A stretch of DNA of 64,000 nt, taken from contig JAQVVF010000005.1 of NCBI GenBank assembly GCA_028699085.1, positions 79-64,078 of the forward strand. Reading direction: 5' to 3'. Origin of the DNA: Patescibacteria group bacterium. GTDB taxonomy: Bacteria; Patescibacteriota; JABMPQ01; JAQVVF01. Of this stretch, positions 1 to 64,000 are shown in pieces. Both the position numbers and the translations under genes were made by a program. The notes under the pieces are model-generated. The model saw only the letters and a list, made by a program, of their open reading frames with translations, searched no databases and had not been told where the DNA came from. Each line of letters begins with the position of its first letter. Within the stretch, counting starts at the first letter, position 1.

Positions 1-63
1 TTCCTTTTTGCCCGCCTGCTTGGGCTTCGCCCCCAAAACTTTTCGGCGGTCGGTCGGCGGGAC
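1..63. repeat. GC-rich element, partial copy truncated by the window edge. It is the reverse complement of 7846..7908, with a 49-bp perfect match.
   Basis: Bases 1-49 (ttcctttttgcccgcctgcttgggcttcgcccccaaaacttttcggcgg) are the exact reverse complement of 7857..7905. About 65% GC, against a ~30% background. Confidence 0.7.
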
Positions 64-150
64 AGAAAACAAAAGAGAAGATAAAAGAGGAATAACGCTT
101 GCCCCACCCACCCGTGCGCGCGTTATGTCGAATGAACTCCCTAATTTTGT

Positions 151-179
151 TTGACTAAATGCTAAAAATTTCATATACT
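151..179 (+). promoter_or_regulatory. Putative sigma70-like promoter of the HTH-hsdR-hsdMS-rloC operon
   Basis: TTGACT at 151-156, a 17-nt spacer, then TATACT at 174-179. Located ~60 nt upstream of the first ATG at 239. Confidence 0.45.
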
Positions 180-238
180 AACTCTTGATAAGTGATGATT
201 TTAATACTATATAACTATAATAGTAAAACTATACGAAT

Positions 239-448
239 ATGTCAAACGAAAAATCCACAATTGGGGACAACATAAGAAAATACCGAAACAAACTCGGTAT
301 TTCTCAAGATGTGCTTTCAAAGAAAGCAGATTTGGCTTTTCATACAATCGCCAAGATTGAAGCTGGCTCTACTCCAAACCCCACAATTGATACAGTCAAA
401 AAAATAGCGGACGCTCTCGGCGTTTCGCTTGATGATTTAATGAAATAA
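239..448 (+). CDS. XRE-family helix-turn-helix transcriptional regulator (R-M controller/C-protein-like)
   Basis: 69 aa. Cro/C1-type HTH (GISQDVLSKKADLAFHTIAKIE). First gene of the R-M operon, 4 nt before hsdR. Confidence 0.8.
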   Translation: MSNEKSTIGDNIRKYRNKLGISQDVLSKKADLAFHTIAKIEAGSTPNPTIDTVKKIADALGVSLDDLMK

Positions 449-452
449 AATT

Positions 453-2966
453 ATGACAAATTCTAAAGAAGCAAAAGCACGAATAAAAATAAACAAATTG
501 CTTGAACAAGCGGGCTGGAGATTTTTTGATAATGAAAAAGGACAAGCAAACATTTCACTTGAACCAAATGTAAAACTTACCCAAAAGGACATTGACGCTT
601 TTGGTGAAGATTTTGAATCTACAAAAAACGGCTTTATTGATTTTTTATTGCTTGATGAAAAAGGTTTCCCACTTGTTATTTTGGAAGCCAAAAAAGAAGA
701 TAAAAATCCACTAGACGGAAAAGAACAAGCGAGAAAATATGCTCATACTGAAAATGCTCGTTTTGTAATTCTTTCAAACGGCAATCTTCATTATTTTTGG
801 GACTTGGAACGAGGCGATCCTGAAATTATCACGGAATTTCCAACGCAAGAATCTTTGAAGCACAGGCAAGATTTCAAACCCGACAATCAGCGTTTAGCAG
901 ACGAAGAAGTCAAAGAGGATTATATTGCGTTTACTCAAAATCCAAATTTCAAAGATGATCCTCGCTATCTCAACAAAGAAACACGAGAACAATATCTTTG
1001 GGACGAAAACTTGCGAATTTTACGCCCATATCAGCTCAAAGCGGTTCACGCTTTGCAAAAATCCGCCGAAGCTGGAAATGATCGTTTTCTTTTTGAAATG
1101 GCAACGGGAACAGGAAAAACGCTTATTTCCGCCGCCATTATTAAACTTTTTTTAAGAACAGGAAACGCAAAAAGAATTTTGTTTTTGGTTGACCGTTTGG
1201 AATTGGAAGATCAAGCACATAAAAACTTTGTCCGCTATTTGAGCAACGATTTTTCCTCTGTTATTTATAAGCAAAATCGTGATGACTGGAAAAAGGCGGA
1301 AGTGGTTATCACAACCGTTCAAAGTCTTTCATCGCAAGACAAATACAAAAAACTATTTTCACCAACTGATTTTGATTTAGTTATTGCTGATGAATCACAC
1401 CGAGCAATCGGCGGAAATTCGCGCGCAGTTTTTGAATACTTTATCGGCTACAAATTGGGCTTAACCGCAACACCGAAAGACTATTTGAAAAATGTTGATC
1501 CACAAAAGTTATCGCAAAAAGACCCGCGAGCTTGGGAAAGACGGCAATTGCTTGATACTTACACGACTTTTGGTTGCAAAAACGGCGAGCCGACTTTCCG
1601 CTTTAGTTTGCTTGACGGCGTGCGAGAAGGATTTTTGATCAATCCTATTGTTTCGGACGCTCGGACAGACATCACAACTGAATTGCTTTCAGAAAAAGGC
1701 TATGCGGTCATGATTGAAGATGAAGAAGGTGGCGAAAGCGAAGAAACATTTTTTCAAAAGGATTTTGAAAAGAAATTCTTTTCCGAAAAGACAAATCGTG
1801 TCTTTTGCCAAACATTTATCGAAAATTCTCTCAAAGACCCGATAAGCGGTGAAATCGGCAAAAGTATTATATTTTGTGTAAGCCAAAAACATGCTTCAAA
1901 AATTACCCAAACACTCAACCAAATGGCGAGCCAGCTTTGGCCCGACAAATACAATTCTGATTTTGCCGTGCAAATAACCTCAAACATTGCCGATAGCCAA
2001 CAATTCCCGATCAATTTTGCCAATAACAATTTAAGCGGGCATACAAAATTTTTAGAAAACTACAAATCAAGCAAAACCAGAATTTGTGTAACTGTCGGAA
2101 TGATGACGACTGGCTATGATTGCCAAGATATTTTGAATCTTGCGCTTATGCGTCCCGTCTTTTCGCCGACTGATTTTATCCAGATCAAAGGACGAGGAAC
2201 AAGAAAATTTACTTTTGAATATACCGACGAATACGGCGAAAAGCACAAAGCAATAAAAGATCATTTCAAATTTTTTGATTTTTTCGCTAACTGCGAATAC
2301 TTTGAAGAAAAATTTGATTATGACGAGGTTTTGCTGTTGCCTATCAAACAAAAAGGAACTGGTGGAGAAGGACCTGTCGGCGTTGATATTGATGAAATAG
2401 AAATTTTCAATCCCGACAAGGTAAAATCCCTCACCGAAATACCCGTTGGAATTGAGGGAATGAAAGTTGATCGAAAACTTTTTGAGAAAGCCCGCGAGGA
2501 ATTACAAAACGATCCCGAAGTAAAAACTGCCGTTGAAAGCGAGCAATGGGAAAAGGCGGTGCAGATAATGCGGAACAAATACGAAGACAAACCGCAATTA
2601 TTCCTAAATCTTGAAAAAATCCGCAAGAGTGAAAATCTTGATCGCCGTATTTCTTGGCGTGAATTTTTAGAGCGAGCTTTCGGCTTGATTGATGTTTTCA
2701 AATCCAAAGACGAGAAATTGGAAGAAGAATGCGAAAAATTTATTTCAATCTACAAACCCGAAAGCAAATATGTTCCACATATCAAAAATTATCTGAAGGC
2801 GTATGTTACGGATTCAGAAATTCGCGACATTATAGATTCCAAAGAATATGGGCGTTTTGCAACCAATCCAAAAGTTACGATGAAAGATTTTCGAGATCTG
2901 AATGGATATCGTGAAGTCGTCCCTGAATATGTAAAGGATTATGTAGCTATTAACGCTTTCATGTAA
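453..2966 (+). CDS. hsdR: Type I restriction enzyme R subunit (HsdR-like endonuclease/helicase)
   Basis: N-terminal HsdR_N/Mrr-like PD-(D/E)xK region (DFLLLDEKG...ILEAKK). SF2 helicase motifs: I ATGTGKT, II DESH, III LTATP. 837 aa. Operon with a methylase. Confidence 0.85.
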   Translation: MTNSKEAKARIKINKLLEQAGWRFFDNEKGQANISLEPNVKLTQKDIDAFGEDFESTKNGFIDFLLLDEKGFPLVILEAKKEDKNPLDGKEQARKYAHTENARFVILSNGNLHYFWDLERGDPEIITEFPTQESLKHRQDFKPDNQRLADEEVKEDYIAFTQNPNFKDDPRYLNKETREQYLWDENLRILRPYQLKAVHALQKSAEAGNDRFLFEMATGTGKTLISAAIIKLFLRTGNAKRILFLVDRLELEDQAHKNFVRYLSNDFSSVIYKQNRDDWKKAEVVITTVQSLSSQDKYKKLFSPTDFDLVIADESHRAIGGNSRAVFEYFIGYKLGLTATPKDYLKNVDPQKLSQKDPRAWERRQLLDTYTTFGCKNGEPTFRFSLLDGVREGFLINPIVSDARTDITTELLSEKGYAVMIEDEEGGESEETFFQKDFEKKFFSEKTNRVFCQTFIENSLKDPISGEIGKSIIFCVSQKHASKITQTLNQMASQLWPDKYNSDFAVQITSNIADSQQFPINFANNNLSGHTKFLENYKSSKTRICVTVGMMTTGYDCQDILNLALMRPVFSPTDFIQIKGRGTRKFTFEYTDEYGEKHKAIKDHFKFFDFFANCEYFEEKFDYDEVLLLPIKQKGTGGEGPVGVDIDEIEIFNPDKVKSLTEIPVGIEGMKVDRKLFEKAREELQNDPEVKTAVESEQWEKAVQIMRNKYEDKPQLFLNLEKIRKSENLDRRISWREFLERAFGLIDVFKSKDEKLEEECEKFISIYKPESKYVPHIKNYLKAYVTDSEIRDIIDSKEYGRFATNPKVTMKDFRDLNGYREVVPEYVKDYVAINAFM

Positions 2967-2971
2967 AAATT

Positions 2972-5428
2972 ATGCTTAATCAAGATACAAAACGAAAAAT
3001 TGACTCTGCCCGTAATATCCTTGTCGGCAAAGTTCCTGATCCAAAAGCACAGGTTGAGCAAATCACGACTGCTCTCATCTATAAATTTATGGATGATATG
3101 GACAAGGAAGCTCAAGAGCTTGGCGGTAAGGCAAGGTATTTTACAAATGGCTACGAAAAATATTCGTGGACAAAATTGATGGATGTAAAACTTGGTGGGC
3201 ATGAACGCTTGAACCTGTATTTTGAAGCAGTGAGCAGTCTTGGTCGCAATCAGCACATGCCACAAATTTTTAGAGATATTTTCGGCGATAAATCATTGCC
3301 ACCCTATCGTGATCCGCAAACCCTCACTCTTTTTTTGAAAGAGATAAATGGCTTTAATTTTGATCACAGCGAAGATTTGGGTGACGCTTATGAATACCTG
3401 CTTAATGTTATTGGCACATCTGGCGAAGCGGGACAATTTCGCACGCCTCGCCAAATTATTGATTTTATAGCAACAGCGGTTGATCCAAAAAAAGGTGATA
3501 CAGTTTGCGATCCTGCCTGCGGAACGGCTGGCTTCTTGATTTCTGCCTACAAACATATTTTAAAACAGCATGACGGTTTAGATGATCCCGAAAAAACAGA
3601 AAAACCGCTTACTCCAGACGAAAAGAAAAATTTGATGAATCATTTTGTCGGCTACGATATTGATCCAGGAATGGTGCGGATTGCTACGGTAAATATGTAT
3701 TTGCACAATTTTCCTGAACCGAAAATTTTTGAATACGACACGCTCACTTATGAGGACAGGTGGGACGAAACTTTTGATGTGATTCTCGCCAATCCGCCAT
3801 TTATGACACCAAAGGGCGGAATTCGTCCGCACAAGCGTTTTAGTATTCAAGCGAACCGATCGGAAGTCCTTTTTGTTGATTATATTGCCGACCATTTGAA
3901 TCTAAACGGCAAGGCGGGCGTGATTGTTCCCGAAGGGATTATTTTCAATAATCAAGTTGCATACAAGAATTTGCGAAAAAAATTAGTGGAAAGTTGTTTG
4001 ATTGCCGTCGTGAGTTTGCCTCAAGGTATTTTTATCAAGCCGGGCGGAAAAGGAAATGTCAAAACTGGTGTTTTGATTTTTGACAAAGAACTGGTCAAAA
4101 AAACCAAAGATGTTTTATTTGTGAAAATCAGCAATGACGGTTTTGATCTTGGCGCGCAAAGACGAGTAATTGATAAAAATGATTTGCCCTTGGCTTTGGG
4201 AATTATCAAAAGATATAAATCTGCGTTGAAAAACGGCAAGGATTTTGAATTAGACGAAGAAGAAAACAAAATTGCGCATATTGTTGCCAAAGAAAAAATT
4301 GCTGAAACTGGCGACTATAATTTAACAAATGAACGATATAAAGAAACGGCTGAGCGAATAAATCAAAAATATCCAATGGTTGAATTGGGCGAGGTTTGTG
4401 AGATGTATCAACCAAAAACAATCACCTCAAAAGAAATAAAATCAGAAGGAAAATATAAGGTTTTTGGGGCAAATGGAGTTATTGGATATTACGACAAGTA
4501 TAATCACGAAGATAGCGAGGTTCTTATCACTTGTCGTGGGGCAACTTGTGGGACACTTAATTTATCTGAGCCAAATTCTTGGATTACTGGAAATGCAATG
4601 GTAATAAAGCCAAAGGATGATCGACTTAGCAAGCAGTTTCTTTTTTACATTCTGAAACAATCAAACTTTAAATCGGTAATTTCTGGATCAGCTCAACCTC
4701 AAATAACAAGGACATCATTATCACCTTTAGAAATACCACTTCCGCCGATTGAAATTCAAAAAGAAATCGTTGAGCAGATTGAGGTCAAGCAAAATGCCAT
4801 AGATCACGCCAAGGCGATTATCCAAAATCTAGAGAGAGAGAGACGCTATTTTGGTCAATCACTTAGAAAATTAGAAGGCGTTGAATGGGTGGAATTGGGT
4901 GAAATTTTTGAAAAAGTGAGTGATCAAATCAATCCACAAAATAATTCTGGTTCAGTCGTCTATATTGGACTAGAAAACATTGAATCAAATTCAGGAAATA
5001 TAGTTGGGGAAATAAATACCGAAATGAAATCAATTAGAAGCATTAAAAATGTATTTAAAGAATCAGATATTCTGTATGGAAAACTAAGACCGAATTTAAA
5101 CAAGGTATGGTTATCAGATCGAAAAGGCATTTGCTCTACTGATATTCTGGTTTTAAGGAAAAAGAAAGAAGAAATGAATCCGTGGCTTTACACAATTATT
5201 TTAAGAAGTGAGGAATTTAACACTGAGGTTTTGAAAGGGCTAAAAGGTGCGCAATTGCCAAGAGTGAGTTTTGAGTACTTATCTAAAATCAAAATCCCAT
5301 ACTTGGTAGAAGAATTACAAGAAAGATATTTGAGCGATTTAAAAAATGAGGAAGAAGCAATAAATGCAAACAAAAAAATGATTGAAATTTACGAACAAAA
5401 AATTTCTGATGTGTTAAGCGAAATATAA
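2972..5428 (+). CDS. Type I R-M methyltransferase fused to specificity subunit (HsdM-HsdS fusion)
   Basis: N-terminal HsdM_N region. AdoMet motif DPACGTAGFL. N6-adenine MTase motif NPPF. The C-terminal ~350 aa contain two HsdS-like target-recognition domains (LITCRGATCG...; YGKLRPNLNKVW...) separated by a conserved EIQKEIVEQIE spacer. Confidence 0.8.
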   Translation: MLNQDTKRKIDSARNILVGKVPDPKAQVEQITTALIYKFMDDMDKEAQELGGKARYFTNGYEKYSWTKLMDVKLGGHERLNLYFEAVSSLGRNQHMPQIFRDIFGDKSLPPYRDPQTLTLFLKEINGFNFDHSEDLGDAYEYLLNVIGTSGEAGQFRTPRQIIDFIATAVDPKKGDTVCDPACGTAGFLISAYKHILKQHDGLDDPEKTEKPLTPDEKKNLMNHFVGYDIDPGMVRIATVNMYLHNFPEPKIFEYDTLTYEDRWDETFDVILANPPFMTPKGGIRPHKRFSIQANRSEVLFVDYIADHLNLNGKAGVIVPEGIIFNNQVAYKNLRKKLVESCLIAVVSLPQGIFIKPGGKGNVKTGVLIFDKELVKKTKDVLFVKISNDGFDLGAQRRVIDKNDLPLALGIIKRYKSALKNGKDFELDEEENKIAHIVAKEKIAETGDYNLTNERYKETAERINQKYPMVELGEVCEMYQPKTITSKEIKSEGKYKVFGANGVIGYYDKYNHEDSEVLITCRGATCGTLNLSEPNSWITGNAMVIKPKDDRLSKQFLFYILKQSNFKSVISGSAQPQITRTSLSPLEIPLPPIEIQKEIVEQIEVKQNAIDHAKAIIQNLERERRYFGQSLRKLEGVEWVELGEIFEKVSDQINPQNNSGSVVYIGLENIESNSGNIVGEINTEMKSIRSIKNVFKESDILYGKLRPNLNKVWLSDRKGICSTDILVLRKKKEEMNPWLYTIILRSEEFNTEVLKGLKGAQLPRVSFEYLSKIKIPYLVEELQERYLSDLKNEEEAINANKKMIEIYEQKISDVLSEI

Positions 5429-5430
5429 CT

Positions 5431-7845
5431 ATGATTAGCAAAATCTCAAAACTCGATAAAGTTGCTAAATTTTCTTCCATTACACAAGAGAAGGTTTTTC
5501 AATATGGTGGGAAAGGACAAAACTGCAATATCGTCTTTGGATTTAATGGATCTGGGAAAACCACTCTATCAAATGCAATTTCATTTTTCGCCGACAACTC
5601 CTTTATTAGTGAGGACGAAAAGAAAGAAATATATGATGATATAAAAAATGGTGATGATTCTATCGTTGAATTAAGCACACAAGGAAATTCAACAATAAAA
5701 TACCCTGCCAACAGCGCACATAGTAAAAATATTTATATTTTCAATTCCAACTTTGTCGCTACTCATGTTTTTAACGGCACGAAAGGAAAATTGAAAAAAT
5801 TTTCGAATATAGGCGGTGAAATTAAAAACAAGGAAATTGATAATATCAATCAGCAAATTGAAGTGCTTGACGAGGAGAAGAAAAAGCTAGAAAACGAAAA
5901 TACAAAATTAGGCGAAAAGCACGAGGAAATTACAAAAACCAGAAGCAAAAGTTTTGGTAAAACTTTGACCGATAAAAACAAAAGACTTTTAACTCAAGAT
6001 TTAACTAATGTTCAATTACCCACAGAAACTATTGAAAATCTTGAAGTAAAACTCGCTACATTTTCTGCCGATTATGAATTGAGCAAAAAACAGACTGAGT
6101 TAAACGCCGACCTTGAAGAATTACGACAACTAAATTTTAGCTCATTGGATTTTGATTTTCCAAAATTAGACGAGCTACTGGCAAAAAATATTCAACAACT
6201 GTCAAAAGAAGTTTTGGAAAAAAAGATAAAGGAAGTGCAAAATCTTTTTTCGGATGACCAACATAAACAAAGTGTTGAGAAATGGTTTAGATTTGGAAAG
6301 GATGTTTTAGAGAACACAAACGGGAATGACAAAAAACACTGCCCGATTTGTAATACAGATATATCAGAGCGAATGAGTTTAATTTTGAAGGATTATCAAG
6401 GATATTTTGATGAAAGTTATGAAAATTTTATTAACGATTTAAAGCTAAAAAGTGATGATATTTCAACGAATACCGTCACTTTAGAACAACACGAGCTAAA
6501 TGCTAGTAAATTAGAAAAACTGCAAATCAAGTATGCAAAACTGCTAGGCGAGCTTTCTTTTGAAAAATTTGATTTTAAAGATATTAAAGCTGACCTTGTT
6601 GAGTTAAAAGAAAGTTTTGTTTCAAAAAATGGGAATGTTCAAGACAATTTTTCAAAACCAAAGAATATAGAAAATAATATTACTGCCCTCAATCTTGCCT
6701 TGACAGCGTTTCAAGAACTCAGGAACAATGTTTTGAAACTTTTAGAATCAAAGAAATTAAACACGCACACTATTGAGGGACAAATCAGACAAACCTATAA
6801 CGAAATTATCCTACTAGAATTTAATCAAACTGATAAACTTGGGGCAATAAAGAAGTACAAAGTCAATAAAAATAGAATTGAGGCTATCATAGACAGCAAA
6901 GAGGCAGGTCTTCCTTTTTGGAAAAACAAATTGCTAGAAGAATTAAGGAAGCTCAAAGCTGAATCAAAGAGTATTTCCAGATATTTAAACAAAATGGGGA
7001 TAGATCATTTTGATATTGATATTAACGAAGAAAAACAAGACGAAAATATTATAATCAAATACAAAAATTCGACAAATGAGAAAAATAAGCTCAAAAATTG
7101 TTTGAGCGACGGCGAAAAAACAGCGTTAGCTTTCGCGTATTTTTTAAGTAAATTTGAAAATGAAATAAACACACCAGAAAAAGTGAAAGATTCTGTTGTG
7201 GTTATAGATGATCCGATTTCTAGCTTGGACGATAACAGACTTTACAGCACCGCTCATTTAATTTGGCGCAACTTTGAGGAAGCAAAGCAACTCATCGTAT
7301 TGAGTCATAACTTTCTTTTCTTGAAGTTTTTCAATTCTTTTTATTGTGGAAAAGCAAACTGTTTATTCTTGGATAGTGAAAAGATTACTGATTTGCCAGA
7401 TGAATTAAAAAACTTTGAAACGCCTTATTTTTATATGCTTAAGACAATCATTGATTTCTTGGATCAGAATAATCAAAATGTAAATTACAATGAAGCGAAA
7501 CGATACTTACCGAATTTCATTAGACGAGTTTTGGAAACATTTCTATCATTTAAGTTTTCAAGAACAGTCAACAAATCTGGCGGACATAGAAGTCCTGGAT
7601 TAAACGAATTTGATGAAAATATTGATAATACTGATATGGATGATAAAATAAAGAAAGAGTTGAAAGATAAAATAGCAGAAATAAACAGAATTGCAGATGC
7701 ACATTCTCACGGAAACGCTCATCACACGCAAGAAAATTTTTATATTTCCGAAACCGATCTCAAAACATTATCCCAAAGTGCAATCTCTGTTATTGAAACA
7801 ATGGATAATTTGCACAAGACTTGTTTTGTTAAAATTGAAAATTAG
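5431..7845 (+). CDS. RloC/PrrC-like ABC-type ATPase with a coiled-coil zinc hook and a putative C-terminal anticodon-nuclease domain
   Basis: 804 aa. Walker A GFNGSGKTT. Long K/E-rich coiled coil with a central CPICNTD (CxxC hook). ABC signature LSDGEK. Walker B/D-loop VVVIDDPISSLD. C-terminal region with R/H-rich motifs (NFIRRVLETF; AHSHGNAHH). Located immediately after hsd genes (restriction-linked ORF). Confidence 0.7.
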   Translation: MISKISKLDKVAKFSSITQEKVFQYGGKGQNCNIVFGFNGSGKTTLSNAISFFADNSFISEDEKKEIYDDIKNGDDSIVELSTQGNSTIKYPANSAHSKNIYIFNSNFVATHVFNGTKGKLKKFSNIGGEIKNKEIDNINQQIEVLDEEKKKLENENTKLGEKHEEITKTRSKSFGKTLTDKNKRLLTQDLTNVQLPTETIENLEVKLATFSADYELSKKQTELNADLEELRQLNFSSLDFDFPKLDELLAKNIQQLSKEVLEKKIKEVQNLFSDDQHKQSVEKWFRFGKDVLENTNGNDKKHCPICNTDISERMSLILKDYQGYFDESYENFINDLKLKSDDISTNTVTLEQHELNASKLEKLQIKYAKLLGELSFEKFDFKDIKADLVELKESFVSKNGNVQDNFSKPKNIENNITALNLALTAFQELRNNVLKLLESKKLNTHTIEGQIRQTYNEIILLEFNQTDKLGAIKKYKVNKNRIEAIIDSKEAGLPFWKNKLLEELRKLKAESKSISRYLNKMGIDHFDIDINEEKQDENIIIKYKNSTNEKNKLKNCLSDGEKTALAFAYFLSKFENEINTPEKVKDSVVVIDDPISSLDDNRLYSTAHLIWRNFEEAKQLIVLSHNFLFLKFFNSFYCGKANCLFLDSEKITDLPDELKNFETPYFYMLKTIIDFLDQNNQNVNYNEAKRYLPNFIRRVLETFLSFKFSRTVNKSGGHRSPGLNEFDENIDNTDMDDKIKKELKDKIAEINRIADAHSHGNAHHTQENFYISETDLKTLSQSAISVIETMDNLHKTCFVKIEN

Positions 7846-8215
7846 TCCCGCCGTCCCGCCGAAAAGTTTTGGGGGCGAAGCCCAAGCAGGCGGGCAAAAA
7901 GGAAGGGGGTTGGGGGGAAGGAATTTTTGCCCGCCTGCTTCCGTTCCCGTTCCGTTTGAGCAAAGGAAAAGCGGAAGGGGGGTTTGGGGGGAATTCCGCC
8001 ACGCCCGAGCGAAATCAAATTGTGGACAGCCCCGCCGTCCTGCTCGTTAAGAGCAGAACCCCGCACAAAAGTTTTCTTTTCCTTTTAGAAGAAAAAAATC
8101 GGCGCGCGCAAATCAAAAATTGTGAAGAAAACTTTTTTGCGGGGTGGCGAGGTTTCCGAGCGACGGCGGGGCTGGCTTCCTTATTGGGGGTTTTGCTCAA
8201 AAAAAGTTCGAACAT
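7846..8215. repeat. GC-rich (~60% GC) hairpin-dense element. Possible MITE/att-like element or structured RNA.
   Basis: Perfect 15-bp stem at 7886..7938 (gcaggcgggcaaaaa/tttttgcccgcctgc). Long imperfect hairpin 8025..8067 pairing with 8130..8176. 7857..7905 is the reverse complement of 1..49. No plausible ORF. Confidence 0.6.
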
Positions 8216-8255
8216 CAATCAAAAAACACCGTTTTTTATAAAAAAATATTTTTAT

Positions 8256-8738
8256 ATGGAAAATAACAAACAATCTACACAATGTTGTCCAAAATTTAAT
8301 CCAGAACTTTGGGATAATAAAATTATTACTTGGAATAACAAAAAATTTATCAAAGATAAAGTTTTCACCTTGTTCCACATGCCAATTAATTTTGGTTCAG
8401 TTATGAAAAGAATAACTGAAAAGGTAGAAAAAAATAAAGTTAATATTCCTGGTTATCTTTGCCTATCAGATCATACTTCAAAATGGAATATGGATGTTTA
8501 TTTAGCAGTTGATAAAGAAGTACCTGATGCTGAAAATATTACTTTAAATGGAAAATACTTAAGTAAAGTTTATGAAGGAAATTTTAAAGATACAGGCAAA
8601 TGGAGTGAAGATTTTAAAAATTTTGCTAAAGAAAAAGGTTTTAATATCAAAAAATGGTATATGTGGTATACGACTTGTCCAAAATGCGCCAAAAAATATG
8701 GCAAGAATTATGTAGCAATAATTGCCCAAATTGGCTAA
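8256..8738 (+). CDS. Hypothetical Cys-containing protein (CCPKF..., CPKCAKKYG zinc-ribbon-like end)
   Basis: 160-aa ORF starting at the ATG at 8256. The longer 7869 start lies in a non-coding GC-rich repeat. No recognised family. Confidence 0.45.
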   Translation: MENNKQSTQCCPKFNPELWDNKIITWNNKKFIKDKVFTLFHMPINFGSVMKRITEKVEKNKVNIPGYLCLSDHTSKWNMDVYLAVDKEVPDAENITLNGKYLSKVYEGNFKDTGKWSEDFKNFAKEKGFNIKKWYMWYTTCPKCAKKYGKNYVAIIAQIG

Positions 8739-8796
8739 CTATATCAAAAATATTTTTTGGATAATTTGATTTTAAAAAAATAAATAACGAAAATTT

Positions 8797-9528
8797 ATGT
8801 TAAAAAACAAAACTGCCATTGTAACTGGTGCTGGTCAAGGTATTGGCAAGGGAATTGCCGTAGCTTTGGCAAAAGAAGGTTGCAATATTGTTGTTTCAGA
8901 TATCAATCAGGAAACTTGTGATCAAACTTTTGCTGAGATTACGAAATTGGGAGTTCAATCTATTGCTGTAAAATGTGATGTTTCAAAAAAAACAGAAGTT
9001 AATAATCTTTCAAAAGTTGTCGCAGAAAAATTTAATAAGATTGATATTTTAGTTAATAACGCTGGTATTTTTCCATTTGTTCCTTTTGCCAAAATGACTG
9101 AAGCTGATTGGGACAAAGTTTTAAATATTAATTTAAAAAGCATGTTCCTAACTTCCCAGGCTATTTCTTTGAATATGCCAGAAGGTGGAAAAATTGTTAA
9201 CATCTCCTCAGTTGCTTCTTTCATTGGTTTCGAAGGTTTAGTTCACTATTGCGCTTCCAAAAGTGGTGTTAATGGCTTGGTTAGAGCTTTAGCTTTAGAA
9301 TTAGCCCCTAGAAAAATCAATGTCAATGCTGTTGCCCCAGGAGCTATTGAAACTCCAGGTGCAAAATCGGACGAAAAAACAAAACAGCAAACTTTAATGA
9401 TGATTCCTCAAAAAAGAATGGGTAAACCAGAGGATATTGCTAATACTGTTGTCTTTTTAGCATCTGATAAATCAGATTATATTACCGGACAAGTTATAGT
9501 TGTTGATGGTGGTTGGACATTAAGATAA
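8797..9528 (+). CDS. SDR-family oxidoreductase (FabG-like)
   Basis: TGAGQGIGKG Rossmann motif. NNAG. YxxxK (YCASK) catalytic motif. 243 aa. Confidence 0.85.
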   Translation: MLKNKTAIVTGAGQGIGKGIAVALAKEGCNIVVSDINQETCDQTFAEITKLGVQSIAVKCDVSKKTEVNNLSKVVAEKFNKIDILVNNAGIFPFVPFAKMTEADWDKVLNINLKSMFLTSQAISLNMPEGGKIVNISSVASFIGFEGLVHYCASKSGVNGLVRALALELAPRKINVNAVAPGAIETPGAKSDEKTKQQTLMMIPQKRMGKPEDIANTVVFLASDKSDYITGQVIVVDGGWTLR

Positions 9529-9535
9529 TTATTTT

Positions 9536-10276
9536 ATGCTTAGTGCATTACTACTTACAACAATATCTGGACTGTCAACAGTTATTGGTGGCTTGGCAAT
9601 TTATATTATCAAGAATAAAAACAAATATTATAGTTTAGGAATGGGTTTTGCTGCTGGAGTAATGATTTATATCTCTTTTGTCGAATTACTTGGTAAGAGT
9701 ATAATAAAAATTGGATATGGAAAATCAATACTGTCATTTTTTATTGGGATTATTATAATTTTTCTTATTGATATTTTGATACCTCATCTCTATCAGGAAG
9801 AAAAAAAGATTATAACTAAACAAGGTAAGACTTTTACAAAAAGTGCGATTCTAATAACAATTGGTATCGCAATCCATAACTTTCCAGAAGGCATAGCAGT
9901 ATTCTATTCTTCTCTTGCTGGTTTAAGTTTTGGATTATTTATTACATTAGCAATAATATTGCATAATATTCCCGAAGGTTTTTCAATTGCAATGGCTGTC
10001 AATAAAGCCACAAATAACAGAAGAAGAGCAATCTGGTTTTGCTTTATTTCTGGTATTGCTGAACCAATCGGTGCCTTATTATCCATTATCTTTTTGTATC
10101 GTTTCATTGATCAAAATTTATTAAACATTATTTTAGCTGGAGTCGCTGGAGTTATGATTTTTATTAGTTTTGATGAATTATTGCCTCAAGCTTATACGCA
10201 AAAAAGTGCCCATCTAACAATTGGCGGCATAATAAGCGGTATGGCAATAATGTCAATCAGCTTATATTTCCTTTAA
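9536..10276 (+). CDS. zupT: ZIP-family zinc transporter (ZupT-like)
   Basis: Multi-TM protein with HNFPEG and HNIPEG signature motifs. Confidence 0.8.
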   Translation: MLSALLLTTISGLSTVIGGLAIYIIKNKNKYYSLGMGFAAGVMIYISFVELLGKSIIKIGYGKSILSFFIGIIIIFLIDILIPHLYQEEKKIITKQGKTFTKSAILITIGIAIHNFPEGIAVFYSSLAGLSFGLFITLAIILHNIPEGFSIAMAVNKATNNRRRAIWFCFISGIAEPIGALLSIIFLYRFIDQNLLNIILAGVAGVMIFISFDELLPQAYTQKSAHLTIGGIISGMAIMSISLYFL

Positions 10277-10278
10277 TT

Positions 10279-11595
10279 ATGTCTCACAAAGAAAAAATTT
10301 TAGATATTATAAAACAATTAAAAAATTTAAAATCAAAGAATCAACCTGTTTCTTTTTCCAAAAAAACAGTTTCTCATTTTGTTCCATCAGCACACACATC
10401 AAGAGAAAAACTGCCCAAATTAGATTTAAAGTCTTTAGATTCTTTACTTAATATTGATCCAAAAAAAAATATTGGTATTGCTGAACCTGGTCTTACTTTC
10501 TCGGAATTATTAATAGAATCATTGAAATATAATTTAATTCCAGCTGTTGTCCCAGAATTAAAGACCATTACTTTAGGAGGTGCAATTTCCGGATGTTCAA
10601 TAGAATCAATGTCCTACAAGTATGGAGGATTCCATGATAGTTGTTTAGAATATGAAATAATCACTAGCAATGGAGAAATCATTATCTGCTCAAAAGATAA
10701 TAACCAAGATATTTTTGATATGATTCATGGTTCATATGGAACATTAGGAATAATTTCCAAAATAAAATTTAAATTATTGCCTGCCAAACCATATGTTCAT
10801 TTACTTTACAAAAAATATAATAATTTTGAGCAGTATTGGAATGATTTGCAAAAATACTGCCAGGAAAAACAATTTGATTTTATTGATGGAATAATTTATA
10901 ACACAAATTTATTTATTCTTTGTTTAGGCAATATGGAAGATTCTGCTCCTTTTACATCGAAATATGATTGGCTAAAAGTCTTTTATAAAGCTACTGCCAA
11001 GAAAGAAGAAGATTATTTTAAAATTTACGATTATTTTTATCGTTATGATGCTGATTGCCATTGGCTATCAAAAAAAATTCCGTTAATGGAAACATTTTTT
11101 GGCAGATTATTTTTTGGAAAGTTTGTTTTAGGATCAAGCAACTTAATAAAACTCTCCAAAAAGTTTGGGCCAAAAATTAATAAAGGCAAGAAACCAGATG
11201 TTGTTGTTGATGTTTTTATTCCTAACAATAATTTTCCACAATTTTATAATTGGTATAAAAAAGATTTTAATTTTTTTCCACTATGGATTGTGCCATACAG
11301 AGCTCCAAAAATCTACCCTTGGGTTTCTAACAGTTTAGCTAGCAAAATTGAAGATGCTTTTTTCATTGATGCTGCAATCTATGGTAAAGAAAACAATGAA
11401 AAAAATATTGATTATGCTAAAATGCTTGAAGATAAAGTTTTTGAACTTAATGGCATTAAGACTCTAATTTCACAAAACCATTATTCTAGAACAAGATTCT
11501 GGGAAATTTATAATTTTGAAAATTTTAAAAAAGTTAAACAAAAAACAGATCCAAATAATTTGTTTAATGATTTATATAAAAAAATGGTTAGATAG
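10279..11595 (+). CDS. FAD-binding oxidoreductase (FAD_binding_4 / ALO- or DprE1-like)
   Basis: PCMH-type FAD-binding domain (LGGAISGCS...GSYGTLGII). The C-terminal ...DPNNLFN end is typical of FAD-linked oxidases. Confidence 0.7.
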   Translation: MSHKEKILDIIKQLKNLKSKNQPVSFSKKTVSHFVPSAHTSREKLPKLDLKSLDSLLNIDPKKNIGIAEPGLTFSELLIESLKYNLIPAVVPELKTITLGGAISGCSIESMSYKYGGFHDSCLEYEIITSNGEIIICSKDNNQDIFDMIHGSYGTLGIISKIKFKLLPAKPYVHLLYKKYNNFEQYWNDLQKYCQEKQFDFIDGIIYNTNLFILCLGNMEDSAPFTSKYDWLKVFYKATAKKEEDYFKIYDYFYRYDADCHWLSKKIPLMETFFGRLFFGKFVLGSSNLIKLSKKFGPKINKGKKPDVVVDVFIPNNNFPQFYNWYKKDFNFFPLWIVPYRAPKIYPWVSNSLASKIEDAFFIDAAIYGKENNEKNIDYAKMLEDKVFELNGIKTLISQNHYSRTRFWEIYNFENFKKVKQKTDPNNLFNDLYKKMVR

Positions 11596-11615
11596 TTTAG
11601 TAAATAAAAAAAAGT

Positions 11616-12239
11616 ATGAAAACAAAAATGTACGCGTTACCAGCCTTGCCTTATGATTATAAGGCTTTAGTCCCGTTTCTTTCTGAAGAGCAATTAAAAA
11701 TTCATCATGACAAGCATCACAAAGCATACGTCGATAAAGCAAATGAAGTTTTAGGAAAATTAGAAATTGCCCGAAGAGAGGGGACAAAAATTGATGTTAA
11801 AGCAGTATCAAAAAATCTATCATTTCAAGCAGCTGGCGCATTATTGCACTCATTATTTTGGAAAAATTTAGCTCCAAAAGATCAAACGCAAACAGAACCA
11901 ACAAAAATTATTGGCGATGAAATTACAAAAGAATTTAGTAGCTTTGAAAGATTTAGAAAAGAATTTACAGATTGTGCAATCAATTGTGAAGGATCAGGCT
12001 GGGCAACACTTGCCTATGATCGACAGACAAATCATCTCGTAATTATGCAAATTGAAAAGCATAATATTAATATTATTCCAGGTCTAGATTTACTTTTAGT
12101 TTTAGATGTCTGGGAGCATGCTTATTATCTTGATTATAAAAATGAACGTCCAAAATATGTCGAAGCTTTCTGGCAAAATGTTAACTGGCAAGAAGTAGAG
12201 ATCAGATTAGACAAGGCGATACTTACCTTAAAGCAATAA
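11616..12239 (+). CDS. sodA: Fe/Mn superoxide dismutase
   Basis: LPYDYKALVPFLSEEQLKIHHDKHH N-terminal motif and DVWEHAYYLDY C-terminal signature. Confidence 0.9.
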   Translation: MKTKMYALPALPYDYKALVPFLSEEQLKIHHDKHHKAYVDKANEVLGKLEIARREGTKIDVKAVSKNLSFQAAGALLHSLFWKNLAPKDQTQTEPTKIIGDEITKEFSSFERFRKEFTDCAINCEGSGWATLAYDRQTNHLVIMQIEKHNINIIPGLDLLLVLDVWEHAYYLDYKNERPKYVEAFWQNVNWQEVEIRLDKAILTLKQ

Positions 12240-12291
12240 TTAAATAAATAAAAAATCTGCTAATCACTAGCAGATTTTATTTACAAAAGAA

Positions 12292-12702
12292 CTAGATTTT
12301 ATTTGATAGAACTTTTTTAATTCTATGCATCAAATCAGCAATCTGCCATGGTTTTGAAATTGTGAATCTAGCTCCGGAATTTACTGCATCAGCAAGACTT
12401 TTGCTATCACTACCTGACAATATCGCCGTAATAACTATTTTTCGATATTCAGTTTGTTTTTTAGACAGAAAGCGGATTATTTTTATCAAATCAAGACCCA
12501 TTAGTCTAGGTAAGGATAGATCTATCAGAATCAAATCCGGAATATTATCTTCCAACCATTTTAAAGTATCAAAACCATCATTTTCAATATGCACCATATA
12601 TCCTTCTCGCTCTAATAGATCCTTAAGCCTCTGAACAAACAGCGTTTTACCTTCGCTATCAGCAATCAAAATTAGTTTAGGACGTTGTATTTCCTGGCTC
12701 AT
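12292..12702 (-). CDS. Orphan response-regulator receiver (CheY-like) domain protein
   Basis: REC-domain pattern (LILIADSE...DLILIDLSLP...K). 136 aa. Canonical AAGGAGGA SD 5 nt upstream of the ATG. Confidence 0.75.
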   Translation of the reverse strand: MSQEIQRPKLILIADSEGKTLFVQRLKDLLEREGYMVHIENDGFDTLKWLEDNIPDLILIDLSLPRLMGLDLIKIIRFLSKKQTEYRKIVITAILSGSDSKSLADAVNSGARFTISKPWQIADLMHRIKKVLSNKI

Positions 12703-12760
12703 TTTTTCCTCCTTGATTTTAAAGAACTTCTTTCTATTTTAATCCAAAAATAAATAAAAG

Positions 12761-12786
12761 CAAAAAAAATAGATCAAAAATGATCT
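12761..12786 (-). terminator. Putative rho-independent terminator downstream of the tRNA cluster (hairpin readable on both strands)
   Basis: Palindrome agatcaaaaatgatct at 12771..12786, followed on the minus strand by a T-run. Confidence 0.45.
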
Positions 12787-12814
12787 GTTTTTTATTAAAA
12801 TAATTTTATTTAAA

Positions 12815-12887
12815 CGGGCCGGACGGGACTTGAACCCGCGACCTTCTCCGTGACAGGGAGACGTGAACTCCGCTTCACTACCGGCCC
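12815..12887 (-). tRNA. tRNA-Asp (GTC)
   Basis: Cloverleaf with anticodon loop CTGTCAC, GGTTCAAGTCC T-arm and 7-bp acceptor stem GGGCCGG/CCGGCCC. No encoded CCA. Confidence 0.85.
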
Positions 12888-12927
12888 AAATTTATTTCTC
12901 AATGGTTTGCATCACAGATTATATCAA

Positions 12928-13001
12928 TAGCAGGGGACGGATTCGAACCGTCGACCGCCACTTTATGAGTGTGGTGCTCTAACCAACTGAGCTACCCTGC
13001 C
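12928..13001 (-). tRNA. tRNA-Met (CAT), elongator type. Could alternatively be tRNA-Ile2 (lysidine).
   Basis: Anticodon loop CTCATAA, D-arm GTAGCTCAGTTGGTTAGAGC and T-arm GGTTCGAATCC. The anticodon stem lacks the three G-C pairs of an initiator. Confidence 0.75.
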
Positions 13002-13090
13002 TCAAAACAAATAACTAAATTATAAATTAAAAATGACAAAATTTAGAATCGTAAATTTTTCATTTATAATTTAGTTATTTTTAATTCAAA

Positions 13091-13164
13091 ATTGCGGGGG
13101 GCGGATTTGAACCGCCGACCTTCAGGTTATGAGCCTGACGAGCTTCCAAGCTGCTCTACCCCGC
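13091..13164 (-). tRNA. Initiator tRNA-fMet (CAT)
   Basis: The sequence CGCGGGGTAGAGCAGC...GGCTCATAACC...GGTTCAAATCCGCCCCCCGCAA closely resembles bacterial tRNAfMet, including a C1:A72 mismatch. Confidence 0.85.
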
Positions 13165-13605
13165 GATAATACGTATATTATATATTAAACAATAAAAAAA
13201 GCAAGTTCACTTGCTCCTATCGATTATTGATGCAATATAAAATTATTTAGGTCCGAAAAAATATTTTAATAACGGCAAAATAGCATAAAAAATAAATGCC
13301 AGAATTGCCACTAAAATAAGATAAACTCTCAAAATTTTTGCTTCTTCTAACATTTGATCCAAAGTCTAATTACATAAATCAAAGTAAACAACAAAACAAT
13401 TGTCGTGCATGCAAAAAATAATAGTAGTTTTTCTGTTAATTCCATGACTTTAGTGATTAGTAAATAAGTAATTAGTAAGTAGTAAGTCATCTATATTATA
13501 AATAATATTTAAAAAGATGGCAACCTTTTAATTAATGATAATTCTTGTTAAACTGATAGAGAGCGATAACTAGTTACTAGTCACTTATTTACTAATTACA
13601 AAAAT

Positions 13606-14817
13606 ATGCTTACATTTTTACTTATCTTGACATTGATCTTGGTTTTAACTTGTGGCTTTTTAGCTTTCAATTTAATTAAAATTAATAAAAAGTTAGCAGA
13701 GCCTACGGATAATGAGAATGACAAAATTTTGCACGAGCGCATCGATAATTTAAATCAATATGTATCTCAGAATTTAAATCAAACTAACAAATCAATTTCT
13801 GAAAATTTGAATCAAGTTACCAAAACAATGTTAGCCCAAATAAGCTCTCAAACTACTCAACTCAATGAGCGCTTAAAAGAGAATAGTGAATTAATCCAAA
13901 AATCTCAAGGAACTGTTGGTTCGCGTTTAGACAATGCTGCCAAAGTCGTTAGTTCTGTCCAGACAAAATTAGCGCAAATGGAAGAATCAAATAAAAAGAT
14001 TTTTGAAGTCGGTAAAGATATTAGAGGTTTGCAAGAAATTTTGAAAGCTCCAAAACTTCGTGGATCTTTGGGAGAATTATTTTTAGGTGATTTATTATCT
14101 CAGACTTTTTCTAAAAATCATTATCAAGAACAATACATGTTCAAATCAGGTGAAAAAGTTGATGCCGTTATCAAGTTAAAAGATAATATGCTTGTTCCAA
14201 TTGATGCAAAGTTTCCATTAGAAAATTTCCATAAGATGATCAATTTAGCCAAGAATGATCAGGAAAAAAAGATGTACAAAAAAATGTTTAAAGACGACGT
14301 CAAAAAACACATTACCGCAATTTCCAAAAAATATATTTTGCCAGATGAAGGCACAATTGATTATGCTTTGATGTATATTCCAGCTGAAAATGTTTACTAT
14401 GAAACAATAATCAGAGATGAAGATGAAAATAATTTAGTTAATTTTGCTTATACCAAAAAAGTATTTCCAGTTTCTCCAAATTCACTCTACATCTATGTCC
14501 AAGCAATTTTACTTGGCTTAAAAGGCATGCAAATTGAAGAAGGAGCTAAAGACATGATGAATTATATTCAAAGATTGCAAGGTGATTTCAATAAGTTTGA
14601 AGATGACTTTAGTGTTCTGGGAAGTCACTTAAATAATGCCCACAAAAAATTTGATGATAGTGAAAAAAGATTAGGCAAGTTTCATGACAAACTAATCGAA
14701 ATTGATAGCAGAATTCCTCAGCCTGAAAAAATAGTTGTAGATAAAAAAGCTTTACCAATTAAGCCAGAAGTTGCTGTGCAAGTTACAGGGCAAGAAAACA
14801 TTAATTTATATAATTAA
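13606..14817 (+). CDS. rmuC: DNA recombination protein RmuC
   Basis: N-terminal TM segment, long coiled coil and an RmuC core (LRGSLGELFLGDLL...). 403 aa. Confidence 0.75.
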   Translation: MLTFLLILTLILVLTCGFLAFNLIKINKKLAEPTDNENDKILHERIDNLNQYVSQNLNQTNKSISENLNQVTKTMLAQISSQTTQLNERLKENSELIQKSQGTVGSRLDNAAKVVSSVQTKLAQMEESNKKIFEVGKDIRGLQEILKAPKLRGSLGELFLGDLLSQTFSKNHYQEQYMFKSGEKVDAVIKLKDNMLVPIDAKFPLENFHKMINLAKNDQEKKMYKKMFKDDVKKHITAISKKYILPDEGTIDYALMYIPAENVYYETIIRDEDENNLVNFAYTKKVFPVSPNSLYIYVQAILLGLKGMQIEEGAKDMMNYIQRLQGDFNKFEDDFSVLGSHLNNAHKKFDDSEKRLGKFHDKLIEIDSRIPQPEKIVVDKKALPIKPEVAVQVTGQENINLYN

Positions 14818-17678
14818 TGCTTAAAGATCTCAATTTACAACAACGCCAAGCAGTCATGCATCAAAAAGGTCCACTCCTAATTGTTGCAGGCGCTGGCACA
14901 GGAAAAACAACAGCCATTACTAAAAAATTGGCTTATTTAATATTGGAAAAAAAAGTAAAACCAGAAAATATTTTAGCTTTAACTTTCACTGAAAAAGCAG
15001 CTGCTGAAATGGAGGAGAGAGTAGACAAATTAATGCCTTATGGCTATACCGATCTTTGGATTGAAACTTTTCATAGTTTTTGTGACCGGATTTTGAAAGA
15101 TAATGCTCTGGATATGGGGCTAGATCCAAATTACAAATTATTAACATCCGCAGAGCAATGGATGTTCATCAAATCAAAAATTTTTGATTTTGATTTAAAA
15201 TATTATCGACCATTAGGAAATCCAAATTCTTTTATTTCAGAATTAATCAAACATTTTTCGCGTGCCAAAGATGAAAATATTTTGCCAGATGAATATTTAA
15301 AATTTGTCAAAAAATTAAAACCAAACGATGATCTTGATCAGGAAGAAATTGATAAGATATCGGAAATAGCCAAAGCTTACAAGCAATACCAAGAATTAAT
15401 GGTTAAAGAAAGCCAAATGGATTTTGGAGATTTGATTATTCAAACTTTAAGCTTATTAAAAAAAAGAAAGCATCTTCTCAAAAAATATCAAAAACAATTC
15501 CAATATATTTTAGTTGATGAATTTCAAGATACTAATTTCGCTCAATATCAATTATTGCAGCTTTTAGCTCCTCCTCAATTGAATTTAACCGTTGTCGGAG
15601 ATGATGATCAAGCAATCTACAAATTCCGTGGCGCTTCTGTTAGCAATATTTTGCAATTTCAAAAAGATTTTCCCAAAAGCAAAAAAATTGTGCTAACAGA
15701 AAATTATCGTTCAGTTCAGCCGATTTTAGATTTAGCTTATAATTCAATTCAACTTAATAATCCAGATAGATTAGAGGCACAATATAAAATTAATAAAAAA
15801 TTAAAATCGCAAATTAAGTTAACAGACGATTTAGCAATTAATCATATTCATAAGGCAACTTATGAACAAGAAGCAGTAGAAGTCATTAAAAAAATTATTG
15901 AAATAAGACAGAAAGATAAGTCAAGCTGGTCAGACTTTGCTATTCTGGTTCGCGCTAATTCTTCTGCCGAAATTTTCATTAATTTATTATCTTCCAAGAA
16001 AATTCCATATCAATTTGTTGCTTCTCGCGGTCTTTATTCTCGTCCAGAAGTTATGGATTTGATTTCGTACTTACGGGTTGTCGCCAATTTTTATGATGAT
16101 ATTAATTTTTATCGCGTCTTAAGTTTACCAATCTTCAATCTAAATTCAGAAGATATTATTAGATTAGTTGCCTACAGTCGCCGTAAAAATTTAAGCATTT
16201 TTGATTTAGCTAGTACTCCAAGCAGAATAGTCGGCTTGAATAAAGAAAGCGCAGAAAAATTTAAAGTCGTTGTTGAATTAATTAAAAAGCACTCAAAACT
16301 TAGTCTAGAAAAAAATGCTGCTGAAGTTTTATTAGATTTTTTAAGAACATCAGGTTATCTAAAATATTTGCAGGCCAATAAAGATTTAGAAGCAGAAAAA
16401 AAGATTCTGAACATTTCTTTATTTTTTAAAAGAATACAAGAGTTGCAAGAGAACAAAAAATTAACAGTTCCAGAATTTATTGATCAATTAGATTTGATGA
16501 TTGAAGCAGGCGAAGATCCATCGCCAATCCAATTAGACGAAGGCCCAGATAGCGTTAAAATTCTAACCATCCATTCTGCAAAAGGTTTAGAGTTTGATAA
16601 TGTTTTTGTTGTTAACTTAGTTGAAGGAAAATTTCCATCTCGAAATAGAAAAGATTTAATTGAATTGCCAGAAAAATTAATCAAAGAACAATTACCAGGT
16701 ACAAATTCCAATATCCAAGAAGAAAGAAGACTCTTTTATGTTGCGATGACTCGCGCAAAAAAAAGATTATTTTTTACATCTGCCAACGATTATGGCGGTA
16801 AAAGAAAAAAGAAAATATCCAGATTTTTAGTAGAAATTAAAAAGAATATTGATAATTTAGATGATGCAACTTTGAATAATTTGCCTGATTTTAAGACTGA
16901 TGGTAGGGAGCAAAAAAATATTAATTTATCAGCAAAAAAAATAAAATATAAGTTGCCGATCAAATTTTCGTATACGCAGTTAAAAGCTTTTGAAACTTGT
17001 CCGCATCAATATCGCTTTCGTCATATTATTGGTTTACCATCATCAGGCGCTGCTTCTCAAAGCTATGGCAAAACAATGCATGCAGTTTTACAAAACTTTT
17101 TTTCAGATCTCCAAAAAGGAAAAAATCCAACCAAAAAAGATTTATTAAGTTATTACGAAAGTTTTTGGATCAATGATTTTTATCAAGATAAAAAGCACGA
17201 ACAAAAAAGATTTACCGAAGGCAAAAAAGCTTTATTAGAATTTTACAAAATAAATAAAAATAATTTAAAAGCGCCATTATTCTTAGAAAAAGGATTTAAT
17301 TTAAGAATTAAAGATACTTGCCTAAAAGGACAAATTGATCGTATCGATAAATTATCTGATGACACAGTGGAAATTGTGGACTATAAAACCGGCAAACTAC
17401 CAAAGAATGAGAAAGACGTTGAAAAAAATGAACAGTTGTTGATTTATTCTTATGCTTGCCAAAAAGTTTTAAATTTGAAACCATCAAAACTAAGTCTCTA
17501 TTTTATTGATCAAAACAAAAAATTTACTGCCAAGCAAAATCCTATTAAAGAAGAAAAAATAATTCAAAAAGTCCAAGAATTGATTGCTAAAATCAAAGAA
17601 TCTGAATTTAGCGCTAAGCCAGGCTTTGCTTGTAAATTTTGTGATTATAAAGATATCTGTGAATACGCTAGCAGGTAG
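14817..17678 (+). CDS. UvrD/PcrA-family ATP-dependent DNA helicase with C-terminal PD-(D/E)xK (Cas4/AddB-like) nuclease domain
   Basis: Walker A GAGTGKTT. UvrD motifs (DEFQDT, TIHSAKGLEF). C-terminal IDRID...DYKTGK plus CxxC..C cysteines (FeS-type nuclease). The start overlaps the rmuC stop (TAATG). Confidence 0.85.
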   Translation: MLKDLNLQQRQAVMHQKGPLLIVAGAGTGKTTAITKKLAYLILEKKVKPENILALTFTEKAAAEMEERVDKLMPYGYTDLWIETFHSFCDRILKDNALDMGLDPNYKLLTSAEQWMFIKSKIFDFDLKYYRPLGNPNSFISELIKHFSRAKDENILPDEYLKFVKKLKPNDDLDQEEIDKISEIAKAYKQYQELMVKESQMDFGDLIIQTLSLLKKRKHLLKKYQKQFQYILVDEFQDTNFAQYQLLQLLAPPQLNLTVVGDDDQAIYKFRGASVSNILQFQKDFPKSKKIVLTENYRSVQPILDLAYNSIQLNNPDRLEAQYKINKKLKSQIKLTDDLAINHIHKATYEQEAVEVIKKIIEIRQKDKSSWSDFAILVRANSSAEIFINLLSSKKIPYQFVASRGLYSRPEVMDLISYLRVVANFYDDINFYRVLSLPIFNLNSEDIIRLVAYSRRKNLSIFDLASTPSRIVGLNKESAEKFKVVVELIKKHSKLSLEKNAAEVLLDFLRTSGYLKYLQANKDLEAEKKILNISLFFKRIQELQENKKLTVPEFIDQLDLMIEAGEDPSPIQLDEGPDSVKILTIHSAKGLEFDNVFVVNLVEGKFPSRNRKDLIELPEKLIKEQLPGTNSNIQEERRLFYVAMTRAKKRLFFTSANDYGGKRKKKISRFLVEIKKNIDNLDDATLNNLPDFKTDGREQKNINLSAKKIKYKLPIKFSYTQLKAFETCPHQYRFRHIIGLPSSGAASQSYGKTMHAVLQNFFSDLQKGKNPTKKDLLSYYESFWINDFYQDKKHEQKRFTEGKKALLEFYKINKNNLKAPLFLEKGFNLRIKDTCLKGQIDRIDKLSDDTVEIVDYKTGKLPKNEKDVEKNEQLLIYSYACQKVLNLKPSKLSLYFIDQNKKFTAKQNPIKEEKIIQKVQELIAKIKESEFSAKPGFACKFCDYKDICEYASR

Positions 17679-17739
17679 ACAAATTTTGATTTATTTATTA
17701 TAATCATCTTAAGATCTATATATTTTTGTTTTTAAAAAA

Positions 17740-18108
17740 ATGACACTTCGTTCATATTTATTAGGTATGTTCTTCTCCACTATTGTCTGTTGGCTTGCTT
17801 TTGGCTTAATTTTATATTATGTTAACCCTTACAATTCTGGAGCATTGGGCTTAATTGCTTTTTATATTAGTTTATTTTTTGCCAGTATTGGCACTTTGAC
17901 ACTTATTGGATTCTATCTACGTGTTTGGTTTTCCAAAAATGAAATTTTATTTGCTCATGTCAATCCATCTTTCCGTCAAGCAATATTATTATCGATAATC
18001 TTAGTTGGTTCATTAGTTCTACAAGCTTTTAGACTTTTAACCTGGTGGGATGGATCGCTATTCGTTATAAGTATTGTATTAGTAGAATTTTATTTTATCT
18101 CAAGATAA
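17740..18108 (+). CDS. Hypothetical small integral membrane protein
   Basis: 122 aa with 3-4 predicted TM helices. No recognised family. Confidence 0.4.
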   Translation: MTLRSYLLGMFFSTIVCWLAFGLILYYVNPYNSGALGLIAFYISLFFASIGTLTLIGFYLRVWFSKNEILFAHVNPSFRQAILLSIILVGSLVLQAFRLLTWWDGSLFVISIVLVEFYFISR

Positions 18109-18111
18109 TTT

Positions 18112-19152
18112 ATGCAAGATTTACAACAATTGAAACAACAGGCCTTAAATGAAATACGAAACGCTAATTCGACATCAACAGTTGAACAAATTAGAATTAA
18201 ATTTTTAGGCCGAAAGTCTGGTTTAGTCACAAAAATAATTCAGACTTTGCCAAGTTTGAGCGTTGATCAAAAAAAGAGGCTCGGACCATTAGCCAATCAA
18301 GTCAAACATAATATTAATCAAGCTCTAAATAATAAAATCATCGCTTTAAAATCTCCTGATCATCAGACAGGCGAATTTTTTGATACGACCTTGCCAGGCA
18401 TTCGACCAGAAATAGGGCATTTGCATCCAATCACTTTAGTCTCTCGTGAAGTCGAAGAAATTTTTAAATCAATGGGCTTTCAAGTTCACGAAGGAAATGA
18501 GCTAACTGATTTGCATTATAATTTTTTAGCTTTGAATTTTCCAAAAGATCATCCTGCCATGGATAGTTACGACACTTTTTTTATCGAAAATAAAGAAAAA
18601 GATATCAAATTAGAAAACAAAAGAGTTATGCGCGCTCATACATCAAACATGCAAGTCAAAATAATGGAAAGCAAAAAACCGCCATTGCGCGTGATTGTTC
18701 CAGGCAGATGTTTTAGAAATGAATCAACTGATGCTTCACATGAACACACTTTTTATCAATGCGAAGGGTTCATTGTAGATGAAAAAATTTCTGTTGCAAA
18801 TTTAATTTATACTTTGAAAGAATTTTTAAAAGCTTATTTCAAAAAGGATGAAGTTAAAGTAAGACTTAGACCAGGCTATTTTCCATTTGTTGAGCCAGGA
18901 TTTGAATTAGATTTTGAATGTATGATTTGTGGGGGAAAAGGTTGTCCAGTCTGCAAACAAACTGGTTGGGTAGAGTTAATTCCTTGTGGTATGATTCAGC
19001 AAAATGTTTTTAAATCAGCAGGTTATCCAAAAAATAAATATACTGGATTTGCCTTTGGCATGGGTTTAACAAGACTTGCAATGATGAAATATGGAATTAC
19101 TGATATAAGACTTTTTATGTCCGGTGATTTAAGATTCAATAATCAATTTTAA
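18112..19152 (+). CDS. pheS: Phenylalanine--tRNA ligase alpha subunit
   Basis: Class II aaRS motifs (FRNESTDASHEHTFYQCEG; GFAFGMGLTRLAM). 346 aa. Confidence 0.95.
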   Translation: MQDLQQLKQQALNEIRNANSTSTVEQIRIKFLGRKSGLVTKIIQTLPSLSVDQKKRLGPLANQVKHNINQALNNKIIALKSPDHQTGEFFDTTLPGIRPEIGHLHPITLVSREVEEIFKSMGFQVHEGNELTDLHYNFLALNFPKDHPAMDSYDTFFIENKEKDIKLENKRVMRAHTSNMQVKIMESKKPPLRVIVPGRCFRNESTDASHEHTFYQCEGFIVDEKISVANLIYTLKEFLKAYFKKDEVKVRLRPGYFPFVEPGFELDFECMICGGKGCPVCKQTGWVELIPCGMIQQNVFKSAGYPKNKYTGFAFGMGLTRLAMMKYGITDIRLFMSGDLRFNNQF

Positions 19153-19154
19153 TT

Positions 19155-21488
19155 ATGAAAATATCTGTTAACTGGCTAAAAGATTACGTTAAAATTTCTG
19201 ATCCATACAAATCAGCAGAAAGCCTGACAATGGCAATAGCTGAAGTAGAGGATGTTGTAGATTTATCTAAAAAATTTGATGGCATTATTATTGGCGAGGT
19301 CAAAGAAAAAAAGAAGCATCCCAATGCGGATCGTTTGAATTTAGCCAAAGTAAATGTTGGCAAAGAAATTTTAGATATTGTTTGCGGCGCTTCCAATTTA
19401 GCGGTTAATCAAAAAATTGTTGTTGCAACTATAGGTACAAAATTACCAAATGGTTTAGTAATTAAGCCAGTTGCAATTAGAGGCGAAAAATCTTTTGGCA
19501 TGATCTGTTCTGAAGAAGAATTAGGCTTAGCTAAGAAATCAGAAGGCATTATGGTACTAGACAAGGGCGCAAAAGTTGGTGAAGAATTCAGCAAATACCT
19601 GAATTTAGATGATGTTATTTTTAATATTGATAACAAATCTCTGACTCATCGTTCTGATTTATTTTGCCATATTGGCATTGCTAGGGAAATTGCAGCAGCA
19701 GAATCAAAAAAAATATCATTGCCAAAACTTCCAAAAATTAAAAAAGTTGCTAATAAATTTTCAGTTGAAGTTAAGGACAAAAAACTTTGCCCAAGATATG
19801 AAGCAATAAAATTAGACAATATAAAAATAGAGGAATCTCCTCTGTGGATGCAAGCCAGATTAAATTCAGCAGGCATGAGGCCGATTAATAATATTGTTGA
19901 TATTACAAATTATGTGATGTTGGAATTCGGTCAGCCTTTGCACGCTTTTGATGCTGATAAAATTGGTAGCAAGATAATTGTTAGAAAGGCAAAAAAACAA
20001 GAAAACATAAAAACAATTGATGCTAAAATCAGGCAGTTAAGTGAGGAAATGTTAGTTATTGCAGATAGTAAAAAACCAGTTGCTATCGCTGGCGTAATGG
20101 GTGGTTTTGATTCTGAAGTTTCTAAAGATACAAAATCAATTATTCTAGAATCAGCTAATTTTTATGCTTATTCAATTAGGCAAACTGCCAGAAAATTAGG
20201 TTTGCATTCTGAAGCTGCCACTCGTTATGAAAAAAACATTGCGCCTGAACTAACAAATTATGCGCTACTTCGTGCCGTTCAATTATTTCAAGAAATCTGC
20301 AAAGCAAAAGTAGGAAGTATCGTCACCGACATTTATTCTGCTAGACAGAAAACAATTAAAATCAAATTAGATCCAGAAAAGTTTGCCGAATTTTTAGGTG
20401 AAAAAATTTCATTAACAAAAATTAAATCAATTTTGAAATCTTTAGAATTCAAAATCAGTGGTTCTAAAAATATAATTGTTGAAGTTCCATATTTTAGAAC
20501 TGATATCAATTATGAAGAGGATCTTTATGAGGAAATCGCTAGAATCTATGGCTACGACAATATCAAGCCACAGAGTTTGATTCAAAAATTAGAGCCAGTC
20601 TCAAGTTTAGCAGATTTAAAATTAGGAAATTCAGCTCGTGATATTTTAGCTGGTTTTGGTTTTTCTGAAAGCTATAATTATTCTTTTGTTTCTCAAAATT
20701 TATTACAGAAATCAGGATTTAATGTCACAGAAAATATCAAAGTCTTAAATCCGCAATCAAAAGATTTGCAATATTTAAGAACATCACTTTTGCCAGGTCT
20801 TCTAGATAATGTACGCTTAAATTCCAAAAGATTTGAAAGCATTAAGATCTTTGAAATTGGTCATGTTTATCAAGATTCAGAAAAAAAATATTTATCAGGA
20901 ATAATCTGCGGTAAAAAAGAAAAAATATTCTATAATCTAAAAGGAGTTTTGGAAGGCTTATTAATCAAATTAAATATTGCCTGTCAGTTTGTTCTATTGG
21001 AAAATACACCAAAATATTTAACTTCTGGCAAGTCAATTGAAATAAAGCAAGGATCGAAAATAATTGGCAAAATGGGATTAATAAATCAAAGCAATCTTGA
21101 TCAGATGGGAATCAAGAAAATAAAAGTTGCTTTTTTTGAATTAGACATTAATGAATTAGTTAGCGCCTCAAAAAAAGAAAAGAAATTTCAACAGATACCA
21201 AAATTTCCAGCGATAACGCAAGATTTAGCTTTTGTTTTAGACAAGACAATTCCAGCAGCAACATTAGAAAAAGAGATTTTAAAAATCGGCCAGCCATTAT
21301 TAATAAAAGCAAAATTATTTGATGTTTATACTGGCAAGCCTTTATTACCAAATGAAAGAAATCTAGCATATCATTTGATCTATCAAGATCCAAACAAAAC
21401 TTTGCAAGATCAAGAAGTCCAAACAATTCAGCAAAAGATCATTAATCAGATCAGTCAGAAATTTCAAGCCAAAATTAGAACGCACTAA
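19155..21488 (+). CDS. pheT: Phenylalanine--tRNA ligase beta subunit
   Basis: N-terminal tRNA-binding domain, B3/4 and B5 domains. 777 aa. Immediately downstream of pheS. Confidence 0.95.
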   Translation: MKISVNWLKDYVKISDPYKSAESLTMAIAEVEDVVDLSKKFDGIIIGEVKEKKKHPNADRLNLAKVNVGKEILDIVCGASNLAVNQKIVVATIGTKLPNGLVIKPVAIRGEKSFGMICSEEELGLAKKSEGIMVLDKGAKVGEEFSKYLNLDDVIFNIDNKSLTHRSDLFCHIGIAREIAAAESKKISLPKLPKIKKVANKFSVEVKDKKLCPRYEAIKLDNIKIEESPLWMQARLNSAGMRPINNIVDITNYVMLEFGQPLHAFDADKIGSKIIVRKAKKQENIKTIDAKIRQLSEEMLVIADSKKPVAIAGVMGGFDSEVSKDTKSIILESANFYAYSIRQTARKLGLHSEAATRYEKNIAPELTNYALLRAVQLFQEICKAKVGSIVTDIYSARQKTIKIKLDPEKFAEFLGEKISLTKIKSILKSLEFKISGSKNIIVEVPYFRTDINYEEDLYEEIARIYGYDNIKPQSLIQKLEPVSSLADLKLGNSARDILAGFGFSESYNYSFVSQNLLQKSGFNVTENIKVLNPQSKDLQYLRTSLLPGLLDNVRLNSKRFESIKIFEIGHVYQDSEKKYLSGIICGKKEKIFYNLKGVLEGLLIKLNIACQFVLLENTPKYLTSGKSIEIKQGSKIIGKMGLINQSNLDQMGIKKIKVAFFELDINELVSASKKEKKFQQIPKFPAITQDLAFVLDKTIPAATLEKEILKIGQPLLIKAKLFDVYTGKPLLPNERNLAYHLIYQDPNKTLQDQEVQTIQQKIINQISQKFQAKIRTH

Positions 21489-21547
21489 TCGCGCGAATGG
21501 CTTTCCACGAATTACACAAATATTATTTTAATATAATTTAAACAAAA

Positions 21548-21572
21548 AAGATGGAATAGCCGTCTTTTTTTA
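21548..21572 (+). terminator. Rho-independent terminator after pheT
   Basis: Hairpin gatggaatagccgtc followed by TTTTTTT. Confidence 0.5.
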
Positions 21573-21617
21573 TTCGCGTGATTAGAGGCCTTAAGGCATT
21601 AGTGAGATTTATGAGAT

Positions 21618-21643
21618 AAAAAAAGACCGAGGGTTAATCGGTC
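21618..21643 (-). terminator. Rho-independent terminator after the minus-strand orphan gene
   Basis: Minus-strand hairpin gaccgattaaccctcggtc followed by TTTTTTT. Located 7 nt past the TAG stop at 21650..21652. Confidence 0.5.
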
Positions 21644-21649
21644 AAAGAT

Positions 21650-22981
21650 CTATTGTTCCAAAACCATTGAATTTGTTTCATCAGCTCCTCGATTAGACAT
21701 TGCCTGCAAGAAAATTCTCATTGCGAGAAGTTGCTTGCTAGGCGCCAGAGAGTTATAATAGGTCCGCCAAGCCATGCTTTGCTGATCAGTACCGCGAATT
21801 GAAGCGATCAATTCGATCTCTTCTCGCATTTCCTGTTGATTATCAAGCATCTGGCCGACAAACTTGTCTTTGCGCTCTTCAATCAAATCTTCAGCAATCA
21901 TGATCAAAACATCCAAAGCAACTTCATCAGAAGTGATGTACAAACAGAAGTCTCTGTTATCATTATAGATTGCAGAATCATCCAACTCTGGATAGCACGC
22001 CTGCAATCTTTTTTGAATTTCTGTTGTATCAAGATGTTCAGGTGTTTTGTAGTCATCATGGTAAATCACCAGCTGGATTCGCTCGCGGTGCTTCGTGATG
22101 ATACAATCGACCTGCTGCTTGCCATCGAGATAAGGTGGCTTGCCGAAAAAGATCCGAGCAGTCTGTCCGTTTACTCCGGAATCGCTGAAGTCATGGTAGT
22201 ACAGACGAACTCCAAAGAGGGTCTTGTATGTACCTTTTTTGGCTTCATTGAAGTTCCTGCCGAACATCAACCTCACAGACATGAAAGCATCCAAGCTATA
22301 GAACGCTGCGATTACCGCTTCAGCGAAATACGCATCGTCCTTCTTGGTACGCTCGCCGGTCTGCAAGTAGTTGAGTCCTCGGAGCAAATCAGCCAAACCA
22401 TAAAGATTGCGCATCTCGTATTCATTACGACCGTCAAACTCTTTGCCGTAATCTTTGGCATCGATGAATGCAGTCATAACCTTGAGATGCTCATACCTTG
22501 GACTTTCACGCAATCGATCTTCATGCATCCTGAAAACAATGCCAGTAGCAGAAAACCCATTGTCAACGTCGCCGTGATGATCATAGAAAAAAACTCGCTG
22601 TCCGACCTTAAACTTTTCTGGAGTCCAAGGATCAAGCTTCCGGCCAGTGTCAAAGTGGACAATCATCACGCGAGAGCGCTTGACGCCATTTTGCACTGGA
22701 TTCTCAGCGGTTTCATTTTCTTCGTTATCATCATCAGCCTTCTTTACTTCATCAGAAAAAGGAATCCAACGATCTTGATCAGTGTGAAAAAATCCATCCT
22801 GCAGATATTCTTCGCCATTCTTGACAAACAGCAAACGAATTCTTGCATCTTTCCAAGACAATCCAAATGCTTCACAAAACATATACATTGCACAAGAAAC
22901 ATCGCGGTCAGGCAACTGATGCCCAACAAAAAGGAGATAATCAAGATGCAAAAAATAAAACAAATCCTTCTTTGTCACCAT
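21650..22981 (-). CDS. Hypothetical protein, probably horizontally acquired
   Basis: 443 aa when started at the ATG at 22979..22981, which is preceded by AGGAGGA. The ORF-track TTG start at 23032 is less likely. GC content is about 45%, against a ~30% background. No recognised domain. Confidence 0.5.
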   Translation of the reverse strand: MVTKKDLFYFLHLDYLLFVGHQLPDRDVSCAMYMFCEAFGLSWKDARIRLLFVKNGEEYLQDGFFHTDQDRWIPFSDEVKKADDDNEENETAENPVQNGVKRSRVMIVHFDTGRKLDPWTPEKFKVGQRVFFYDHHGDVDNGFSATGIVFRMHEDRLRESPRYEHLKVMTAFIDAKDYGKEFDGRNEYEMRNLYGLADLLRGLNYLQTGERTKKDDAYFAEAVIAAFYSLDAFMSVRLMFGRNFNEAKKGTYKTLFGVRLYYHDFSDSGVNGQTARIFFGKPPYLDGKQQVDCIITKHRERIQLVIYHDDYKTPEHLDTTEIQKRLQACYPELDDSAIYNDNRDFCLYITSDEVALDVLIMIAEDLIEERKDKFVGQMLDNQQEMREEIELIASIRGTDQQSMAWRTYYNSLAPSKQLLAMRIFLQAMSNRGADETNSMVLEQ

Positions 22982-23194
22982 CGTGTCCTCCTTCGAAGTC
23001 AATAATTCAGAGTGCTTACTTGCACAGGTCAAAATATATTAGCATATCTTTTTTATTTTGTCAATCAATACGTTATAATATCCCTTAATTAAGCCAAAAC
23101 AGAATATCACATATCCCCAAATTTTCCTTGCAAAATCATCATTATTTGTTATACTAATATTGTTTAGAAAACTCTAATTTTATGTTTAAAAAAT

Positions 23195-25237
23195 ATGGCA
23201 ACTCAGAAAAAAGATAAAAAAGATACGAATTCATACGGTGCTTCTTCAATTGCTGTTCTAAAAGGTCTTGAACCTGTTCGCAAACGTCCTGGTATGTATA
23301 TTGGCGGAACGGGCATTGAAGGTCTTCATCATTTGATTTGGGAAGTTGTTGATAATTCCATCGATGAAGCCATGGCTGGTTATTGTAAAAATATTACTGT
23401 TACATTGCATGAAGGCAATAAAGTTACAGTCACTGACGATGGTCGCGGTATTCCAGTTGAAATCCACAAAGCAACTAAAAAATCAACGCTAGAAACTGTT
23501 TTAACTGTTTTGCATGCTGGTGGAAAATTTGGTGGTGGCGGTTATAAAGTTTCTGGCGGTTTACATGGTGTTGGTGTTTCTGTTGTTAATGCGTTGTCAC
23601 AATATTTAAAAGCTGAAGTTACAAGAGATGGTTATATCTGGGAGCAAGAATATAAAAGAGGAAAGGCGCAAGGTAAAGTCAAAAAAGCAAAGAAAGCAAA
23701 AGGCACAGGTACAGTAATTACTTTTGAGCCAGATCCAGAAATTTTTCCCAAAATAGAATTTGATTGGAAAACAATTGTTACCCATTTGCGTCAGCAAGCT
23801 TATTTAACCAAAGGGGTTAAAATTTCCATAACTGATAAAAGAAAAGGACATGAGTTAGTACCAAATATTCCACGTTCTTTGACTTTTTATTTTGAAGGCG
23901 GAATTTTATCTTATGTAAAGTTTTTGAATCGAACAGAAAAAGTTGTTCATTCAAATCCATTTTATATTGAAAAAGCAAAAGATGATGTTATGGTTGAAGT
24001 TGCATTACAATATACGGAAGAGATCAAGGGCATTGAGATGACATTTGCTAATAACATTTATACTCCAGAAGGCGGTACTCATCTTATGGGCTTTAGAACT
24101 GCTGTGACAAGAGTTATCAATGATTATGCTCGAAAGAATGGTTATCTTAAAGAAAAAGAAGATAATCTAACTGGCGATGACGTAAGAGAAGGACAGACAG
24201 CAGTTGTTTCATTAAAGCTTCCAGATCCTCAATTTGAAGGCCAGACAAAGGCAAAATTAGGTAACTCTGAAATAAGACCAATAGTAAGTTCAATCGTTTA
24301 TGAATATTTTTCACAATTTTTAGAAGAACATCCACAAGACGCGCGTCAAATTATTGCTAAAACTTTATTAGCTTGCAAAGCTAGATTAGCAGCTAAGGCA
24401 GCTAAAGAAACCGTTATTCGTAAAGGCATTATGGAAGGATTGACCTTGCCAGGAAAACTAGCTGATTGCTCATCTAGAAAGCCAGAAGAATCAGAATTAT
24501 ATATCGTCGAGGGTGACTCCGCTGGAGGTTCTGCAAAACAAGGACGTGATAGAAATTTTCAAGCCATTCTTCCTTTACGCGGTAAAATTTTAAATGTTGA
24601 AAGAGCTAGAATTGATAAGATGTTATCTTCCAAAGAAATCAAAGCTTTAATTATTGCCATGGGCATGGGAGTAGGGGAAGAAAAAGAAGTTGAAAAGATG
24701 CGTTATCACCGAATCATCATCATGACTGATGCTGATGTCGACGGCGCTCACATTAGAACATTGCTATTAACTTTTTTCTATCGTTATTATTCAGAAATTA
24801 TCGACAAGGGCTATCTATATATTGCCCAGCCGCCATTATATCGAATTGAAAAAAATAAAAAGGTCAACTATGCTTATACTGATCAAGATAAAGAAAGATT
24901 ATTAAGTCAATTTGAAAAAGAAATTAGCAAGAAACCTAAAAAAAGCAAAATTGAAAAAGTTGGATTTATTGTCAAAGAATTAGAAGATGCAGAAACAGCT
25001 GGTGAAGAAAAAATCGCTGGTGTTAGCATCCAACGTTACAAAGGCTTAGGCGAAATGAATCCAGAACAGCTTTGGGAAACAACAATGGATCCAAAAAATC
25101 GTGTTATGCTTCAAGTCAAAGTTGAAGATGCAGCCAAGGCTGATGAGACTTTTGATATTCTAATGGGCAATGAAGTCGAACCAAGAAAAAGGTTTATCCA
25201 GACACATGCAGTAAAGGTCAAAAATTTGGATATATAA
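23195..25237 (+). CDS. gyrB: DNA gyrase subunit B
   Basis: GHKL ATPase (EVVDNSIDEAMAG), Toprim (EGDSAGGSAK) and C-terminal tail. 680 aa. Confidence 0.95.
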   Translation: MATQKKDKKDTNSYGASSIAVLKGLEPVRKRPGMYIGGTGIEGLHHLIWEVVDNSIDEAMAGYCKNITVTLHEGNKVTVTDDGRGIPVEIHKATKKSTLETVLTVLHAGGKFGGGGYKVSGGLHGVGVSVVNALSQYLKAEVTRDGYIWEQEYKRGKAQGKVKKAKKAKGTGTVITFEPDPEIFPKIEFDWKTIVTHLRQQAYLTKGVKISITDKRKGHELVPNIPRSLTFYFEGGILSYVKFLNRTEKVVHSNPFYIEKAKDDVMVEVALQYTEEIKGIEMTFANNIYTPEGGTHLMGFRTAVTRVINDYARKNGYLKEKEDNLTGDDVREGQTAVVSLKLPDPQFEGQTKAKLGNSEIRPIVSSIVYEYFSQFLEEHPQDARQIIAKTLLACKARLAAKAAKETVIRKGIMEGLTLPGKLADCSSRKPEESELYIVEGDSAGGSAKQGRDRNFQAILPLRGKILNVERARIDKMLSSKEIKALIIAMGMGVGEEKEVEKMRYHRIIIMTDADVDGAHIRTLLLTFFYRYYSEIIDKGYLYIAQPPLYRIEKNKKVNYAYTDQDKERLLSQFEKEISKKPKKSKIEKVGFIVKELEDAETAGEEKIAGVSIQRYKGLGEMNPEQLWETTMDPKNRVMLQVKVEDAAKADETFDILMGNEVEPRKRFIQTHAVKVKNLDI

Positions 25238-25282
25238 AAAAGAGACAAAGTCTCTTAGCATGGAATGAACATAATTAATTTT

Positions 25283-25465
25283 TTATTGTTTCGGTTTTTC
25301 TTTTTTCTGCGAAGGTGTTTCTTTATCGGACGGATTTACTAGATATGTTAATCCAGTTTTCGGATCACGCCGAGCTAAGCCAAGAGCGAATGCAATTACA
25401 AGCAGATCTTCAGCCTCTTGTTCTAAAAAAGTCATTGGCTTGACTTCGAGATCATTCTTAGCCAT
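25283..25465 (-). CDS. Hypothetical small protein (60 aa) with strong SD
   Basis: MAKNDLEVKPMTFLEQEAEDLLVIAFALGLARRDPK.... AGGAGGAA 4 nt upstream of the ATG at 25463..25465. Lies between gyrB and secE. Confidence 0.35.
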   Translation of the reverse strand: MAKNDLEVKPMTFLEQEAEDLLVIAFALGLARRDPKTGLTYLVNPSDKETPSQKKEKPKQ

Positions 25466-25593
25466 CTTGTTCCTCCTACTATTGCATAAGCATAGCATAG
25501 ACAAAACAAAAGCACTTGACAATATATTTTTAATAAATTATAATGGAACTAATAAATAGTGGTTCCAGCCGCTGTTTTTTAATAAAGAAACTT

Positions 25594-25791
25594 ATGAAGA
25601 TCAAAGAAATTTTTCCAAGAATTATTAATTATTTTAAAGAATCCAGAGAAGAATTAAAAAAAGTTGTTTGGCCAACTAGACAAGAATTATTTCGCCATAC
25701 TTTAATTGTGATTGGTGTTTCATTAGCAACTGCTGCATTTTTAGGAATCTTTGATTATGGTTTTTCTAAACTATTACAGTTATTTATTTAA
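25594..25791 (+). CDS. secE: Preprotein translocase subunit SecE
   Basis: 65 aa from the internal ATG at 25594. Single C-terminal TM and KKVVWPTRQEL motif. Immediately upstream of nusG (conserved synteny). Confidence 0.7.
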   Translation: MKIKEIFPRIINYFKESREELKKVVWPTRQELFRHTLIVIGVSLATAAFLGIFDYGFSKLLQLFI

Positions 25792-25820
25792 TTTTGATTT
25801 TTGAATTTTAATTAATATTT

Positions 25821-26366
25821 ATGCCAAAGCAAATTGGACCAAAAGAAAGACAATGGTATGTTTTGCACACATATTCTGGATACGAAGAGAATGTCTCAGA
25901 AAACTTAAAGCAAAGAATCGAGTCTATGAATATGCAGGACAAGATTTTTAATGTTTTAGTTCCAAAAGAAAAAAAGATCAAAATCAAGAATGGCAAAAGA
26001 AAAACAGTTGAAGAAAAAGTTTATCCAGGATATGTATTGGTTGAAATGATTGTAACAGACGAGTCATGGTATGTAGTTAGAAACACTCCTAACGTAACTG
26101 GTTTTATCGGTTCCGGAACAATTCCACTTCCTATTTCTGAAAAAGAATATGAATCATTGAAAAAGAGAATGGGAGTTGAAGAGCCAAAATTTAAAATTGA
26201 TGTTGCTGTTGGTGAGACAGTAAAAATTACTGATGGTCCATTCAAGGATTTTGATGGCAAGGTTAACAAAATTGACGAAGAAAAAGGAACAGTTAAAGTT
26301 CTTGTTAATATGTTTGGTCGTGAAACTCCAGTCGAATTAGATTTCTTGCAAATCAAGAAAATCTAA
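25821..26366 (+). CDS. nusG: Transcription termination/antitermination factor NusG
   Basis: NGN domain (WYVLHTYSGYE) and C-terminal KOW. 181 aa. Confidence 0.9.
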   Translation: MPKQIGPKERQWYVLHTYSGYEENVSENLKQRIESMNMQDKIFNVLVPKEKKIKIKNGKRKTVEEKVYPGYVLVEMIVTDESWYVVRNTPNVTGFIGSGTIPLPISEKEYESLKKRMGVEEPKFKIDVAVGETVKITDGPFKDFDGKVNKIDEEKGTVKVLVNMFGRETPVELDFLQIKKI

Positions 26367-26425
26367 TTTTAAAAATTATCATTTCTTGTTTTAGCTCGAA
26401 ATGACAGATAAATAAAAACAAAAAA

Positions 26426-26971
26426 ATGTTTTATCTAATTTTTCAAGCGCTTTATTTCATATTACCTGCTGGAATCGCTAACATGGCTCCAGTTTTTGCA
26501 AAAAAGATTAATTTCTTAAATATTCCTGTTGATTTCGGAAAAAGCTTTCGTGGTCAAAGAATTTTTGGTGATCACAAGACTTGGCGTGGATATTTTTCTG
26601 CAATTATAATTGGTGTGATCGTTTCTGGCATTCAAGCTTATCTATATTTCAGTTTTGAATTCTTTCAATCCTTGACAATCTTCCCATTTAGAGAGTATAA
26701 TTTTATACTCTTCGGTTTTTTGTCAGCATTAGGTGCGATGATCGGAGATACAGTTAAAAGTTTCTTTAAACGTCAAGCAAATGTGCAGCCAGGTCAAAAG
26801 TTTATTCCTTGGGATCAAATTGATTTTATTCTCGGTGCATTAATCTTTATTTCATTCTATTTTCGTCCAAACTGGCTAGTTTACGTAATCTTGTTGGTCC
26901 TTGTGCCGTTTCTCCATGTTTTAATTAATAGAATCGGATTCTGGCTAGGTATTCACAAGACAAAATGGTAG
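26426..26971 (+). CDS. CDP-archaeol synthase-like membrane protein (CarS/DUF46 family CTP-transferase)
   Basis: 181-aa polytopic membrane protein with GDHKTWRG and GDTVKSFFKRQ...PWDQIDF motifs, which resemble the CarS family. Confidence 0.6.
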   Translation: MFYLIFQALYFILPAGIANMAPVFAKKINFLNIPVDFGKSFRGQRIFGDHKTWRGYFSAIIIGVIVSGIQAYLYFSFEFFQSLTIFPFREYNFILFGFLSALGAMIGDTVKSFFKRQANVQPGQKFIPWDQIDFILGALIFISFYFRPNWLVYVILLVLVPFLHVLINRIGFWLGIHKTKW

Positions 26972-27092
26972 TTTCAAATTTAAAATGCAAAGATAAAAAT
27001 GCAAAATTACAATTTAAAATTAAAAATTTATTTAATTTTAAATTTTGCACTGTCATTTTACATTTTTATTTTTAAATTTTAATTTTATTATT

Positions 27093-27515
27093 ATGGCTAA
27101 AATTAAGACAGTAATCAAATTACAAATTCCAGCTGCAAAAGCAAATCCAGCTCCTCCAATTGGTCCGGCATTAGGCCAACATGGTTTGAATATTCAGGAA
27201 TTTTGTACAAAATTTAACGCTGCAACAAAAGATAAAGCAGGCGATATTATTCCAGTAGAAATTACAGTTTTTGAAGATCGAACTTATGATTTTATTTTAA
27301 AAACTCCTCCAGCTGCTGAATTATTAAAAAAAGCTGCCAAGATTCAAAAGGGTTCCGGAACACCAAACAAGCAAAAAGTTGGAGTAGTCACAAAGGCACA
27401 ATTGCAAGAAATTGCAAAAGTAAAAATGCCTGATCTAAATACTGACGATGTAGAGCAAGCAATGAAGATCATCGAAGGTACAGCAAAAAATATGGGTTTG
27501 ACCATCAAAGGATAA
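27093..27515 (+). CDS. rplK: 50S ribosomal protein L11
   Basis: [34 protein letters not shown]. Internal start at 27093; the upstream ORF extension is spurious. Confidence 0.9.
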
Positions 27516-27524
27516 GAAAAATAA

Positions 27525-28112
27525 ATGTTTATAAGGGAAATAAAAAAGTATTCAGATAATATTTTACCGCTTAAGTTTTATAAATTCTTAGAGCGAATAG
27601 GGTTGTCTCCAAACAAGCTTACCCTTTTCGCTCTTTTTTTTAAAATTTCGGTCCTTTATTTTTTCTATAACGGGCAAATTGTTCTCGGAGGAATATTTAT
27701 TGCTTGCGATTATTTTTTTGATTATTTAGATGGCACAATGGCAAGAAGATTGGACAGAGTTACTCCATTTGGTACATATTATGATACAGTTCTAGACAGA
27801 TTTTTCAGAACTGCAGGTTGGCCACTCTCATTGGCATTTGGCAGTATAATAACTTTCAAAATTGCAGCTCTTCTTATTGCTTTCAATTTACTCTTGATTT
27901 TCTCTTCAAGTGTGGTAGAATCATATAAATTGCGTCACTTCCCATTTATGTTGAATGTTTTTTATCTCATACCGTATGGCGCATTATTAAATCAAGTCGA
28001 GCTAGCTGCAACATTAGAAGCAATAGTTGCATTTATACTGCTAATAACTAATACAATTACAATAATTGTTTTAAATTTTAGAAATAATAGTGGAAGTCCA
28101 GCACATAAATAG
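27525..28112 (+). CDS. CDP-alcohol phosphatidyltransferase family membrane protein
   Basis: Perfect signature D-G-x2-A-R-x8-G-x3-D-x3-D (DGTMARRLDRVTPFGTYYDTVLD). Multi-TM. 195 aa. Confidence 0.75.
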   Translation: MFIREIKKYSDNILPLKFYKFLERIGLSPNKLTLFALFFKISVLYFFYNGQIVLGGIFIACDYFFDYLDGTMARRLDRVTPFGTYYDTVLDRFFRTAGWPLSLAFGSIITFKIAALLIAFNLLLIFSSSVVESYKLRHFPFMLNVFYLIPYGALLNQVELAATLEAIVAFILLITNTITIIVLNFRNNSGSPAHK

Positions 28113-28202
28113 TTATGTGCTGTGACGTTAAAACCACACGCTTTAAGTTAATTAATTAATCTTTTAATAAAAGTTAATTAAGAAAGCTTAAAGCAAACTA
28201 TA

Positions 28203-29003
28203 ATGGCAAAAGAAAAAGAAGTTAAAGAAGAAAAAAAAGAAGTTGCAGAAGTTGTTGAAGAGAAAAAAGTTGCAACAGAAGAAAAAGAGACAAAGAAAGT
28301 TAAAAAAGTTGTTAAAAAACAACCTCGCAAAAGAAGCAAGAGGTATTTAGCTTTGAAAAAAGAAATTAAAAATCAACGATATTCTGTTGAAGAAGCAATC
28401 GAATTAGCAAAGAAAACATCAACAACAAAATTTGATGGTTCTATCGAAGTTCATGTCAGACTAGGAATTGATATTGGAAAATCTGATCAAATGGTCCGAG
28501 GTTCTGTAAAATTTCCTAATGCTACGGGCAGAAAGATCAAAATTGCAGCATTTGTTGAGGAACAAAATCAAGCAGCTTGTAAAGAAGCTGGTGCAGAAAT
28601 TGTTGGTGGTGAAGAACTAATCAAACAAATCAAAGAAACCAAGAAATGTGATTTTGATATTTCAGTTGCTGAACCAAAAATGATGCCAAAATTAGGCCAG
28701 ATTGCAAAGATTTTAGGTCCAAAAGGTTTAATGCCAACTCCAAAAAATCAAACTGTTTCTCCGACTCCAGAAAAAACTATTAAAGAATTAATGGGTGGAA
28801 AAACAGCTTTTAAAAATGATGCTAATGGTATTATTCATATCATGATTGGCAAAGCTTCATTCGATTCTAAAAAATTAGTTGAAAATTTAAATATTTTTAT
28901 TGAAGAATTAAGAAAACTAAAACCAGAAAAAGTCAAAGGTGAATTTATTAAGAGACTTACTGTTTGTTCCACAATGGGACCTGGAGTAAAAGTCAGAGTT
29001 TAA
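28203..29003 (+). CDS. rplA: 50S ribosomal protein L1 with a ~40-aa Lys/Glu-rich N-terminal extension
   Basis: L1 core (KFDGSIEVHVRLGID..., GPKGLMPTPK). 266 aa. Confidence 0.9.
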   Translation: MAKEKEVKEEKKEVAEVVEEKKVATEEKETKKVKKVVKKQPRKRSKRYLALKKEIKNQRYSVEEAIELAKKTSTTKFDGSIEVHVRLGIDIGKSDQMVRGSVKFPNATGRKIKIAAFVEEQNQAACKEAGAEIVGGEELIKQIKETKKCDFDISVAEPKMMPKLGQIAKILGPKGLMPTPKNQTVSPTPEKTIKELMGGKTAFKNDANGIIHIMIGKASFDSKKLVENLNIFIEELRKLKPEKVKGEFIKRLTVCSTMGPGVKVRV

Positions 29004-29049
29004 TAAAATATAAATTAAATAAAAAAAGGCTAGTAATAGCCTTTTTATT

Positions 29050-29649
29050 TTAGGGTGCATTTTGTGTTTGTGATCTGATTAAATTAACAAATTCTTGGAT
29101 AGGTATATACATAATTCTTAAACCATTGAATTCTTTCAGAAAGGGCTGAATTTTTTCGTTTTCCATCCAAAAAGGTATCCAAAATTGTTTATTGCCATCA
29201 TTGATTTCTCTCAAGCAATAGAAAAGTCTTACAAACAATTCGCAAGCGCGAAAGATTCTACTCTCCATGCAATTTTCTTTTTGAATATCATAAATTAAAA
29301 GCAGTTTTTCTTGAAAATCAGCAGGTAAAAAGATAATCGCTTCTAAGAATTTTTCTCGCTCCAATCTTTCATCAGCTTCAGTTTTGTCCGGTTCTTGAAT
29401 ATCCCCAAAGCCATCCATTGCCTCTCCAAAATCATGAATTGTTCCCAAATCAGAAACAATTTCGCCATTAAACTTAACATCAGGATCGTATTTTTTGATC
29501 ATCGCTTTTGCCAGTTGAATAACAATGCCAAGCTTTATCGTATGCGCGGAAACATTTTCAAGATGTAATTTAGGAATATTTTTCCATCTTTGTTCATCTT
29601 GCAAGCCTTGTACAATTCTTACTAAACCTTCTTCAATCCGATGTGGCAT
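29050..29649 (-). CDS. HD-domain phosphohydrolase (YfbR-like 5'-deoxynucleotidase candidate)
   Basis: H...HD...D pattern (SAHT...IHDFGE...D). 199 aa. AAGGAGGA SD upstream. Confidence 0.6.
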   Translation of the reverse strand: MPHRIEEGLVRIVQGLQDEQRWKNIPKLHLENVSAHTIKLGIVIQLAKAMIKKYDPDVKFNGEIVSDLGTIHDFGEAMDGFGDIQEPDKTEADERLEREKFLEAIIFLPADFQEKLLLIYDIQKENCMESRIFRACELFVRLFYCLREINDGNKQFWIPFWMENEKIQPFLKEFNGLRIMYIPIQEFVNLIRSQTQNAP

Positions 29650-29826
29650 CCTCTTCCTCCTTTTCCCTCTTGTTTTTTTCTTAATTTTTTCTTAAAATAA
29701 AAAGAACACTCAAAATATCGATGATCAAAAAAAATGACAACGATTAGTTAAATTTAACATTTATTGAATAAGGAATCAATAATATAGTTATTTTAAATTT
29801 TTCGCTTTAAATTTTAATTTTGAAAT

Positions 29827-31266
29827 ATGTCAAACAAAAACAGCTGTCAAATTTACGTGTTGGAGGGATTAACGCCAGAAGTCCGAGCAGTCACTTTTGC
29901 CAAGTGTTCGCGTTCAGACAAATCTTTCAGGGAAATTGCCGCAGGCCTAACTGCCGAGAATTCTTCAAAATTCCATGAAAAATGGGTTGTTGGTTATGGC
30001 CATTCTTCAGTTGCTGAGCATGCTCCAATTTCGATTGCTATGGAAAATATTTCACTTCTTGCAGTAGAAGCAATCGAATCAAACCGTTTGGCTTCATATA
30101 CTGAAAAATCTTCTCGTTATCAAATTTATGATGAAGATCGAGTTTATTATCCAAAAGAATTTAAGCAAGATAAAGCGATCGACAAATTATTTCGCGATAC
30201 AATAAAATTACAGTTCGCTTTATATAAAAAAAGCATTAAGCCAATTCAAGAAATTATCTATCAAGAAAATCCAAAAGAAAAAGGCGAAGATCAAAAAGGT
30301 TATGAAGGCAGAGTAAGATCAAAATGGATTGATATGTGTCGTTATCTTTTGCCAAATGCTTGTTTTGCAAATTTAGGTATGACTGCAAATGCTAGAACTT
30401 ATGAAAATGCTTTAGTCAAATGGTTCTCGCATCCTTTATCTGAAGTACAAGAAATTGCGAAACAAGTAAAAAGAGAAGCTCTAAAAATTACTCCAACCTT
30501 AGTTAAATACGCTGATCCAAATAGCTATTTAATTGATTCTTACAAAATCTTGCCTAAAAAAGTAAAAACAATTTTAGGTGCAGAGAAAAAATATCTAGGC
30601 AAAGAAATTTTAGTTGAGTTAGTTGATTTTGATAAAGATGCTGAAAGAAAAGTATTAGCTGCGGTTATCTATCAATTCTCGAATATTCCATACAAAAAGG
30701 CTTATCAAAAAGCCAAAAGTTTAAAGAAAACTGACAAAGAAAAATTATTAGATAATATTCTAAAAAGAATCGGCAAGCATGACAAGCCATTACGTGCTTT
30801 AGAGCTTCCGTATTTTACTTTTGATTGCTTGATTGATCAAGGTGCTTATGCTGATTTAAAGAGAAATCGAATCATGACTCAACTACCACAAACTGTTACT
30901 ACAAAACATGGCTATTTTATTCCAAGAGCTTTTGTTTTGGCAGGTTTAGAAAAAGAATATAAAGAAGTTATGGAAGCAACAGATAAAGCCTTTAAAATAA
31001 TTTCCAAAAAGTTTCCTAATGAAGCAGGCTACATCGCTACAAAATCATATGGCCGTAGATTTTTGATGAAAATGAATCTTCGTGAATTATACTATTTCTG
31101 CTATTACAGAGGTGCAAATCCAGGTGGCCATGTTTCGTATCGTTTTGTCGGTACAAAAATGTATGAGCAAGCTTCTAAAAAATTTCCAACTTTAATGAAA
31201 TATCTACCATACATTTTTGATATGAATAGCAAAGAATTAAATAAATATTTTGAATATATTGCTTAA
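29827..31266 (+). CDS. ThyX-like (flavin-dependent thymidylate synthase family) protein, double length
   Basis: GHSSVAEH and NRLASYTEKSSRY resemble ThyX HxSVxEH and the RHRxxSxxxxSxRY motif (with H replaced by N). 479 aa, against ~250 aa for ThyX. Immediately upstream of tmk. Confidence 0.55.
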   Translation: MSNKNSCQIYVLEGLTPEVRAVTFAKCSRSDKSFREIAAGLTAENSSKFHEKWVVGYGHSSVAEHAPISIAMENISLLAVEAIESNRLASYTEKSSRYQIYDEDRVYYPKEFKQDKAIDKLFRDTIKLQFALYKKSIKPIQEIIYQENPKEKGEDQKGYEGRVRSKWIDMCRYLLPNACFANLGMTANARTYENALVKWFSHPLSEVQEIAKQVKREALKITPTLVKYADPNSYLIDSYKILPKKVKTILGAEKKYLGKEILVELVDFDKDAERKVLAAVIYQFSNIPYKKAYQKAKSLKKTDKEKLLDNILKRIGKHDKPLRALELPYFTFDCLIDQGAYADLKRNRIMTQLPQTVTTKHGYFIPRAFVLAGLEKEYKEVMEATDKAFKIISKKFPNEAGYIATKSYGRRFLMKMNLRELYYFCYYRGANPGGHVSYRFVGTKMYEQASKKFPTLMKYLPYIFDMNSKELNKYFEYIA

Positions 31267-31271
31267 ATTGT

Positions 31272-31904
31272 ATGAACAAAAATAGTTTTATTACTAATCC
31301 ATTTAAAGGCATATTTATTGCCTTTGAAGGATTAGATGGATCTGGGTTATCAACTCAAGTTGATTTATTAAATAAATATCTCAACAAACAAGGCTACAAA
31401 AGTTTTGCTACCAAAGAGCCAACCAATAATATAATTGGTGGTTTGATTCGAGGACTTCTCACTCATATCTGGAAAGCCAGCAATGAATGTTCGCAATTAT
31501 TGTTTACTGCAGATCGCGCCTTGCATTTAGAGAAAGAAATTATTCCAGCCTTAAAAAAGAAAAACATTATTATTACTGATCGCTATTTTTTCTCTACCGT
31601 TGCCTTTGGTTCGCTAAACATCAGAGATTTAGACTGGCTTGTTTCGCTTAATCAACATTTTATCTTGCCGGATTTAATTTTCTTAATTAAAGTTCCGCCA
31701 AAAGAATGTGTTAAGAGAATAAAGTCTTCAAGATTTCATAAAGAATTGTTTGAGGAAGAGATTAAGCTTAAAAAAATTTGGCGGACATATAACAAATTAG
31801 CTAAAATATTTCCGAATATTCACATTATTGACGGAAATCGTGATAAGAAAAAAGTTTTCGAAGAAATTTTTGAAATTGTAATAAAAAAATTAAAAAAGAA
31901 ATAG
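31272..31904 (+). CDS. tmk: Thymidylate kinase
   Basis: P-loop FEGLDGSGLSTQ, DRY motif and lid region. 210 aa. Confidence 0.85.
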   Translation: MNKNSFITNPFKGIFIAFEGLDGSGLSTQVDLLNKYLNKQGYKSFATKEPTNNIIGGLIRGLLTHIWKASNECSQLLFTADRALHLEKEIIPALKKKNIIITDRYFFSTVAFGSLNIRDLDWLVSLNQHFILPDLIFLIKVPPKECVKRIKSSRFHKELFEEEIKLKKIWRTYNKLAKIFPNIHIIDGNRDKKKVFEEIFEIVIKKLKKK

Positions 31905-31960
31905 TCTGTTAATTTTTGATATGGTATAATTCTGTAAGAATATAGAATATTGTTAAATTT

Positions 31961-33457
31961 ATGCAACAAAAATTAGAAACAATCATCGGATTAGAAATTC
32001 ATGTCCAGCTCAAAACAAAGTCCAAAATGTTTTGTTCATGTGATAATAATGCAGAAGGCAAGCAACCTAATTCTTTAGTATGTCCTGTTTGCATGGCTCA
32101 TCCTGGGACTTTACCAGTTATCAACCGCCAGGCAGTTGAATGGACAGTTATGACTGGTCTTGCTTTGAATTGTGATATCCCAGAAAATTCAAAATTTGAT
32201 CGCAAAAATTATTTTTATCCAGATCTTCCAAAGGGATATCAGATTTCTCAATACGATCAGCCTTTATGCATGGGAGGATATTTCGATATTTTAGTTAACA
32301 AACAAAACAAAAGAATTAATTTGGAAAGAATTCATCTTGAAGAAGATGCAGGAAAATTAACTCATTCTAAAAATATAGGTGCAAGTCTTGTTGATTATAA
32401 TCGAGCAAGTACTCCATTGATGGAGATTGTAACCAAGCCCGATTTTAGAAGTCCACTAGAAGCTAAAATATTTTTGCAAGAACTTCGTAATTTAGTTCGC
32501 TATATTAATGTTTCAGATGCTGATATGGAAAAGGGCCATCTCCGTTGTGACGCCAATATATCTATGAGACCTATTGGGACAACAGAATTATCTGCAAAGA
32601 CAGAATTAAAAAACATGAATTCATTCAAAGCAGTTGAAAAAGCTTTGACCTATGAAGTTAATCGTCAAACAAAGCTTTGGCAAGAAAATTGTCAGCCAAA
32701 ATATTCTGCAACCAGATTATGGAATGATGATCAGGAGCAAACAATCGAAATGAGAACAAAGGAAGCATCACATGATTATCGCTATTTCCCAGAGCCAGAT
32801 TTACCGCCTTTAAAATTAGATCAAGAATGGGTCAAAGATCTAAAACAGAAATTACCTGAACTTCCGCAAGCTAAAAAAAATAGATTTATTAAGCAATTTG
32901 GCTTATCAGAAAAAGAAGTTAATCTATTAATTTCAAACCGATTAATCTCTGAATATTTCGAAGATGTTCTAACGGAAACAAGAGCTTGGGTTGATGATTT
33001 AAAACAGAAAGAAGATGATTCGGAAAAGACTTACAAGGAATTAGTAAAAGTAGTTTCTAATTGGTTAACGTCAAAATTGTTTGCTTTATTAAATTCAGAA
33101 AAAATTTCAATTTCAAATTGCAAGATAACACCAGAAAATTTTGCTGAACTTTGCGCCATGCTTTATACTAACAAGATTTCTTCATCAGCAGGACAGCAAG
33201 TTCTAAAAATAATGTTTGATAAAGGTTCTGATCCATCTCAAGTTGTTGAAGAGCAAAATCTAGGTCAAGTATCTGACGAAAAAGAATTAGATACGATTTT
33301 AGATAAGTTAATTGCTGAAAATCCAAAACCAGTTGCTGATTTCAAAGCTGGCAACAAAAATGCTTTGCAATTTTTTATCGGGTTAGCCATGAAAGAAACA
33401 AAAGGCAAGGCAAATCCAAAAGTTGTTATTGATATTCTGACCAAAAAGCTATCTTGA
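31961..33457 (+). CDS. gatB: Asp-tRNA(Asn)/Glu-tRNA(Gln) amidotransferase subunit B
   Basis: MQQKLETIIGLEIHVQLKT...; GatB/YqeY C-terminal domain. 498 aa. Confidence 0.95.
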   Translation: MQQKLETIIGLEIHVQLKTKSKMFCSCDNNAEGKQPNSLVCPVCMAHPGTLPVINRQAVEWTVMTGLALNCDIPENSKFDRKNYFYPDLPKGYQISQYDQPLCMGGYFDILVNKQNKRINLERIHLEEDAGKLTHSKNIGASLVDYNRASTPLMEIVTKPDFRSPLEAKIFLQELRNLVRYINVSDADMEKGHLRCDANISMRPIGTTELSAKTELKNMNSFKAVEKALTYEVNRQTKLWQENCQPKYSATRLWNDDQEQTIEMRTKEASHDYRYFPEPDLPPLKLDQEWVKDLKQKLPELPQAKKNRFIKQFGLSEKEVNLLISNRLISEYFEDVLTETRAWVDDLKQKEDDSEKTYKELVKVVSNWLTSKLFALLNSEKISISNCKITPENFAELCAMLYTNKISSSAGQQVLKIMFDKGSDPSQVVEEQNLGQVSDEKELDTILDKLIAENPKPVADFKAGNKNALQFFIGLAMKETKGKANPKVVIDILTKKLS

Positions 33458-33563
33458 CTTGATAATAAAAACCTGTTATACTGCAAATAATGTGTATGCA
33501 AACAATGAACAGAAAATTTCGCTTCAATCACTTCTATCTCGGAGAATTATTTTAATCCCTTTA

Positions 33564-33589
33564 AAATCCGCTATCGAGCGGATTTTTTG
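33564..33589 (+). terminator. Rho-independent terminator after gatB
   Basis: Hairpin aatccgctatcgagcggatt followed by TTTTTT. Confidence 0.55.
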
Positions 33590-33639
33590 ATACTCGTGCA
33601 CCTTCCCAATTAATAGGAAAGAAAAGGAGGAAAAAGGAA

Positions 33640-34665
33640 ATGGCAACCGACAATATGCCTCAGATGTTTTTGGAAGATGTTGGTAGTTTGGTTCACTCGC
33701 ATGACGGTCAAAATGTTTGGTTGATCAAGGATTTAGATCAGCGCGAGGAATTTGAAGAATACATGTTGCCTCATGATATTTACGTCGTTGATTTTCCTGC
33801 GCTAGGAGTTGGCCAAAGATTTCTGTTAAGTCGTCATCTTTGCGGACCTGATAAGTTTTTCATGCTTCAGCAGATTGGTCATGCAATGGCAAAAATCTGC
33901 AAAAGAACGGGAATGTTTGATGGTGAAAAGCTGGCACAATTCATTATTCTTTACGGTGGTGAAGCCTACAACATGCATTTCTGTCAGCCACCTTTGGTTG
34001 ATGGAATCATGATTGATTCGACTTATATCAAATATGAACGAGTAGAGGATAGTACTCAGCAAAATGGTTTTAGGATCGAAAAACTCGCATTCTCCGGAAA
34101 ATGGTGGCAGGACAATATCTGGCTTTGTCTTGAAGAATGCGTTGCTTCTGGCAGTACAGTTGCGCATTTTGCAAAAGAAGGATTCGTAAATCATAAACCC
34201 AAGAAGCTTTTTATTTTTCCAGCTTGCGGTAGTTTCTTTGGCATTCAAGGAATCTATCAGGCTTGTTTGGAAAACGGAGTCGAGTTTGTTCCAGTATTCA
34301 ACTCTGCCTTGATTGATGTTGCGCCTGAAGGCTTGAAGCTTCCATATACTGATCTTGGCCTGCGTCCTCGTACGATCATGACTCGTGAATTCTGTGCTGC
34401 CGCGCGCCACCGCTATCAAGACACAAGCCTTTGTTTTGTGGGTGATATTGGAGATTCAATTCATCGTACCAAAAGATATATTATGGAAACTCTTGATGAC
34501 ATGCGATTGATTGGCTTTGATTTTGAAAGAGAGGATTGGAGCCGCTGGAATCCCAATGTTTTCTCCGAATATTTTCGCCAAAAGCTTGCAGAAGTATTTC
34601 CAGAAACGAGTCAACATTTTGAAACATTCTTATTCCGCGATTCTAGATTTCTGCTTTCCAAATAA
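33640..34665 (+). CDS. Hypothetical protein with a PRTase-like motif, probably horizontally acquired
   Basis: 341 aa. AAAGGAGGA SD. ~42% GC. IWLCLEECVASGST resembles the type I phosphoribosyltransferase signature but does not match it exactly. Confidence 0.45.
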   Translation: MATDNMPQMFLEDVGSLVHSHDGQNVWLIKDLDQREEFEEYMLPHDIYVVDFPALGVGQRFLLSRHLCGPDKFFMLQQIGHAMAKICKRTGMFDGEKLAQFIILYGGEAYNMHFCQPPLVDGIMIDSTYIKYERVEDSTQQNGFRIEKLAFSGKWWQDNIWLCLEECVASGSTVAHFAKEGFVNHKPKKLFIFPACGSFFGIQGIYQACLENGVEFVPVFNSALIDVAPEGLKLPYTDLGLRPRTIMTREFCAAARHRYQDTSLCFVGDIGDSIHRTKRYIMETLDDMRLIGFDFEREDWSRWNPNVFSEYFRQKLAEVFPETSQHFETFLFRDSRFLLSK

Positions 34666-34712
34666 TTTGTATACTATTATAAAACCGACTCTCATCGGTT
34701 TTTTCTTGGTTA

Positions 34713-35660
34713 TTATTTTAAAAAATTTTTAACTAATTTGTTTGCCTCATTATATTTTTCAATCCATTTTATTTTTTTATCTCTTTTAAACCAGCTTTCT
34801 TGCCGCCTAGCATATTGATGAGTATGAAATTTAATATTCTGAATAATTTCTGTTAAGATTTTTTTATCTTTAATTTTATTTAGCTTACCTTTAAATTCTC
34901 CATAACCAATTCCAGACATTGCTGGCAATTTCCAGGAATATTTTTTATTCAATTTCTTTAATTCTCTAACCAATCCGTTTTTAATCATTTGATCAACTCT
35001 TTTATCGATTCTTTTATATAATTTTTCGCGATCTACTTTAATACCAATTTGCAAAAAATTATATTTCTGTATACCTTTTTGTTGAAATTCAGAAAATGTT
35101 TTACCAGTCTTAATGCAAACTTCTAGAGCTCTAATAATTCTTCTTTTATTTTGTCGCTGTACAAAACTGGAAGCGTTATGATCAAGCTTCATTAATCTTG
35201 TCCATAATTTTTCAATATCCTGTTTTTCAAGATTTTTTCGAAATTCAAAATCAGGTGCGACTCTTGGAATCGTCAAGTTATCAACTAAAGCTTGAATGTA
35301 TAATCCTGTTCCGCCAACCAATATTGGCGTTTTGCCGCGTTTCAAAATATCATCAATAATTTTTTCAGCCTGTTCTTTAAATTCCGCAACAGAATAATTT
35401 TGATTAGGTTTAATAATATCAATCATATAGTGGTCAACATCGTCACTTACGACGATTTTTTGATTTTTGCCTTGCAACTTTTTAATTTTTACTTTTGACT
35501 TTTTAATTTTCGCAGTGCCGATATTCATGCCTTTATAGAATTGCCTTGAATCACAAGAAATAATCTCGCCATTATATTTTTTGGCTAATTTAATACCCAT
35601 TCCGGATTTACCGGAAGCTGTTGGGCCTAAAATGACGATAATTTTTGGTAATATTGACAT
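34713..35660 (-). CDS. miaA: tRNA dimethylallyltransferase
   Basis: P-loop GPTASGKS, ISCDSRQFYKGMNIGTAK. 315 aa. Confidence 0.9.
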   Translation of the reverse strand: MSILPKIIVILGPTASGKSGMGIKLAKKYNGEIISCDSRQFYKGMNIGTAKIKKSKVKIKKLQGKNQKIVVSDDVDHYMIDIIKPNQNYSVAEFKEQAEKIIDDILKRGKTPILVGGTGLYIQALVDNLTIPRVAPDFEFRKNLEKQDIEKLWTRLMKLDHNASSFVQRQNKRRIIRALEVCIKTGKTFSEFQQKGIQKYNFLQIGIKVDREKLYKRIDKRVDQMIKNGLVRELKKLNKKYSWKLPAMSGIGYGEFKGKLNKIKDKKILTEIIQNIKFHTHQYARRQESWFKRDKKIKWIEKYNEANKLVKNFLK

Positions 35661-35717
35661 ATAGAAAATTTTGTGATATAGTGTTTAGAAATTTATGACC
35701 ACTAAGAAGGAGGAAAA

Positions 35718-36170
35718 ATGGCTCATAACAGAAAGATAGCAGCAAAAGATCGAGACAAAGTAGTTAATTTCTGTAGAGAAAAGCTACAACAGATTTTACA
35801 TTTGATTGGACTCGAGTTAGAAGTCGGAAGCTATTTCGGAAAACTAGACAAGCACGGTGCTATTATTCTGGAAATTAAAAAGAGTCAAAATAATTCTGAT
35901 ATTGGTTTAGTCATCGGTCGATATGGCATTACACTATTCGCTATTAAAAAAATATTATCAGCAGCAACAATAAAAGAATTTGGTCATGATTATTACATTG
36001 AAATTAGAGCTGACAGATTTCGTTCTCGAGATCCAGTCAATTGCGTTTCTGTAGCTCAATTCATTGGCTGGGAAGTTCTTGAAGAACCAAACATAAATTC
36101 AAGAATCACATCAATATTTAACGAAGCGAAACAAGAACTCAAAAATTATGAACATTTGCACTCTGACTAG
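35718..36170 (+). CDS. KH-domain RNA-binding protein (Jag/KhpB-like core)
   Basis: GxxG KH motif in IGLVIGRYGITLFAIKKIL. 150 aa. AAGGAGGA SD. Confidence 0.5.
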   Translation: MAHNRKIAAKDRDKVVNFCREKLQQILHLIGLELEVGSYFGKLDKHGAIILEIKKSQNNSDIGLVIGRYGITLFAIKKILSAATIKEFGHDYYIEIRADRFRSRDPVNCVSVAQFIGWEVLEEPNINSRITSIFNEAKQELKNYEHLHSD

Positions 36171-36178
36171 GCTTGCGC

Positions 36179-37435
36179 CTAGTTTTTTATTTCTCCTTGC
36201 AAAATCCAAGCCATTGCTTTAGTTATTTTTACATTAACAATTTTACCAATCAAATCCTTATCAGAATTAAATTTAACTAATTTAAAAGTTCTAGTCCTGC
36301 CAATATCTTTTTTTTCAACCAGAATTTCGCAAGTTTTGCCTAAATATTTTTTATTATTTTTCAATGCTGTTTTTCTCAAAATATCATTCAAAAAATTTTC
36401 TCTCCTTTTCTTTTCGTCTTGTAAAATATCATCTTTCATTTTAAAAGATATCGTCCCAGGTCTTGGCGAATATTTAGCTAAAAAAGCCATATCATATTTT
36501 ACTTCTTTAAATAGTTTGCAAGTATCCAAAAATTGTTTTTTTGTTTCTCCTGGAAATCCAACAATGATATCTGTTGACAAACATGCATCTGGCAAATATT
36601 TTTTGATTGATTTAACAAGCTTCAAATATTTAGCATGAGTATATTTTCGATTCATCTTTTTTAAAATCACATCATTTCCCGCTTGAGCAGGCAAGTGAAT
36701 ATAATGGCAAACCCTTTTGCAATTTTTAATTGTTTTAATCAGTTTCAAGCTCATATCTTTTGGATGTGAGGTTACAAACCAAATCCAAAAATCGCCATCA
36801 ATATCATTTATTATTTTTAACAAAGCGGGGAAGTCAATTTTCTGATTATTAAACTTTCCTGAATAGCTGTTTACATTTTGTCCAAGCAAAGTTATAGCCT
36901 TATAACCTTGTTTAATAAGTGATTTTACTTCTTTGATTATTTCCTTTACTGATCTGCTAACTTCACGACCTCTTGAATATGGCACAACGCAATAAGAGCA
37001 AAAATTATTACATCCTGTCATTATTGGCACATAAGCATGAAATTTTGTTTGATATTTTGGCTGAAATTTTAAATAATTTAATGATCCAAGATCTTGTTGC
37101 AAAGTATTTTTATTTAAAATAATATCTGGCCATTTTTGTAAATCTTTAATATCCAAAACAAAATCTGCAAAATTTTTAAATCTTAATTTTTCTTTAACTG
37201 CAGAACATCCAGTTACAATCGCAACTTGCTTATTTTTCTTGGCATTTTTTAATGTCGAAATTGCTCTATTTTCAGCTGCCTGTCTTACAGAACAAGAATT
37301 TACAATTACAAAATCAGCTAAATTTTCTGAATTTACTTTCTTGAATTTTGCTGATAATAAAACCGTCTCAATTCTTTCCGAGTCAGAAATATTCATTTGA
37401 CACCCAAATGTTTTTATAAAAAATTTATTTTTCAT
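36179..37435 (-). CDS. miaB: tRNA methylthiotransferase (MiaB-like radical-SAM MTTase)
   Basis: UPF0004 N-terminal domain (FIKTFGCQMN), radical SAM CNNFCSYC and C-terminal TRAM. 418 aa. Confidence 0.85.
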   Translation of the reverse strand: MKNKFFIKTFGCQMNISDSERIETVLLSAKFKKVNSENLADFVIVNSCSVRQAAENRAISTLKNAKKNKQVAIVTGCSAVKEKLRFKNFADFVLDIKDLQKWPDIILNKNTLQQDLGSLNYLKFQPKYQTKFHAYVPIMTGCNNFCSYCVVPYSRGREVSRSVKEIIKEVKSLIKQGYKAITLLGQNVNSYSGKFNNQKIDFPALLKIINDIDGDFWIWFVTSHPKDMSLKLIKTIKNCKRVCHYIHLPAQAGNDVILKKMNRKYTHAKYLKLVKSIKKYLPDACLSTDIIVGFPGETKKQFLDTCKLFKEVKYDMAFLAKYSPRPGTISFKMKDDILQDEKKRRENFLNDILRKTALKNNKKYLGKTCEILVEKKDIGRTRTFKLVKFNSDKDLIGKIVNVKITKAMAWILQGEIKN

Positions 37436-37529
37436 ATCTTATTAAAATAACATAAAATTTTAGTCTTGACAAGGCAAGTTAATTATCATAATATTATACA
37501 TTGTAATTTCCAGCAAAGGAGGAGAAACG

Positions 37530-38102
37530 ATGAAAGAAATCCAACCAGTGAACCTTGATAATTATTATGATCTTGCCAAAATAAAAAAAGAGATTGCCAC
37601 AATGAACAAAAAAGTTAATCCTTGGTTAGTTGGTATTCTTTGCGCCATTTCAGCTATCTCATACTTCATTTTTGCGATAAGCGGTGAGAACAGGGTCATT
37701 GGCATCAGCAGTACGATCATTTTTTTGCTTACATTAGCCCCAACAGCATACTTTGGTATTCGTAAATTTGACCAAGTTATGGCTCGAAGTTTGATTGAAA
37801 ATCCTAGCACTTTATACAATAAGCTCTGCATTCAAATCTGTCTGTGGGCAGATTTCGTTAATGCGCAAATTGCTGAATTTAATAGCATTTTGATAAATCA
37901 ATCAGCTGGCGAGTTACAAATCGATTTACTCGAACAGGCGACTGCTCTCGAATCAAAAAAGCGCCAGTTAAACGTTTTTCTAGAAAATCTTTATCGAGTA
38001 AAATCAGTTGATTTTCATCCCAATAATCTTAAAATGATGATTGCTGAGCTAGAAGAAAAAATCAGATTTGAAAATCAAATCAAGGCCATTACAATCGAAT
38101 AA
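37530..38102 (+). CDS. Hypothetical membrane/coiled-coil protein
   Basis: 190 aa. Two TM helices then a coiled coil. AAAGGAGGAG SD. Confidence 0.4.
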   Translation: MKEIQPVNLDNYYDLAKIKKEIATMNKKVNPWLVGILCAISAISYFIFAISGENRVIGISSTIIFLLTLAPTAYFGIRKFDQVMARSLIENPSTLYNKLCIQICLWADFVNAQIAEFNSILINQSAGELQIDLLEQATALESKKRQLNVFLENLYRVKSVDFHPNNLKMMIAELEEKIRFENQIKAITIE

Positions 38103-38377
38103 TCGCACCTTTAAGACCATTTGGTCTTTTTTTATGCTTACAAATCATGCAAATTTAAATTGAATTACGCGGATAAGAAAATATTTTTGAGACTCGTGGT
38201 TGTTAAACATTTACGCGATTAGCAAGTAATGAAATTATCAACAGCTCGTTTGTTTTAATAGCTGTTTTATTGTATAATAAAATAAAGTTTAAAAACATTA
38301 AAAATAAAAATACAAGCTTAAAAAAGCATATCTAGAAATTACATTTTTAGATAATCTTAATTTAAGTTTTTAACAAA

Positions 38378-39211
38378 ATGCCAAACGGAGTTCCTCCAAC
38401 AAATTTACCTACAAATGATCAAAAAAATTCAGCTAATGAACCACCAAAAACAACATTCAAGCCATCTCCTGATAGAGTTAAAAATTTTCGTAAACAAATG
38501 GGAAAAATAAATCCAGAACCTGGAATGCCAAGTCGTCCAACACCACCAACACCACCGACTCCATCAGCACCTCAATCTCCAAAACCACAGCCACCAATGC
38601 CTCCAAAACCAACAACTCCAGAACCTCCTCAATTTGCACCAAAAGCACCTACACCAGCTCCAATGACGCCAAAGCCAACTCCTCCTCCGACTCCAGCACC
38701 AAAACCTAAAGCTCCAGTTCCTCCTCAGCCAAAAAGTCCAGAAATGCCAGAGCAAGCAGACGGTCCTTCAATTGAACAAGTTGAAAAGAAAAATTTAGTT
38801 GTTAAAATAATTATTTTAATTGTTGTTGTTGCTGCTTTAGCTGGATTAGTTTTGGGTGGAGTTTTTGCTTATAATAAATGGCTTAGTCCGTCTTCAAAAA
38901 CAAATACTACTAATACAAATTTGAATACTAATACGCAAGTTATTCCAGAAAACATAATTATTAATGAACAAATTAAAATCAAAGATTCAGATGGTGATAC
39001 AATTACTGATGAATGGGAAATAAAATATGGCCTTGATCCTAATGATCCAGCTGATGCAAATAAAGATAACGACAAAGATAAGCTAATAAATATCGAAGAA
39101 TTCAAATACAAAACAAATCCGAATAGCCAAGACACAGATGGAGATACATTTAGCGATTACATTGAAATACAAAAGGGCTTTAATCCAAACGGTGCCGGTA
39201 AATTAAAATAG
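38378..39211 (+). CDS. Pro/Thr-rich single-pass membrane protein with C-terminal thrombospondin type-3-like Ca-binding repeats
   Basis: (PTPP)n low-complexity region, TM helix (IIILIVVVAALAGLVLGGV) and DxDxDG repeats (DSDGDTITD, DTDGDTFSD). Confidence 0.5.
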   Translation: MPNGVPPTNLPTNDQKNSANEPPKTTFKPSPDRVKNFRKQMGKINPEPGMPSRPTPPTPPTPSAPQSPKPQPPMPPKPTTPEPPQFAPKAPTPAPMTPKPTPPPTPAPKPKAPVPPQPKSPEMPEQADGPSIEQVEKKNLVVKIIILIVVVAALAGLVLGGVFAYNKWLSPSSKTNTTNTNLNTNTQVIPENIIINEQIKIKDSDGDTITDEWEIKYGLDPNDPADANKDNDKDKLINIEEFKYKTNPNSQDTDGDTFSDYIEIQKGFNPNGAGKLK

Positions 39212-39214
39212 TAT

Positions 39215-39739
39215 ATGCAAAATTCTGGATTTAACAAATCAGCACTGTCATCAAGCAATCAGCAAAATCAAAAACCAAATCTAGAATTCCAATATTTACA
39301 ACAAAACAACAAGAAACATTCGATTCTTGTTGTTTTACTGATTATATTTTTAATTATTATTCTCGGTATTATTTGCGTAATTGCTTATGATTTTTTTCAA
39401 AAAAACAAGCAAGCAAATCTAACTGCAGATTTATATAATCAAGATATCGATGGCGATGGGTTGACGACAATTGAAGAGCTAAAATATGGTACTGACCAAA
39501 ATCAATATGATACAGATTTTGATAAAATGCCAGATGGCTGGGAGACAAGAAACAATTTAGATCCAAAAGATTATCTTGATGCAGTTAAGGATAATGATGA
39601 AGATGGCTTAACAAATCTTCAAGAGCTGCAATATAATTCCAACCCGAATATTAAAGATACTGATAATGATGGTTTTAACGATGGCGATGAAGTAAAAAAC
39701 AATTATAATCCTAATGGTGAAGGTAAAATCATTAAATAA
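39215..39739 (+). CDS. Membrane-anchored thrombospondin type-3-repeat protein, paralog of the upstream gene
   Basis: N-terminal TM plus DIDGDGLT, DNDEDGLTNLQELQY and DTDNDGFNDGDE repeats. The C-terminus aligns with that of 38378..39211. Confidence 0.5.
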   Translation: MQNSGFNKSALSSSNQQNQKPNLEFQYLQQNNKKHSILVVLLIIFLIIILGIICVIAYDFFQKNKQANLTADLYNQDIDGDGLTTIEELKYGTDQNQYDTDFDKMPDGWETRNNLDPKDYLDAVKDNDEDGLTNLQELQYNSNPNIKDTDNDGFNDGDEVKNNYNPNGEGKIIK

Positions 39740-41117
39740 AAACTTTAAAAATAAATTTATTTATGCCAAAATTATTTTAATTTTAGGCATAGTTTTGTTT
39801 TTACCAAAAATTTCATTTGCTAAAATTCCATTCAATATTTTGGTCAGCACTGGTTTCGGTGTTAATCCTCAATTAAAAGAATTTTCTAATACTGGAAAAG
39901 TTGCCAGCTATTTATCAAATATAAAACAATTACCAAAAAACAATAAAGGCATTAACGTTGCTTCTGGCGATGTTGATGGTGATGCTATTGACGAGATAAT
40001 AATCGCTCAAAGAGCTGGCGGAAATTCAGAAGTTTTAGTTTTTGAGAAAAACGGCAAATTTAAAAAACCAATTTTGAATCCGTATCCTAATTCAGTTACT
40101 GGAGTAAATATTGCTGCAGGTGATGTTGATAAAGATGGCAAAGACGAAATTATTACAGTTCCTGCAGAAGGTGGAATTGCACAAGTTAAAATATATCGCT
40201 TCAATAAAAAACAAGAAATTATCAAAGAATTCAAGGCTTTTAGTGAAGATAAATGTGGAGGATCTGTTGCCTCAGGAGATATTGATCATGACGACAAAGA
40301 TGAAATAATTGTTGGCAATGGACCAAAATGTCCTCCAAAAGTTCGCGTTTATGAATCTAACGGCACTAGATTGCCATTAGAGTTTTATGCTTTTAATCCA
40401 AATTTTTTGGGCGGAATTGATGTTGCTGCCGGCGATGTTGATAAAGATGGAATTGATGAAATTGGCACTTGCCAATCTCAGCAGCAAGCTTGGTGCAAAA
40501 TTTACAAATATAAAAATTATACTCCTTTAATTGGTTCATGGCTTGCCTATAGCAATTTTGAAGTTGGCGCTAGAATTGATTTTGCTGATTTGGATTCTGA
40601 TGGCCGCGATGAAGTAATTACTGGTACGGCTCATGGCACTCCGCAAGTCCGTTTTTTTGAAGCATCAGGCGCTCCAATCAATATTAATTTTTACCCATTT
40701 CCAAAAAATTATGATTCCGGTATTGATGTCGCTCCATTTTTCGCTAACAACAAATCACAGGAAAAAGTCATTTATGTTGAAGATGGCGACAGTATTTATT
40801 TAACTGATAGTAGGGAAATGCGCTATATCGGTGTTAATGCTCCGGAAGTTGGCAAAAAGTATTATGAGCAAGCAATTAATCTAAACAAAAGGTTAGTTGA
40901 ACACAAAAATATAACTCTAGAATATGATGTTGATCGCGAAGATCATATTGGCCGAGATTTAGCTTATGTCTTTGTTGGAAAAAAATTTATTAACAAAATT
41001 ATAGTCGCCAAAGGCTTAGCCAAGGTTGATACTTATAAGCCAAATGTAAAATATCGATCAGTATTTAAAAAAGCCCAGCGTCGAGCTCAAAGATTGCACC
41101 TTGGAATGTGGAAGTGA
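39714..41117 (+). CDS. Secreted FG-GAP/VCBS-repeat beta-propeller protein fused to a staphylococcal-nuclease (SNase/thermonuclease) domain
   Basis: Signal peptide (...LPKISFA|K). At least five GDVDxDGxDEII FG-GAP-type repeats. C-terminal SNase-like region (IGVNAPE..., RDLAYVFV, ...QRLHLGMW). Confidence 0.65.
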   Translation: MVKVKSLNKNFKNKFIYAKIILILGIVLFLPKISFAKIPFNILVSTGFGVNPQLKEFSNTGKVASYLSNIKQLPKNNKGINVASGDVDGDAIDEIIIAQRAGGNSEVLVFEKNGKFKKPILNPYPNSVTGVNIAAGDVDKDGKDEIITVPAEGGIAQVKIYRFNKKQEIIKEFKAFSEDKCGGSVASGDIDHDDKDEIIVGNGPKCPPKVRVYESNGTRLPLEFYAFNPNFLGGIDVAAGDVDKDGIDEIGTCQSQQQAWCKIYKYKNYTPLIGSWLAYSNFEVGARIDFADLDSDGRDEVITGTAHGTPQVRFFEASGAPININFYPFPKNYDSGIDVAPFFANNKSQEKVIYVEDGDSIYLTDSREMRYIGVNAPEVGKKYYEQAINLNKRLVEHKNITLEYDVDREDHIGRDLAYVFVGKKFINKIIVAKGLAKVDTYKPNVKYRSVFKKAQRRAQRLHLGMWK

Positions 41118-41159
41118 ATATATCGTCGAGAAAAAACAGTTCTGTATCCTAATGCAAGA

Positions 41160-42374
41160 TTAATCAATCAATTTCTTATAGCAAGGTATCGAATAAATAG
41201 ATCCGCAAATCAAAATAGGTAAATTATTTTTCAAAGCCAAATCAATGGCTTTTTTGATTGCTAAATTTAATTCCATGGTTTGTCCATTTTTATAATATTT
41301 TTTTAGTTGAACGGTACTGTACATCAAATCCATTTTTAGTTTAGGAAAAATAATTTCTAAAATTATTGGTTTCAAAATTTTCAAATTTTGTTTTGCATCT
41401 TTAGTTATTTTGGCAGAAAACAAAATGATTGCTTTTTTATATTTCAAATCTTTAAAAGTTTTTACCAAAGTTTTAAATCCGCCAGGATTATGCGCGCTAT
41501 CAATAATAATCGTTATTTTATTTTTACCAAGCTTTTTAAATCGCACATCGAATCTAGTTGGCCATTTAACTTTTAAAAATCCATTTTTAATTGCTTGTTC
41601 AGAAATTTTGTATTTCTCTTTTAGTTCATTTATCGCACTCAAGACAATGCCAGCATTTCGCCTCTGATGCTCACCTAAAAGTTTTAGTTTATACTTATTG
41701 CTTAATTTATCAGTCTTTATCAATTTAGCCTTTTTTTCTTTACAAACTTTTTTAATTACATTTAACGTTGTTCCTCGGTTCGAGGTAACGACAACAGAAT
41801 CAGACTTTATAATACCTGCTTTCTCTTTAGTAATCTTTGCAATTGTGTTACCTAAATATTCTTTATGGTCAATTGAGATATCGGTGATTGCAGAAATTCC
41901 AAGATTTAAAACATTAGTCGCATCTAATCTTCCGCCAAGACCAACTTCAAAGACTACAAAGTCAACTTTTTCGTCTCTAAAATATAATATTGCAATAACC
42001 GTTAAAATTTCAAACCAAGTTGGCTGATCATTTATCTCTTTTTTAACTTTTTTTACATAGGGCAAAATATATTCAAAATATTTCGCTAATCTTTTTTCAG
42101 AAATATCTTGATAATCAATCCTAATTCTTTCCGTCATTTTAAAAATATGTGGGGAAGTGAATAGTCCGACTTTGTATCCAGCTTGTGTCAAAATGCTCTG
42201 TAATGAGGCACTGACAGATCCTTTGCCATTTGTTCCAGCAACATGCACGCCTTTTAAATTATTTTCCGGATTACCAAGTTTCTCCAGCAATTTTTCAATT
42301 CTTCTCAGATCTAACCACGCCTTCTTTTTAGGAGGTGTGTCAAAAAGCTTTTCGTATTTTGTTAGGATTGACAT
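41160..42374 (-). CDS. folC: Folylpolyglutamate synthase/dihydrofolate synthase
   Basis: Mur-ligase family P-loop VHVAGTNGKGSV. 404 aa. Confidence 0.85.
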   Translation of the reverse strand: MSILTKYEKLFDTPPKKKAWLDLRRIEKLLEKLGNPENNLKGVHVAGTNGKGSVSASLQSILTQAGYKVGLFTSPHIFKMTERIRIDYQDISEKRLAKYFEYILPYVKKVKKEINDQPTWFEILTVIAILYFRDEKVDFVVFEVGLGGRLDATNVLNLGISAITDISIDHKEYLGNTIAKITKEKAGIIKSDSVVVTSNRGTTLNVIKKVCKEKKAKLIKTDKLSNKYKLKLLGEHQRRNAGIVLSAINELKEKYKISEQAIKNGFLKVKWPTRFDVRFKKLGKNKITIIIDSAHNPGGFKTLVKTFKDLKYKKAIILFSAKITKDAKQNLKILKPIILEIIFPKLKMDLMYSTVQLKKYYKNGQTMELNLAIKKAIDLALKNNLPILICGSIYSIPCYKKLID

Positions 42375-42463
42375 AAGTTATTAAAGTATAATTAAAAAAC
42401 CAGCCTTTTGCAAGAGCTGGTTCATATATCTTATGCCTTAAATCTTACATCTTATATCTAAAG

Positions 42464-43159
42464 TTAAGCCCATTTCCTAAAGAATTCTTTTGTTATCATG
42501 TATCTGTGAGAAATCCTTAATCCTGACAAATTTACTTTTTTTGATAAATAATTTAAACAAGTATTAAAAATTGTATAGCTTGCCCAAATTCCTGAAGCAA
42601 ATAATCCTCTCTCAACTGCCACAACAGGAATCAAAGCGATCCAAACTGATGCCGGAAGATTAAAGGCATACAAAAACGCCACTGATCCAACAGCATGAGC
42701 AGTAAATGTTGAGCCTAAACTTTTTAAAATCAATCTGTCCGCTTTAAATGCGCAAACAATTGGAATTAGCCAGTATAATGCAAAAAACCAAGCTTGCCTT
42801 CCTTCTGGTTTCAACCAAAAAAGAATCATACAAATAGCTGGAGTTGCAATTCTAAATAATTTAGAATCCTTCTTAATTCCAAAATAAATTGCTGCAAAAA
42901 CCATTGGAAATAATCTGATTATGTTTGTCACATCAAAAGCTTGATGATGAAAAACAGTATTAAATATTTTGACCGCAAGAACAGAAATCGCAGCAGGGAT
43001 TGCACCTAAAAATCCGCCTGACATTGGAGCAAAAAAATCAAAGCCAGTAAATGCTTGTGAAGATCCCATTATTTTTGCAAAAGGGAATTGAAGCAGAATA
43101 TATCCGATAATCGTAAATAAGATTACAAATAAAATTTTTCTAAATAAATTTGATTTCAT
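42464..43159 (-). CDS. Polytopic membrane protein, possible ECF-transporter S component (folate-family candidate given folC adjacency)
   Basis: 231 aa with ~6 TM helices. Adjacency to folC is the only functional hint. Confidence 0.35.
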   Translation of the reverse strand: MKSNLFRKILFVILFTIIGYILLQFPFAKIMGSSQAFTGFDFFAPMSGGFLGAIPAAISVLAVKIFNTVFHHQAFDVTNIIRLFPMVFAAIYFGIKKDSKLFRIATPAICMILFWLKPEGRQAWFFALYWLIPIVCAFKADRLILKSLGSTFTAHAVGSVAFLYAFNLPASVWIALIPVVAVERGLFASGIWASYTIFNTCLNYLSKKVNLSGLRISHRYMITKEFFRKWA

Positions 43160-43235
43160 AAAATAGTTGTAAGTTAGCAGTTATAAGTTACTAGTTAAAA
43201 ATTAAATTAGTGTGTCATAAAAATTAAATTAAATT

Positions 43236-44981
43236 CTACAAACTACGGCTTACAATTTCCTGCTTAACTTTTTCAATAAATTTATCAATTGCAAAATTTT
43301 CAACTTTTCCATCTCGAAGTCTAATTGGTAATTCAGAAGATTTCTCTTCACGTTCTCCAAAAACAATTGTGTATGGAACTTTTTGCTTTCTTGATCCGGC
43401 AATTTTTTTGCCAACACTTTCTTCGCGATTATCAACCTCAACTCTTATTCCTTGTTCTTTGAATTTCTTAGCCAGTTCGTTTGCTTTACCTCCAAATTTT
43501 TCAGAAACTGAAAGAATCAAAACTTGAACAGGGGAGAGCCAAACTGGAAATTTTCCAGCATAATGTTCAATCAAAATTCCTAAAAATCTTTCTGGCGAGC
43601 CAACAATTGCTCGATGAACCATGACAGGTGTTTGCTCTTTTCCATCTTTGTCATTATATTTTAGGCCAAATCTTTGAGGCATAATAAAATCTAGTTGAAT
43701 CGTTGAAATTTGCCATTCTCTGCCTAAAGAGTCTTTTGTTAAAAAATCCATTTTAGGGCCATACAAGGCAGCTTCACCCAAAGCTTTCGTATAGATAATT
43801 TTATTGTCGTTCAAAAATTTTTCTAGTAATTTTTGTGATTTTTCCCAGATCTCTGGATCTCCTAAATATTTTTCCTTTTTTGCTGGGTCCCATAAAGACA
43901 ATCTTATTGAACATTCCATGCCATATGTTTTCAAGGCTTTTTTAACAATTTCGAGAACTGATGAAAATTCATCCACAATCTGATCTTCTCTGCAAAAGCT
44001 ATGTCCGTCATCTTGGCAAAAGCATCGAAGTCTTGTTAAACCATTTAGCTCGCCTGGTTTTTCATCGCGATATAAATTTGCAAAATCAGCAATTCTGATT
44101 GGCAAATCTTTATAACTACGAGGTTGAGAAGCAAAGACTTGAGTATGCTGTGGGCAATTCATTGGTTTCAAGAAAAATTCCTCTTTAGTATAATTTGAAA
44201 TAACCTTAAACATATTCTCTTTAAATTTGTCGTAATGTCCTGAAATTTTAAAAAGTTCTGCTCGATTCATATTCGGACTCCAAACTTCTTGATAGCCAAT
44301 ACTTTTTTGCAATTCATTTATATGGTTAACGATTTCTCTTCGAACAATAGCGCCTTTAAAAGTATAAACTGGCATACCTGCACCAATTAGATCAGAGAAA
44401 ATAAACAAATCCATTTCTTTTCCTAATTTTCGATGATCTCTTTTTTCAGCTTCTAATTTTTGTACCTCATATTTTCTTAGTTCTTTAGCATCCAAAAATG
44501 CCAAGCCATAAATTCTCTGCAACATTTTATTTTTTTCATTGCCTCTCCAATACGCGCCAGCAACACGCTCTAATTTAAAGCTTTTTGGATTGATTTCAGA
44601 TGTATTCTCTACATGAGGACCTAAACACAAATTCTCGAACCAATCTGATTTATAAAAGCTTACATCTTTTTCGCCAGCAGTTTTTAAGTCTTTAATCAAT
44701 TCAGTCTTGTATGGATCATCTTTGTATAAATTTAAAGCCTCATCAAATGACATTTGATGTTGAACAAAAGGAATTCTTTGCTTAATTAATTCTTGCATTC
44801 TCTTTTCTATCCACTCAAAATCCTTTTCAGAAATTTTTTCAGGTAAATCATAATCCTGATAAAAGCCATTTTCAATTGTTGGTCCAACACCAAGTTTAGC
44901 TTTTGGATATTTTTCCAAAATAGCCATCGTCATCAGGTGGGATAAAGAATGTCGAATTTTTTGTATTTGATTATTTTCCAT
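43236..44981 (-). CDS. thrS: Threonine--tRNA ligase
   Basis: Class II catalytic core, zinc site and anticodon-binding domain. 581 aa. The N-terminal TGS domain appears absent. Confidence 0.9.
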   Translation of the reverse strand: MENNQIQKIRHSLSHLMTMAILEKYPKAKLGVGPTIENGFYQDYDLPEKISEKDFEWIEKRMQELIKQRIPFVQHQMSFDEALNLYKDDPYKTELIKDLKTAGEKDVSFYKSDWFENLCLGPHVENTSEINPKSFKLERVAGAYWRGNEKNKMLQRIYGLAFLDAKELRKYEVQKLEAEKRDHRKLGKEMDLFIFSDLIGAGMPVYTFKGAIVRREIVNHINELQKSIGYQEVWSPNMNRAELFKISGHYDKFKENMFKVISNYTKEEFFLKPMNCPQHTQVFASQPRSYKDLPIRIADFANLYRDEKPGELNGLTRLRCFCQDDGHSFCREDQIVDEFSSVLEIVKKALKTYGMECSIRLSLWDPAKKEKYLGDPEIWEKSQKLLEKFLNDNKIIYTKALGEAALYGPKMDFLTKDSLGREWQISTIQLDFIMPQRFGLKYNDKDGKEQTPVMVHRAIVGSPERFLGILIEHYAGKFPVWLSPVQVLILSVSEKFGGKANELAKKFKEQGIRVEVDNREESVGKKIAGSRKQKVPYTIVFGEREEKSSELPIRLRDGKVENFAIDKFIEKVKQEIVSRSL

Positions 44982-45043
44982 AATTTTTAATATTATATAG
45001 CCAGATTAACAGATTTACAAGATTATTTCAAATCCCAAACGCT

Positions 45044-46177
45044 TTATTTTGTAATTATTTCCACGTTTCCAGATCCTCCTGGTACAGTCTTTTGCCAAAT
45101 AGGCGAAAAATAAATATCTACATTTTCAATATCTTCCTGGTATTTTTTATAATAAGTTTTTATTTCATCATAATTAAATCCAGTAATTTTTTCTTTATCC
45201 AATGCTTCTTTAGGTAATACTGGTTTTAAAAAAGCAGAGCAAGATATTTTAAAAATCGCTTGGTTTTTTTGTGGATTCAACTCAATTATTTCAGCTTTTA
45301 AATTATTTTCATCAAGTTCTGCAAATTCTTTTTCACCAATAATTTGTCCTTTTAATTTTGCAATTGCCAGATTTTCTAGCATTTCTTTATTTAACAAAAC
45401 TCCAGCAATTTTTAATTTTAAATCAGCTTTCAATTTATCTGCCTCTTCATTCGCATTGGCTGATGTCTTAAAGCTTGAAATTTCTTTTTTAAAAAGCTGA
45501 TCCCAAAGCTCTTCATTATCTTTTTGTTCATTTTTGATATCAGTCAAAAATTTAGAAAATAAATCATCAACTATTTTATTTCGTAAATTATTTATATCGT
45601 CATCAGAAACAATTTTGCCAGTCTTTTCGCCTCCAGTAAATTCTTCTTTATTTTCAGCATAAACTAAATCTTTCCAGCCAGACCAAAGTTTTACAAAAGT
45701 AAATTTTGTTGGTTTCAAATTTCCGGCAATGCCTTTTTGGCTGGCAATAACTTTCATTTCAACCTTATCTTTCGGTTTTAAAATCAAAGGCCCAGTTGTC
45801 TTAAAAATTATTTCTGAATTATCAGGTTTTAATTGTGAAGAAGCAACTAATGTTAATGCTTTATCTTGTTTGTTATAAACAGTAACTTTTCCAGAAGCAA
45901 AATCATCAACCTTTTTTTCTTTAATGTCTGTAATCTCTTCAGAACCTGCAATTTCTTTTTCCACAAATCTGCCACTAACAGATGTAGCATTAATTTTTTC
46001 TTTGCCAACTGCAATTTCAAAAGTCGTATCAATTTTTTCCTTGCGCAATTCTAAAGTTATCTTGGCTTTAGAGAAAGAAGTATAGAAGACAAAAACTAGT
46101 ACTAAGAAACTTATAATTCCAAAAACAAATATTATTTTATAAGGTGAGCGTGAAGGTCCAATTTTGCCTAAGTTCAT
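45044..46177 (-). CDS. Hypothetical membrane-anchored protein
   Basis: N-terminal TM then a 350-aa K/E-rich domain. No recognised family. Confidence 0.4.
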   Translation of the reverse strand: MNLGKIGPSRSPYKIIFVFGIISFLVLVFVFYTSFSKAKITLELRKEKIDTTFEIAVGKEKINATSVSGRFVEKEIAGSEEITDIKEKKVDDFASGKVTVYNKQDKALTLVASSQLKPDNSEIIFKTTGPLILKPKDKVEMKVIASQKGIAGNLKPTKFTFVKLWSGWKDLVYAENKEEFTGGEKTGKIVSDDDINNLRNKIVDDLFSKFLTDIKNEQKDNEELWDQLFKKEISSFKTSANANEEADKLKADLKLKIAGVLLNKEMLENLAIAKLKGQIIGEKEFAELDENNLKAEIIELNPQKNQAIFKISCSAFLKPVLPKEALDKEKITGFNYDEIKTYYKKYQEDIENVDIYFSPIWQKTVPGGSGNVEIITK

Positions 46178-46692
46178 ATATTTAAAAACCTAAAAAAATT
46201 AAAAATATTAATACGCTTCTTCCTAATTATTCTTCTGCGAATTCTTATATTAAGGCCAATAATCCCAGGCCAATTTTTCTTAAGCCAGATTTTTGATTTC
46301 AAAAAGTAATCATCTAATCCACGGCTTGACATTTCTTTTCTAATTATACCGCCTTGATGAGGGTGGCGAAATGATTGGGCTAGGGGAGAAGAAAAGCCAT
46401 GTGCATAATGAACAAGTTCATGAATAATTGTTGCATCAACTACATACTGAGGTATTTTTTCATCTTTAAAATAAGAGGTTAAAGTTATAATTGTTTGATT
46501 ATTTTCTGGATTAAGCTTGATTGATCCAAGTCTTGCTTTAGCTTTTCGCCCAAACAAAATCACAATATCATTTTTGATTTGTATATCAGAAAAATAATTT
46601 TGTAAAAAAAATATCAGCCGTTGTTTTAGCCAATTATTATCTCTAACCATTAGTTTCTGCTTTAATAATGCTAATATTGCCAGTACCAACAA
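46174..46692 (-). CDS. DUF45/YgjP-like (SprT-like) zinc metallohydrolase
   Basis: HExxH motif in IIHELVHYAHGFSS. 172 aa. The true start is possibly the internal ATG at 46650, which reduces the overlap with dnaE. Confidence 0.6.
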   Translation of the reverse strand: MLVLAILALLKQKLMVRDNNWLKQRLIFFLQNYFSDIQIKNDIVILFGRKAKARLGSIKLNPENNQTIITLTSYFKDEKIPQYVVDATIIHELVHYAHGFSSPLAQSFRHPHQGGIIRKEMSSRGLDDYFLKSKIWLKKNWPGIIGLNIRIRRRIIRKKRINIFNFFRFLNI

Positions 46693-49600
46693 TCATTTCA
46701 AGTTGGCTCAATACTTTCGGATCATATAGAATGCATGACTTTGCCTTAATTTTTTTAAAACTGCCATCATGATACGGAACATTAAGAAAAACAGCAGTAG
46801 AGCCTAAATTATTCAAAATAATCGGTTTTAAATCTTCAATAATTCTTGAATTTGCAGTTTTTGGGATATTAATTTCAATTGATTTCGGAATTTCTTCTTT
46901 AGCGACTTCAATATCCTTGTCAGAAATTATTTTAACTTTATCTGCCAAAATTTTGACTTCGCCATCGCGATCATTAACTTTGCCATCAATCAAAACAATC
47001 TTTTCTTCTTGCCAAATAAGCGGATTCTTTTTCAAAACAGAAGGAAAGACAACAATCTCGCAACTTCCTGTTAAATCTTCAATCTCAACAAATAGCATTG
47101 GTTCATTCTTTTTAGTAAATATTTTCTTGGTCTTTGCAATTACTCCGCCAACTTTAATTTTCTGTTCATTCATGCTTACGTTCAACTGATTAATCGGAAT
47201 TGCGACAGCATTCAAATAATCTTTATATTCATCAACCGGATGTTCAGAAACATAAAGTCCTAATAATTCTTTTTCCCAAAGCAAGCGCTCTTTTTTAGAA
47301 GCAGGTTCTGCAGGATCTAATTTTAAATTAATAGTTGAAACATTTTCTTTTTTATTTCCAAACAAATCAGTCTGGCCAGAATCTAATTCTTTTTGAATCG
47401 ATTTTGAAAAACTTAATATCTTATCAATATTTTGCAATACTTGATTTCTCTCAATTAATGAATCCAAGGCACCAGACTTTGCCAAAGCTTCAATCGATTT
47501 TTTGTTCAAGTCTTTATGTCGAACACGTCGAACAAAATCAGAAAAATCCTTAAATTTACCAGCTTTCTTTCTCTCTTTATAGATTGCGGAAGCTATAGTT
47601 TCGCCAACATTTTTGATCGCATTGAATGCGAATCTAATACATTTGCCACGTTCTTTAACTACACCAAAATTCGGAAAACTTTCGTTTACATCAGGAGGTA
47701 AAACTTCAATTCCCATTTCCTCACATTCAGTTATCTCAATTGCAATTCGATCCATATTCTGTTGATCAGAGGTAAGCAATGAAGCCATAAATTCAACTGG
47801 ATAATGAGATTTCAAATATGCAGTTCTATAGCCAATCAAGGCATAGCAGGCTGCATGAGATCGATTAAATCCATAGCCTGCAAAAGGCTCAATAAATGCA
47901 AAAACTTTTCTAGCAACGTCTTCTAAAATTCCATTTGCAACACAACCTTTTATAAACTTATCTTTTTGTTCTTCCAACAATTCTTTAATTTTCTTACCAA
48001 CTGCTTTGCGCAAAACATCAGCCTCGCCTAAAGTAAAGCCAGCCAAATCTCTGGCAATCTGCATCAATTGTTCCTGATATACTGCAATACCAAAAGTTTT
48101 TTTCAAAATTGGTTCAAGTTTTGGATGAACATATTCAACTTTTTTTCTACCATGTTTGCCATCAATATAAGAAGGTATCCACTCCATTGGACCTGGACGA
48201 TATAAAGCAACCATTGCAATCAAATCTTCAAAGTTAGTTGGTTTTAATAATTTCAGATATCTTCTCATGCCAGCAGATTCCAATTGGAATACGCCTACAG
48301 TCTGCGCTTTTTGCAACAAATCATAAGTTATCTTGTCATCCATTGCCAAATCAGTCATATCAACTTTAACTCCATGGACAGCCTCAATAATTTCCAAAGC
48401 CTTTTCAATAATTGTTAAGTTTGCTAGTCCTAAAAAGTCCATTTTTAATAAACCTAAATTTTCAATGGCATGCATTTCATATTGAGTCGTGATTTCTTCA
48501 TCTCCTCGAGTAGAAAATTGATAAGGCGTATAAGTATCAAGTGGATCTTTAGTAATCACAACTCCGCAAGCATGAGTCGAAGAATGTCTGGCAACGCCTT
48601 CCAGCTTTTTAGCGGAATCAAAAAGCACTTTTGCTTGTGGGTCTCCGTTATAAAATGCTGTCAATTCAGGATTTATCTTAAGCGCTTCAGAAATTGTCGA
48701 GCCAAGTGGGATCATCTTTGCTGCTTTATCGCAATAATCATAAGGATGACTTAAGACCCGGCCAGCATCTCGAACAGCAGCTTTAGCAGCCATTTTTCCA
48801 AAAGTAACAATTTGAGCGACATGATCAGCTCCATATTTCCTTTTTACATATTGCAAAACTTCACCGCGTCTTGTATCAGCAAAATCCATATCGATATCAG
48901 GCATGCTTATTCTTTCAGGATTCAAAAATCTCTCGAATAATAAATCGTTTTTAATCGGATCCAAGTCAGTAATTCTCAATAAATAGGCGATTAATGAACC
49001 AGCAGCTGAACCTCTTCCTGGCCCGACAACAATTCCGGTATCTTTTGCCCAATTCACAAAATCAGAAACAATCAAAAAATATGAAGCAAATCCAGTTTTC
49101 TCAATGACTGACAATTCATAATCTAATCTTTCAGTGATAACTTTATCCAAACTTTCTCGATTTTTACCAAACCTTCTTAGCAACCCTTGTTCACACAAAT
49201 TTTTCAAATAGTCCATTGGCGTCAATTCTTTAGGCACAATGAAATAGGGAAGCTTAGTCTTGCCTAATTCAATTTCAACATTGCACTGTTCAGCAATCTT
49301 TAAAGTATTTGAAATTGCTTCAGGAGTATTTGCAAAAGATCTTTCCATTTCTTCTGTAGGCTTCATTGAAAAATCTTCACCCATCATTGACATCCTATTT
49401 TTGTCATCAACTTTTTTCTGCAATTGGATACAAAGCAAAATATCTTGAATTCGATCATCTTCCTTTTTTAAATAATGGATATCATTAGTTGCAACTAAAG
49501 GAGCGTCAATTTCTTTTGCAATTGCAATTAATTTTTCGTTTGCTTCTGCCTGTTTTTTTATTGTTGGATGATGTTGTAATTCTAAATAATAATTTTCTTT

Positions 49601-50095
49601 TCCAAAAATTTCTTGATATTTTAAAGCAGTTTCTTTTGCTTGCTTTACATTACTCAAAGCTTCGCGTGCAATTTGTCCTTCAATGCAAGCTGTTAATCCA
49701 ATCAAGCCTTTGCAATTACTTGAAAGCAATTCAAAATCTATTCTTGGCTTATAATAAAAACCTTCAACATGCGCCTTTGAGATTAACTTCAATAAGTTTC
49801 TATAGCCTTCTTGATTTTTTGCAAGCAAAATCAGATGATAGGGTCTTGTATCGATATGAGCTCTTTTATCCTGCATTCTATTTGGAGCAACATAAGTTTC
49901 TACTCCTAATATTGGCTTAATACCGGCATTTTTGCAGGCCTGATAAAATTCAACTATCCCATACATCACGCCGTGATCAGTCAAAGCAGCAGCAGGCATG
50001 CCTAATTCTTTTGCATGCAAAACCAGCTCGTCAATTTTTGGCAAGCCATCAAGTAGGGAGTAGTGACTGTGTGTATGAAGATGGACAAAACTCAT
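46643..50095 (-). CDS. dnaE: DNA polymerase III alpha subunit
   Basis: PHP domain (MSFVHLHTHSHYSLLDG), polymerase core and OB fold. 1150 aa. Confidence 0.95.
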   Translation of the reverse strand: MSFVHLHTHSHYSLLDGLPKIDELVLHAKELGMPAAALTDHGVMYGIVEFYQACKNAGIKPILGVETYVAPNRMQDKRAHIDTRPYHLILLAKNQEGYRNLLKLISKAHVEGFYYKPRIDFELLSSNCKGLIGLTACIEGQIAREALSNVKQAKETALKYQEIFGKENYYLELQHHPTIKKQAEANEKLIAIAKEIDAPLVATNDIHYLKKEDDRIQDILLCIQLQKKVDDKNRMSMMGEDFSMKPTEEMERSFANTPEAISNTLKIAEQCNVEIELGKTKLPYFIVPKELTPMDYLKNLCEQGLLRRFGKNRESLDKVITERLDYELSVIEKTGFASYFLIVSDFVNWAKDTGIVVGPGRGSAAGSLIAYLLRITDLDPIKNDLLFERFLNPERISMPDIDMDFADTRRGEVLQYVKRKYGADHVAQIVTFGKMAAKAAVRDAGRVLSHPYDYCDKAAKMIPLGSTISEALKINPELTAFYNGDPQAKVLFDSAKKLEGVARHSSTHACGVVITKDPLDTYTPYQFSTRGDEEITTQYEMHAIENLGLLKMDFLGLANLTIIEKALEIIEAVHGVKVDMTDLAMDDKITYDLLQKAQTVGVFQLESAGMRRYLKLLKPTNFEDLIAMVALYRPGPMEWIPSYIDGKHGRKKVEYVHPKLEPILKKTFGIAVYQEQLMQIARDLAGFTLGEADVLRKAVGKKIKELLEEQKDKFIKGCVANGILEDVARKVFAFIEPFAGYGFNRSHAACYALIGYRTAYLKSHYPVEFMASLLTSDQQNMDRIAIEITECEEMGIEVLPPDVNESFPNFGVVKERGKCIRFAFNAIKNVGETIASAIYKERKKAGKFKDFSDFVRRVRHKDLNKKSIEALAKSGALDSLIERNQVLQNIDKILSFSKSIQKELDSGQTDLFGNKKENVSTINLKLDPAEPASKKERLLWEKELLGLYVSEHPVDEYKDYLNAVAIPINQLNVSMNEQKIKVGGVIAKTKKIFTKKNEPMLFVEIEDLTGSCEIVVFPSVLKKNPLIWQEEKIVLIDGKVNDRDGEVKILADKVKIISDKDIEVAKEEIPKSIEINIPKTANSRIIEDLKPIILNNLGSTAVFLNVPYHDGSFKKIKAKSCILYDPKVLSQLEMIVGTGNISIIKAETNG

Positions 50096-50098
50096 AAT

Positions 50099-50701
50099 TT
50101 ACTTTCTACGTCCTTGAAAATAATATATTGTGCCAACAGCCAATATTGCTATGCCAGCAATCAATAAAATGACAAACAAAACCCAACTAAAGATTAGATG
50201 CGATAATGAGACAAAAAGATCGACAATCATTCTGCCAAAACTGGTTGCATCAAGCAAAAAGATAATTAAGAAAAAAATAAGAAATATTAAAACAAACTTT
50301 TTAATAAAAACTTTAGGCTTTGGTAAAAAAGTGCTCAAATATAACTTTATTTTTTTCATAGCAGACATTTTTTTCTTTTCAAAATCAACTAAATCTTTAA
50401 TTGCCTGATAATAAAAAGCTAAATCATTTTTTATTTCATAATTTGATGCAGAAAAATTTGCTTTTTCGATTGCTTTTTGATACGCGCTTCTAGCTTGTTT
50501 CAAATCTTCATATTCTGAAAAAACAAAGCTTAGAGCCTGAACTTTTCTTTCAAAATCTTCACCGGGCAAATCAAAATTTTCTACAATTTGCTTAAAAATT
50601 TTTTCAGTCTCGACCAAAGACATCAAATCTCCGCCAGCAGTTTTTTCAGCTAGATATTTTTCTACTCTTTCCCATGATAATTCCTTGTTGTTTGTCGGCA
50701 T
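50099..50701 (-). CDS. Hypothetical protein with C-terminal TM helices
   Basis: 200 aa. Soluble N-terminal domain and two C-terminal TM helices. Confidence 0.4.
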   Translation of the reverse strand: MPTNNKELSWERVEKYLAEKTAGGDLMSLVETEKIFKQIVENFDLPGEDFERKVQALSFVFSEYEDLKQARSAYQKAIEKANFSASNYEIKNDLAFYYQAIKDLVDFEKKKMSAMKKIKLYLSTFLPKPKVFIKKFVLIFLIFFLIIFLLDATSFGRMIVDLFVSLSHLIFSWVLFVILLIAGIAILAVGTIYYFQGRRK

Positions 50702-50801
50702 TTATTTTTCAAAATATAAAATATCCTTCAAATCATTATATAATAAAACCAAGTTAAACTCAAACAAACAAAAAGCGGATCTTTCGATCCGCTTTAACAT
50801 C

Positions 50802-53800
50802 CTATTGAGCTATTTTTGTAAATTCTGCGCTATTTAAAAATTCATTCTTGATGTCCTGTATTGATTTTCCTGATTGCTTCCAATAATTCACGCCTGAAAT
50901 ATCTGCAGCTCTTGCATACAAAGTTTCATATAATTCTTCGATTTGTGCTTCTTTGTCTTTGATTGCTTTTAATCTATCGTCATACTCTTTGCTCATAGCC
51001 AGCTCTTTTCTCATTTCTTTTGCATTAGGCAATGCAACCAATTTTTCTATACCTGTTTCGTCACCGCCTCGCTTTAATACTATTTGATATGCTAGGTCAG
51101 CTTCAGCTATCTTCTTTTCTTTTGGCTGCATTTTATTTATATTACCAACAGCTTCTGGACTGACCGAAATTGCAAATTTAGCTCCTGAAATATCAATCTG
51201 TTTATTGTCATTTCTTTCTATTTGCTTTGTCCAGTAATCAACTCCATTTTTATCAACAAATTTCTTTATATTATCTTTATATATTCTATCATGAATGCGT
51301 CGATACAAATTTTCGACAGCTTTTTTTGTACCCAATTTTGCTGCCGTTGCTTGCAGCCTCTTATCAAATTCTTTATATTTTCTGTCATTAAGCAACGTAA
51401 AATGTACCCCTCTCAAACTCAGAGGCTCTTGGTTATTTGTCGGTTTGTAGAAAAAATTTGCTCCACCTCCACGCAAACTTTTATCAGGTTGTACATATTT
51501 ATTAACCTGAAAATTATCTCCAAAGACTAAATTATAATAATAGAGAATTGTCTGAAATCTATTCAGCGTTTTAAAGTCACCAATATCTGAACATCTATCA
51601 GATAAGCTAACTTGGAAATAATATGGTTTTTGTCCAGCCACGTAACCTTGATCATTTTTGTCTGAAAATTCGCCGCCTTTTAGATTTTCAAGCACTGTAT
51701 AATATTTATTTTCATTATTTTCATAGTAGGTTTTTGCGTTCTGCAAATTTCCGCCGACTGCAATGCCATTATTATTAATCACAGCATCAGTAGTATATTT
51801 AAAATCTAGATCTTTATTTTTGTATTCATCCTTGCCAGTTTCCCATTTAATAACAACTCTGTCAGCTCCTCGCTGTATTAACTGAGGATTTTTTAATAAA
51901 TCAGCATCATTGCTCGGGCAAAACGCTTGATCTTCGCTTAATGCAGTAACTTTTATTGGAGCAGCATTAGCTAAAGGATGAACAAAAGTAAGCTTTGCTT
52001 CATATTCTCCAGGGTTTTGATATACGTGTTCAGGATTTGCTACATCTTGCAATGTTGTACCATCACCAAAATCCCAAGTATATGGTACGCCTGTCAGATC
52101 AATATCTTTATATAAATTCTCAAAACTAAAACTGACCGTTAGAGGAGCCTTGCCAGCATTTGGGTTGGCATTGATTTTTACTCCACTGGCGTATATCCAT
52201 GGCCCATTTACATATTTTGTATTTCCATCAGCATCTCTGACTGCCAAAGCTGTACTATAAATCCCAGAGTTTTTATATTTAAAAGTAGGGCTTGATTCAT
52301 CGCTATCAAGCAATTGGTACTCAGAAATCGGCTCCTGATTATACATTTCATCAGATTTTGCGAATTCCCAGTCATATTTATAAGGTCCTTTTCCGCCCGT
52401 TACTGTTGCCGTAAATTTAACATCCATTGGCGCAAGTCCTTGAGTTGGTGTCGCATCAATTGACACATTCAATGCACCCAAATCAACTTCTCCTCCGGGT
52501 GGTTCTGGCAGAGGTTCATCTCCAAGTTCGCCAGTTTTTACGGTAAAATCAAGTCGATCTAAATATATACTAGTTGGCAACGTAACCATCTCCTTTGATA
52601 CAGAGGTATTTGCAGGTACTGCGTTTGGGTCATCCGGAGTAATAATTTGAATATTCGAAATGCCTGGATTTAATGCCTTTATTTTTGCTCCTTGATAACA
52701 TTTTGTCCCAAAACCACCGCTACTGCAATCAACTTCTACAGTATCTAGTTTAATTAAATTTTCAGCAAAATTAGTTTTTGTATCTTCCTTCTGTGCTTGT
52801 TTAAAATCAATCGTGTCAGATTGTGGAATTGTAAAAAAATTTACATCCTCACTACCTTTAAAAGAAACAATATTTTCCAGAGGTTTATTATATTCAACTC
52901 CATTAGGATTACCAGTATTAGTATTAAATTCATATCCTAATGCATATTTTAAACCGCTTGCAGTCTGTTGAAAAATATCCTGATTAAAGTTATAAACAAA
53001 ATTATAATTAATATCTCTTACCAAATCCACTTTTCGCCAAGTCGCTCCTTTGTCAAAGCTAAAAAATAATTTTAAATCACTTGCTTTAATAGAGTCTCGA
53101 TATTCAGCAAGGGGATAATATATTCTATCTAGCCACAATTTACCTTCAATTCCTTTTATGCTTTTTCCGCTAATATTTATTTCATTTGCACCAGCATGAG
53201 TTTCTGATAATTCTTTAGAAAGTATTAATTTATTTGTTAATTTTTCTTCAAAAAATGGTTTTGCAGTTCCGAGCCCAGCATTAGTTATGTTATTAAAAAC
53301 TGCTTCGTCACTTGTTAGGTCGCTGTCTACGGTAATTTCTAAAGAATTACTTGGTATTCCGCAAATTCCAGCACTAATTGTCGATTTTCCTTTAAAAACC
53401 GGTATGATGCTGCCATTGGCTGTCATTAAAAGCACTTTAGGTTGACTCGATTTCCATCTTAAAAGATCAGACCAAGTAATTGAATTATAATTAACAAAAT
53501 CATCGCCAATACTAGATCCATCAAAATCTCCAGTATCTGGATTAATTGGCTTGCCATTTATGCTAATTTGAATTGCGTTTCTTAGTCTATCAATGCCAAA
53601 TCTTAACCAAGAAGATTGGACGCTATTATCAACAATTGTTACTTTCTGAGGGTTTGGAGTGATTTCAATTGTATCAATTTTGTTTGCTAGAGAAGTAGAG
53701 CATAAATAATTTGTTGATTCTGTATTAAGGTCTTTACTAAAACTATTTTCGTTACTTGCTAGCTCAATATTATTATATTCTTCCGTTACATTTTGAAAAT

Positions 53801-54098
53801 TACCATTTGCGTCAACAATTGTAGTCTCTTCTGTTAGGCCGACTAGCTTGCCTTCATTTCCAAGAACTAAATCATTTGCATCATCAAAAGCCTCCGAAAA
53901 TTCAATTGTTCCTGTTCCCAATCTAGCTACACCAAAATACCAGATTGCAGTTCCAATTCCAATAGCAACTAAAATAGCAAAAACGATTCCAGTTGCGATT
54001 CTAGTCCTGCTTCTAGTCGCAGTTTTTGTTGATAACTCTTCTTGATTATTCATATTTTTTTTATTATGCGTCAATGATTTTTGCCATTTTTTTGGCAT
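50802..54098 (-). CDS. Large membrane-anchored surface protein with PKD domains and C-terminal DUF4214-like repeats
   Basis: 1098 aa. N-terminal TM. PKD-like segments (GGKGPYKYDWEF; YTWDFGDGT...GEY). Two C-terminal (D/G)VNYW...EF repeats. Confidence 0.6.
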   Translation of the reverse strand: MPKKWQKSLTHNKKNMNNQEELSTKTATRSRTRIATGIVFAILVAIGIGTAIWYFGVARLGTGTIEFSEAFDDANDLVLGNEGKLVGLTEETTIVDANGNFQNVTEEYNNIELASNENSFSKDLNTESTNYLCSTSLANKIDTIEITPNPQKVTIVDNSVQSSWLRFGIDRLRNAIQISINGKPINPDTGDFDGSSIGDDFVNYNSITWSDLLRWKSSQPKVLLMTANGSIIPVFKGKSTISAGICGIPSNSLEITVDSDLTSDEAVFNNITNAGLGTAKPFFEEKLTNKLILSKELSETHAGANEINISGKSIKGIEGKLWLDRIYYPLAEYRDSIKASDLKLFFSFDKGATWRKVDLVRDINYNFVYNFNQDIFQQTASGLKYALGYEFNTNTGNPNGVEYNKPLENIVSFKGSEDVNFFTIPQSDTIDFKQAQKEDTKTNFAENLIKLDTVEVDCSSGGFGTKCYQGAKIKALNPGISNIQIITPDDPNAVPANTSVSKEMVTLPTSIYLDRLDFTVKTGELGDEPLPEPPGGEVDLGALNVSIDATPTQGLAPMDVKFTATVTGGKGPYKYDWEFAKSDEMYNQEPISEYQLLDSDESSPTFKYKNSGIYSTALAVRDADGNTKYVNGPWIYASGVKINANPNAGKAPLTVSFSFENLYKDIDLTGVPYTWDFGDGTTLQDVANPEHVYQNPGEYEAKLTFVHPLANAAPIKVTALSEDQAFCPSNDADLLKNPQLIQRGADRVVIKWETGKDEYKNKDLDFKYTTDAVINNNGIAVGGNLQNAKTYYENNENKYYTVLENLKGGEFSDKNDQGYVAGQKPYYFQVSLSDRCSDIGDFKTLNRFQTILYYYNLVFGDNFQVNKYVQPDKSLRGGGANFFYKPTNNQEPLSLRGVHFTLLNDRKYKEFDKRLQATAAKLGTKKAVENLYRRIHDRIYKDNIKKFVDKNGVDYWTKQIERNDNKQIDISGAKFAISVSPEAVGNINKMQPKEKKIAEADLAYQIVLKRGGDETGIEKLVALPNAKEMRKELAMSKEYDDRLKAIKDKEAQIEELYETLYARAADISGVNYWKQSGKSIQDIKNEFLNSAEFTKIAQ

Positions 54099-54111
54099 TT
54101 TTTAAATTTAT

Positions 54112-57015
54112 TTATTTCAAAACATTCACAAACTCATCACTCTTTAAAAAATCTTCTTTAATTTGCGGAATGGTTTTATTTGATCCCGCCCAATAATCGA
54201 CTCCAGCAACATCAGCAGGTCTTGCATATAGAGTTTCATAAATTTCTGCAATTGCTGCTTTTCTGCCACCTTCTTTTTCTATAGTTTCTAATCTATTATT
54301 GTATTCAAAACTATTTGCCAAATCTTCGCGCATTCTTTTTTGAGAATCCTTAAAAGTATCAATCAAATAGTTAACTCCGTCTTGATCACCGCCACGTTTC
54401 AAAACAACATTGTAAGAAAATTCTGCATTTGCCTCATCTTTTGAAGCAAATAATTCTTGCAATTGGTTTCGAGCTTCTATACTTGCTGAAATAGCAAATT
54501 TTGCGCCTTCTTTTGAGATACGGTCTTTTTGTCTAATTTTCGTCATTTGTCGATACCAATAATTTACTCCATTATCATCAGCAAACTTGTAGAGATTATC
54601 GTCATAAATTCTATCTAAGCTTTTTTTGTATAACCAGGCTACTAATTTTTTAGTTGTTTTTTTCTTATTCAAATAATTGTTGAATTCTTTGTATCTTCTA
54701 TCATTTAACATCATGAACCTAATACCAGGCAAAGTAATATCTGTATTATACCAGAAATCTACTCCGCCATTTTGAACATTTTTCCATGTATAATCTTTGT
54801 TCAAATCATATTTTCGATCAAAAATCCAATTATAGTAATAGAGGATTGTTCTTTTTCTATTTAATGTTTTAAAATCACCTATAGTATTTTGTCTTTCAGT
54901 ATCTAAAAAGATATCGCTATTTCCAGCTTTGAATTGATAATAATATTGCATTCTGCCATCACTAAATCCATCTTGATCATAACCATCTTTTTTACCGCCT
55001 TGAAGATCTCTTAAAACAGCATAATATTTCGAATCTTTAGTGTCATAATAAACTTTAGCTGTTTTATCCAAATTATTTTTATCAGTTCCATAATTAAACT
55101 TCAAAGTCTTCGCATCAAAAGAGCTTTTTAATTGATTTTTTGTCTCATCATTAGCTCCAGCTAATTTTACTATGACTCTGTTATGACCTCTGTAAATATA
55201 TGTTGAAGTGCCAACGCCTTGATTCTCCGTACCTGGATCATCATCGCCGTCAACTTCATCAGTCTTTATCGCAGTATACGAAATATTCAATTTATCAAGA
55301 TTTAAATATGCATCAGGCAAAACCAAAAAACCAAATTCCTTTTTAGAAAGTACTCTTCTGCCTTCGCCACCATCAGGGGATAAAAAAGTTACTTTTATTT
55401 TCCCATAGCCTACTTTTATTCCTGCTATAATATGGCTTACTGAATTCAAATGATCAGATGGATGACCAGCTTGATCAGTCACTCTGATAATATGATTTTC
55501 ATTTTGACCAGGAACTTGTAAAATCTCAGGGGTAAGGTTTTCAATAATCACATTATCGCTATTAAAATTATCTGTTCCTGCCGGGTCTTGAGTCGGCCAG
55601 TAGTTTTTCTTCAGAAAAAAATAATCTTTAGCATTTTCATTGCCTGCTGTGATAATACCTGCATTTATTAAATCCTCTTCTAACATTTGATTTCTATCAC
55701 TATTATTCTGTATTTCCATTAAAGGTGAGGATGTCATGCCGATTTCAAATCCGCCAGCCTGTCCATTTTGTCCGCCAGGCATTAGATCTGGTGGTGCCAA
55801 ATTTGGGATCTCTTGCTGTGGAATATCTGCTTGGATCCGTCTTAAATTGTATAAACCATTGTCATCAGATTGAATTATTGTAGCCCATTTTAGGGCATGA
55901 CCTTGTGAATTTGTGAAATCATAGCGAAATTTTTTAGCTCCAATTTTATTAATAATATAATCGGATTCTTCACTCAAGTTTTTCCAGTTCTGCCTATCTT
56001 CAGAAAATGCTGATGGTATGTACCATGTTTTTCCGTCATCATTAGATGCTAATAAAGTTATATCGCCTTTTATTTGGTCAGAATCCTGTAGTAAAATTCC
56101 TTCTAGCTCTGAAATATTAACATCAATTTCTGCTTGAGTAATATTATATTTGTCATCCAAATTAGTCGAAATATTTTTTGAGACTGTCTGCCCTTGAATA
56201 AAACTAGTATCAAGGACTTGACCTACCGGATTAAATTGATCAAATTCGCTTATGTCTACAGCAACTTGAGTACTGGCTTTTTTTTGTCCGCAAGCATTGA
56301 CTTGTAATGTTGTAAATCCATCTGGAGCTATCGGTAAAACAGATAATCTTGTTGATCCAAACATATCATTATAGACAACAGCTGCCGTCGGATTTGTTGA
56401 TTGCACCATTGCTTGTGAATAGTTACTGCCTTCGCCATTTTGATCGAAAATTTCATATTCAAATTTATAAGGTAAGTCGCTCTTTTTACCTAATTTAGCG
56501 CCTGTAAAATTCATTGTATTTGTTTGGACTCCGGCTTTTTCTACTTTGAGATTTCTGATATCTACCATATTAGCTAAAGAAATGTCATCAATACATGCTG
56601 GTACATCGCTATCGCCACTAGAATTTGGAGCACAGATTTTTCCGCAAATTTGTTTTGTTAGTCTAGCAGTTTGGTCATTTTCGGTTAATTCTTTTGTCGT
56701 CAAGCTAATTTGCTTACTCGGATTTAATAATAATTTTCCATCTTTTAATACCATTTGAGAATCACTACTATCTCCATCAATGTTATTAAAATTCAAAAAA
56801 TCTTCAGTTTTTGAACAAATATATGTATTATCATCTTGTTTTTGGCATCCAGCAGGCGGAACAACTCCAGCAAAAAATATTGCTGTGCCAATTGCTGTAA
56901 TCACAACTAAAGCAGTTACTAATCCAACAACAACTCTAGATCTGCTAGAGACTCTTGTTTTGGTTTTTACATTATTCATATGTTTTTTATTATTAGTTTT
57001 GTTTTTGTTATTCAT
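54112..57015 (-). CDS. Large membrane-anchored surface protein, paralog of 50802..54098
   Basis: 967 aa. N-terminal TM. Shared C-terminal architecture (DFKTLNR..ILYYYN; GVNYW/GVDYW repeats). Confidence 0.6.
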   Translation of the reverse strand: MNNKNKTNNKKHMNNVKTKTRVSSRSRVVVGLVTALVVITAIGTAIFFAGVVPPAGCQKQDDNTYICSKTEDFLNFNNIDGDSSDSQMVLKDGKLLLNPSKQISLTTKELTENDQTARLTKQICGKICAPNSSGDSDVPACIDDISLANMVDIRNLKVEKAGVQTNTMNFTGAKLGKKSDLPYKFEYEIFDQNGEGSNYSQAMVQSTNPTAAVVYNDMFGSTRLSVLPIAPDGFTTLQVNACGQKKASTQVAVDISEFDQFNPVGQVLDTSFIQGQTVSKNISTNLDDKYNITQAEIDVNISELEGILLQDSDQIKGDITLLASNDDGKTWYIPSAFSEDRQNWKNLSEESDYIINKIGAKKFRYDFTNSQGHALKWATIIQSDDNGLYNLRRIQADIPQQEIPNLAPPDLMPGGQNGQAGGFEIGMTSSPLMEIQNNSDRNQMLEEDLINAGIITAGNENAKDYFFLKKNYWPTQDPAGTDNFNSDNVIIENLTPEILQVPGQNENHIIRVTDQAGHPSDHLNSVSHIIAGIKVGYGKIKVTFLSPDGGEGRRVLSKKEFGFLVLPDAYLNLDKLNISYTAIKTDEVDGDDDPGTENQGVGTSTYIYRGHNRVIVKLAGANDETKNQLKSSFDAKTLKFNYGTDKNNLDKTAKVYYDTKDSKYYAVLRDLQGGKKDGYDQDGFSDGRMQYYYQFKAGNSDIFLDTERQNTIGDFKTLNRKRTILYYYNWIFDRKYDLNKDYTWKNVQNGGVDFWYNTDITLPGIRFMMLNDRRYKEFNNYLNKKKTTKKLVAWLYKKSLDRIYDDNLYKFADDNGVNYWYRQMTKIRQKDRISKEGAKFAISASIEARNQLQELFASKDEANAEFSYNVVLKRGGDQDGVNYLIDTFKDSQKRMREDLANSFEYNNRLETIEKEGGRKAAIAEIYETLYARPADVAGVDYWAGSNKTIPQIKEDFLKSDEFVNVLK

Positions 57016-57116
57016 TATTATTGATTAATTAAATAATTATAAAATAAAATAAAGCAAAACTAAACAACAAAACGTATCATTAACGTAGCAATTTTATCAA
57101 TAAAATTAGTAAAGGA

Positions 57117-57413
57117 TTAGGCAGTTTCTACTGGCCCTTTTATTTCCTTTGCAACTCTTTTTGCTCTTCTTTTGAATTCTGAAACACCGCTTTTTGTTTG
57201 TTCTGAAATCTCTTGAGCTTTTTTCATTCCAGCTTTTTTCCAAGCATCAGCTTTTTCCATACCAACTTTTTTCCATTCATTAGCTTTTTCTTTTAATTCT
57301 TTTCTGGTTTCTTCGCCAGATTTTGGTGCAAACAAAATTCCTAAAGCAGCGCCAATTACAGCACCAATGACAATTCCTCCGACAACACCGCCACCATTGC
57401 AATTACATGACAT
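57117..57413 (-). CDS. YtxH-like small membrane-associated protein
   Basis: N-terminal glycine-zipper TM (GGIVIGAVIGAALGILFAPKSGEETR) and K/E-rich tail. Confidence 0.55.
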   Translation of the reverse strand: MSCNCNGGGVVGGIVIGAVIGAALGILFAPKSGEETRKELKEKANEWKKVGMEKADAWKKAGMKKAQEISEQTKSGVSEFKRRAKRVAKEIKGPVETA

Positions 57414-57449
57414 AAAATTAATGTTAATTTTTTTTATATTAAAAAATTC

Positions 57450-57755
57450 TTATTCTCCTTTAAAAGCGCCAACAATGCTTCTAACTTTTTTGAAAACCTG
57501 TGACAATGATGCAATCGGTTTTAATAAATTATTGTTGATATCTTGAATAGTTGTTGTTAAGCCATTAACAGTTGTTGTCAAATCTTTGACCATTGGATCA
57601 ATTTCATTTAATTTTCTGTTGACATCTTCTACAGTCTTTTTTGATTCTTGGACAATCTTAGTTAAGTTAAAGACTAAATGACATAAAAATCCCGTAAATG
57701 CCAAAATCGCGATGCTTGATGCAATCAGCAAGATATCGTTGCTTGTTTCTAACAT
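57450..57755 (-). CDS. DUF948-like small membrane protein
   Basis: N-terminal TM then coiled coil. 101 aa. Adjacent to the YtxH-like gene (common pairing). Confidence 0.45.
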   Translation of the reverse strand: MLETSNDILLIASSIAILAFTGFLCHLVFNLTKIVQESKKTVEDVNRKLNEIDPMVKDLTTTVNGLTTTIQDINNNLLKPIASLSQVFKKVRSIVGAFKGE

Positions 57756-57900
57756 GTTTTTTAATTTATTTTTTTAAAGTTTTTTAATTACTAATAATAT
57801 AACACATTTTATTTTTACTAACAAATTACAAAAAGTTAACATCTTTTAAATTTTTAGAATTTATGATAGATTAAAGTCGACAAAATTAAAACAAAAATAT

Positions 57901-58755
57901 ATGGACAACAAAAAACAAGTTTCACGTGAGGAATATATAAAATATCAACAAGAGCAAATAGAGAAAGAATTTGATCGAAAAAGGATGTTCCTGAAATATC
58001 AGAAAAGATTTATGATTGCAATAATTATCATTGTTGTAGTAGGAGTTTTAGGAACAATAGGATTTTTTCTTTATCGCTTATTTAATCCTATTGAACAGCC
58101 AATAAATACTCAAATCGTTGATGCTCCTCCAGCTGGTTTTGCAATTACAACCAAACAAGTTGAAATTATTCCAGAAAGTGCTAATAGATATGATGCTTTT
58201 CTTAGGATAATTGATACTGACCAAAATTGGGGAGTTGCAAAGCTGGATTATACAATTTCATTACGAAGTACAGATAAAGCAGTTGTTGGTGAGCGTACAG
58301 GCACAACGTTCATCTTGCCAAATCAAGAAAAATCAATTATTGAACTTGGTATTGATACGACTAATAAAGCAACAACAGCTACCACAGATTTTGAAATCAA
58401 AGAAGTTCAAAAATTAACGGAATCACCAGCATTAAATTTTGCTACAGAAAATTTAGCCTATCAAGTCACCGATGATAAAAGTAAAGTTACTGGTACGATT
58501 GTAAATCAAACAGTATTTGGTTTTAGTGAAATTATCATCAATGTTTTAGTTTATAACGAGCAAAATAATTTAGTTGGCTATAATTTTACAACAGTCAATG
58601 ATCTCACTCCGAATCAGAGAAGAGATTTTACAGTTTTCTGGCGAAAAAATCTTAATGTTAAAAAACCAAGAATCGTTGTTGAATCATATGTTAATCCTTT
58701 TAACTCAATGCCGTTTTTAGATATCTACAGCCAAGGACAGATGCTGGAATATTAA
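57901..58755 (+). CDS. Hypothetical membrane-anchored protein
   Basis: TM helix near residue 40 then a ~230-aa extracytoplasmic domain. Confidence 0.4.
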   Translation: MDNKKQVSREEYIKYQQEQIEKEFDRKRMFLKYQKRFMIAIIIIVVVGVLGTIGFFLYRLFNPIEQPINTQIVDAPPAGFAITTKQVEIIPESANRYDAFLRIIDTDQNWGVAKLDYTISLRSTDKAVVGERTGTTFILPNQEKSIIELGIDTTNKATTATTDFEIKEVQKLTESPALNFATENLAYQVTDDKSKVTGTIVNQTVFGFSEIIINVLVYNEQNNLVGYNFTTVNDLTPNQRRDFTVFWRKNLNVKKPRIVVESYVNPFNSMPFLDIYSQGQMLEY

Positions 58756-58757
58756 TC

Positions 58758-58905
58758 GAATTTCTAATTTTCAATTTCTAATTTCTATTGAATATTTAAT
58801 TTCTAATTTTCAAACCTAAAGTTTAGAAAAATTAGGATGAATTTTGTTTAGAAATTAATTATTTAAAATTTAATAGAAATTTAAAATTAGAAATTAGAAA
58901 TTTCA
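58758..58905. repeat. AT-rich imperfect inverted repeat built from TTCTAATT/AATTAGAA boxes around a central ctaaagtttag palindrome
   Basis: Left arm 58758..58812 is ~75% identical to the reverse complement of right arm 58851..58905. Intergenic, directly upstream of ftsW/rodA. Confidence 0.5.
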
Positions 58906-58909
58906 TCAT

Positions 58910-60010
58910 ATGCTCAAGTTTCTCCAAATATTTAAAAAACTTGATTGGTTTTTATTTTCATCAATGCTTTTATTGGCTATTTTAGGTTTAGCTGCAATTA
59001 TCAGCACTACTTATCAAGATGGGTTACAAGATTTCGTCATTAAGCAGATAATCGCAGTTGTTCTCGGCTTAGTACTGTTTTTTATATTAATTATCCTAGA
59101 TTATCGAATATTTCAAAACTATGCTTATGTTTTATATGGAATTTTCGCGATCTCTCTTGTTTTAGTGCTTTTTCTAGGCACAATCTTCCAGGGAACTAAA
59201 GGTTGGTTTAATCTCGGTTTCTTCCAATTTCAGCCTGCAGAATTCATGAAAATTGCCTTAATTATTATTCTAGCTCGATATTTTGTTTATGCAAAAAAAC
59301 AAAGTACTTTGAAACATATAATTATATCAGGAACAATTATGGCGATTCCTTCCTTCTTGATTATGCTTCAGCCTGATATGGGTTCAGCATTAGTTTTAGT
59401 TGTCATTTGGTTTGGTATGTTATTGATTTCTGGATTAAAGCGTTCTTATGTCTTAACAATTGTATTTATTGGCTTAGCGCTTGCATCAGTTGTTTGGAAT
59501 TTCTTTTTATATGATTACCAAAAGAATAGAATCACAAGCTTTATAAATCCAGAAAATGATCCGTTAGGTCAAGGATATAATATGATTCAAGCCAAGATAG
59601 CAATTGGTTCAGGAGAACTATCTGGCCAAGGGCTTGGACATGGCAGTCAAAGCCAGCTCAAATTTTTGCCAGCTCAACACACTGATTTTATCTTTGCTGT
59701 AATTTCTGAAGAGCTTGGTTTTATCGGTAGCGCATTTTTATTAATTTTATTTTTTGTCCTAATTTTTAGAATTTTGAGAACAGCCATGAAAGCTCGAGAT
59801 GAATTTGGGCTAATGGTATGTTGTGGCATAGCAATTGGTTTCACTTTCCAAATTTTAGTTAATATTGGAATGAATTTGAGTATTATGCCAATTGCTGGAG
59901 TTCCTCTTCCTCTTGTCAGCTATGGTGGCAGTGCTATGATTGCCAGCTTAATCTCTTTAGGGATAGTCCAAAGTATTTTTGTGCGCTATAAAGGATTAGA
60001 GTTTAAATAG
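58910..60010 (+). CDS. ftsW: SEDS-family peptidoglycan glycosyltransferase (FtsW/RodA)
   Basis: 10-TM FtsW/RodA/SpoVE family (...GSALVLVVIWFGMLLISG...). 366 aa. Confidence 0.85.
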   Translation: MLKFLQIFKKLDWFLFSSMLLLAILGLAAIISTTYQDGLQDFVIKQIIAVVLGLVLFFILIILDYRIFQNYAYVLYGIFAISLVLVLFLGTIFQGTKGWFNLGFFQFQPAEFMKIALIIILARYFVYAKKQSTLKHIIISGTIMAIPSFLIMLQPDMGSALVLVVIWFGMLLISGLKRSYVLTIVFIGLALASVVWNFFLYDYQKNRITSFINPENDPLGQGYNMIQAKIAIGSGELSGQGLGHGSQSQLKFLPAQHTDFIFAVISEELGFIGSAFLLILFFVLIFRILRTAMKARDEFGLMVCCGIAIGFTFQILVNIGMNLSIMPIAGVPLPLVSYGGSAMIASLISLGIVQSIFVRYKGLEFK

Positions 60011-60053
60011 TATTCTCCTTGAAAAAAAAGTTATTCAATATATAATAAATAGT

Positions 60054-60383
60054 ATGCTAGAAGATAATAGCAAACAACATAACCATAAAATATTAGAAAA
60101 AGTCAAATGGCTTTCAATTTGTCCATTTTGTAATACAAAATTCAGCATTGATCAGGCTAGAATTATTTCTGAAAAAAAGGACTCTTTCCTTTTGCATGCC
60201 TATTGTCAAAAATGCAAATGCTCAGTTTTGGCTAGTTTAATAGCAAATCCAATGGGTGTCAGTTCAATCGGCTTAGTTACAGATCTTACATATGAGGATG
60301 TCTTAAGGTTTAAAAAGGCCAAAGAAATAGATTCTGATGATATCATTTATGCTTATCAAGACTTGCAAAAAACAAAACTCTAA
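60054..60383 (+). CDS. Hypothetical zinc-ribbon protein
   Basis: CPFC...CQKCKC cysteine pairs. 109 aa. Confidence 0.4.
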   Translation: MLEDNSKQHNHKILEKVKWLSICPFCNTKFSIDQARIISEKKDSFLLHAYCQKCKCSVLASLIANPMGVSSIGLVTDLTYEDVLRFKKAKEIDSDDIIYAYQDLQKTKL

Positions 60384-60510
60384 ATTTTGAAAATTAGTAT
60401 TGCTAAAAAAAATAAAGATGCTATAATTATTCTTGATTGATTTTGCAAAAAATAGTCTTTTTTATTTTATTAAATTTATAATCGTTAGCGGTTCTTAAGT
60501 TAATCCATTC

Positions 60511-60538
60511 TGTTAACTGTTAACTGTTAACTGTTTAC
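60511..60538. repeat. Tandem heptamer repeat (TGTTAAC x3 + TGTTTAC) forming overlapping TTAACTGTTAA palindromes, 7 nt upstream of rplY
   Basis: Read directly from the sequence. A related TAACAGTTAA lies upstream of atpE at 62539..62550. Confidence 0.6.
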
Positions 60539-60544
60539 CAATCT

Positions 60545-61240
60545 ATGTCAGAACTAAAATTAGAAGCAAAAACTAGAGATCTTAAAAAATCTTTGAATGA
60601 ATCAAGAAAAAATAAGATGATTCCAGCTGTATTATATGGAAAGAACTTCAAACCTCTACATATTGAGCTAGTTTACAACAATTTTGTCAAGGTTTATAAA
60701 GAAGCAGGCGAGAGTACAGTTTTGAGCCTTGATATTGATGGCAAAAAAGAAAATACTCTTATCAAAGATCTACAATTTGATCCGATCAAAGACACTGTTA
60801 TTCATATTGATTTTCTAAGAGTTGATATGAATCAAAAAATTACAGCTAATGTTGAATTAAAATTTATCGGTCTTTCAAAAGCTGTTAAGGATTTAGAAGG
60901 TATCTTAGTTAAAAATATTAATGAAATTGAAGTTGAATGTTTACCAGCAAATTTGCCAAAAGAAATCATTGTTGATATTTCATCTCTAAATACATTTGAA
61001 GATGTTATTAAAATAAAAGATCTTCCACTTCCTCAAGATGTTCACACTGCATTAGATCAAGAAGAAGTCGTGGCAACAGTTACTCCTCCTCGTTCAGAAG
61101 AAGAGCTTGAATCTTTGAAAGAAGATGTTGAAGAAGATGTTGAAAAAGTTGAAGGCGTCAAGAAGGAAGAGCCAGAAGCAGAAAGCACAGAAACTGAAGG
61201 CGCTGCTACTCCAGAGAAAAAAGAAGCTAAAAAAGAATAA
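60545..61240 (+). CDS. rplY: 50S ribosomal protein L25/general stress protein Ctc with an acidic C-terminal tail
   Basis: KTRDLKK...IPAVLYGK...VLSLDIDGK L25 core plus beta-barrel. 231 aa. Confidence 0.85.
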   Translation: MSELKLEAKTRDLKKSLNESRKNKMIPAVLYGKNFKPLHIELVYNNFVKVYKEAGESTVLSLDIDGKKENTLIKDLQFDPIKDTVIHIDFLRVDMNQKITANVELKFIGLSKAVKDLEGILVKNINEIEVECLPANLPKEIIVDISSLNTFEDVIKIKDLPLPQDVHTALDQEEVVATVTPPRSEEELESLKEDVEEDVEKVEGVKKEEPEAESTETEGAATPEKKEAKKE

Positions 61241-61289
61241 TTTTAAGGCAAAAGCCAGATGATGGTTTTTGCCTTTATTTTTTTAAAAG

Positions 61290-61550
61290 ATGTCTCAAAA
61301 ACAAACAATCACGCCAAAAGAATTTTCTGCTATTCGACTTTCATTGCAATTTGGTTATACGATTGTTATTCCATTAGTAATCTTCTTGCTGATTGGCATT
61401 TTTCTAGATAATAGATTCAAGACATCTCCATTATTCATTTTTATCGGCGTTATTTTCTCTATCGTTATCTCAACAATAGGAATTTATAAAGCAATTTTAC
61501 CTTTTTTAGAAATATCTAAAAAATCGGATAATTCTAAAGATAAAAAATAA
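61290..61550 (+). CDS. Small two-TM protein, possibly ATP synthase protein I (AtpZ/AtpI-like)
   Basis: 86 aa. Hydrophobic. Immediately upstream of atpB. Confidence 0.35.
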   Translation: MSQKQTITPKEFSAIRLSLQFGYTIVIPLVIFLLIGIFLDNRFKTSPLFIFIGVIFSIVISTIGIYKAILPFLEISKKSDNSKDKK

Positions 61551-61586
61551 AGTAGGGAACAAAAATTTTTGTTCTAAATATATAAT

Positions 61587-62513
61587 ATGAAGATATCTTT
61601 AGTCGCAGAAGAATTATTTCATATCGGAGGTTTTCCTATTACAAATACTTTAATAGTTTCTTGGATTGTAATGGCGGTTTTGGTTATTGTTTCAGTTTTG
61701 GCAACTAGGAATATGAAGCTTGTTCCTACAGGTTTGCAGAATTTGATGGAAACAGTAATCGAAGCCTTATTCAAGCTTTTTAATACTATTACTCAAAGTG
61801 AAAAATTAACTCGCAAATTTTTTCCGCTTGTTGCCACAATATTTTTATTTGTAATAATGTCAAATTGGACAGAAGCTTTGCCAGGATTAGATAGTATCGG
61901 TTTAAAACCGCAACATGAAGTAAAATCAGAAAAAACAATTAGTTCTGGTTTACCAAGCTTAATCGCAATTGCTAAAGCTAATAAGGATACAGAAATTAAA
62001 CAAGAAGAATCAATAAATTCGTACGAAAATTCTGAAAAAGCTGATACTTTGCATATTGAATCAGAGCCAGGCGAGGAAGATGCCGAAGGCGCAACTGAAT
62101 CAAAGGATGAAGAACATATTATTCCTTTTCTTCGTTCTCCAAGTTCTGATTTAAATTTCACTTTAGCTTTAGCGATAATCGCTGTTGTAAGTATCCAAGT
62201 TTTTGGAGTTGCGCTTGTTGGCTTCAAGCATTATTCAAAAAAATTCTTTAATTTTTCTGGGCCAATCCAATTTGCTGTTGGATTGCTGGAGCTTGTTTCT
62301 GAGTTTTCGAAATTACTTTCATTCTCTCTTCGTCTCTTCGGTAATATTTTTGCTGGTGAAGTTTTGTTGATTGTTATTTCATTTTTAGTTCCATATTTAG
62401 TTCCGATTCCATTTATGGGTATGGAATTATTTGTTGGTTTTATTCAAGCCTTAATTTTTTCAATGTTAACTTTAGTTTTTCTTACAATGGCTGCAACAGC
62501 TGAAGAGCATTAA
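61587..62513 (+). CDS. atpB: F0F1 ATP synthase subunit a
   Basis: LSFSLRLFGNIFAGE signature. 308 aa, with an ~80-aa acidic insertion. Confidence 0.9.
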   Translation: MKISLVAEELFHIGGFPITNTLIVSWIVMAVLVIVSVLATRNMKLVPTGLQNLMETVIEALFKLFNTITQSEKLTRKFFPLVATIFLFVIMSNWTEALPGLDSIGLKPQHEVKSEKTISSGLPSLIAIAKANKDTEIKQEESINSYENSEKADTLHIESEPGEEDAEGATESKDEEHIIPFLRSPSSDLNFTLALAIIAVVSIQVFGVALVGFKHYSKKFFNFSGPIQFAVGLLELVSEFSKLLSFSLRLFGNIFAGEVLLIVISFLVPYLVPIPFMGMELFVGFIQALIFSMLTLVFLTMAATAEEH

Positions 62514-62604
62514 AATTATTTATTAATTAGTAATTTTCCTAACAGTTAATTGCCGACTTAAAATAAATTCTTTAGTCGAAAGCTTTTAGCTGTTAGACAA
62601 TAAC

Positions 62605-62832
62605 ATGGATTTAGCAGTAGCAAAGGTCGTGTTCGCTGGCATTACAATTGCCATCGGCGCAGTCGGCCCAGCATTGGGCATCGGATTATTAGCTGGAAAA
62701 GGTTTACAAGCAATTGGTCGCAATCCTGAAGCAGCTCCAAAAATTCAAACAGCTATGATTTTAGCTATGGCTTTTACTGAAGCTATCGCTATTTATGCAT
62801 TAGTTGTTGCATTGATTATCAAGTTTGTTTAG
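62605..62832 (+). CDS. atpE: F0F1 ATP synthase subunit c
   Basis: GIGLLAGKGLQAIGRNPEA...AFTEAIAIYALVVAL. 75 aa. Confidence 0.9.
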   Translation: MDLAVAKVVFAGITIAIGAVGPALGIGLLAGKGLQAIGRNPEAAPKIQTAMILAMAFTEAIAIYALVVALIIKFV

Positions 62833-62939
62833 TAACTTTTATAGATCAGCACAAGCAATAATTTGTTGCTTGTGTGAATTTGTAAAGATTACGACGAATA
62901 TTTTTAATTTTTCATTTTTACTTTTTAATTTTCAAACAT

Positions 62940-63452
62940 ATGGAAGTCTTTACTCAACTAGGGATCAAGCCATTATTACTAGTAGCCCAAATTATCAACT
63001 TTTTAATATTGATGTTTTTATTAAAAAGGTTTTTATATAAACCAATTTTAAAAATGCTTGATGACAGAAAAAAGAAAATCGAAGAAAGTATGCAACAAGC
63101 AAAAGACATCGAACAGCAATTACAAAATGCAGAAAAAATGAAATTAGAAAAGCAAGAAGATGCAAAGAAGCAGGCTTCCAAAATCCTTGATCAAGCCAAA
63201 AAAGATGCTGAAATGATTAGGAAAGATATCTTGACAAAGTCAGATGATGATGCAAAGAGGGTTATCAAAAAAGCAACTGACGAGATGAAAGGCGAGAAAG
63301 AAAAATTACTTAGTGACGTCAAAAAGCAGGCTGCTGATCTTACAATGTTAGCAACTCAGACAGTATTGAAAAAAGGATTGGATGAGCAAAAGCAACGAGA
63401 ATTAATTGGTGAAGCAATCAAAGAAATCGACAATTTTAAAATTAAGTCTTAA
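62940..63452 (+). CDS. atpF: F0F1 ATP synthase subunit b
   Basis: N-terminal TM then a long charged helix. 170 aa. Confidence 0.8.
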   Translation: MEVFTQLGIKPLLLVAQIINFLILMFLLKRFLYKPILKMLDDRKKKIEESMQQAKDIEQQLQNAEKMKLEKQEDAKKQASKILDQAKKDAEMIRKDILTKSDDDAKRVIKKATDEMKGEKEKLLSDVKKQAADLTMLATQTVLKKGLDEQKQRELIGEAIKEIDNFKIKS

Positions 63453-63460
63453 GTAAATTT

Positions 63461-64000
63461 GTGTCAAAAAGTTTATCAGAGATAAAACAATACGTACAAG
63501 CTTTATATGATCTTGCAAGTTCTGAAAATATCTTAGATAAGATAAATTTAGAATTGCGACTTTTTATTGCTAAGACAAATGAAGATTTAAAATTAAAAAA
63601 ATATCTTTCCAATCCAATCGAAAATATCGTTAGCAAAAAAGCGACAATCAAGGATTTATTTCAGGATCAATTATCAACTTATACTCACAATTTTATTTAT
63701 ATCTTTTTGAAAAAAAATGAACTAGAAATTCTAGAAGCAGCACAAAAATATTTTGAAAAATTGATCAAAGAAAGAAAGAACGTTATTGATGCAAAAATTA
63801 TTTCTGCAATTCCATTAACAAAAGATGAAGAAAACATTATTAAAGAAAAATTAGCTACTCAAACTAATAAGAAAATTAATTTAAATATTGCTGTTGATCC
63901 AAATATTTTAGGCGGTTTAGTTATTCAAACAAGGGATCAAATGGTTGATGCCAGTCTTTTAGGTAAAATCAACAATCTCCGTCAAAATGTTTTATCATAA
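63461..64000 (+). CDS. atpH: F0F1 ATP synthase subunit delta (OSCP)
   Basis: OSCP-like helices. C-terminal ...GGLVIQTRDQMVDASLLGKI. GTG start. Confidence 0.8.
   Translation: MSKSLSEIKQYVQALYDLASSENILDKINLELRLFIAKTNEDLKLKKYLSNPIENIVSKKATIKDLFQDQLSTYTHNFIYIFLKKNELEILEAAQKYFEKLIKERKNVIDAKIISAIPLTKDEENIIKEKLATQTNKKINLNIAVDPNILGGLVIQTRDQMVDASLLGKINNLRQNVLS

What the first reader, a model, noticed from the sequence alone, without database searches (positions are those of the whole stretch)
1..8215. Type I R-M / RloC defence operon bracketed by inverted GC-rich hairpin elements
Four genes sit in one tight operon (gaps of 2-5 nt): an HTH controller, hsdR, a fused hsdM-hsdS and an RloC-like anticodon-nuclease candidate. 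The operon lies between two GC-rich segments (~60% GC, against a ~30% background). Bases 1..49 are the exact reverse complement of 7857..7905, so the two copies face the cassette in inverted orientation. The copy at the window start is truncated by the window edge. This looks like a self-contained, possibly mobile, defence island in a reduced genome.
Basis: partly seen in the sequence, partly recalled or inferred. Interest (0 to 1): 0.8.

Follow-up and report, generated by a model that had tools for sequence, protein, structure and literature searches.

The report
Recombinase-borne defence island with inverted arms
The restriction-modification/RloC operon is the cargo of a widespread mobile island that a large serine recombinase appears to insert at serine-tRNA genes, and the two GC-rich inverted elements are the island's conserved 387-base end modules, whose tips look like the recombinase's docking sites.

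Summary
Four genes sit 2-5 nt apart: HTH, HsdR, an HsdM-HsdS fusion and an RloC-like ATPase.

The GC-rich segments are not simple hairpins. They are two inverted copies of a 387-nt "arm" (right copy 7845-8231). The left copy is cut by the window edge after 63 nt.

The same arm occurs in 86 stretches of species-representative genomes. Most are Patescibacteria, but other phyla are labelled too, with host GC from 0.30 to 0.60. It brackets different cargo, mostly R-M types I, II and III and defence ATPases, and never a transposase.

In relatives, one arm abuts a 517-aa large serine recombinase whose 3' end overlaps a tRNA-Ser gene. The other arm abuts host DNA.

Every arm ends GTTCGAA-N16-CCG(CCA), which mimics the tRNA-Ser 3' end. 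The GTTCGAA motif sits 23 nt from CCG in arms and 18 nt in tRNA-Ser. That 5-bp shift is the one described between serine-integrase attP and attB.

The cassette is therefore mobile but not self-contained. The recombinase, if present here, lies left of the window, and I could not see it. The role of the arms' conserved central hairpins and of the inverted duplication remains unexplained.

The parts
1..63 (-). Inner end of the left (near) arm, cut by the window edge. The arm sense runs leftward, inner to outer.
   Evidence: 1-49 is the exact reverse complement of 7856-7904. The match continues to 63 after a 3-nt indel. Full-length left arms are present in the homologous cassettes L009, L010 and L003.
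64..150 (.). Conserved spacer between the arm and the promoters.
   Evidence: 89-95% identical across the loci that carry the HTH module.
151..179 (+). Promoter-like site TTGACT-17-TATACT facing the HTH operon.
   Evidence: 10 of 12 matches. Both hexamers are conserved in nearly all of the 15 aligned loci (one has CATACT). This is a consensus match only; function is inferred.
214..224 (.). Palindrome ACTATAATAGT, a candidate operator for the HTH protein.
   Evidence: Read directly from the sequence. Retained in most of the 15 aligned loci; three have ACTATCATAGT and one lacks the region. It overlaps the -10 of the outward promoter. Binding is inferred.
217..245 (-). Outward-facing promoter-like site TTGACA-17-TATTAT. 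It reads through the left arm in the arm sense, toward the position the recombinase gene occupies in relatives.
   Evidence: 11 of 12 matches; the -35 overlaps the HTH start codon. Conserved in most aligned loci, with TATGAT as the -10 in some. No sigma-70-like site lies between the arm end and the recombinase start in L038. Function is inferred.
239..448 (+). 69-aa Xre/HTH_3 regulator, the invariant first gene of the cargo module.
   Evidence: Pfam HTH_3 E 1e-15; PADLOC Control_protein E 7e-12. The exact protein is in 472 blocks of the collection, ahead of unrelated cargo.
453..2966 (+). hsdR, type I restriction subunit (EcoAI/FtnUII-like).
   Evidence: ResIII, HSDR_N and SWI2_SNF2; PADLOC REase_I E 5e-56; best NCBIfam match restrict_EcoAI at 243.7 bits, below the 550-bit cut-off. 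Homologues of 80-95% identity occur in many phyla.
2972..5428 (+). Fused hsdM-hsdS: methyltransferase plus two target-recognition domains.
   Evidence: N6_Mtase E 9e-55 at residues 134-461; Methylase_S in two stretches from 467; PADLOC MTase_I and Specificity_I. The TRD part (3945-5427) is not conserved with L009 or L010.
5431..7845 (+). RloC-like ABC-ATPase / anticodon-nuclease candidate.
   Evidence: AAA_13 E 1e-59; PADLOC PDC-S06 and PrrC. Motifs: Walker A 37, CPIC 304, LSDGE 558, VVVIDDP 589, R698-x3-E702, S759-H760. Compared with the definition in PMC2610378.
7845..7970 (+). Right (far) arm, module A. Contains a perfect 17-bp stem (7884-7900 / 7924-7940) around a G-rich loop.
   Evidence: Sharp inner boundary at GTCCCGCC, whose first base is the last base of the rloC stop codon. 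Nearly invariant in the copies that have it. Stem.
7971..8231 (+). Right (far) arm, module B. Nested GC-rich helices (8027-8039 / 8162-8174 and 8058-8078 / 8125-8145) plus the conserved outer ~65 nt.
   Evidence: Many copies carry only this 261-nt module, at ~95% identity. Two helices are 99.3% paired in 42 distinct copies, with 7 pairs showing compensatory changes; slid controls give 47-59%. G.T versus A.C bias.
8206..8231 (+). Inferred P-type half-site of the serine recombinase: GTTCGAACATCAATCAAAAAACACCG. The island end and host junction fall at 8231/8232.
   Evidence: All 106 arm copies end with this motif, GTTCGAA lying 23 nt before the terminal CCG. Occupied tRNA-Ser genes have it 18 nt before CCG. 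That is the 5-bp attP/attB shift of PMC3783163. Flanks diverge right after it.

Best explanation
Window 1-8231 is the cargo end of a genomic island of a family that, by its architecture, is moved by a large serine recombinase (LSR) and inserted at the 3' end of tRNA-Ser genes.

The full architecture, seen in relatives, is: tRNA-Ser | LSR gene (its 3' end overlapping the tRNA) | short inverted 3' fragment of the LSR gene (C') | near arm | HTH regulator and cargo | far arm | host DNA.

The two GC-rich elements are the near and far arms. They are inverted copies of one 261-388-nt module. The outer ~26 nt of the module (GTTCGAA-N16-CCG) is the recombinase's P-type half-site and imitates the tRNA-Ser T-loop and acceptor end.

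Proposed steps:
1. Integration exchanges strands within or next to CCG(CCA). The far-arm tip plus host DNA then forms attR. The tRNA-Ser end plus the LSR 3' end forms attL.
2. The near arm plus C' is an internal, inverted, attP-like copy.
3. Cargo is swapped between islands by recombination in the conserved arms and HTH module.
4. The HTH protein probably sets the balance between its own operon and an outward promoter that reads through the near arm toward the LSR gene.

In this window the cargo is a type I R-M system with a fused M-S subunit plus an RloC-like anticodon nuclease. RloC would act as a back-up when restriction is blocked.

Shown: the repeat, the genes, the family-wide architecture, the motif spacing and the structure conservation. 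Inferred: LSR catalysis at these sites, the presence of an LSR left of this window, the regulation, and the cargo-swap route.
For: Repeat and genes.

Arm boundaries: they are sharp, and both arms are present in L009, L010, L020, L067, L072, L002 and L098.

Distribution: 86 stretches of species-representative genomes, host GC 0.30-0.60.

Cargo: 80 representative inner-side proteins are dominated by R-M types I, II, III and IIG and by AAA_13, AAA_21 and AAA_15. No transposase family appears.

Recombinase: an LSR of 92-97% amino-acid identity lies just outside one arm in 13 further loci, with only its first 20 codons visible in L009. It is preceded by the inverted C' fragment. Its domains are Resolvase, Recombinase and Zn_ribbon_recom.

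tRNA overlap: the LSR 3' end overlaps tRNA-Ser genes with gct, tga and gga anticodons.

Junction sequences: attL reads tRNA...CTCCG-CCA-AGT. The internal junction reads arm...CACCG-CCA-AGT. attR reads arm...CACCG-CC(A)-host, often followed by a terminator hairpin.

Motif spacing: GTTCGAA to CCG is 23 nt in 106 arms and 18 nt in 7 tRNA-Ser genes. This matches the 5-bp ZD-motif shift between attP and attB in PMC3783163.

Additional support:
- A second, 26%-identical LSR also abuts an arm tip in L095.
- L098, on a 1.06-Mb contig, shows two islands at adjacent tRNA-Ser genes. The more distant LSR (59% identity) is paired with a more diverged arm.
- Window 1-4404 is 91% identical to L009, which has C' and the LSR start to the left of its arm.
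- The promoters and the palindrome are conserved.
Against: - No LSR, C' or tRNA-Ser is visible for this island. The window starts inside the left arm, tblastn of the LSR against the window finds nothing, and the window's own contig could not be extended.
- The window's right junction reads CACCG|TTTTTT. It lacks the CCA seen in about two thirds of copies, so the target here was not a canonical tRNA-Ser end, or the junction was remodelled.
- No empty site or excised circle was found.
- Several relatives are LSR-less or decayed (L001, L090, L093, L102), so this copy may be immobile.
- A serine-integrase half-site needs only ~25 nt. The model does not explain 387-nt arms, their conserved helices or the internal attP-like copy.
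- Phylum labels of some MAG contigs may reflect mis-binning.
Confidence: 0.7

Rival explanations
1. The arms are mainly RNA elements. They would be transcribed outward from the cassette on both sides and act as insulators or terminators, mRNA-stabilising 3' structures, or a regulatory leader for the recombinase. Only their last ~26 nt would serve recombination. This competes with the DNA-site or homology-handle role for the bulk of the arm, not with the island model itself.
For: - The helices are kept by compensatory changes: 7 pairs, 99.3% of cells paired, against 47-59% in slid controls.
- One-sided changes give G.T and almost never A.C in the inner-to-outer sense: 314 versus 3 over all predicted pairs, and about 59 versus 1 in the two strong helices.
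- The operon reads into the right arm in that sense, and a conserved outward promoter (245-217) reads into the left arm in the same sense.
- Host terminator hairpins often follow the arm tip.
- No promoter-like site lies between the arm and the LSR start.
Against: - No Rfam family matches.
- The window's right-arm region folds better than shuffles on both strands (z -4.0 and -5.3), so folding alone does not pick a strand.
- The central hairpins are deleted in the L102 'mini-arm'.
- One hairpin module is inverted in L002-type arms.
- No canonical stem plus T-run terminator is found in the arm.
- Single-stranded DNA would show the same G.T tolerance.
- Part of the G.T excess comes from pairs that RNAalifold chose on this strand.
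Confidence: 0.3
2. The inverted arms make the cassette an invertible or exchangeable segment. The LSR, or homologous recombination, would flip or replace the DNA between the two att-bearing arms, as in phase-variable invertons or engineered recombinase-mediated cassette exchange.
For: - Long inverted repeats, 96-100% identical within a cassette.
- An intact attP-like junction lies inside the island, inverted relative to attR.
- The arms are mosaics of two haplotypes (L053).
- The same HTH and arms occur with different cargo, including at one and the same locus (L001 versus L007).
Against: - Orientation is fixed. The HTH end is next to the LSR-proximal arm in every evaluable island (L002, L009, L066, both islands of L098).
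- The operon carries its own promoter, so flipping would not switch it.
- Serine integrases recombine attP with attB, or attL with attR, but not attP with attR (PMC3783163).
Confidence: 0.12
3. The arms are terminal inverted repeats of a non-autonomous DDE-type transposon (a mobile insertion cassette or a cargo-carrying MITE), moved in trans by a transposase encoded elsewhere.
For: Long terminal inverted repeats with sharp ends, no recombinase between them, many genomic contexts, and frequent contig breaks at the repeats.
Against: - No target-site duplication at any two-armed copy (flanks).
- No transposase family among the inner-side proteins.
- One arm is regularly joined to an LSR gene and a tRNA-Ser gene.
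- The arm tip mimics a tRNA end, with the serine-integrase 5-bp spacing rule.
Confidence: 0.04
4. The GC-rich sequence is a housekeeping non-coding RNA gene, or the repeat at the window start is an assembly artefact.
For: The repeat touches the window edge. Many copies lie at contig ends. The sequence is structured and GC-rich in an AT-rich genome.
Against: - Both arms are assembled inside long contigs, including 1.06-Mb and 660-kb contigs.
- Copies come in inverted pairs around accessory cargo and next to unrelated flanks.
- Near-identical sequence occurs in hosts of 30-60% GC.
- No Rfam match.
Confidence: 0.02

Closest known systems
tRNA-targeting genomic islands and prophages that use large serine integrases (phiC31, Bxb1, A118 type; PLE Int of Vibrio cholerae)
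   Same: An LSR with Resolvase, Recombinase and Zn-ribbon domains sits at one end. Integration is at a defined short core. The attP-type and attB-type half-sites share a motif shifted by 5 bp. The cargo includes anti-phage genes.
   Different: The LSR gene reads into the tRNA gene. The island carries a second, inverted, attP-like junction plus 261-388-nt structured arms bracketing the cargo. No recombination directionality factor has been identified. Near-identical copies occur across phyla.
Tycheposons of Prochlorococcus (bioRxiv 10.1101/2020.12.28.424599)
   Same: Small cargo-carrying integrative elements in streamlined genomes. They have a site-specific integrase at one end, tRNA gene targets (including tRNA-Ser), tandem accretion at the target and modular cargo.
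   Different: Tycheposons mostly use their own tyrosine-recombinase lineage, often carry replication genes, and have no long inverted arms. Here the recombinase is an LSR and the cargo is mainly defence.
SCC-type cassette chromosomes (CcrAB large serine recombinases) with defence cargo (PMC11470126)
   Same: LSR-mobilised chromosomal cassettes that carry and exchange R-M and other defence systems and accrete in tandem at one att site. This comparison rests on the paper's title and abstract and on my own knowledge.
   Different: The SCC target is rlmH, not tRNA-Ser. The recombinase genes lie inside the cassette. The ends are short repeats, not 387-nt inverted arms.
PrrC / RloC anticodon nucleases linked to type I R-M (PMC2610378, PMC3458546)
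   Same: A type I R-M locus with an embedded or adjacent ABC-ATPase/ACNase gene. The window protein has the RloC hallmarks, at positions close to those of Geobacillus RloC.
   Different: RloC is reported as rarely linked to R-M; here it is the last gene of the R-M operon. The Glu-to-His spacing is X57, against the reported X36-52. Activity is untested.
Mobile insertion cassettes, MITEs and REP/REPIN elements
   Same: Recombinase-less DNA bracketed by inverted repeats. GC-rich palindromic modules that can stabilise transcripts.
   Different: No target-site duplications, and no DDE or RAYT partner. The ends are tied to an LSR and to tRNA-Ser.

Membership tests
Type I restriction-modification system | HsdR with a helicase/ResIII motor and an HSDR_N nuclease region | tested here: met
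   ResIII E 2e-39, HSDR_N and HSDR_N_2 E ~2e-6, PADLOC REase_I E 5e-56. The NCBIfam EcoAI-type model scores 243.7 bits, below its 550-bit cut-off, so the subtype assignment is loose.
Type I restriction-modification system | HsdM N6-adenine methyltransferase and an HsdS with two target-recognition domains | tested here: met
   N6_Mtase E 9e-55. Methylase_S in two stretches in the same 818-aa protein. PADLOC MTase_I E 8e-91 and Specificity_I. M and S are fused.
RloC anticodon nuclease | ABC-ATPase motifs (Walker A, signature, Walker B/D-loop) | tested here: met
   GFNGSGKT at 37, LSDGE at 558, VVVIDDP at 589. AAA_13 E 1e-59 over residues 31-768.
RloC anticodon nuclease | Coiled-coil insert with a CxxC zinc hook inside the ATPase domain | tested here: met
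   CPIC at 304, between Walker A (37) and the signature motif (558); Geobacillus RloC has C291. Coiled-coil propensity of the flanks was not computed.
RloC anticodon nuclease | C-terminal Arg-X3-Glu-X36-52-His triad, with Ser often before His | tested here: inconclusive
   R698-x3-E702 and S759-H760 are present, but the spacing is X57, just outside the published range. No solved homologue. Nuclease activity is not testable here.
R-M controller (C) protein | Small HTH upstream of, and dedicated to, an R-M operon, with a C-box operator | tested here: inconclusive
   HTH_3 and PADLOC Control_protein E 7e-12. A palindrome ACTATAATAGT lies upstream. However, the identical protein also heads non-R-M cargo.
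Large-serine-recombinase integrative island | LSR gene at one end of the element | not testable with these tools
   For this window the left side is cut and could not be extended. In relatives the feature is met in 13 further loci besides L002.
Large-serine-recombinase integrative island | attP-type and attB-type half-sites sharing a motif shifted 5 bp toward the centre in attB | tested here: met
   GTTCGAA to CCG is 23 nt in 106 arm copies, including the window's. It is 18 nt in 7 occupied tRNA-Ser genes. The rule comes from PMC3783163.
Large-serine-recombinase integrative island | attL and attR share the crossover core; an intact target gene at one junction and host DNA at the other | tested here: met
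   In relatives, CCG(CCA) is shared by the tRNA-Ser/LSR junction and the far-arm/host junction. In the window only attR is visible (CACCG|TTTTTT).
Large-serine-recombinase integrative island | Empty attB or an excised circle in related DNA | tested here: inconclusive
   Two metagenome scans for window-specific junctions found nothing. Unoccupied tRNA-Ser genes with the same 3' end exist in L088, L078 and L023, but none is the same locus with and without an island.
DDE transposon / MITE / mobile insertion cassette | Target-site duplication flanking the inverted repeats, and a cognate transposase in autonomous copies | tested here: not met
   The flanks of two-armed copies show no duplication. 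No transposase family occurs among 80 inner-side proteins.
Integron gene cassette | attC sites of 57-141 nt in direct orientation, promoterless cassettes, an IntI tyrosine recombinase | tested here: not met
   The arms are inverted, 261-388 nt long, and the cassette has its own promoter and regulator. The associated recombinase is a serine recombinase.
Any Rfam RNA family | Covariance-model score at or above the gathering threshold | tested here: not met
   Only three tRNAs reach the threshold in the window. The permissive scans of 7700-8400 and 1-300 gave only chance-level microRNA and snoRNA matches.
Tycheposon | Tycheposon-lineage tyrosine recombinase and hallmark replication genes | not tested
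   The recombinase here is an LSR. A minority of tycheposons also use LSRs, but the hallmark gene set was not compared.

The most novel reading that the evidence does not exclude
The arms form a dedicated cassette-exchange platform. Two inverted, att-bearing, structure-conserved modules, together with an invariant regulator gene, would let one serine-recombinase island family plug in and swap defence operons at a fixed junction. The same family would carry them between Patescibacteria (many of which live attached to other bacteria) and unrelated phyla. This would be a natural analogue of recombinase-mediated cassette exchange, or an integron-like system built on a serine integrase. The arm would also act as a single-stranded (RNA or DNA) functional element.
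Probability: 0.22. Interest if true: 0.85.

Novelty: new variant of a known kind. Interest (0 to 1): 0.62.

Why it matters
It would explain how bacteria with very small genomes, poor in classical mobile elements, acquire and exchange restriction and abortive-infection systems. One compact recombinase-driven island family would be doing it, apparently shared across phyla.

It also yields a natural serine integrase with predicted attP (arm tip plus LSR 3' end) and attB (tRNA-Ser 3' end). This kind of enzyme and site pair is sought for genome engineering.

The long, structure-conserved inverted arms and the internal attP-like copy are not accounted for by current models of serine-integrase elements, so they are a concrete, testable puzzle.

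On the practical side, the arms and the tRNA-Ser repeats break assemblies, so such islands are probably under-counted in metagenome-assembled genomes.

Tried and rejected
Searches that gave nothing:
- Rfam at gathering and permissive thresholds found nothing for either arm.
- ARAGORN calls no tRNA or tmRNA in the arms.
- Exact-protein look-ups of the window's HsdR and of the flanking hydrolase found no contig.
- Two metagenome scans found nothing, one for the window-specific right junction and one for the left arm/spacer junction. The window could therefore not be extended leftward, and no empty site was found.
- The arm has no match in the phage or plasmid collections. It has a single hit in IMG/VR.
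- No solved structure is related to the RloC-like protein.
- Literature searches for this architecture in Patescibacteria/CPR found nothing specific. One paper reports a type I R-M island with an 'ATP-dependent endonuclease' in a Patescibacteria MAG but does not mention a recombinase, a tRNA or repeats.

Ideas considered and dropped:
- DDE transposon or MITE: no duplications and no transposase.
- Integron attC: wrong orientation, size and recombinase.
- Housekeeping RNA: not syntenic, and paired around accessory genes.
- Assembly artefact: both arms are assembled inside long contigs.
- The antisense ORF running from C' into the arm (...WRCFLIDVRTFFEQNPQ*) as a reason for tip conservation: the genuine LSR tail is encoded by antisense tRNA and differs, so a coding constraint is unlikely.
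- Classical terminator in the arm: the scan found none.

Full report
**1. Checking the observation**

The window is AT-rich (GC 0.326 overall). After a 3-nt indel the match continues to position 63. No other repeat in the window comes close: the next-longest inverted repeats are AT-rich at 70-84%.

The right GC-rich block runs from 7845 to 8231. Its GC is 0.535, against 0.354 for the operon and 0.32 for the rest of the window.

Four ORFs lie 4, 5 and 2 nt apart:
- a 69-aa HTH_3 protein;
- an HsdR with ResIII and HSDR_N domains;
- an 818-aa protein with N6_Mtase followed by two Methylase_S stretches;
- an 804-aa AAA_13 protein that PADLOC files under PDC-S06 and, more weakly, PrrC.

**2. The RloC call**

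The paper that defined RloC lists three features (PMC2610378): ABC-ATPase motifs, a coiled-coil insert with a CxxC zinc hook, and a C-terminal Arg-X3-Glu-X36-52-His triad, often with Ser before His. In Geobacillus RloC these fall at C291, R692, E696 and H737.

The window protein has Walker A at 37, CPIC at 304, LSDGE at 558, VVVIDDP at 589, R698-x3-E702 and S759-H760. Only the Glu-to-His spacing (X57) falls slightly outside the published range. No solved structure is related. I accept 'RloC-like' at motif level. Activity is untested.

**3. What the GC-rich elements are**

The exact 69-aa HTH protein is on record in 472 blocks of the assembly collection. In ten loci fetched around it, host GC ranges from 0.34 to 0.55. 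In most of them the next gene starts after the same 4-nt gap. That next gene differs widely:
- an EcoRI-type methylase with GmrSD/HNH;
- HsdM with HsdR;
- a GrpE/Hsp70-like set;
- AlaRS-like genes and sulfatases;
- type I R-M with either AAA_13 or a SEC-C/NERD protein.

BLAST of the window's ends against these loci showed that the right GC-rich block is one unit with sharp ends. Its inner end is GTCCCGCC and its outer end is ...CAAAAAACACCG. In L009, L010 and L003 it is present full-length in inverted orientation on both sides of the cassette. The two arms of one cassette are 100% (L010), 99.75% (L009) or about 96% (L072) identical.

The window therefore starts inside the left arm. I call the unit an 'arm'. 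It has two parts:
- Module A (window 7845-7970) is nearly invariant where present.
- Module B (7971-8231) is often present alone, at ~95% identity. Its outermost ~65 nt is the part retained even in decayed copies.

**4. Distribution and cargo**

An invariant 25-mer of the arm occurs in 86 stretches of the one-genome-per-species collection. Most are Patescibacteria of many classes. Some contigs are labelled Gammaproteobacteria, Bdellovibrionota, Fidelibacterota, Nitrospirota, Elusimicrobiota and others. Some of these labels may be binning errors, but a 2.14-Mb Fidelibacterota chromosome and a 660-kb contig are among them.

Many hits sit at contig ends, as expected for a repeat that breaks assemblies. 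The arm is absent from the cultured phage and plasmid collections and has one hit in IMG/VR.

Cassettes with both arms carry:
- type III R-M (L020, L072);
- NgoPII endonuclease, a C5 methylase and SMODS (L067);
- type I/IIG R-M with T5orf172 (L044);
- two large unknown proteins (L025).

A survey of 80 representative proteins from the inner side of arms is dominated by R-M of types I, II, III and IIG and by AAA_13, AAA_21 and AAA_15 ATPases. No transposase family appears.

**5. The link to a recombinase and to tRNA-Ser**

I listed the DNA just beyond the outer tip of 103 arm copies. About two thirds continue with CCA, and many of those are followed by an unrelated terminator-like hairpin. That is how a tRNA gene ends.

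About 25 copies continue instead with a conserved sequence. It is a 3'-terminal fragment (aa ~437-501, 'C'') of a large serine recombinase gene. About 33 nt further on lies a full-length 517-aa LSR gene in the opposite orientation. This gene is 92-97% identical in L020, L022, L029, L030, L033, L034, L038, L059, L063, L066, L067, L089 and L094. Only its first 20 codons are visible in L009, at a contig edge. Its domains are Resolvase, Recombinase and Zn_ribbon_recom.

The 3' end of the full-length gene overlaps, antisense, a genuine tRNA-Ser gene with anticodon gct, tga or gga.

The complete architecture is therefore: tRNA-Ser | LSR | C' | near arm | (HTH) cargo | far arm | host.

L098, from a 1.06-Mb contig, shows it cleanly. 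Two islands sit at two adjacent tRNA-Ser genes. The second island runs from the far-arm tip at 6610 to tRNA-Ser(gct) at 11498-11587. The three junctions in that island read:
- attL: tRNA...CTCTCCG-CCA-AGTATCAC;
- internal: arm...GACCG-CCA-AGTATCAC, identical to attL for more than 50 nt beyond CCA;
- attR: arm...GACCG-CC|TTCGCC (host).

The first island in L098 has a 59%-identical LSR and a correspondingly diverged near arm that is still recognisably homologous. I saw no far arm there.

Five of six evaluable two-armed cassettes have the LSR (or, in L010, the start of the C' flank) next to one arm. In every evaluable case the HTH end of the cargo is the end proximal to the LSR.

**6. Evidence that the arm tip is the recombinase's site**

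The arm tip and the tRNA-Ser 3' end share GTTCGAA and CCG(CCA). GTTCGAA starts 23 nt before the terminal CCG in all 106 arm copies scanned. It starts 18 nt before CCG in all seven occupied tRNA-Ser genes.

For serine integrases, the zinc-ribbon-domain motif lies 5 bp closer to the centre in attB than in attP (PMC3783163). The arm tip therefore behaves as a P-type half-site and the tRNA end as a B-type half-site of one enzyme. This is an inference from spacing, not a demonstration.

A second, only 26%-identical LSR also ends exactly at an arm tip in L095. L033 has tandem arm-C' units. In L001-type loci the LSR body is missing, and the two inverted LSR-3' copies are fused between the tRNA-Ser gene and a 44-nt arm remnant. 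These are the marks of accretion and decay at an att site.

**7. What this means for the window**

Window 1-4404 is 91% identical to L009. Windows 1-3945 and 5427-8231 are 84% and 79% identical to L010. The HsdS target-recognition part (3945-5427) is not conserved. The window's island is thus a mosaic member of this family.

Its right arm ends at G8231 and is followed by TTTTTTATAAAA..., 24 nt before a 160-aa Bact_hydrolase gene. There is no CCA, so this insertion is not at a canonical tRNA-Ser end, or the junction has changed since.

The LSR cannot be seen. The window begins 63 nt into the near arm, no LSR-like sequence exists elsewhere in the 64 kb, and I could not extend the contig. Whether this copy is still mobile is unknown.

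**8. Regulation (inferred)**

Two promoter-like sites lie between the near arm and the HTH gene:
- TTGACT-17-TATACT (151-179), facing the operon;
- TTGACA-17-TATTAT (245-217, 11 of 12 matches), facing outward into the arm. Its -35 overlaps the HTH start codon.

Both sites, and a palindrome ACTATAATAGT (214-224) that overlaps the outward -10, are conserved in most of 15 loci. In relatives the outward transcript would run through the near arm in the arm's sense and on into the LSR gene. I found no promoter-like site of its own for that gene. The HTH protein may therefore control both the cargo and the recombinase, as phage repressors do.

**9. The unexplained part: the body of the arm**

Two nested helices of module B are paired in 99.3% of cells across 42 distinct copies. 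Seven pairs changed on both sides, and slid controls pair at 47-59%. Most of that covariation comes from two major haplotypes, so it represents few independent events.

One-sided changes are almost all G.T rather than A.C in the inner-to-outer sense. The counts are 314 versus 3 over all predicted pairs and about 59 versus 1 in the two strong helices. This points to a single-stranded form of that strand, either RNA (both arms would be transcribed in that sense) or DNA.

Several observations argue against a strict requirement:
- the central hairpins are missing from a 'mini-arm' (inner 65 plus outer 67 nt) in L102;
- one hairpin module is inverted in L002-type arms;
- no Rfam family matches.

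Nor do I have an explanation for the internal inverted attP-like junction. Inverted rather than direct homology would at least avoid looping out the cargo. About 390 nt of arm on one side, and arm plus HTH module on the other, would be adequate homology for swapping cargo by recombination. That fits the mosaic arms and the identical HTH ahead of different cargo, but it is conjecture.

**10. Comparison with known systems and verdict**

The closest known kinds are serine-integrase islands and prophages at tRNA genes, tycheposons and SCC-type cassette chromosomes that carry defence systems. I found no description of this family or of its arms.

I rate it a new variant of a known kind. However, the element is not self-contained, and the bracketing sequences are recombinase-linked end modules rather than generic hairpins.

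Noticed in passing
window 12814-13166 (-): A cluster of three tRNA genes (Asp-GTC, Met-CAT, Met-CAT). There is no tRNA-Ser anywhere in the 64 kb.
   Followed up: partly
window 39948-40463: Four tandem ~156-nt coding repeats with a GDVD...DE-like motif. They look like a repeat-domain surface protein.
   Followed up: no
window ~34000-34800: Cumulative GC skew rises steadily to about 34.5 kb and then falls to the end of the window. This may be a replication-related strand switch.
   Followed up: no
window 58756-58902; also 13449-13603 and 26973-27082: AT-rich imperfect inverted repeats of 48-57 nt per arm, 71-82% complementary. Nature unknown.
   Followed up: no
window 38401-38700: A C-rich stretch with GC 0.44 and GC skew -0.545 in an otherwise AT-rich region. 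It may encode a Pro/Thr-rich linker.
   Followed up: no
window 3945-5427: The HsdS target-recognition part of the fused M-S gene is the one segment of the cassette with no DNA similarity to the otherwise 79-91% identical L009 and L010 cassettes. DNA specificity has been swapped.
   Followed up: partly
L102 1573-17411 (Fidelibacterota chromosome OZ252221.1): Decayed islands lie in tandem next to three tRNA-Ser genes, with a 'mini-arm' made of the inner 65 and outer 67 nt only. An HsdR-HsdMS-AAA_13 operon is flanked by arm pieces in direct orientation. No LSR lies within 22 kb.
   Followed up: partly
L098 18140-21596: TraC-like, TraG-like P-loop and PrgI-like genes lie about 7 kb from the two islands in a 1.06-Mb Patescibacteria contig. 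They could be a transfer apparatus relevant to island spread.
   Followed up: no
L100 18346-22520: In a 1.2-Mb contig the same HsdR-HsdMS-AAA_13 module, here without the HTH or arms, sits next to a 1754-aa protein with a Csx12 domain.
   Followed up: no
protein P0134: An 87%-identical HsdR is annotated as a protein of the mussel Potamilus streckersoni. This is probably bacterial contamination of a eukaryotic assembly.
   Followed up: no
LSR hits: Many clusters of this recombinase are known only from contigs of about 1.8-2.1 kb, roughly the gene alone. Assemblies evidently break at the arm and at the tRNA-Ser repeats, so these islands are under-assembled in MAGs.
   Followed up: no

What the first reader, a model, noticed from the sequence alone, without database searches (positions are those of the whole stretch)
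2972..5428. HsdM and a complete two-TRD HsdS encoded as a single 818-aa polypeptide
Canonical type I systems encode M and S separately. Here the N6-adenine methyltransferase (DPACGTAGFL, NPPF) continues in frame into two HsdS-like target-recognition domains with the conserved central spacer. No separate hsdS is present. A fusion would fix M:S stoichiometry, which fits genome streamlining. It could alternatively indicate a Type IIG/ISP-like variant working with a stand-alone R helicase.
Basis: seen in the sequence. Interest (0 to 1): 0.55.

Follow-up and report, generated by a model that had tools for sequence, protein, structure and literature searches.

The report
Fused, probably switchable type I methylase-specificity gene
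The 818-residue protein is a genuine natural fusion of the methylase and DNA-recognition subunits of a type I restriction system, it belongs to a large family found across many phyla, and a short AG repeat inside the gene probably lets cells switch between a two-domain and a one-domain form with different DNA targets.

Summary
Window 2972..5428 (+) is one 818-aa ORF: a full HsdM (aa 1-456), a 12-residue linker, then a complete HsdS (TRD1, CR1, TRD2, CR2).

It is not an assembly artefact. More than 90 full-length homologues from independent assemblies keep the same uninterrupted junction. An orthologous HsdR lies directly upstream in nearly every locus. No second hsdM or hsdS lies nearby.

The family spans many bacterial phyla, including large genomes, and some archaea. 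So it is not a genome-streamlining trait, and it is not Type IIG or ISP.

It is the natural counterpart of the engineered "Type IMS" EcoKI fusion. Its one-TRD relatives include the solved V. vulnificus M1S1/2 enzyme (7EEW) and an E. coli IncF plasmid system.

- Homologues carry (AG)4, 5, 6 or 7, always differing by whole units.
- About a quarter are out of frame. These stop 15-19 codons later, giving an ~630-aa M~S1/2, and almost all keep an intact TRD2-CR2 frame downstream.
- This is the signature of slipped-strand phase variation, but it is inferred, not shown.

The 1 M : 2 TRD stoichiometry of the full-length form is unresolved. The operon is C-hsdR-hsdMS-AAA_13, flanked by long inverted repeats.

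The parts
239..448 (+). 69-aa helix-turn-helix protein, likely controller (C) protein of the operon
   Evidence: Pfam HTH_3, E 1.1e-15. PADLOC 'Control_protein', E 7.4e-12. 91-94% identical copies lie upstream of hsdR in L005-7, L014 and L015. Only 4 nt separate it from hsdR.
453..2966 (+). hsdR: 837-aa restriction subunit (PD-(D/E)xK-type HSDR_N nuclease plus SF2 motor)
   Evidence: Pfam ResIII 1.6e-39, HSDR_N, HSDR_N_2, Helicase_C. PADLOC REase_I 4.8e-56. NCBIfam EcoAI/FtnUII R scores 243.7 bits, below the 550 cut-off. Best PDB match is 3h1t, V. vulnificus HsdR. Orthologues of 47-98% identity sit directly upstream of the MS gene in nearly all related loci. It is 59% identical over its full length to the E. 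coli IncF plasmid R.
2972..5428 (+). hsdMS: 818-aa single-chain HsdM~HsdS (the finding)
2972..4339 (+). HsdM part (aa 1-456), gamma-class N6-adenine methyltransferase. Motif I DPACGTAGFL at nt 3509-3538, motif IV NPPF at nt 3791-3802.
   Evidence: N6_Mtase 8.6e-55. MTase_I profile aligned end to end. PDB HsdM chains 5ybb_A, 2okc_A, 2y7c_B. This part is highly conserved in the alignments.
4340..4375 (+). M-S junction/linker (aa 457-468)
   Evidence: pLDDT below 50 at aa 458-464. The junction is continuous and in frame in all aligned homologues. Met469 is not conserved, so there is no conserved internal start for a separate S protein.
4376..4738 (+). TRD1 (aa 469-589)
   Evidence: Methylase_S, best stretch aa 467-622 (TRD1 through CR1). 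Aligns to the TRD of 7eew_A, query aa 468-620 to chain residues 466-615. It is variable and shuffled among homologues.
4739..4873 (+). Central conserved region CR1 (aa 590-634), long helix
   Evidence: Helices 593-625 and 627-633 in the model. Strongly conserved as 'IPLPPIEVQKEIVEQIEVKQNAIDHAKAIIQNLERERRYFGQ'.
4831..4843 (+). (AG)6A dinucleotide tract, covering the last base of L620, all of E621-R624 (GAG AGA GAG AGA); R625 (CGC) follows it. Candidate slipped-strand switch.
   Evidence: It is the only dinucleotide repeat of 5 or more units in the 64-kb window. The tract is pure in 15 of the 17 subfamily-A loci listed and interrupted by one substitution in two (L014, L020), while flanking synonymous sites vary. 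Homologues carry 9-, 11-, 13- or 15-nt tracts, and the frame changes exactly here.
4874..5302 (+). TRD2 (aa 635-777)
   Evidence: Matches S subunits 3okg_A, 5ybb_D and 7vru_C from their N-termini. It is variable and shuffled among homologues. Only 22% identical to TRD1.
5303..5428 (+). Distal conserved region CR2 (aa 778-818) plus stop codon
   Evidence: Helix 780-817. Conserved C-terminus '...LIEIxEQKISDVLSEI'.
5431..7845 (+). 804-aa AAA_13 ATPase with a CxxC motif (HCPICN) in the long insertion separating its N- and C-terminal ATPase motifs. PrrC/RloC-like candidate defence partner.
   Evidence: Pfam AAA_13 1e-59. PADLOC PDC-S06 1.3e-47 and PrrC 3.9e-17, the latter over the ATPase part only. 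It starts 2 nt after the hsdMS stop. AAA_13 genes of ~25% identity follow hsdMS in L002, L014, L017 and L024 as well.
1..63 (.). Inner end of the left long inverted repeat, cut off by the window start
   Evidence: 49 nt are 100% complementary to 7856-7904. The match extends to 63 nt at 94%. It is homologous to the 334-396-nt repeats of L055 and L103.
7845..8200 (.). Right long inverted repeat, a G+C-rich region with nested hairpins
   Evidence: It is 85% identical over 366 nt to the L103 arms and 97% over 117 nt to the L113 contig end. No Rfam family matches, only chance hairpin hits.

Best explanation
The gene encodes a genuine single-chain HsdM~HsdS subunit. It is the natural equivalent of the engineered 'Type IMS' enzyme, in a tightly packed operon C-protein / hsdR / hsdMS / AAA_13 ATPase.

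How it most likely works:
- TRD1 and TRD2, held apart by the CR1/CR2 helices, read an asymmetric bipartite target.
- The fused gamma-class methyltransferase makes N6-methyladenine.
- The separately encoded HsdR (nuclease plus SF2 motor) docks on this core and cuts unmethylated DNA after ATP-driven translocation, as in type I systems. All three of these steps are inferred from homology.
- One chain carries one M domain but two TRDs, and both strands must be marked. The active core therefore most likely recruits a second M domain from a second M~S chain, either intact with an idle S part or clipped at the flexible linker. This is inferred from the behaviour of the two engineered fusions.

An (AG)6 tract at the end of CR1 most likely makes the gene a contingency locus. 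Gain or loss of an AG unit would truncate the protein to about 630-634 aa, giving M~TRD1~CR. That is the M1S1/2 architecture, which homodimerises into a stoichiometrically complete (M1S1/2)2 enzyme with a palindromic target built from the TRD1 half-site. One gene would then alternate between two specificities.

What is shown here: the fusion, the family, the conserved R partner, the tract polymorphism and its frame consequences. What is inferred: enzymatic activities, assembly and actual switching.
For: Fusion is real and conserved:
- 100% identical protein in NCBI from a 70-kb Patescibacteria contig, and 94 of the top 120 homologue clusters are full length with the same Pfam architecture.
- The junction is continuous in 92 aligned sequences.
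- About 65 of 80 GTDB loci have an uninterrupted ORF of 780 aa or more.

Type I character:
- The M part is highly conserved, the TRDs are variable and combinatorially shuffled, and CR1 and CR2 are conserved.
- An HsdR orthologue lies directly upstream in nearly all loci, with no extra hsdM or hsdS within about 6 kb or in the 64-kb window.
- Structure.

Precedents:
- The EcoKI MS fusion is active in vivo with HsdR alone but needs added HsdM in vitro (PMC3510504).
- The CC398-1 MSfus is active with a co-purifying M-containing proteolytic fragment, and M1/2Sfus dimerises and methylates a palindrome (PMC6158711).
- The V. vulnificus M1S1/2 fusion dimer is solved as 7EEW (PMC12429846 citing Seo 2022).

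Switch:
- Tract lengths among 62 locus records are 13 nt (46, in frame), 15 nt (7), 11 nt (2) and 9 nt (7). All differ by whole AG units.
- Out-of-frame alleles stop after 15-19 codons.
- In 15 of 16 of them the TRD2-CR2 frame is still open for 176-203 codons and ends with the conserved CR2 terminus.
- The seven (AG)7 alleles carry different TRD2/CR2 sequences, so they arose independently.
- 23 of the top 120 protein clusters end at the tract with the predicted tails ...LERERDAILVNHLEN...LERDDILVKHLEN or ...LERETIFWSST.
- Codons 621-624 are GAG-AGA-GAG-AGA in 39-42 of 42 distinct sequences, although this gene uses GAA 53: GAG 17 and AGA for 11 of 34 Arg codons. Neighbouring Glu codons vary.
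- The tract meets the published criterion for phase-variable hsdS genes: 5 or more dinucleotide units, located between the TRDs (PMC7383803).
Against: - There is no expression, methylome or biochemical data for this or any two-TRD member.
- No pair of near-identical sequences differing only in tract length was found. The best pair is 92-93% identical. Switching within a strain is therefore not shown, and the (AG)4 allele looks fixed in one SR1 lineage whose hsdR has also lost its motor.
- Six units is a short tract, so the switching rate may be low.
- Some flanking codons are as invariant as the tract codons. Part of the metagenome sample was selected using fixed flanks.
- A larger subfamily with a different CR1 ('GYQKIIDGAKQVVENYKP') has the fusion but no tract, so the switch is not a general property of the fusion.
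- The inter-domain geometry of the model is uncertain (pTM 0.52), and the source of the second M domain is unknown.
Confidence: 0.75

Rival explanations
1. The fusion is spurious. An assembly or sequencing error removed the stop or frameshift between separate hsdM and hsdS genes.
For: Canonical systems have overlapping or adjacent hsdM and hsdS genes. The source is a metagenome-assembled genome.
Against: The same continuous junction appears in 92 aligned full-length homologues down to 55% identity, from NCBI, JGI, ENA and Logan assemblies. It also appears in about 65 of 80 GTDB species genomes. One-TRD fusions exist in cultured E. coli plasmids and in a crystal structure.
Confidence: 0.02
2. 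It is a Type IIG, IIB or ISP-like enzyme that merely cooperates with a stand-alone helicase. It would cut near or at a fixed distance from its site, or act as a 'half type I' enzyme.
For: A PADLOC Type IIG profile matches aa 458-815. The 1 M: 2 TRD ratio is the same as in AloI and CjeI (PMC3874165).
Against: The IIG match covers only the S-like C-terminus of that profile (positions 880-1265 of 1271). There is no nuclease domain in the MS protein, and aa 1-130 is the HsdM N-domain. The neighbouring protein is a complete HsdR with HSDR_N nuclease and motor, orthologous across the family.
Confidence: 0.03
3. The AG tract is not a functional switch. GAG-AGA-GAG-AGA simply encodes a conserved ERER motif, and the truncated alleles are assembly errors or decaying pseudogenes.
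For: The ERER residues are conserved at the protein level. No same-strain length variants were found. One out-of-frame locus (L132) has lost the downstream frame. The SR1 (AG)4 lineage also has a damaged hsdR. The tract has only six units.
Against: All length differences are whole AG units (9, 11, 13, 15 nt), not the single-base indels expected of errors. There are at least 10 independent out-of-frame lineages. 15 of 16 keep an open TRD2-CR2 frame of ~190 codons, which is very unlikely by chance in A+T-rich DNA (my estimate, not computed). Synonymous alternatives GAA and CGN are almost never used in the tract, although they dominate elsewhere in the gene. The truncated product equals a known active architecture (7EEW; M1/2Sfus in PMC6158711).
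Confidence: 0.27
4. The full-length one-M/two-TRD protein acts alone. It would methylate only the TRD1-side adenine and use TRD2 only for extra specificity.
For: There is one catalytic domain per chain and no second hsdM nearby. Single-strand marking works for Type III, ISP and MmeI-like enzymes (established knowledge).
Against: A type I R2-core complex can cut from a single unmodified site. One daughter duplex would be unprotected after replication (inference from established type I biology). Both engineered MS fusions methylated both strands and needed, or carried, a second M (PMC3510504, PMC6158711).
Confidence: 0.12

Closest known systems
Engineered EcoKI MSFusion ('Type IMS', Roberts et al. 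2012, PMC3510504) and CC398-1 MSfus (Bower et al. 2018, PMC6158711)
   Same: HsdM joined in frame to a complete two-TRD HsdS, with a separate HsdR. The authors defined the name Type IMS for exactly this architecture, with one or two TRDs.
   Different: Those are laboratory constructs from type IA and staphylococcal systems. This is a natural, ancient, widely distributed family with an EcoAI-like R, an R-before-MS gene order, a C protein and, in one subfamily, an internal AG repeat.
Vibrio vulnificus YJ016 intact MTase M1S1/2 (PDB 7EEW; Seo et al. 2022, as cited in PMC12429846)
   Same: A natural HsdM fused to a TRD plus CR helix. It is the best sequence and fold match in the PDB, covering both the M part and TRD1-CR1. 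The best PDB match of the window's HsdR is also a V. vulnificus YJ016 HsdR (3h1t); whether it belongs to the same operon as 7EEW was not checked. It has the same architecture as the predicted truncated state here.
   Different: It has one TRD only (638 aa) and works as a symmetric dimer. Sequence identity is only about 20%. No repeat-driven alternation with a two-TRD form has been described for it.
Phase-variable hsdS genes: NgoAV poly-G, AG[n] hsdS of Mycoplasmataceae (Atack et al. 2020, PMC7383803)
   Same: A simple-sequence repeat lies between the two TRDs. Out-of-frame lengths give a one-TRD product that dimerises and changes specificity. The tract here meets their criterion of 5 or more dinucleotide units.
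   Different: There S is a separate subunit and M is unaffected. Here the repeat sits inside a fused M~S gene, so the switch would also change the M:TRD ratio from 1:2 to 1:1. The hosts are uncultured environmental bacteria, and switching has not been demonstrated.
Single-chain Type IIB/IIG enzymes AloI, CjeI, TstI (R~M~S; PMC3874165)
   Same: One methyltransferase domain is followed by two TRDs in one chain, giving the same unexplained 1:2 ratio.
   Different: Those carry an N-terminal nuclease, lack a motor subunit and cut at fixed distances. Here the nuclease and motor are in a separate HsdR.
E. coli IncF plasmid module: RHH regulator / 849-aa R / 677-aa 'N-6 DNA methylase' / TrlF-family ATPase (for example NZ_CP116482.1)
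   Same: The R is 59% identical over its full length and the M part is 52% identical. The four-gene layout is the same: small regulator, R, M fused to an S domain, large ATPase.
   Different: It has one Methylase_S domain only, no AG tract was examined, and its ATPase belongs to a different family (TrlF/Ppl-like versus AAA_13).

Membership tests
Type I restriction-modification system (canonical) | HsdR with a PD-(D/E)xK nuclease and an SF2 translocase | tested here: met
   HSDR_N and HSDR_N_2, ResIII, DEAD, Helicase_C. PADLOC REase_I 4.8e-56. Walker A 'ATGTGKT', 'DESH' and 'D...EAK' are visible in the translation.
Type I restriction-modification system (canonical) | Gamma-class N6-adenine methyltransferase of the HsdM type | tested here: met
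   N6_Mtase 8.6e-55. MTase_I profile aligned end to end. Motifs DPACGTAGFL and NPPF are present.
Type I restriction-modification system (canonical) | Specificity module with two TRDs separated by conserved helical regions | tested here: met
   Two Methylase_S stretches. Full-length S profile match. Model shows TRD1/CR1/TRD2/CR2. Fold matches to whole S subunits.
Type I restriction-modification system (canonical) | M and S as separate subunits assembling as M2S1 | tested here: not met
   One ORF and no second hsdM or hsdS. The fusion gives 1 M: 2 TRD per chain.
Type I restriction-modification system (canonical) | ATP-dependent translocation and cleavage far from a bipartite site; m6A on both strands | not testable with these tools
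   This needs biochemistry or a methylome.
'Type IMS' (definition of Roberts et al. 2012, PMC3510504) | HsdM fused to HsdS (one or two TRDs) with a separate HsdR subunit | tested here: met
   Definition read.
Type IIG / IIB single-chain R~M~S (AloI-like) | Nuclease domain fused N-terminal to the methyltransferase; no motor subunit | tested here: not met
   There is no nuclease domain in the MS protein. The IIG profile matches only the S region. A separate motor-nuclease HsdR is present.
Type ISP (LlaGI-like) | Nuclease, motor, methyltransferase and a single TRD in one polypeptide | tested here: not met
   R is a separate 837-aa protein, and the MS protein has two TRDs.
Phase-variable hsdS (criteria of Atack et al. 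2020, PMC7383803) | Repeat of 5 or more dinucleotide units, not a multiple of 3, inside the ORF between the TRDs | tested here: met
   (AG)6 at 4831-4842 within CR1.
Phase-variable hsdS (criteria of Atack et al. 2020, PMC7383803) | Tract length varies among otherwise homologous genes, giving full-length or truncated products | tested here: met
   (AG)4, 5, 6 and 7 alleles with the predicted frame consequences.
Phase-variable hsdS (criteria of Atack et al. 2020, PMC7383803) | Switching within a clonal population, with a change of methylation motif | not testable with these tools
   No reads or methylomes are available. The closest pair with different tract lengths is only 92-93% identical.

The most novel reading that the evidence does not exclude
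A single fused gene acts as a two-state specificity switch. AG-unit slippage would toggle the enzyme between a two-TRD chain with an asymmetric target and non-canonical 1 M : 2 TRD stoichiometry, and a one-TRD chain that self-assembles into a canonical-ratio (M1S1/2)2 dimer with a palindromic target. In the full-length state the complex would assemble in a way not yet described for type I enzymes, for example (M~S)2 with one idle S module. If so, this would be a natural, widespread model for the unsolved 1:2 stoichiometry of AloI/CjeI-type enzymes.
Probability: 0.35. Interest if true: 0.7.

Novelty: new variant of a known kind. Interest (0 to 1): 0.5.

Why it matters
Fusion of M to a complete S was thought of mainly as a laboratory construct and as a hypothetical evolutionary intermediate between type I families and type IIG enzymes. 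Here it is a large natural family with a conserved R partner, spread across bacterial phyla and some archaea, and currently annotated only as 'N-6 DNA methylase'.

It gives a natural system in which to ask how an enzyme with one methyltransferase domain per two recognition domains marks both strands. That is the same open question as for AloI and CjeI.

If the AG tract is a real switch, uncultured Patescibacteria would have repeat-driven epigenetic and restriction heterogeneity of the kind known mostly from host-adapted pathogens.

In practice, genome annotation and defence-system finders that require a separate hsdS will miss or mislabel these systems. The ~630-aa 'variants' in databases should be read as the out-of-frame state of the same gene. 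An E. coli plasmid relative offers a tractable model.

Tried and rejected
- Second hsdM or hsdS elsewhere: none in the 64-kb window or within about 6 kb in 87 loci.
- Internal start for a separate S protein: Met469 is not conserved.
- SR1 alternative genetic code as the cause of the 630-aa forms: rejected. TRD2 is in another frame, and the stop is TAA.
- Near-identical pairs differing only in tract length: none found, best 92-93% identity.
- Look-up of the window protein's own contig: not on record.
- Evidence for inversion of the repeat-flanked cassette: the L055 left flank matched the L103 right flank. I first read this as an inversion, but L103 is stored in the opposite orientation, so both loci have the same layout and no inversion is shown.
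- Rfam on the G+C-rich repeat arm: only chance hairpin hits.
- Full two-TRD fusions on plasmids: the full-length query reported 3 plasmid records with at least 80% coverage, which were not listed and not retrieved. A second query with the C-terminal 518 aa found none.
- Literature: no paper describing natural two-TRD M~S fusions was found in four searches. REBASE could not be consulted.
- PDB sequence search for the AAA_13 protein: no match.
- 'TrlF' literature search: no relevant paper.
Full report
**1. Observation**

Window 2972..5428 (+) is a single ATG-initiated ORF of 818 aa.

- Pfam finds N6_Mtase at aa 134-461 (E 8.6e-55) and two Methylase_S stretches (E 2.9e-32).
- In PADLOC a full-length HsdM profile aligns end to end (aa 1-478 to positions 2-474 of 491). 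A full-length S profile aligns to aa 470-812.
- An AlphaFold2 model built on 92 homologues (mean pLDDT 81.5, pTM 0.52) sets the borders: M 1-456, low-confidence linker 458-464, TRD1 469-589, CR1 helix 593-633, TRD2 638-777, CR2 helix 780-817.
- Foldseek returns 7EEW first, then HsdM chains, then whole S subunits.
- TRD1 and TRD2 are 22% identical, so the predicted target is asymmetric and bipartite.
- No other hsdM or hsdS exists in the 64-kb window.

**2. Not an artefact**

- The identical protein is in NCBI as 'N-6 DNA methylase [Patescibacteria group bacterium]', from a 70-kb contig.
- Of the best 120 homologue clusters, 94 are full length (about 790-890 aa) with the same domain content. 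They come from independent NCBI, JGI, ENA and Logan assemblies.
- The M-S junction (GDYNLTxERY...NQKWPxVELGE) is continuous in all of them.
The best 80 are almost all full-length matches, and about 65 have an uninterrupted ORF of 780 aa or more.

**3. A family with type I behaviour**

The alignment shows the classic type I pattern. The M part is strongly conserved. TRD1 and TRD2 are hypervariable and recombined in different combinations between members. CR1 and CR2 are conserved.

An orthologue of the window's HsdR (47-98% identity, full length) lies directly upstream of the MS gene in nearly every locus with enough flank. Sometimes one inserted gene (Fic, RhuM, a trypsin-like protein, T5orf172) sits between or beside them. 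No second hsdM or hsdS lies within about 6 kb.

Hosts include Patescibacteria, Bacteroidota, Chloroflexota, Planctomycetota, Thermodesulfobacteriota, Spirochaetota, Cyanobacteria, Acidobacteriota, Nitrospirota, Binatia and Methanoperedens. The fusion is therefore not a streamlining feature of small genomes.

The HsdR here has HSDR_N nuclease, ResIII/DEAD and Helicase_C domains. It resembles the EcoAI family without reaching the equivalog cut-off. The Type IIG and ISP readings fail: the MS protein has no nuclease, and R is a separate, complete protein.

**4. What is known**

- Roberts et al. fused EcoKI hsdM and hsdS. They obtained a working system and named the architecture 'Type IMS', with one or two TRDs and a separate R. 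In vitro the fusion needed added free HsdM (PMC3510504).
- Bower et al. made MSfus and M1/2Sfus from a staphylococcal system. MSfus was active while carrying a co-purifying proteolytic fragment that contained M. M1/2Sfus dimerised and methylated a palindrome (PMC6158711).
- A natural one-TRD fusion from V. vulnificus YJ016 has been crystallised as 7EEW. It forms (M1S1/2)2 (PMC12429846).
- Loenen et al. call the 1 RM: 2 TRD ratio of AloI and CjeI 'a mystery' (PMC3874165).
- I found no paper describing natural two-TRD M~S fusions. REBASE could not be consulted.

**5. Stoichiometry**

One chain carries one M and two TRDs, whereas the canonical core is M2S1.

Marking only one strand would leave one daughter duplex open to a type I nuclease. 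I therefore infer that a second M domain is recruited from a second chain, either intact or clipped at the flexible linker, as in the engineered fusions. This step is inference. The model's domain arrangement is too uncertain to test it (pTM 0.52).

**6. The AG tract**

Several '630-aa variants' in the homologue list prompted a look at their loci. In L005-7, L017 and L024 the reading frame changes exactly in CR1, at a run of AG dinucleotides.

In the window the run is (AG)6A at 4831-4843, within the codons for L620-E-R-E-R-R625. It is the only dinucleotide repeat of 5 or more units in the 64 kb.

There are two CR1 subfamilies. One ('...NLERERRYFGQ...') always carries the tract. The other, larger and more distant ('...GYQKIIDGAKQVVENYKP...'), has none.

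I ran a pattern scan of JGI metagenomes with fixed flanks and a free middle, and combined it with the GTDB loci. This gave the following tract lengths:

| Tract length | Repeat | Records | Frame |
|---|---|---|---|
| 13 nt | (AG)6 | 46 | in frame |
| 15 nt | (AG)7 | 7 | out of frame |
| 11 nt | (AG)5 | 2 | out of frame |
| 9 nt | (AG)4 | 7 | out of frame |

- There are 62 records in total. Two pairs are the same contig fetched twice, so the 16 out-of-frame records represent 14 contigs.
- All lengths differ by whole AG units.
- Out-of-frame alleles terminate 15-19 codons later.
- In 15 of the 16 records the TRD2-CR2 frame is still open for 176-203 codons and ends in the conserved '...KISDVLSEI'.
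- The seven (AG)7 alleles have different TRD2/CR2 sequences, so they are independent events.

At the protein level, 23 of the top 120 clusters end at the tract with the predicted tails.

Codons 621-624 are GAG-AGA-GAG-AGA in 39-42 of 42 distinct in-frame sequences. The gene otherwise prefers GAA (53 to 17) and uses AGA for only 11 of 34 Arg codons, and neighbouring Glu codons vary freely.

For the window gene, one extra unit would give a 634-aa product ending ...LERERDAILVNHLEN. One unit fewer would give a 630-aa product ending ...LERETLFWSIT. Both retain M, TRD1 and a CR helix of nearly normal length, which is the 7EEW / M1/2Sfus architecture.

This matches the published pattern for phase-variable hsdS genes (NgoAV; AG[n] in Mycoplasmataceae; repeats always between the TRDs; threshold of 5 or more dinucleotide units; PMC7383803). 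Here, however, it lies inside a fused M~S gene.

Caveats:
- No same-strain length variants were found.
- The tract is short.
- Some flanking codons are equally invariant.
- Part of the sample was selected using fixed flanks.
- The (AG)4 allele seems fixed in an SR1 lineage whose hsdR has lost its motor.

I rate actual switching at about 0.6-0.7.

**7. Operon and surroundings**

The four genes are separated by 4, 5 and 2 nt:
- a 69-aa HTH protein matching RM controller proteins;
- hsdR;
- hsdMS;
- an 804-aa AAA_13 ATPase. It matches PADLOC candidate system PDC-S06 and, over its ATPase part, PrrC. It has a CxxC motif in the long insertion separating its N- and C-terminal ATPase motifs.

The slot after hsdMS varies between loci:
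- AAA_13 in L002, L014, L017 and L024, at about 25% identity;
- a UvrD-like helicase in L103;
- an HTH-SocA/Panacea protein in L055;
- unknown proteins in L001 and L015;
- a TrlF/Ppl-like ATPase in the E. coli plasmid relative.

A sigma-70-like promoter (TTGACT, 17 nt, TATACT) lies at 151-179. Such matches are not above chance in this region.

The cassette has 38-39% G+C in its first 4 kb (the rest is about 33%), against about 30-32% for the rest of the window. The C protein and R are 91-94% identical in MAGs assigned to other phyla. Both point to horizontal transfer.

**8. Inverted repeats**

The cassette is bracketed by inverted repeats. Positions 1-49 are perfectly complementary to 7856-7904, and the left arm is cut off by the window start.

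Homologous repeats of 334 nt (99% complementary, L055) and 396 nt (97%, L103) bracket the same cassette elsewhere. Three metagenome contigs end in them (L110, L113, L127). L015 has a non-homologous 323-nt pair.

In L055 and L103 a large serine recombinase gene lies just outside the R-proximal arm. In L001 a tyrosine recombinase occupies that place. I found no evidence that the cassette actually inverts. An apparent case was an orientation artefact of how L103 is stored.

**9. Verdict**

The fusion is real and is best filed as a natural Type IMS system, a new variant of a known kind. The more interesting feature is the AG tract, which probably alternates the gene between M~S and M~S1/2 forms. 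The assembly of the full-length form remains an open and now testable question.

Noticed in passing
window 1-63 and 7845-8200; L055 1369-1702 / 10175-10508; L103 173-568 / 7884-8278; L015 210-531 / 7247-7569: The whole C-R-MS-X cassette (6.7-8.5 kb) is bracketed by long, near-perfect inverted repeats of 320-400 nt. The repeats are homologous between the window, L055, L103, L110, L113 and L127, but different in L015. The window's left arm is cut off by the window start. No Rfam match.
   Followed up: partly
L055 about 2-1123 (-); L103 right flank; L001 3875-4738 (-): A large serine recombinase gene (Resolvase + Recombinase + Zn_ribbon_recom) lies just outside the R-proximal inverted repeat in L055 and L103. 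A tyrosine recombinase is in the same place in L001. This suggests a recombinase-mobilised or invertible cassette. No inversion was demonstrated. In the window this side lies beyond position 1.
   Followed up: partly
window 5431-7845 (+): An 804-aa AAA_13 ATPase matching PADLOC candidate system PDC-S06 and, over its ATPase part, PrrC. It has a CxxC motif (HCPICN) in the long insertion separating its N- and C-terminal ATPase motifs and an R-x3-E motif near the C-terminus, reminiscent of RloC/PrrC anticodon nucleases embedded in type I loci. A nuclease domain was not established.
   Followed up: partly
L141 (E. coli plasmid NZ_CP116482.1) 2215-9954: Conjugative IncF plasmids of E. coli carry a homologous four-gene module: RHH regulator, R (59% identical to the window's), a 677-aa M fused to one Methylase_S domain, and a TrlF/Ppl-like ATPase. 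This is a cultured, tractable relative, annotated only as 'DEAD/DEAH box helicase' and 'N-6 DNA methylase'.
   Followed up: partly
L078 5953-10539: In an Owenweeksia MAG the M~S reading frame continues without a stop into an FRG domain and a long TPR array, for 1529 codons in all. This may be a further fusion or a read-through. It was not examined.
   Followed up: no
L005-L007 (SR1 / Absconditabacteria contigs): This lineage has the (AG)4 out-of-frame allele in many samples (35 contigs for P0081). Its hsdR lacks residues ~226-560, the motor core. A RhuM gene lies between R and MS. It looks like a system that has become a methylase only.
   Followed up: partly
window 239-2966 versus L014 and L015: The C protein (91-94%) and HsdR (91-92%) are much more similar to those of a Thermodesulfobacteriota MAG chromosome (L014) and a Paceibacteria MAG (L015) than the M part is (64-67%). 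This indicates mosaic exchange of the MS module and recent transfer across phyla, or mis-binning.
   Followed up: no
L031, L040, L073, L086: Some family members without any AG tract are stable one-TRD fusions of 636-655 aa that end right after a CR helix. Both architectures therefore exist as fixed forms.
   Followed up: no
L025 about 1960-2060: A tandem duplication of about 50 nt ('ACCGATTGATAATAGAATAAATAAGAGATTTCTATTCCATTTATT') interrupts TRD1 of the MS gene in a Bacteroidetes MAG.
   Followed up: no
window 12814-13166 (-): A cluster of three tRNA genes (Asp-GTC and two Met-CAT) lies about 5 kb downstream of the cassette.
   Followed up: no

Follow-up and report, generated by a model that had tools for sequence, protein, structure and literature searches.

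What is a large Rad50-like ATPase doing at the end of a restriction-modification (R-M) operon in a bacterium of the Patescibacteria? The window analysed here is a 64,000-nucleotide stretch of a metagenome-assembled genome. A preliminary description, made from the sequence alone, had read the open reading frame at 5431..7845 as an 804-aa ATPase akin to the anticodon nuclease RloC and had suspected a CPR-like genome, which the source record bears out: the assembly is listed at NCBI as "Patescibacteria group bacterium" and the protein, on a contig of 70,387 bp, as MDD3887752.1. Coordinates below are those of the window, on the forward strand unless stated otherwise. The frame is intact from ATG to stop, with the motifs at the positions first named. 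Our analysis makes it likely that the product is an RloC-family anticodon nuclease, composed of a Rad50-like head, a zinc-hook helical arm and a HEPN RNase, and that it acts as the backup of an R-M system carried on a tRNA-Ser island.

Domain architecture and family assignment

The ABC head motifs noticed earlier are all conserved and found where claimed. They comprise the Walker A or P-loop motif GFNGSGKT with K43 (5539..5562, aa 37-44), the signature LSDGEK with S559 (7102..7119, aa 558-563) and the Walker B/D-loop VVVIDDPISSLD with D593 and D594 (7195..7230, aa 589-600). His626 (7306..7308) corresponds to the linchpin or switch histidine, a feature listed for RloC (PMC2610378). An alignment of 93 homologs reaching down to ~20% identity shows invariant G37, G42, K43, T44, C304, C307, S559, D593, D594, H626, R698 and H760; conservation is at least 90% for E702, S759 and P305. 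Given this invariance, the agreement with the predicted ATPase and RloC motifs is not a matter of chance.

The AlphaFold model (pLDDT 81) has the expected domain order. As first described, the head is split by a helical, coiled-coil-like insert, but its size in the model is about 390 rather than ~450 aa (5830..6993, aa 134-521; helices assigned by DSSP at aa 134-178, 201-232, 243-296, 315-367, 383-401, 413-465 and 472-521). The CPIC motif (C304 and C307; 6340..6351, aa 304-307) had been placed near the apex of the coil; in the model it indeed lies at 44% of the insert, in a short beta-hairpin flanked by long helices. A single CxxC occurs at aa ~265-385 in nearly all relatives from 80 species genomes. 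Judging from secondary structure and sequence position, the arms would run antiparallel with the hook at their apex, and CPIC is predicted to be a zinc hook, both zinc binding and coiled-coil packing being predictions. The family profile also matches the coiled coils of lamin, keratin and SMC2, weakly.

The C-terminal region (7399..7821, aa 657-797) is a predicted all-alpha domain of the HEPN fold. The nuclease domain of RloC belongs to the HEPN superfamily (PMC3710099), and the C-domain of the query is assigned there as well. What had been called "Arg/His-rich" motifs resolve into R698-x3-E702 in NFIRRVLETF (R698 at 7522-7524, E702 at 7534-7536) and S759-H760 in ADAHSHGNAHH (7705-7710). The resulting triad, R698-x3-E702-x57-S759-H760, compares with a published RloC triad of Arg-X3-Glu-X36-52-His, often with Ser before His; the Glu-to-His spacer of 57 residues is 5 above the published range. 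H760 is placed in a low-confidence loop of the structure models. A profile of the C-domain recovers 1,583 relatives, of which essentially all show the RloC architecture, and this upholds the suspected likeness to the RloC nuclease. Matches of ~420-450 aa to the same profile were considered as PrrC and rejected, being C-terminal RloC-type fragments (PADLOC PDC-S06 positions ~320-740). The C-domain profile yields no direct link to bona fide PrrC beyond a partial match of the PADLOC PrrC profile.

Profile searches over the whole protein point the same way. Pfam AAA_13, proposed earlier as a check, matches with E=1e-59 across aa 31-768 (203 bits, with the cutoff at 36), and the PADLOC profile PDC-S06 matches over the full length with 1e-47. 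The PADLOC PrrC profile agrees only in part: it aligns to aa 493-708 with 4e-17 and reaches the R-x3-E helix, but its alignment ends before the His. NCBIfam is without a specific model for the protein and gives weak ABC-transporter matches only. Members of its 90% cluster carry the COG-derived JGI name "wobble nucleotide-excising tRNase".

At 804 aa the protein falls inside the size range in print for the RloC family (658-897 aa). It shares with the known members (Geobacillus kaustophilus GkaRloC, Acinetobacter baylyi AciRloC; AAA_13) the size class, an HEPN-class nuclease and nearly the same positions of key residues. By published numbering, K44, C291, D572, R692, E696 and H737 of GkaRloC correspond to K43, C304, D593, R698, E702 and H760 of the query, so that the published criteria and residue numbering map almost one to one onto it. 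Besides the longer spacer, the query differs in its identity of only about 20-29% to non-CPR members and others outside its close clade. The motifs persist in numerous full-length relatives at 42-90% identity. Profiles, invariant motifs, HEPN domain and operon position together support the RloC identity first suggested, and the gene is a well-supported new CPR/Patescibacteria branch of this known family. A literature search found no paper tying RloC, or islands such as the one described below, to Patescibacteria, and the literature on PDC-S06 and AAA_13 yielded nothing informative.

The restriction-modification operon and the proposed control of the nuclease

The preliminary description had stated that RloC proteins are embedded in R-M loci, and the genes upstream are indeed a type I R-M system. 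A 69-aa helix-turn-helix protein of the XRE/HTH_3 type is encoded at 239..448; its copy on a sibling contig (L088) is 100% identical and has precomputed Pfam matches to HTH_3, HTH_19, HTH_26 and HTH_31. It is probably the controller (C) protein of the operon. It is followed by an EcoAI/type IB-like restriction subunit, HsdR (453..2966; Pfam ResIII 1.6e-39, HSDR_N and Helicase_C; NCBIfam restrict_EcoAI 4e-72, under cutoff; PADLOC REase_I 5e-56), and by a fused HsdM-HsdS (2972..5428) with an N6_Mtase domain at aa 134-461 and two Methylase_S target-recognition domains at aa 467-812 (Pfam 9e-55, and 3e-32 in two stretches; PADLOC MTase_I 8e-91 and Specificity_I). The order is thus HTH-hsdR-hsdM/S-rloC, with gaps of 5 nt between the Hsd genes and 2 nt between the hsdMS stop codon and the start of rloC. 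A sigma-70-like promoter candidate, TTGACT-17-TATACT (151..179), matches 10 of 12 positions in a consensus scan; it is a pattern match only, and such sites are no more numerous in this region than shuffling predicts. Other family members adjoin type I or type IIG R-M systems. For RloC as a whole, linkage in cis to a complete type I operon is a rare arrangement (8/72).

By homology to GkaRloC, the protein would form a latent dimer in which the zinc hook keeps the nuclease restrained. The HEPN domains would be released by DNA, above all by its ends, together with ATP hydrolysis by the head, and would then cut the anticodon loop of tRNA and excise the wobble nucleotide; translation would stop and the phage infection would be aborted. 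The proposed tRNA cleavage, wobble excision and control by zinc and DNA are extrapolated from this one distantly related characterised orthologue. Because rloC is the last gene of the C-protein/hsdR/hsdMS operon, 2 nt after hsdM/S, its co-expression with the R-M genes and a backup role are to be expected: RloC would be a second line of defence that fires once the type I enzyme is blocked or overwhelmed. We know of no demonstration that RloC protects its natural host against phage. The natural trigger and the anti-phage role of the family are putative. For the idea of a backup to restriction the locus is an unusually clean arrangement found in nature: rloC directly abuts the type I operon, which is complete, and in a sister cassette SIR2-HerA occupies its slot. 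That an 804-aa suicide nuclease is kept in genomes of about 1 Mb implies real phage pressure.

We favour an internal DNA-sensing switch combined with co-regulation by the R-M operon over control by contact with the R-M enzyme as in PrrC. The latter, in which latency depends on binding to the HsdR/HsdMS complex and release on a phage anti-restriction protein, is the most serious alternative, if an unlikely one. PrrC of the E. coli prr locus resembles the query in its ABC ATPase, its C-terminal anticodon-nuclease domain with the same triad, its partial profile match and its setting as a putative restriction backup in a type I operon; PrrC is without exception a component of type I loci, and its regulation is of this kind. 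The 2-nt gap of the tight operon suggests translational coupling, and in another family member (P0079) an hsdM-S-R-rloC operon has rloC overlapping hsdR by 4 nt. The authors of the RloC studies themselves proposed that the R-M-linked minority might be "mobilized in PrrC's way". However, PrrC has ~400 aa and no coiled-coil/zinc-hook insert, whereas the query has a 390-aa insert with CXXC; PrrC lies between hsdS and hsdR of type IC systems, whereas here rloC comes last, behind a type IB-like HsdR and a fused M-S protein. The two traits that define PrrC, its size without an insert and its type IC locus, are both absent. Because the hook cysteines and ATPase motifs are fully conserved, the internal switch has presumably been kept. 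A homolog with 77% identity (P0023) has no R-M neighbour, and the partners of other members vary, some being type I systems, in which M and S are either separate or fused, and some type IIG systems. Finally, between the window and the sibling contig RloC is 99.4% identical at the amino acid level while HsdR is 94% and HsdMS 49% identical, which argues against a tightly co-evolving S/M interface.

The target might also be another RNA. An ABC-HEPN RNase directed at mRNA, rRNA or another site in tRNA, as in other HEPN defence nucleases, is improbable: the R-x3-E...SH triad is the signature of PrrC and RloC rather than the canonical Rx4-6H, and R753, which would yield Rx6H, is not conserved. In the two branches with this triad that have been characterised, the anticodon loop is the target; PrrC cuts it once, on the 5' side of the wobble base.

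Still less probable is that the protein is a decayed or inactive passenger hitch-hiking with the R-M system. As the RloC authors note, the ATPase or nuclease motifs of some orthologues are poor, and these proteins are perhaps inactive; the cargo of the island turns over quickly. Here, however, an intact full-length frame keeps all of the functional motifs, as do the full-length relatives at 42-90% identity, and RloC is nearly unchanged while the R-M genes of the two cassettes have drifted apart.

A Rad50/SbcC/RecN-type repair or SMC-like ATPase without a nuclease role can be dismissed almost entirely: the split head and the predicted long antiparallel coiled coil with its apical CPxC hook are those of Rad50/SbcC, Foldseek returns Rad50/SMC heads with coiled coils, and Rad50 heads are the best PDB sequence match (E=2e-6), but the coil is much shorter than that of eukaryotic Rad50, an HEPN domain with an invariant triad absent from Rad50/SbcC is fused C-terminally, the gene belongs to an R-M operon on a mobile island, its neighbours are R-M genes and a PF20603 hydrolase with no adjacent Mre11/SbcD-type phosphoesterase, and Pfam gives AAA_13 and not SbcC/SMC_N. 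Queried with the protein and with the profiles of the family and of the C-domain, the PDB gave Rad50 heads only, with no match to aa 636-804, and by these searches the PDB holds no solved RloC or PrrC structure.

Inverted repeats and the tRNA-Ser island

The operon is bracketed by G+C-rich, structured inverted repeats of ~400 nt. The right arm is a complete copy of the repeat, which we call element E, of ~386 nt (7846..8231), with a GC content of 0.52 against 0.32 for the genome. The left arm (1..62, reverse strand) comprises the inner ~60 nt of the ~390-nt element in reverse orientation, cut by the start of the window; 49 nt of it are 100% complementary to 7856-7904, and BLAST aligns 62 nt at 93.5%. 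The contig probably begins inside this left repeat. On the sibling contig the arms extend over 414 nt at 99%. Element E is structured (z = -4.55), with 95 consensus pairs of which 16 show compensatory changes. Rfam, in gathering and E-value modes, gives nothing credible for it, and its exact core has no match in viral contigs.

The outer ~26 nt of element E mimic the T-arm and 3' end of a tRNA and form the junction between island and chromosome. The empty site was found in a close population, where two tRNA-Ser genes, tRNA-Ser(GGA) and tRNA-Ser(UGA), end exactly where the repeat ends in the window. The contigs concerned (L211 and L210) have a flank 98.6% identical to that of the window, with an identical FabG, and their tRNA ends in ...CTCCG|TTTTTTATAAAA where the element of the window ends in ...CACCG|TTTTTTATAAAA (8231|8232). 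The cassette belongs to a small island that has inserted at a tRNA-Ser 3' end. The repeats had also been considered as a fixed chromosomal hotspot; this reading was rejected because 21 of 30 outer flanks bear no relation to one another and because of the empty site.

Outside the left arm, on the sibling contig and at 12 other loci, lies the gene of a large serine recombinase with the domains Resolvase, Recombinase and Zn_ribbon_recom; carriage on a tRNA-integrated island, probably one with a serine recombinase, further sets the query apart from known RloC. No serine recombinase is present in the window, because the contig starts, in all probability, inside the left repeat. The recombinase gene occurs in both orientations between 134-nt inverted repeats. 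On one contig (L146) the recombinase is seen outside both arms; this may be an assembly path through identical inverted repeats and was not taken as evidence for a composite transposon.

The same repeats occur in at least 120 metagenome contigs, where they flank other cargo, mostly defence genes. In one of them (L113), SIR2 and HerA genes take the place of rloC behind a 91%-identical HsdR. Elsewhere, three divergent AAA_13 proteins fill the same terminal slot beside the repeat element. To all appearance RloC is one of several exchangeable backup modules of a mobile island, and in related islands its slot holds other abortive-infection modules.

We tentatively propose that the repeats and the large serine recombinase define an undescribed Patescibacteria family of small tRNA-targeting islands, a reading we hold with some reserve. 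The repeats would be inverted "bookends" around a swappable, possibly invertible cargo slot, occupied for the most part by genes of restriction and abortive infection, with RloC and SIR2-HerA as interchangeable backups attached to one and the same type I R-M system; they would serve as substrates for recombinase-mediated or homologous recombination that drives cassette exchange between CPR genomes. The outcome would be analogous to that of integron or SCC cassette systems, although the construction differs. This mobile context may outweigh RloC itself in importance. If the proposal is true, the repeat pair and recombinase provide a concrete route of immune-gene exchange in ultrasmall, largely uncultured bacteria, and the islands could yield new site-specific recombination parts.

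To our knowledge, and by a literature search, no element in which repeats and recombinase are arranged in this way has been described. The closest resemblance is to SCCmec and the enterococcal cassette chromosome, and to tRNA-targeting integrative islands in general. Small size, site-specific insertion with an empty site in close relatives and variable cargo including R-M genes are shared; a large serine recombinase at one end, as suggested by the sibling contig, would be a further likeness. In contrast to the cassette chromosomes, the island here sits at a tRNA 3' end, a target more usual for tyrosine integrases, and the cargo lies within near-identical structured inverted repeats of ~400 nt that are conserved across unrelated cargo.

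The RloC protein and its host

Window 5431-7845 (+) is an 804-codon ORF that runs from ATG to stop without interruption. All of the motifs listed for it in the preliminary description are present: Walker A GFNGSGKT (aa 37-44), CPIC (aa 304-307), the ABC signature LSDGEK (aa 558-563) and the Walker B/D-loop VVVIDDPISSLD (aa 589-600), the last followed by a linchpin-type histidine, H626. The C-terminus, described there as Arg/His-rich, contains R698-x3-E702 in NFIRRVLETF and S759-H760 in ADAHSHGNAHH. Two alignments, of 31 and 93 homologs with identities down to ~20%, show G37, G42, K43, T44, C304, C307, S559, D593, D594, H626, R698 and H760 to be invariant and E702, S759 and P305 to be conserved at 90% or more.

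Pfam AAA_13 matches aa 31-768 (E=1e-59; 203 bits, cutoff 36), and the best PADLOC match is the candidate-system model PDC-S06, over the full length (1e-47). The PADLOC PrrC model covers aa 493-708 (4e-17), a stretch that comprises the C-lobe of the ATPase head and extends through the R-x3-E helix; the NCBIfam search returned nothing specific. Among 5.8 billion proteins searched, full-length homologs with 42-99% identity form ~100 clusters, several of which are named 'wobble nucleotide-excising tRNase' by JGI, the COG name of RloC; 819-aa Helicobacter pylori proteins are among the remoter relatives (~20-29% identity). A profile of the C-domain, run exhaustively against 1.84 billion cluster representatives, matched 1,583 proteins with E<=1e-3, 615 of which reach E<=1e-10. 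Full-length proteins among the best 150 of the 1,583 matches are ~730-870 aa long with the domain at the C-terminus; shorter matches were considered as PrrC and rejected, being fragments of full-length RloC-type proteins. Nearly all of the 80 relatives fetched from species genomes are 740-880 aa long and have one CxxC each, at aa ~265-385.

An AlphaFold model based on the 93-sequence alignment (mean pLDDT 81) consists of an N-lobe (aa 1-131), a segmented helical insert (aa 134-521), a C-lobe (aa 527-655) and an all-alpha domain (aa 657-797). Within the insert, CPIC lies in a small beta-hairpin joining two helical arms. R698 and E702 are on helix 686-708, and H760 directly follows helix 738-756, within a low-confidence loop. 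In Foldseek the whole model matches the heads of Rad50, SMC, cohesin and condensin with their coiled coils, as well as the defence ATPases PtuA and LmuB. Against the PDB the family profile likewise finds Rad50 heads (E=2e-6) and has no match for aa 636-804. The HEPN-fold comparison list for the C-domain includes sacsin HEPN (10.0), AF0298 (9.5), TT1696 (9.4), AbiA (9.1), HEPN toxins (8.6-8.0), Csm6 (7.6), LsoA (6.9) and RnlA (6.2); Las1 and Cas13b are also present. PrrC and RloC nuclease domains have been assigned to the HEPN superfamily (PMC3710099). The model and alignments establish the architecture of the protein, its HEPN fold and the conservation of its ATPase, hook and nuclease residues.

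RloC has been defined by ABC motifs resembling those of PrrC, among them the linchpin His; an inserted coiled coil whose centre bears a CXXC zinc hook; an Arg-X3-Glu-X36-52-His triad near the C-terminus, in which Ser often precedes His; and a length of 658-897 aa (PMC2610378, PMC3458546). The key residues of Geobacillus kaustophilus RloC (GkaRloC), K44, C291, D572 and R692/E696/H737 (PMC2610378, PMC3458546), correspond to K43, C304, D593 and R698/E702/H760. The sole deviation is the Glu-His spacer, which has 57 residues compared with the published 36-52. The AAA_13 and PDC-S06 matches, the invariant motifs and the HEPN-fold C-domain bear out the proposed RloC identity; a C-domain unlike PrrC/RloC, with SMC/RecN proteins as best matches instead, was checked for and is not what was found. 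On all criteria open to in silico testing, the protein is a bona fide RloC-family member, newly added to a family that is known and already recognised by public pipelines.

The suggested CPR origin is right, because the exact protein, NCBI MDD3887752.1 ('MAG: AAA family ATPase [Patescibacteria group bacterium]'), encoded on a contig of 70,387 bp, and the adjoining housekeeping proteins PheT, GyrB, GatB and a UvrD-type helicase carry the same Patescibacteria label. The standard genetic code reads the genome well. Close homologs are abundant in metagenomes, some labelled Gracilibacteria, Peregrinibacteria, Ignavibacteriaceae, Bacilli or PVC; the family is one that crosses phylum boundaries.

The restriction-modification operon

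The rloC gene is operon-coupled to a type I R-M system. It is preceded by genes for a 69-aa HTH protein (window 239-448), HsdR (453-2966; nearest to EcoAI, type IB, models) and a fused HsdM-HsdS of 818 aa with two target-recognition domains (TRDs; 2972-5428), and the four genes are separated by only 4, 5 and 2 nt. According to the RloC literature such linkage is rare for RloC (8/72), unlike PrrC. In our crude survey of 80 relatives, at least 9 had an HsdM/S-like gene no more than 8 kb away. The neighbourhoods of four close homologs, inspected one by one, comprise one without an R-M system, one with a type I system and a SMODS gene in an integrase-rich island, one with a type IIG enzyme, and one hsdM-S-R-rloC operon with overlapping stop and start codons.

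The same cassette is found in L088, an independent ENA contig. Protein identity between the two is 100% for HTH, 94% for HsdR and 99.4% for RloC, compared with 49% for HsdMS, which in L088 has 640 aa and one TRD. Since the rloC-plus-repeat segment is 97% identical at the DNA level, the HTH-hsdR-hsdM segment 86%, and the hsdS part gives no DNA alignment at all between window and L088, the cassette is a mosaic whose specificity part evolves fast. The G+C content of hsdR and hsdM (0.38-0.39), against 0.31 for rloC and 0.32 for the rest of the window, is consistent with separate histories of the R-M and rloC parts.

A repeat-bounded island at tRNA genes

Directly 3' of the rloC stop codon lies a non-coding element of ~386 nt (window 7846-8231) with a G+C content of 0.52, against 0.32 for the genome. 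It carries G-runs and nested hairpins, its folding is significantly better than that of shuffled sequence (z = -4.55), and no Rfam family matches it. Four long G-tracts, GGGGGTTGGGGGG at 7905-7917 and GGGGTTTGGGGGG at 7979-7991, are located in its invariant half and could form a G-quadruplex. A 289-aa TTG ORF (7869-8738) is an artefact that reads through the element; the true PF20603 'Bact_hydrolase' gene, which encodes 160 aa and is called this way in the sibling contig L211, spans 8256-8738.

The first 49-62 nt of the element are repeated in inverted orientation at window 1-62, and the contig itself, like the window, probably begins at this left-arm copy. Both arms are complete in L088 (1779-2192 and 9443-9856): they are 414 nt long, 99% complementary and 7,250 nt apart. 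Short-read Logan contigs of the same cassette end inside the arms. At least 120 metagenome contigs contain a 22-nt core of the element, which was found in none of the viral contigs searched. Identity to the window's copy is 70-100% in the 80 loci fetched; 17 of these loci have two copies, whose inner ends in all cases point towards each other, with 2.2-9.7 kb of cargo between them. Across 24 full-length copies the first ~190 nt are nearly invariant, and the consensus fold has 95 pairs, 16 of which keep pairing despite changes on both sides.

Outside one arm, 13 loci including L088 encode a large serine recombinase (Resolvase, Recombinase, Zn_ribbon_recom), e.g., L088 1-1554 (-) and, in other comparison contigs, L131 7751-9262, L135 6563-8113, L148 2655-4157 and L165 1176-2663. 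The far end of the recombinase gene abuts or overlaps a tRNA gene tail-to-tail, tRNA-Val in L131 and L165 and tRNA-Ser in L135 and L148. Relative to the repeat, the body of this gene is found facing either way, and it lies between inverted copies of its 3' end (52-185 and 1669-1802 in L088), which suggests inversion, although the assembly may be ambiguous here. A fixed hotspot was rejected because most of the other outer flanks bear no relation to each other.

L211 and L210, two Logan contigs that come from a near-identical population (FabG identical, flank 98.6% identical to the window), lack the island at the site occupied in the window. Comparison of L211 1-320 and L210 1-60 with window 8170-8300 shows that tRNA-Ser(GGA) and tRNA-Ser(UGA) genes end exactly at the window's element end and are directly followed by the sequence found 3' of the element in the window. 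The empty site reads ...GGGTTCGAATCCCACCCTCTCCG joined to TTTTTTATAAAA, the occupied site ...AAAGTTCGAACATCAATCAAAAAACACCG joined to TTTTTTATAAAA. Given this empty site, the cassette belongs to an island inserted at the 3' end of tRNA-Ser. The last ~26 nt of the element look like a tRNA T-arm and 3' end, a resemblance that is usual for att sites of tRNA-targeting elements. In our reading the island is laid out as tRNA, serine recombinase, repeat (inverted), cargo, repeat and chromosome, an order present in full within the single contig L131. The 64-kb window contains neither a serine recombinase nor a tRNA-Ser gene; those of the window's island would lie beyond the contig start.

Cargo between the arms varies from contig to contig. 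The same type I system, with a 91%-identical HsdR, is followed in L113 (641-7921), where HsdMS is fused too, by a SIR2-domain protein and a HerA-like ATPase in place of rloC; with the same slot filled by these genes, rloC and SIR2 + HerA appear to be interchangeable backup modules. This type I system is accompanied by DUF4145 and other genes in L156 and L160. Three more, divergent AAA_13/RloC-type proteins likewise end at the element (L121, L141, L163). Other cargo includes type III R-M systems (L145, L146), further methyltransferase or type II(G) modules (L149, L155, L166), an AAA_15/21 ATPase with a Dam-type methylase (L140), a McrB-like ATPase (L092) and a 1,526-aa SF1 helicase (L133), besides non-defence genes for a P-type ATPase (L147/L162) and sugar modification (L101). 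The island carrying rloC has been mobile recently, and its terminal cargo slot is also used by other abortive-infection modules.

Proposed function and surrounding genes

By analogy with GkaRloC and Acinetobacter baylyi RloC (AciRloC), the protein would be a latent dimeric nuclease silenced via its zinc hook. DNA ends and ATP hydrolysis would activate it, and the HEPN domains may then excise the tRNA wobble nucleotide. This lesion is expected to be hard for phage tRNA-repair enzymes to reverse, so that translation would stop and the infection abort. Direct silencing of the nuclease by its cognate R-M complex, as for PrrC, may occur as well, but we favor the internal switch because RloC is near-identical across cassettes with very different HsdMS and homologs without R-M systems exist.

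The RloC protein alone is of moderate interest. As far as our literature searches show, an island that combines conserved structured inverted repeats with a serine recombinase, tRNA targeting and swappable defence cargo is undescribed, and this repeat-bounded, tRNA-targeting island, whose mechanism is only partly established, is the part most worth further study.

Beside the island, window 8797-12239 encodes a FabG-like SDR, a ZupT zinc transporter, a FAD-linked oxidase and an Fe/Mn superoxide dismutase, a small oxidative-stress/metal cluster unexpected for a minimal CPR genome. A tRNA cluster, Asp(GUC), Met(CAU) and Met(CAU), at 12814-13166 (-) is shared with L210. At 21650-23032 (-) and 21836-23005 (+), two long ORFs of 460 and 389 aa lie on opposite strands and share nearly all of their extent; G+C content is locally raised here (0.39). 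Elsewhere, 50802-57015 (-) encodes proteins of 1,098 and 967 aa with PKD and DUF4214 domains, which are probably surface proteins.
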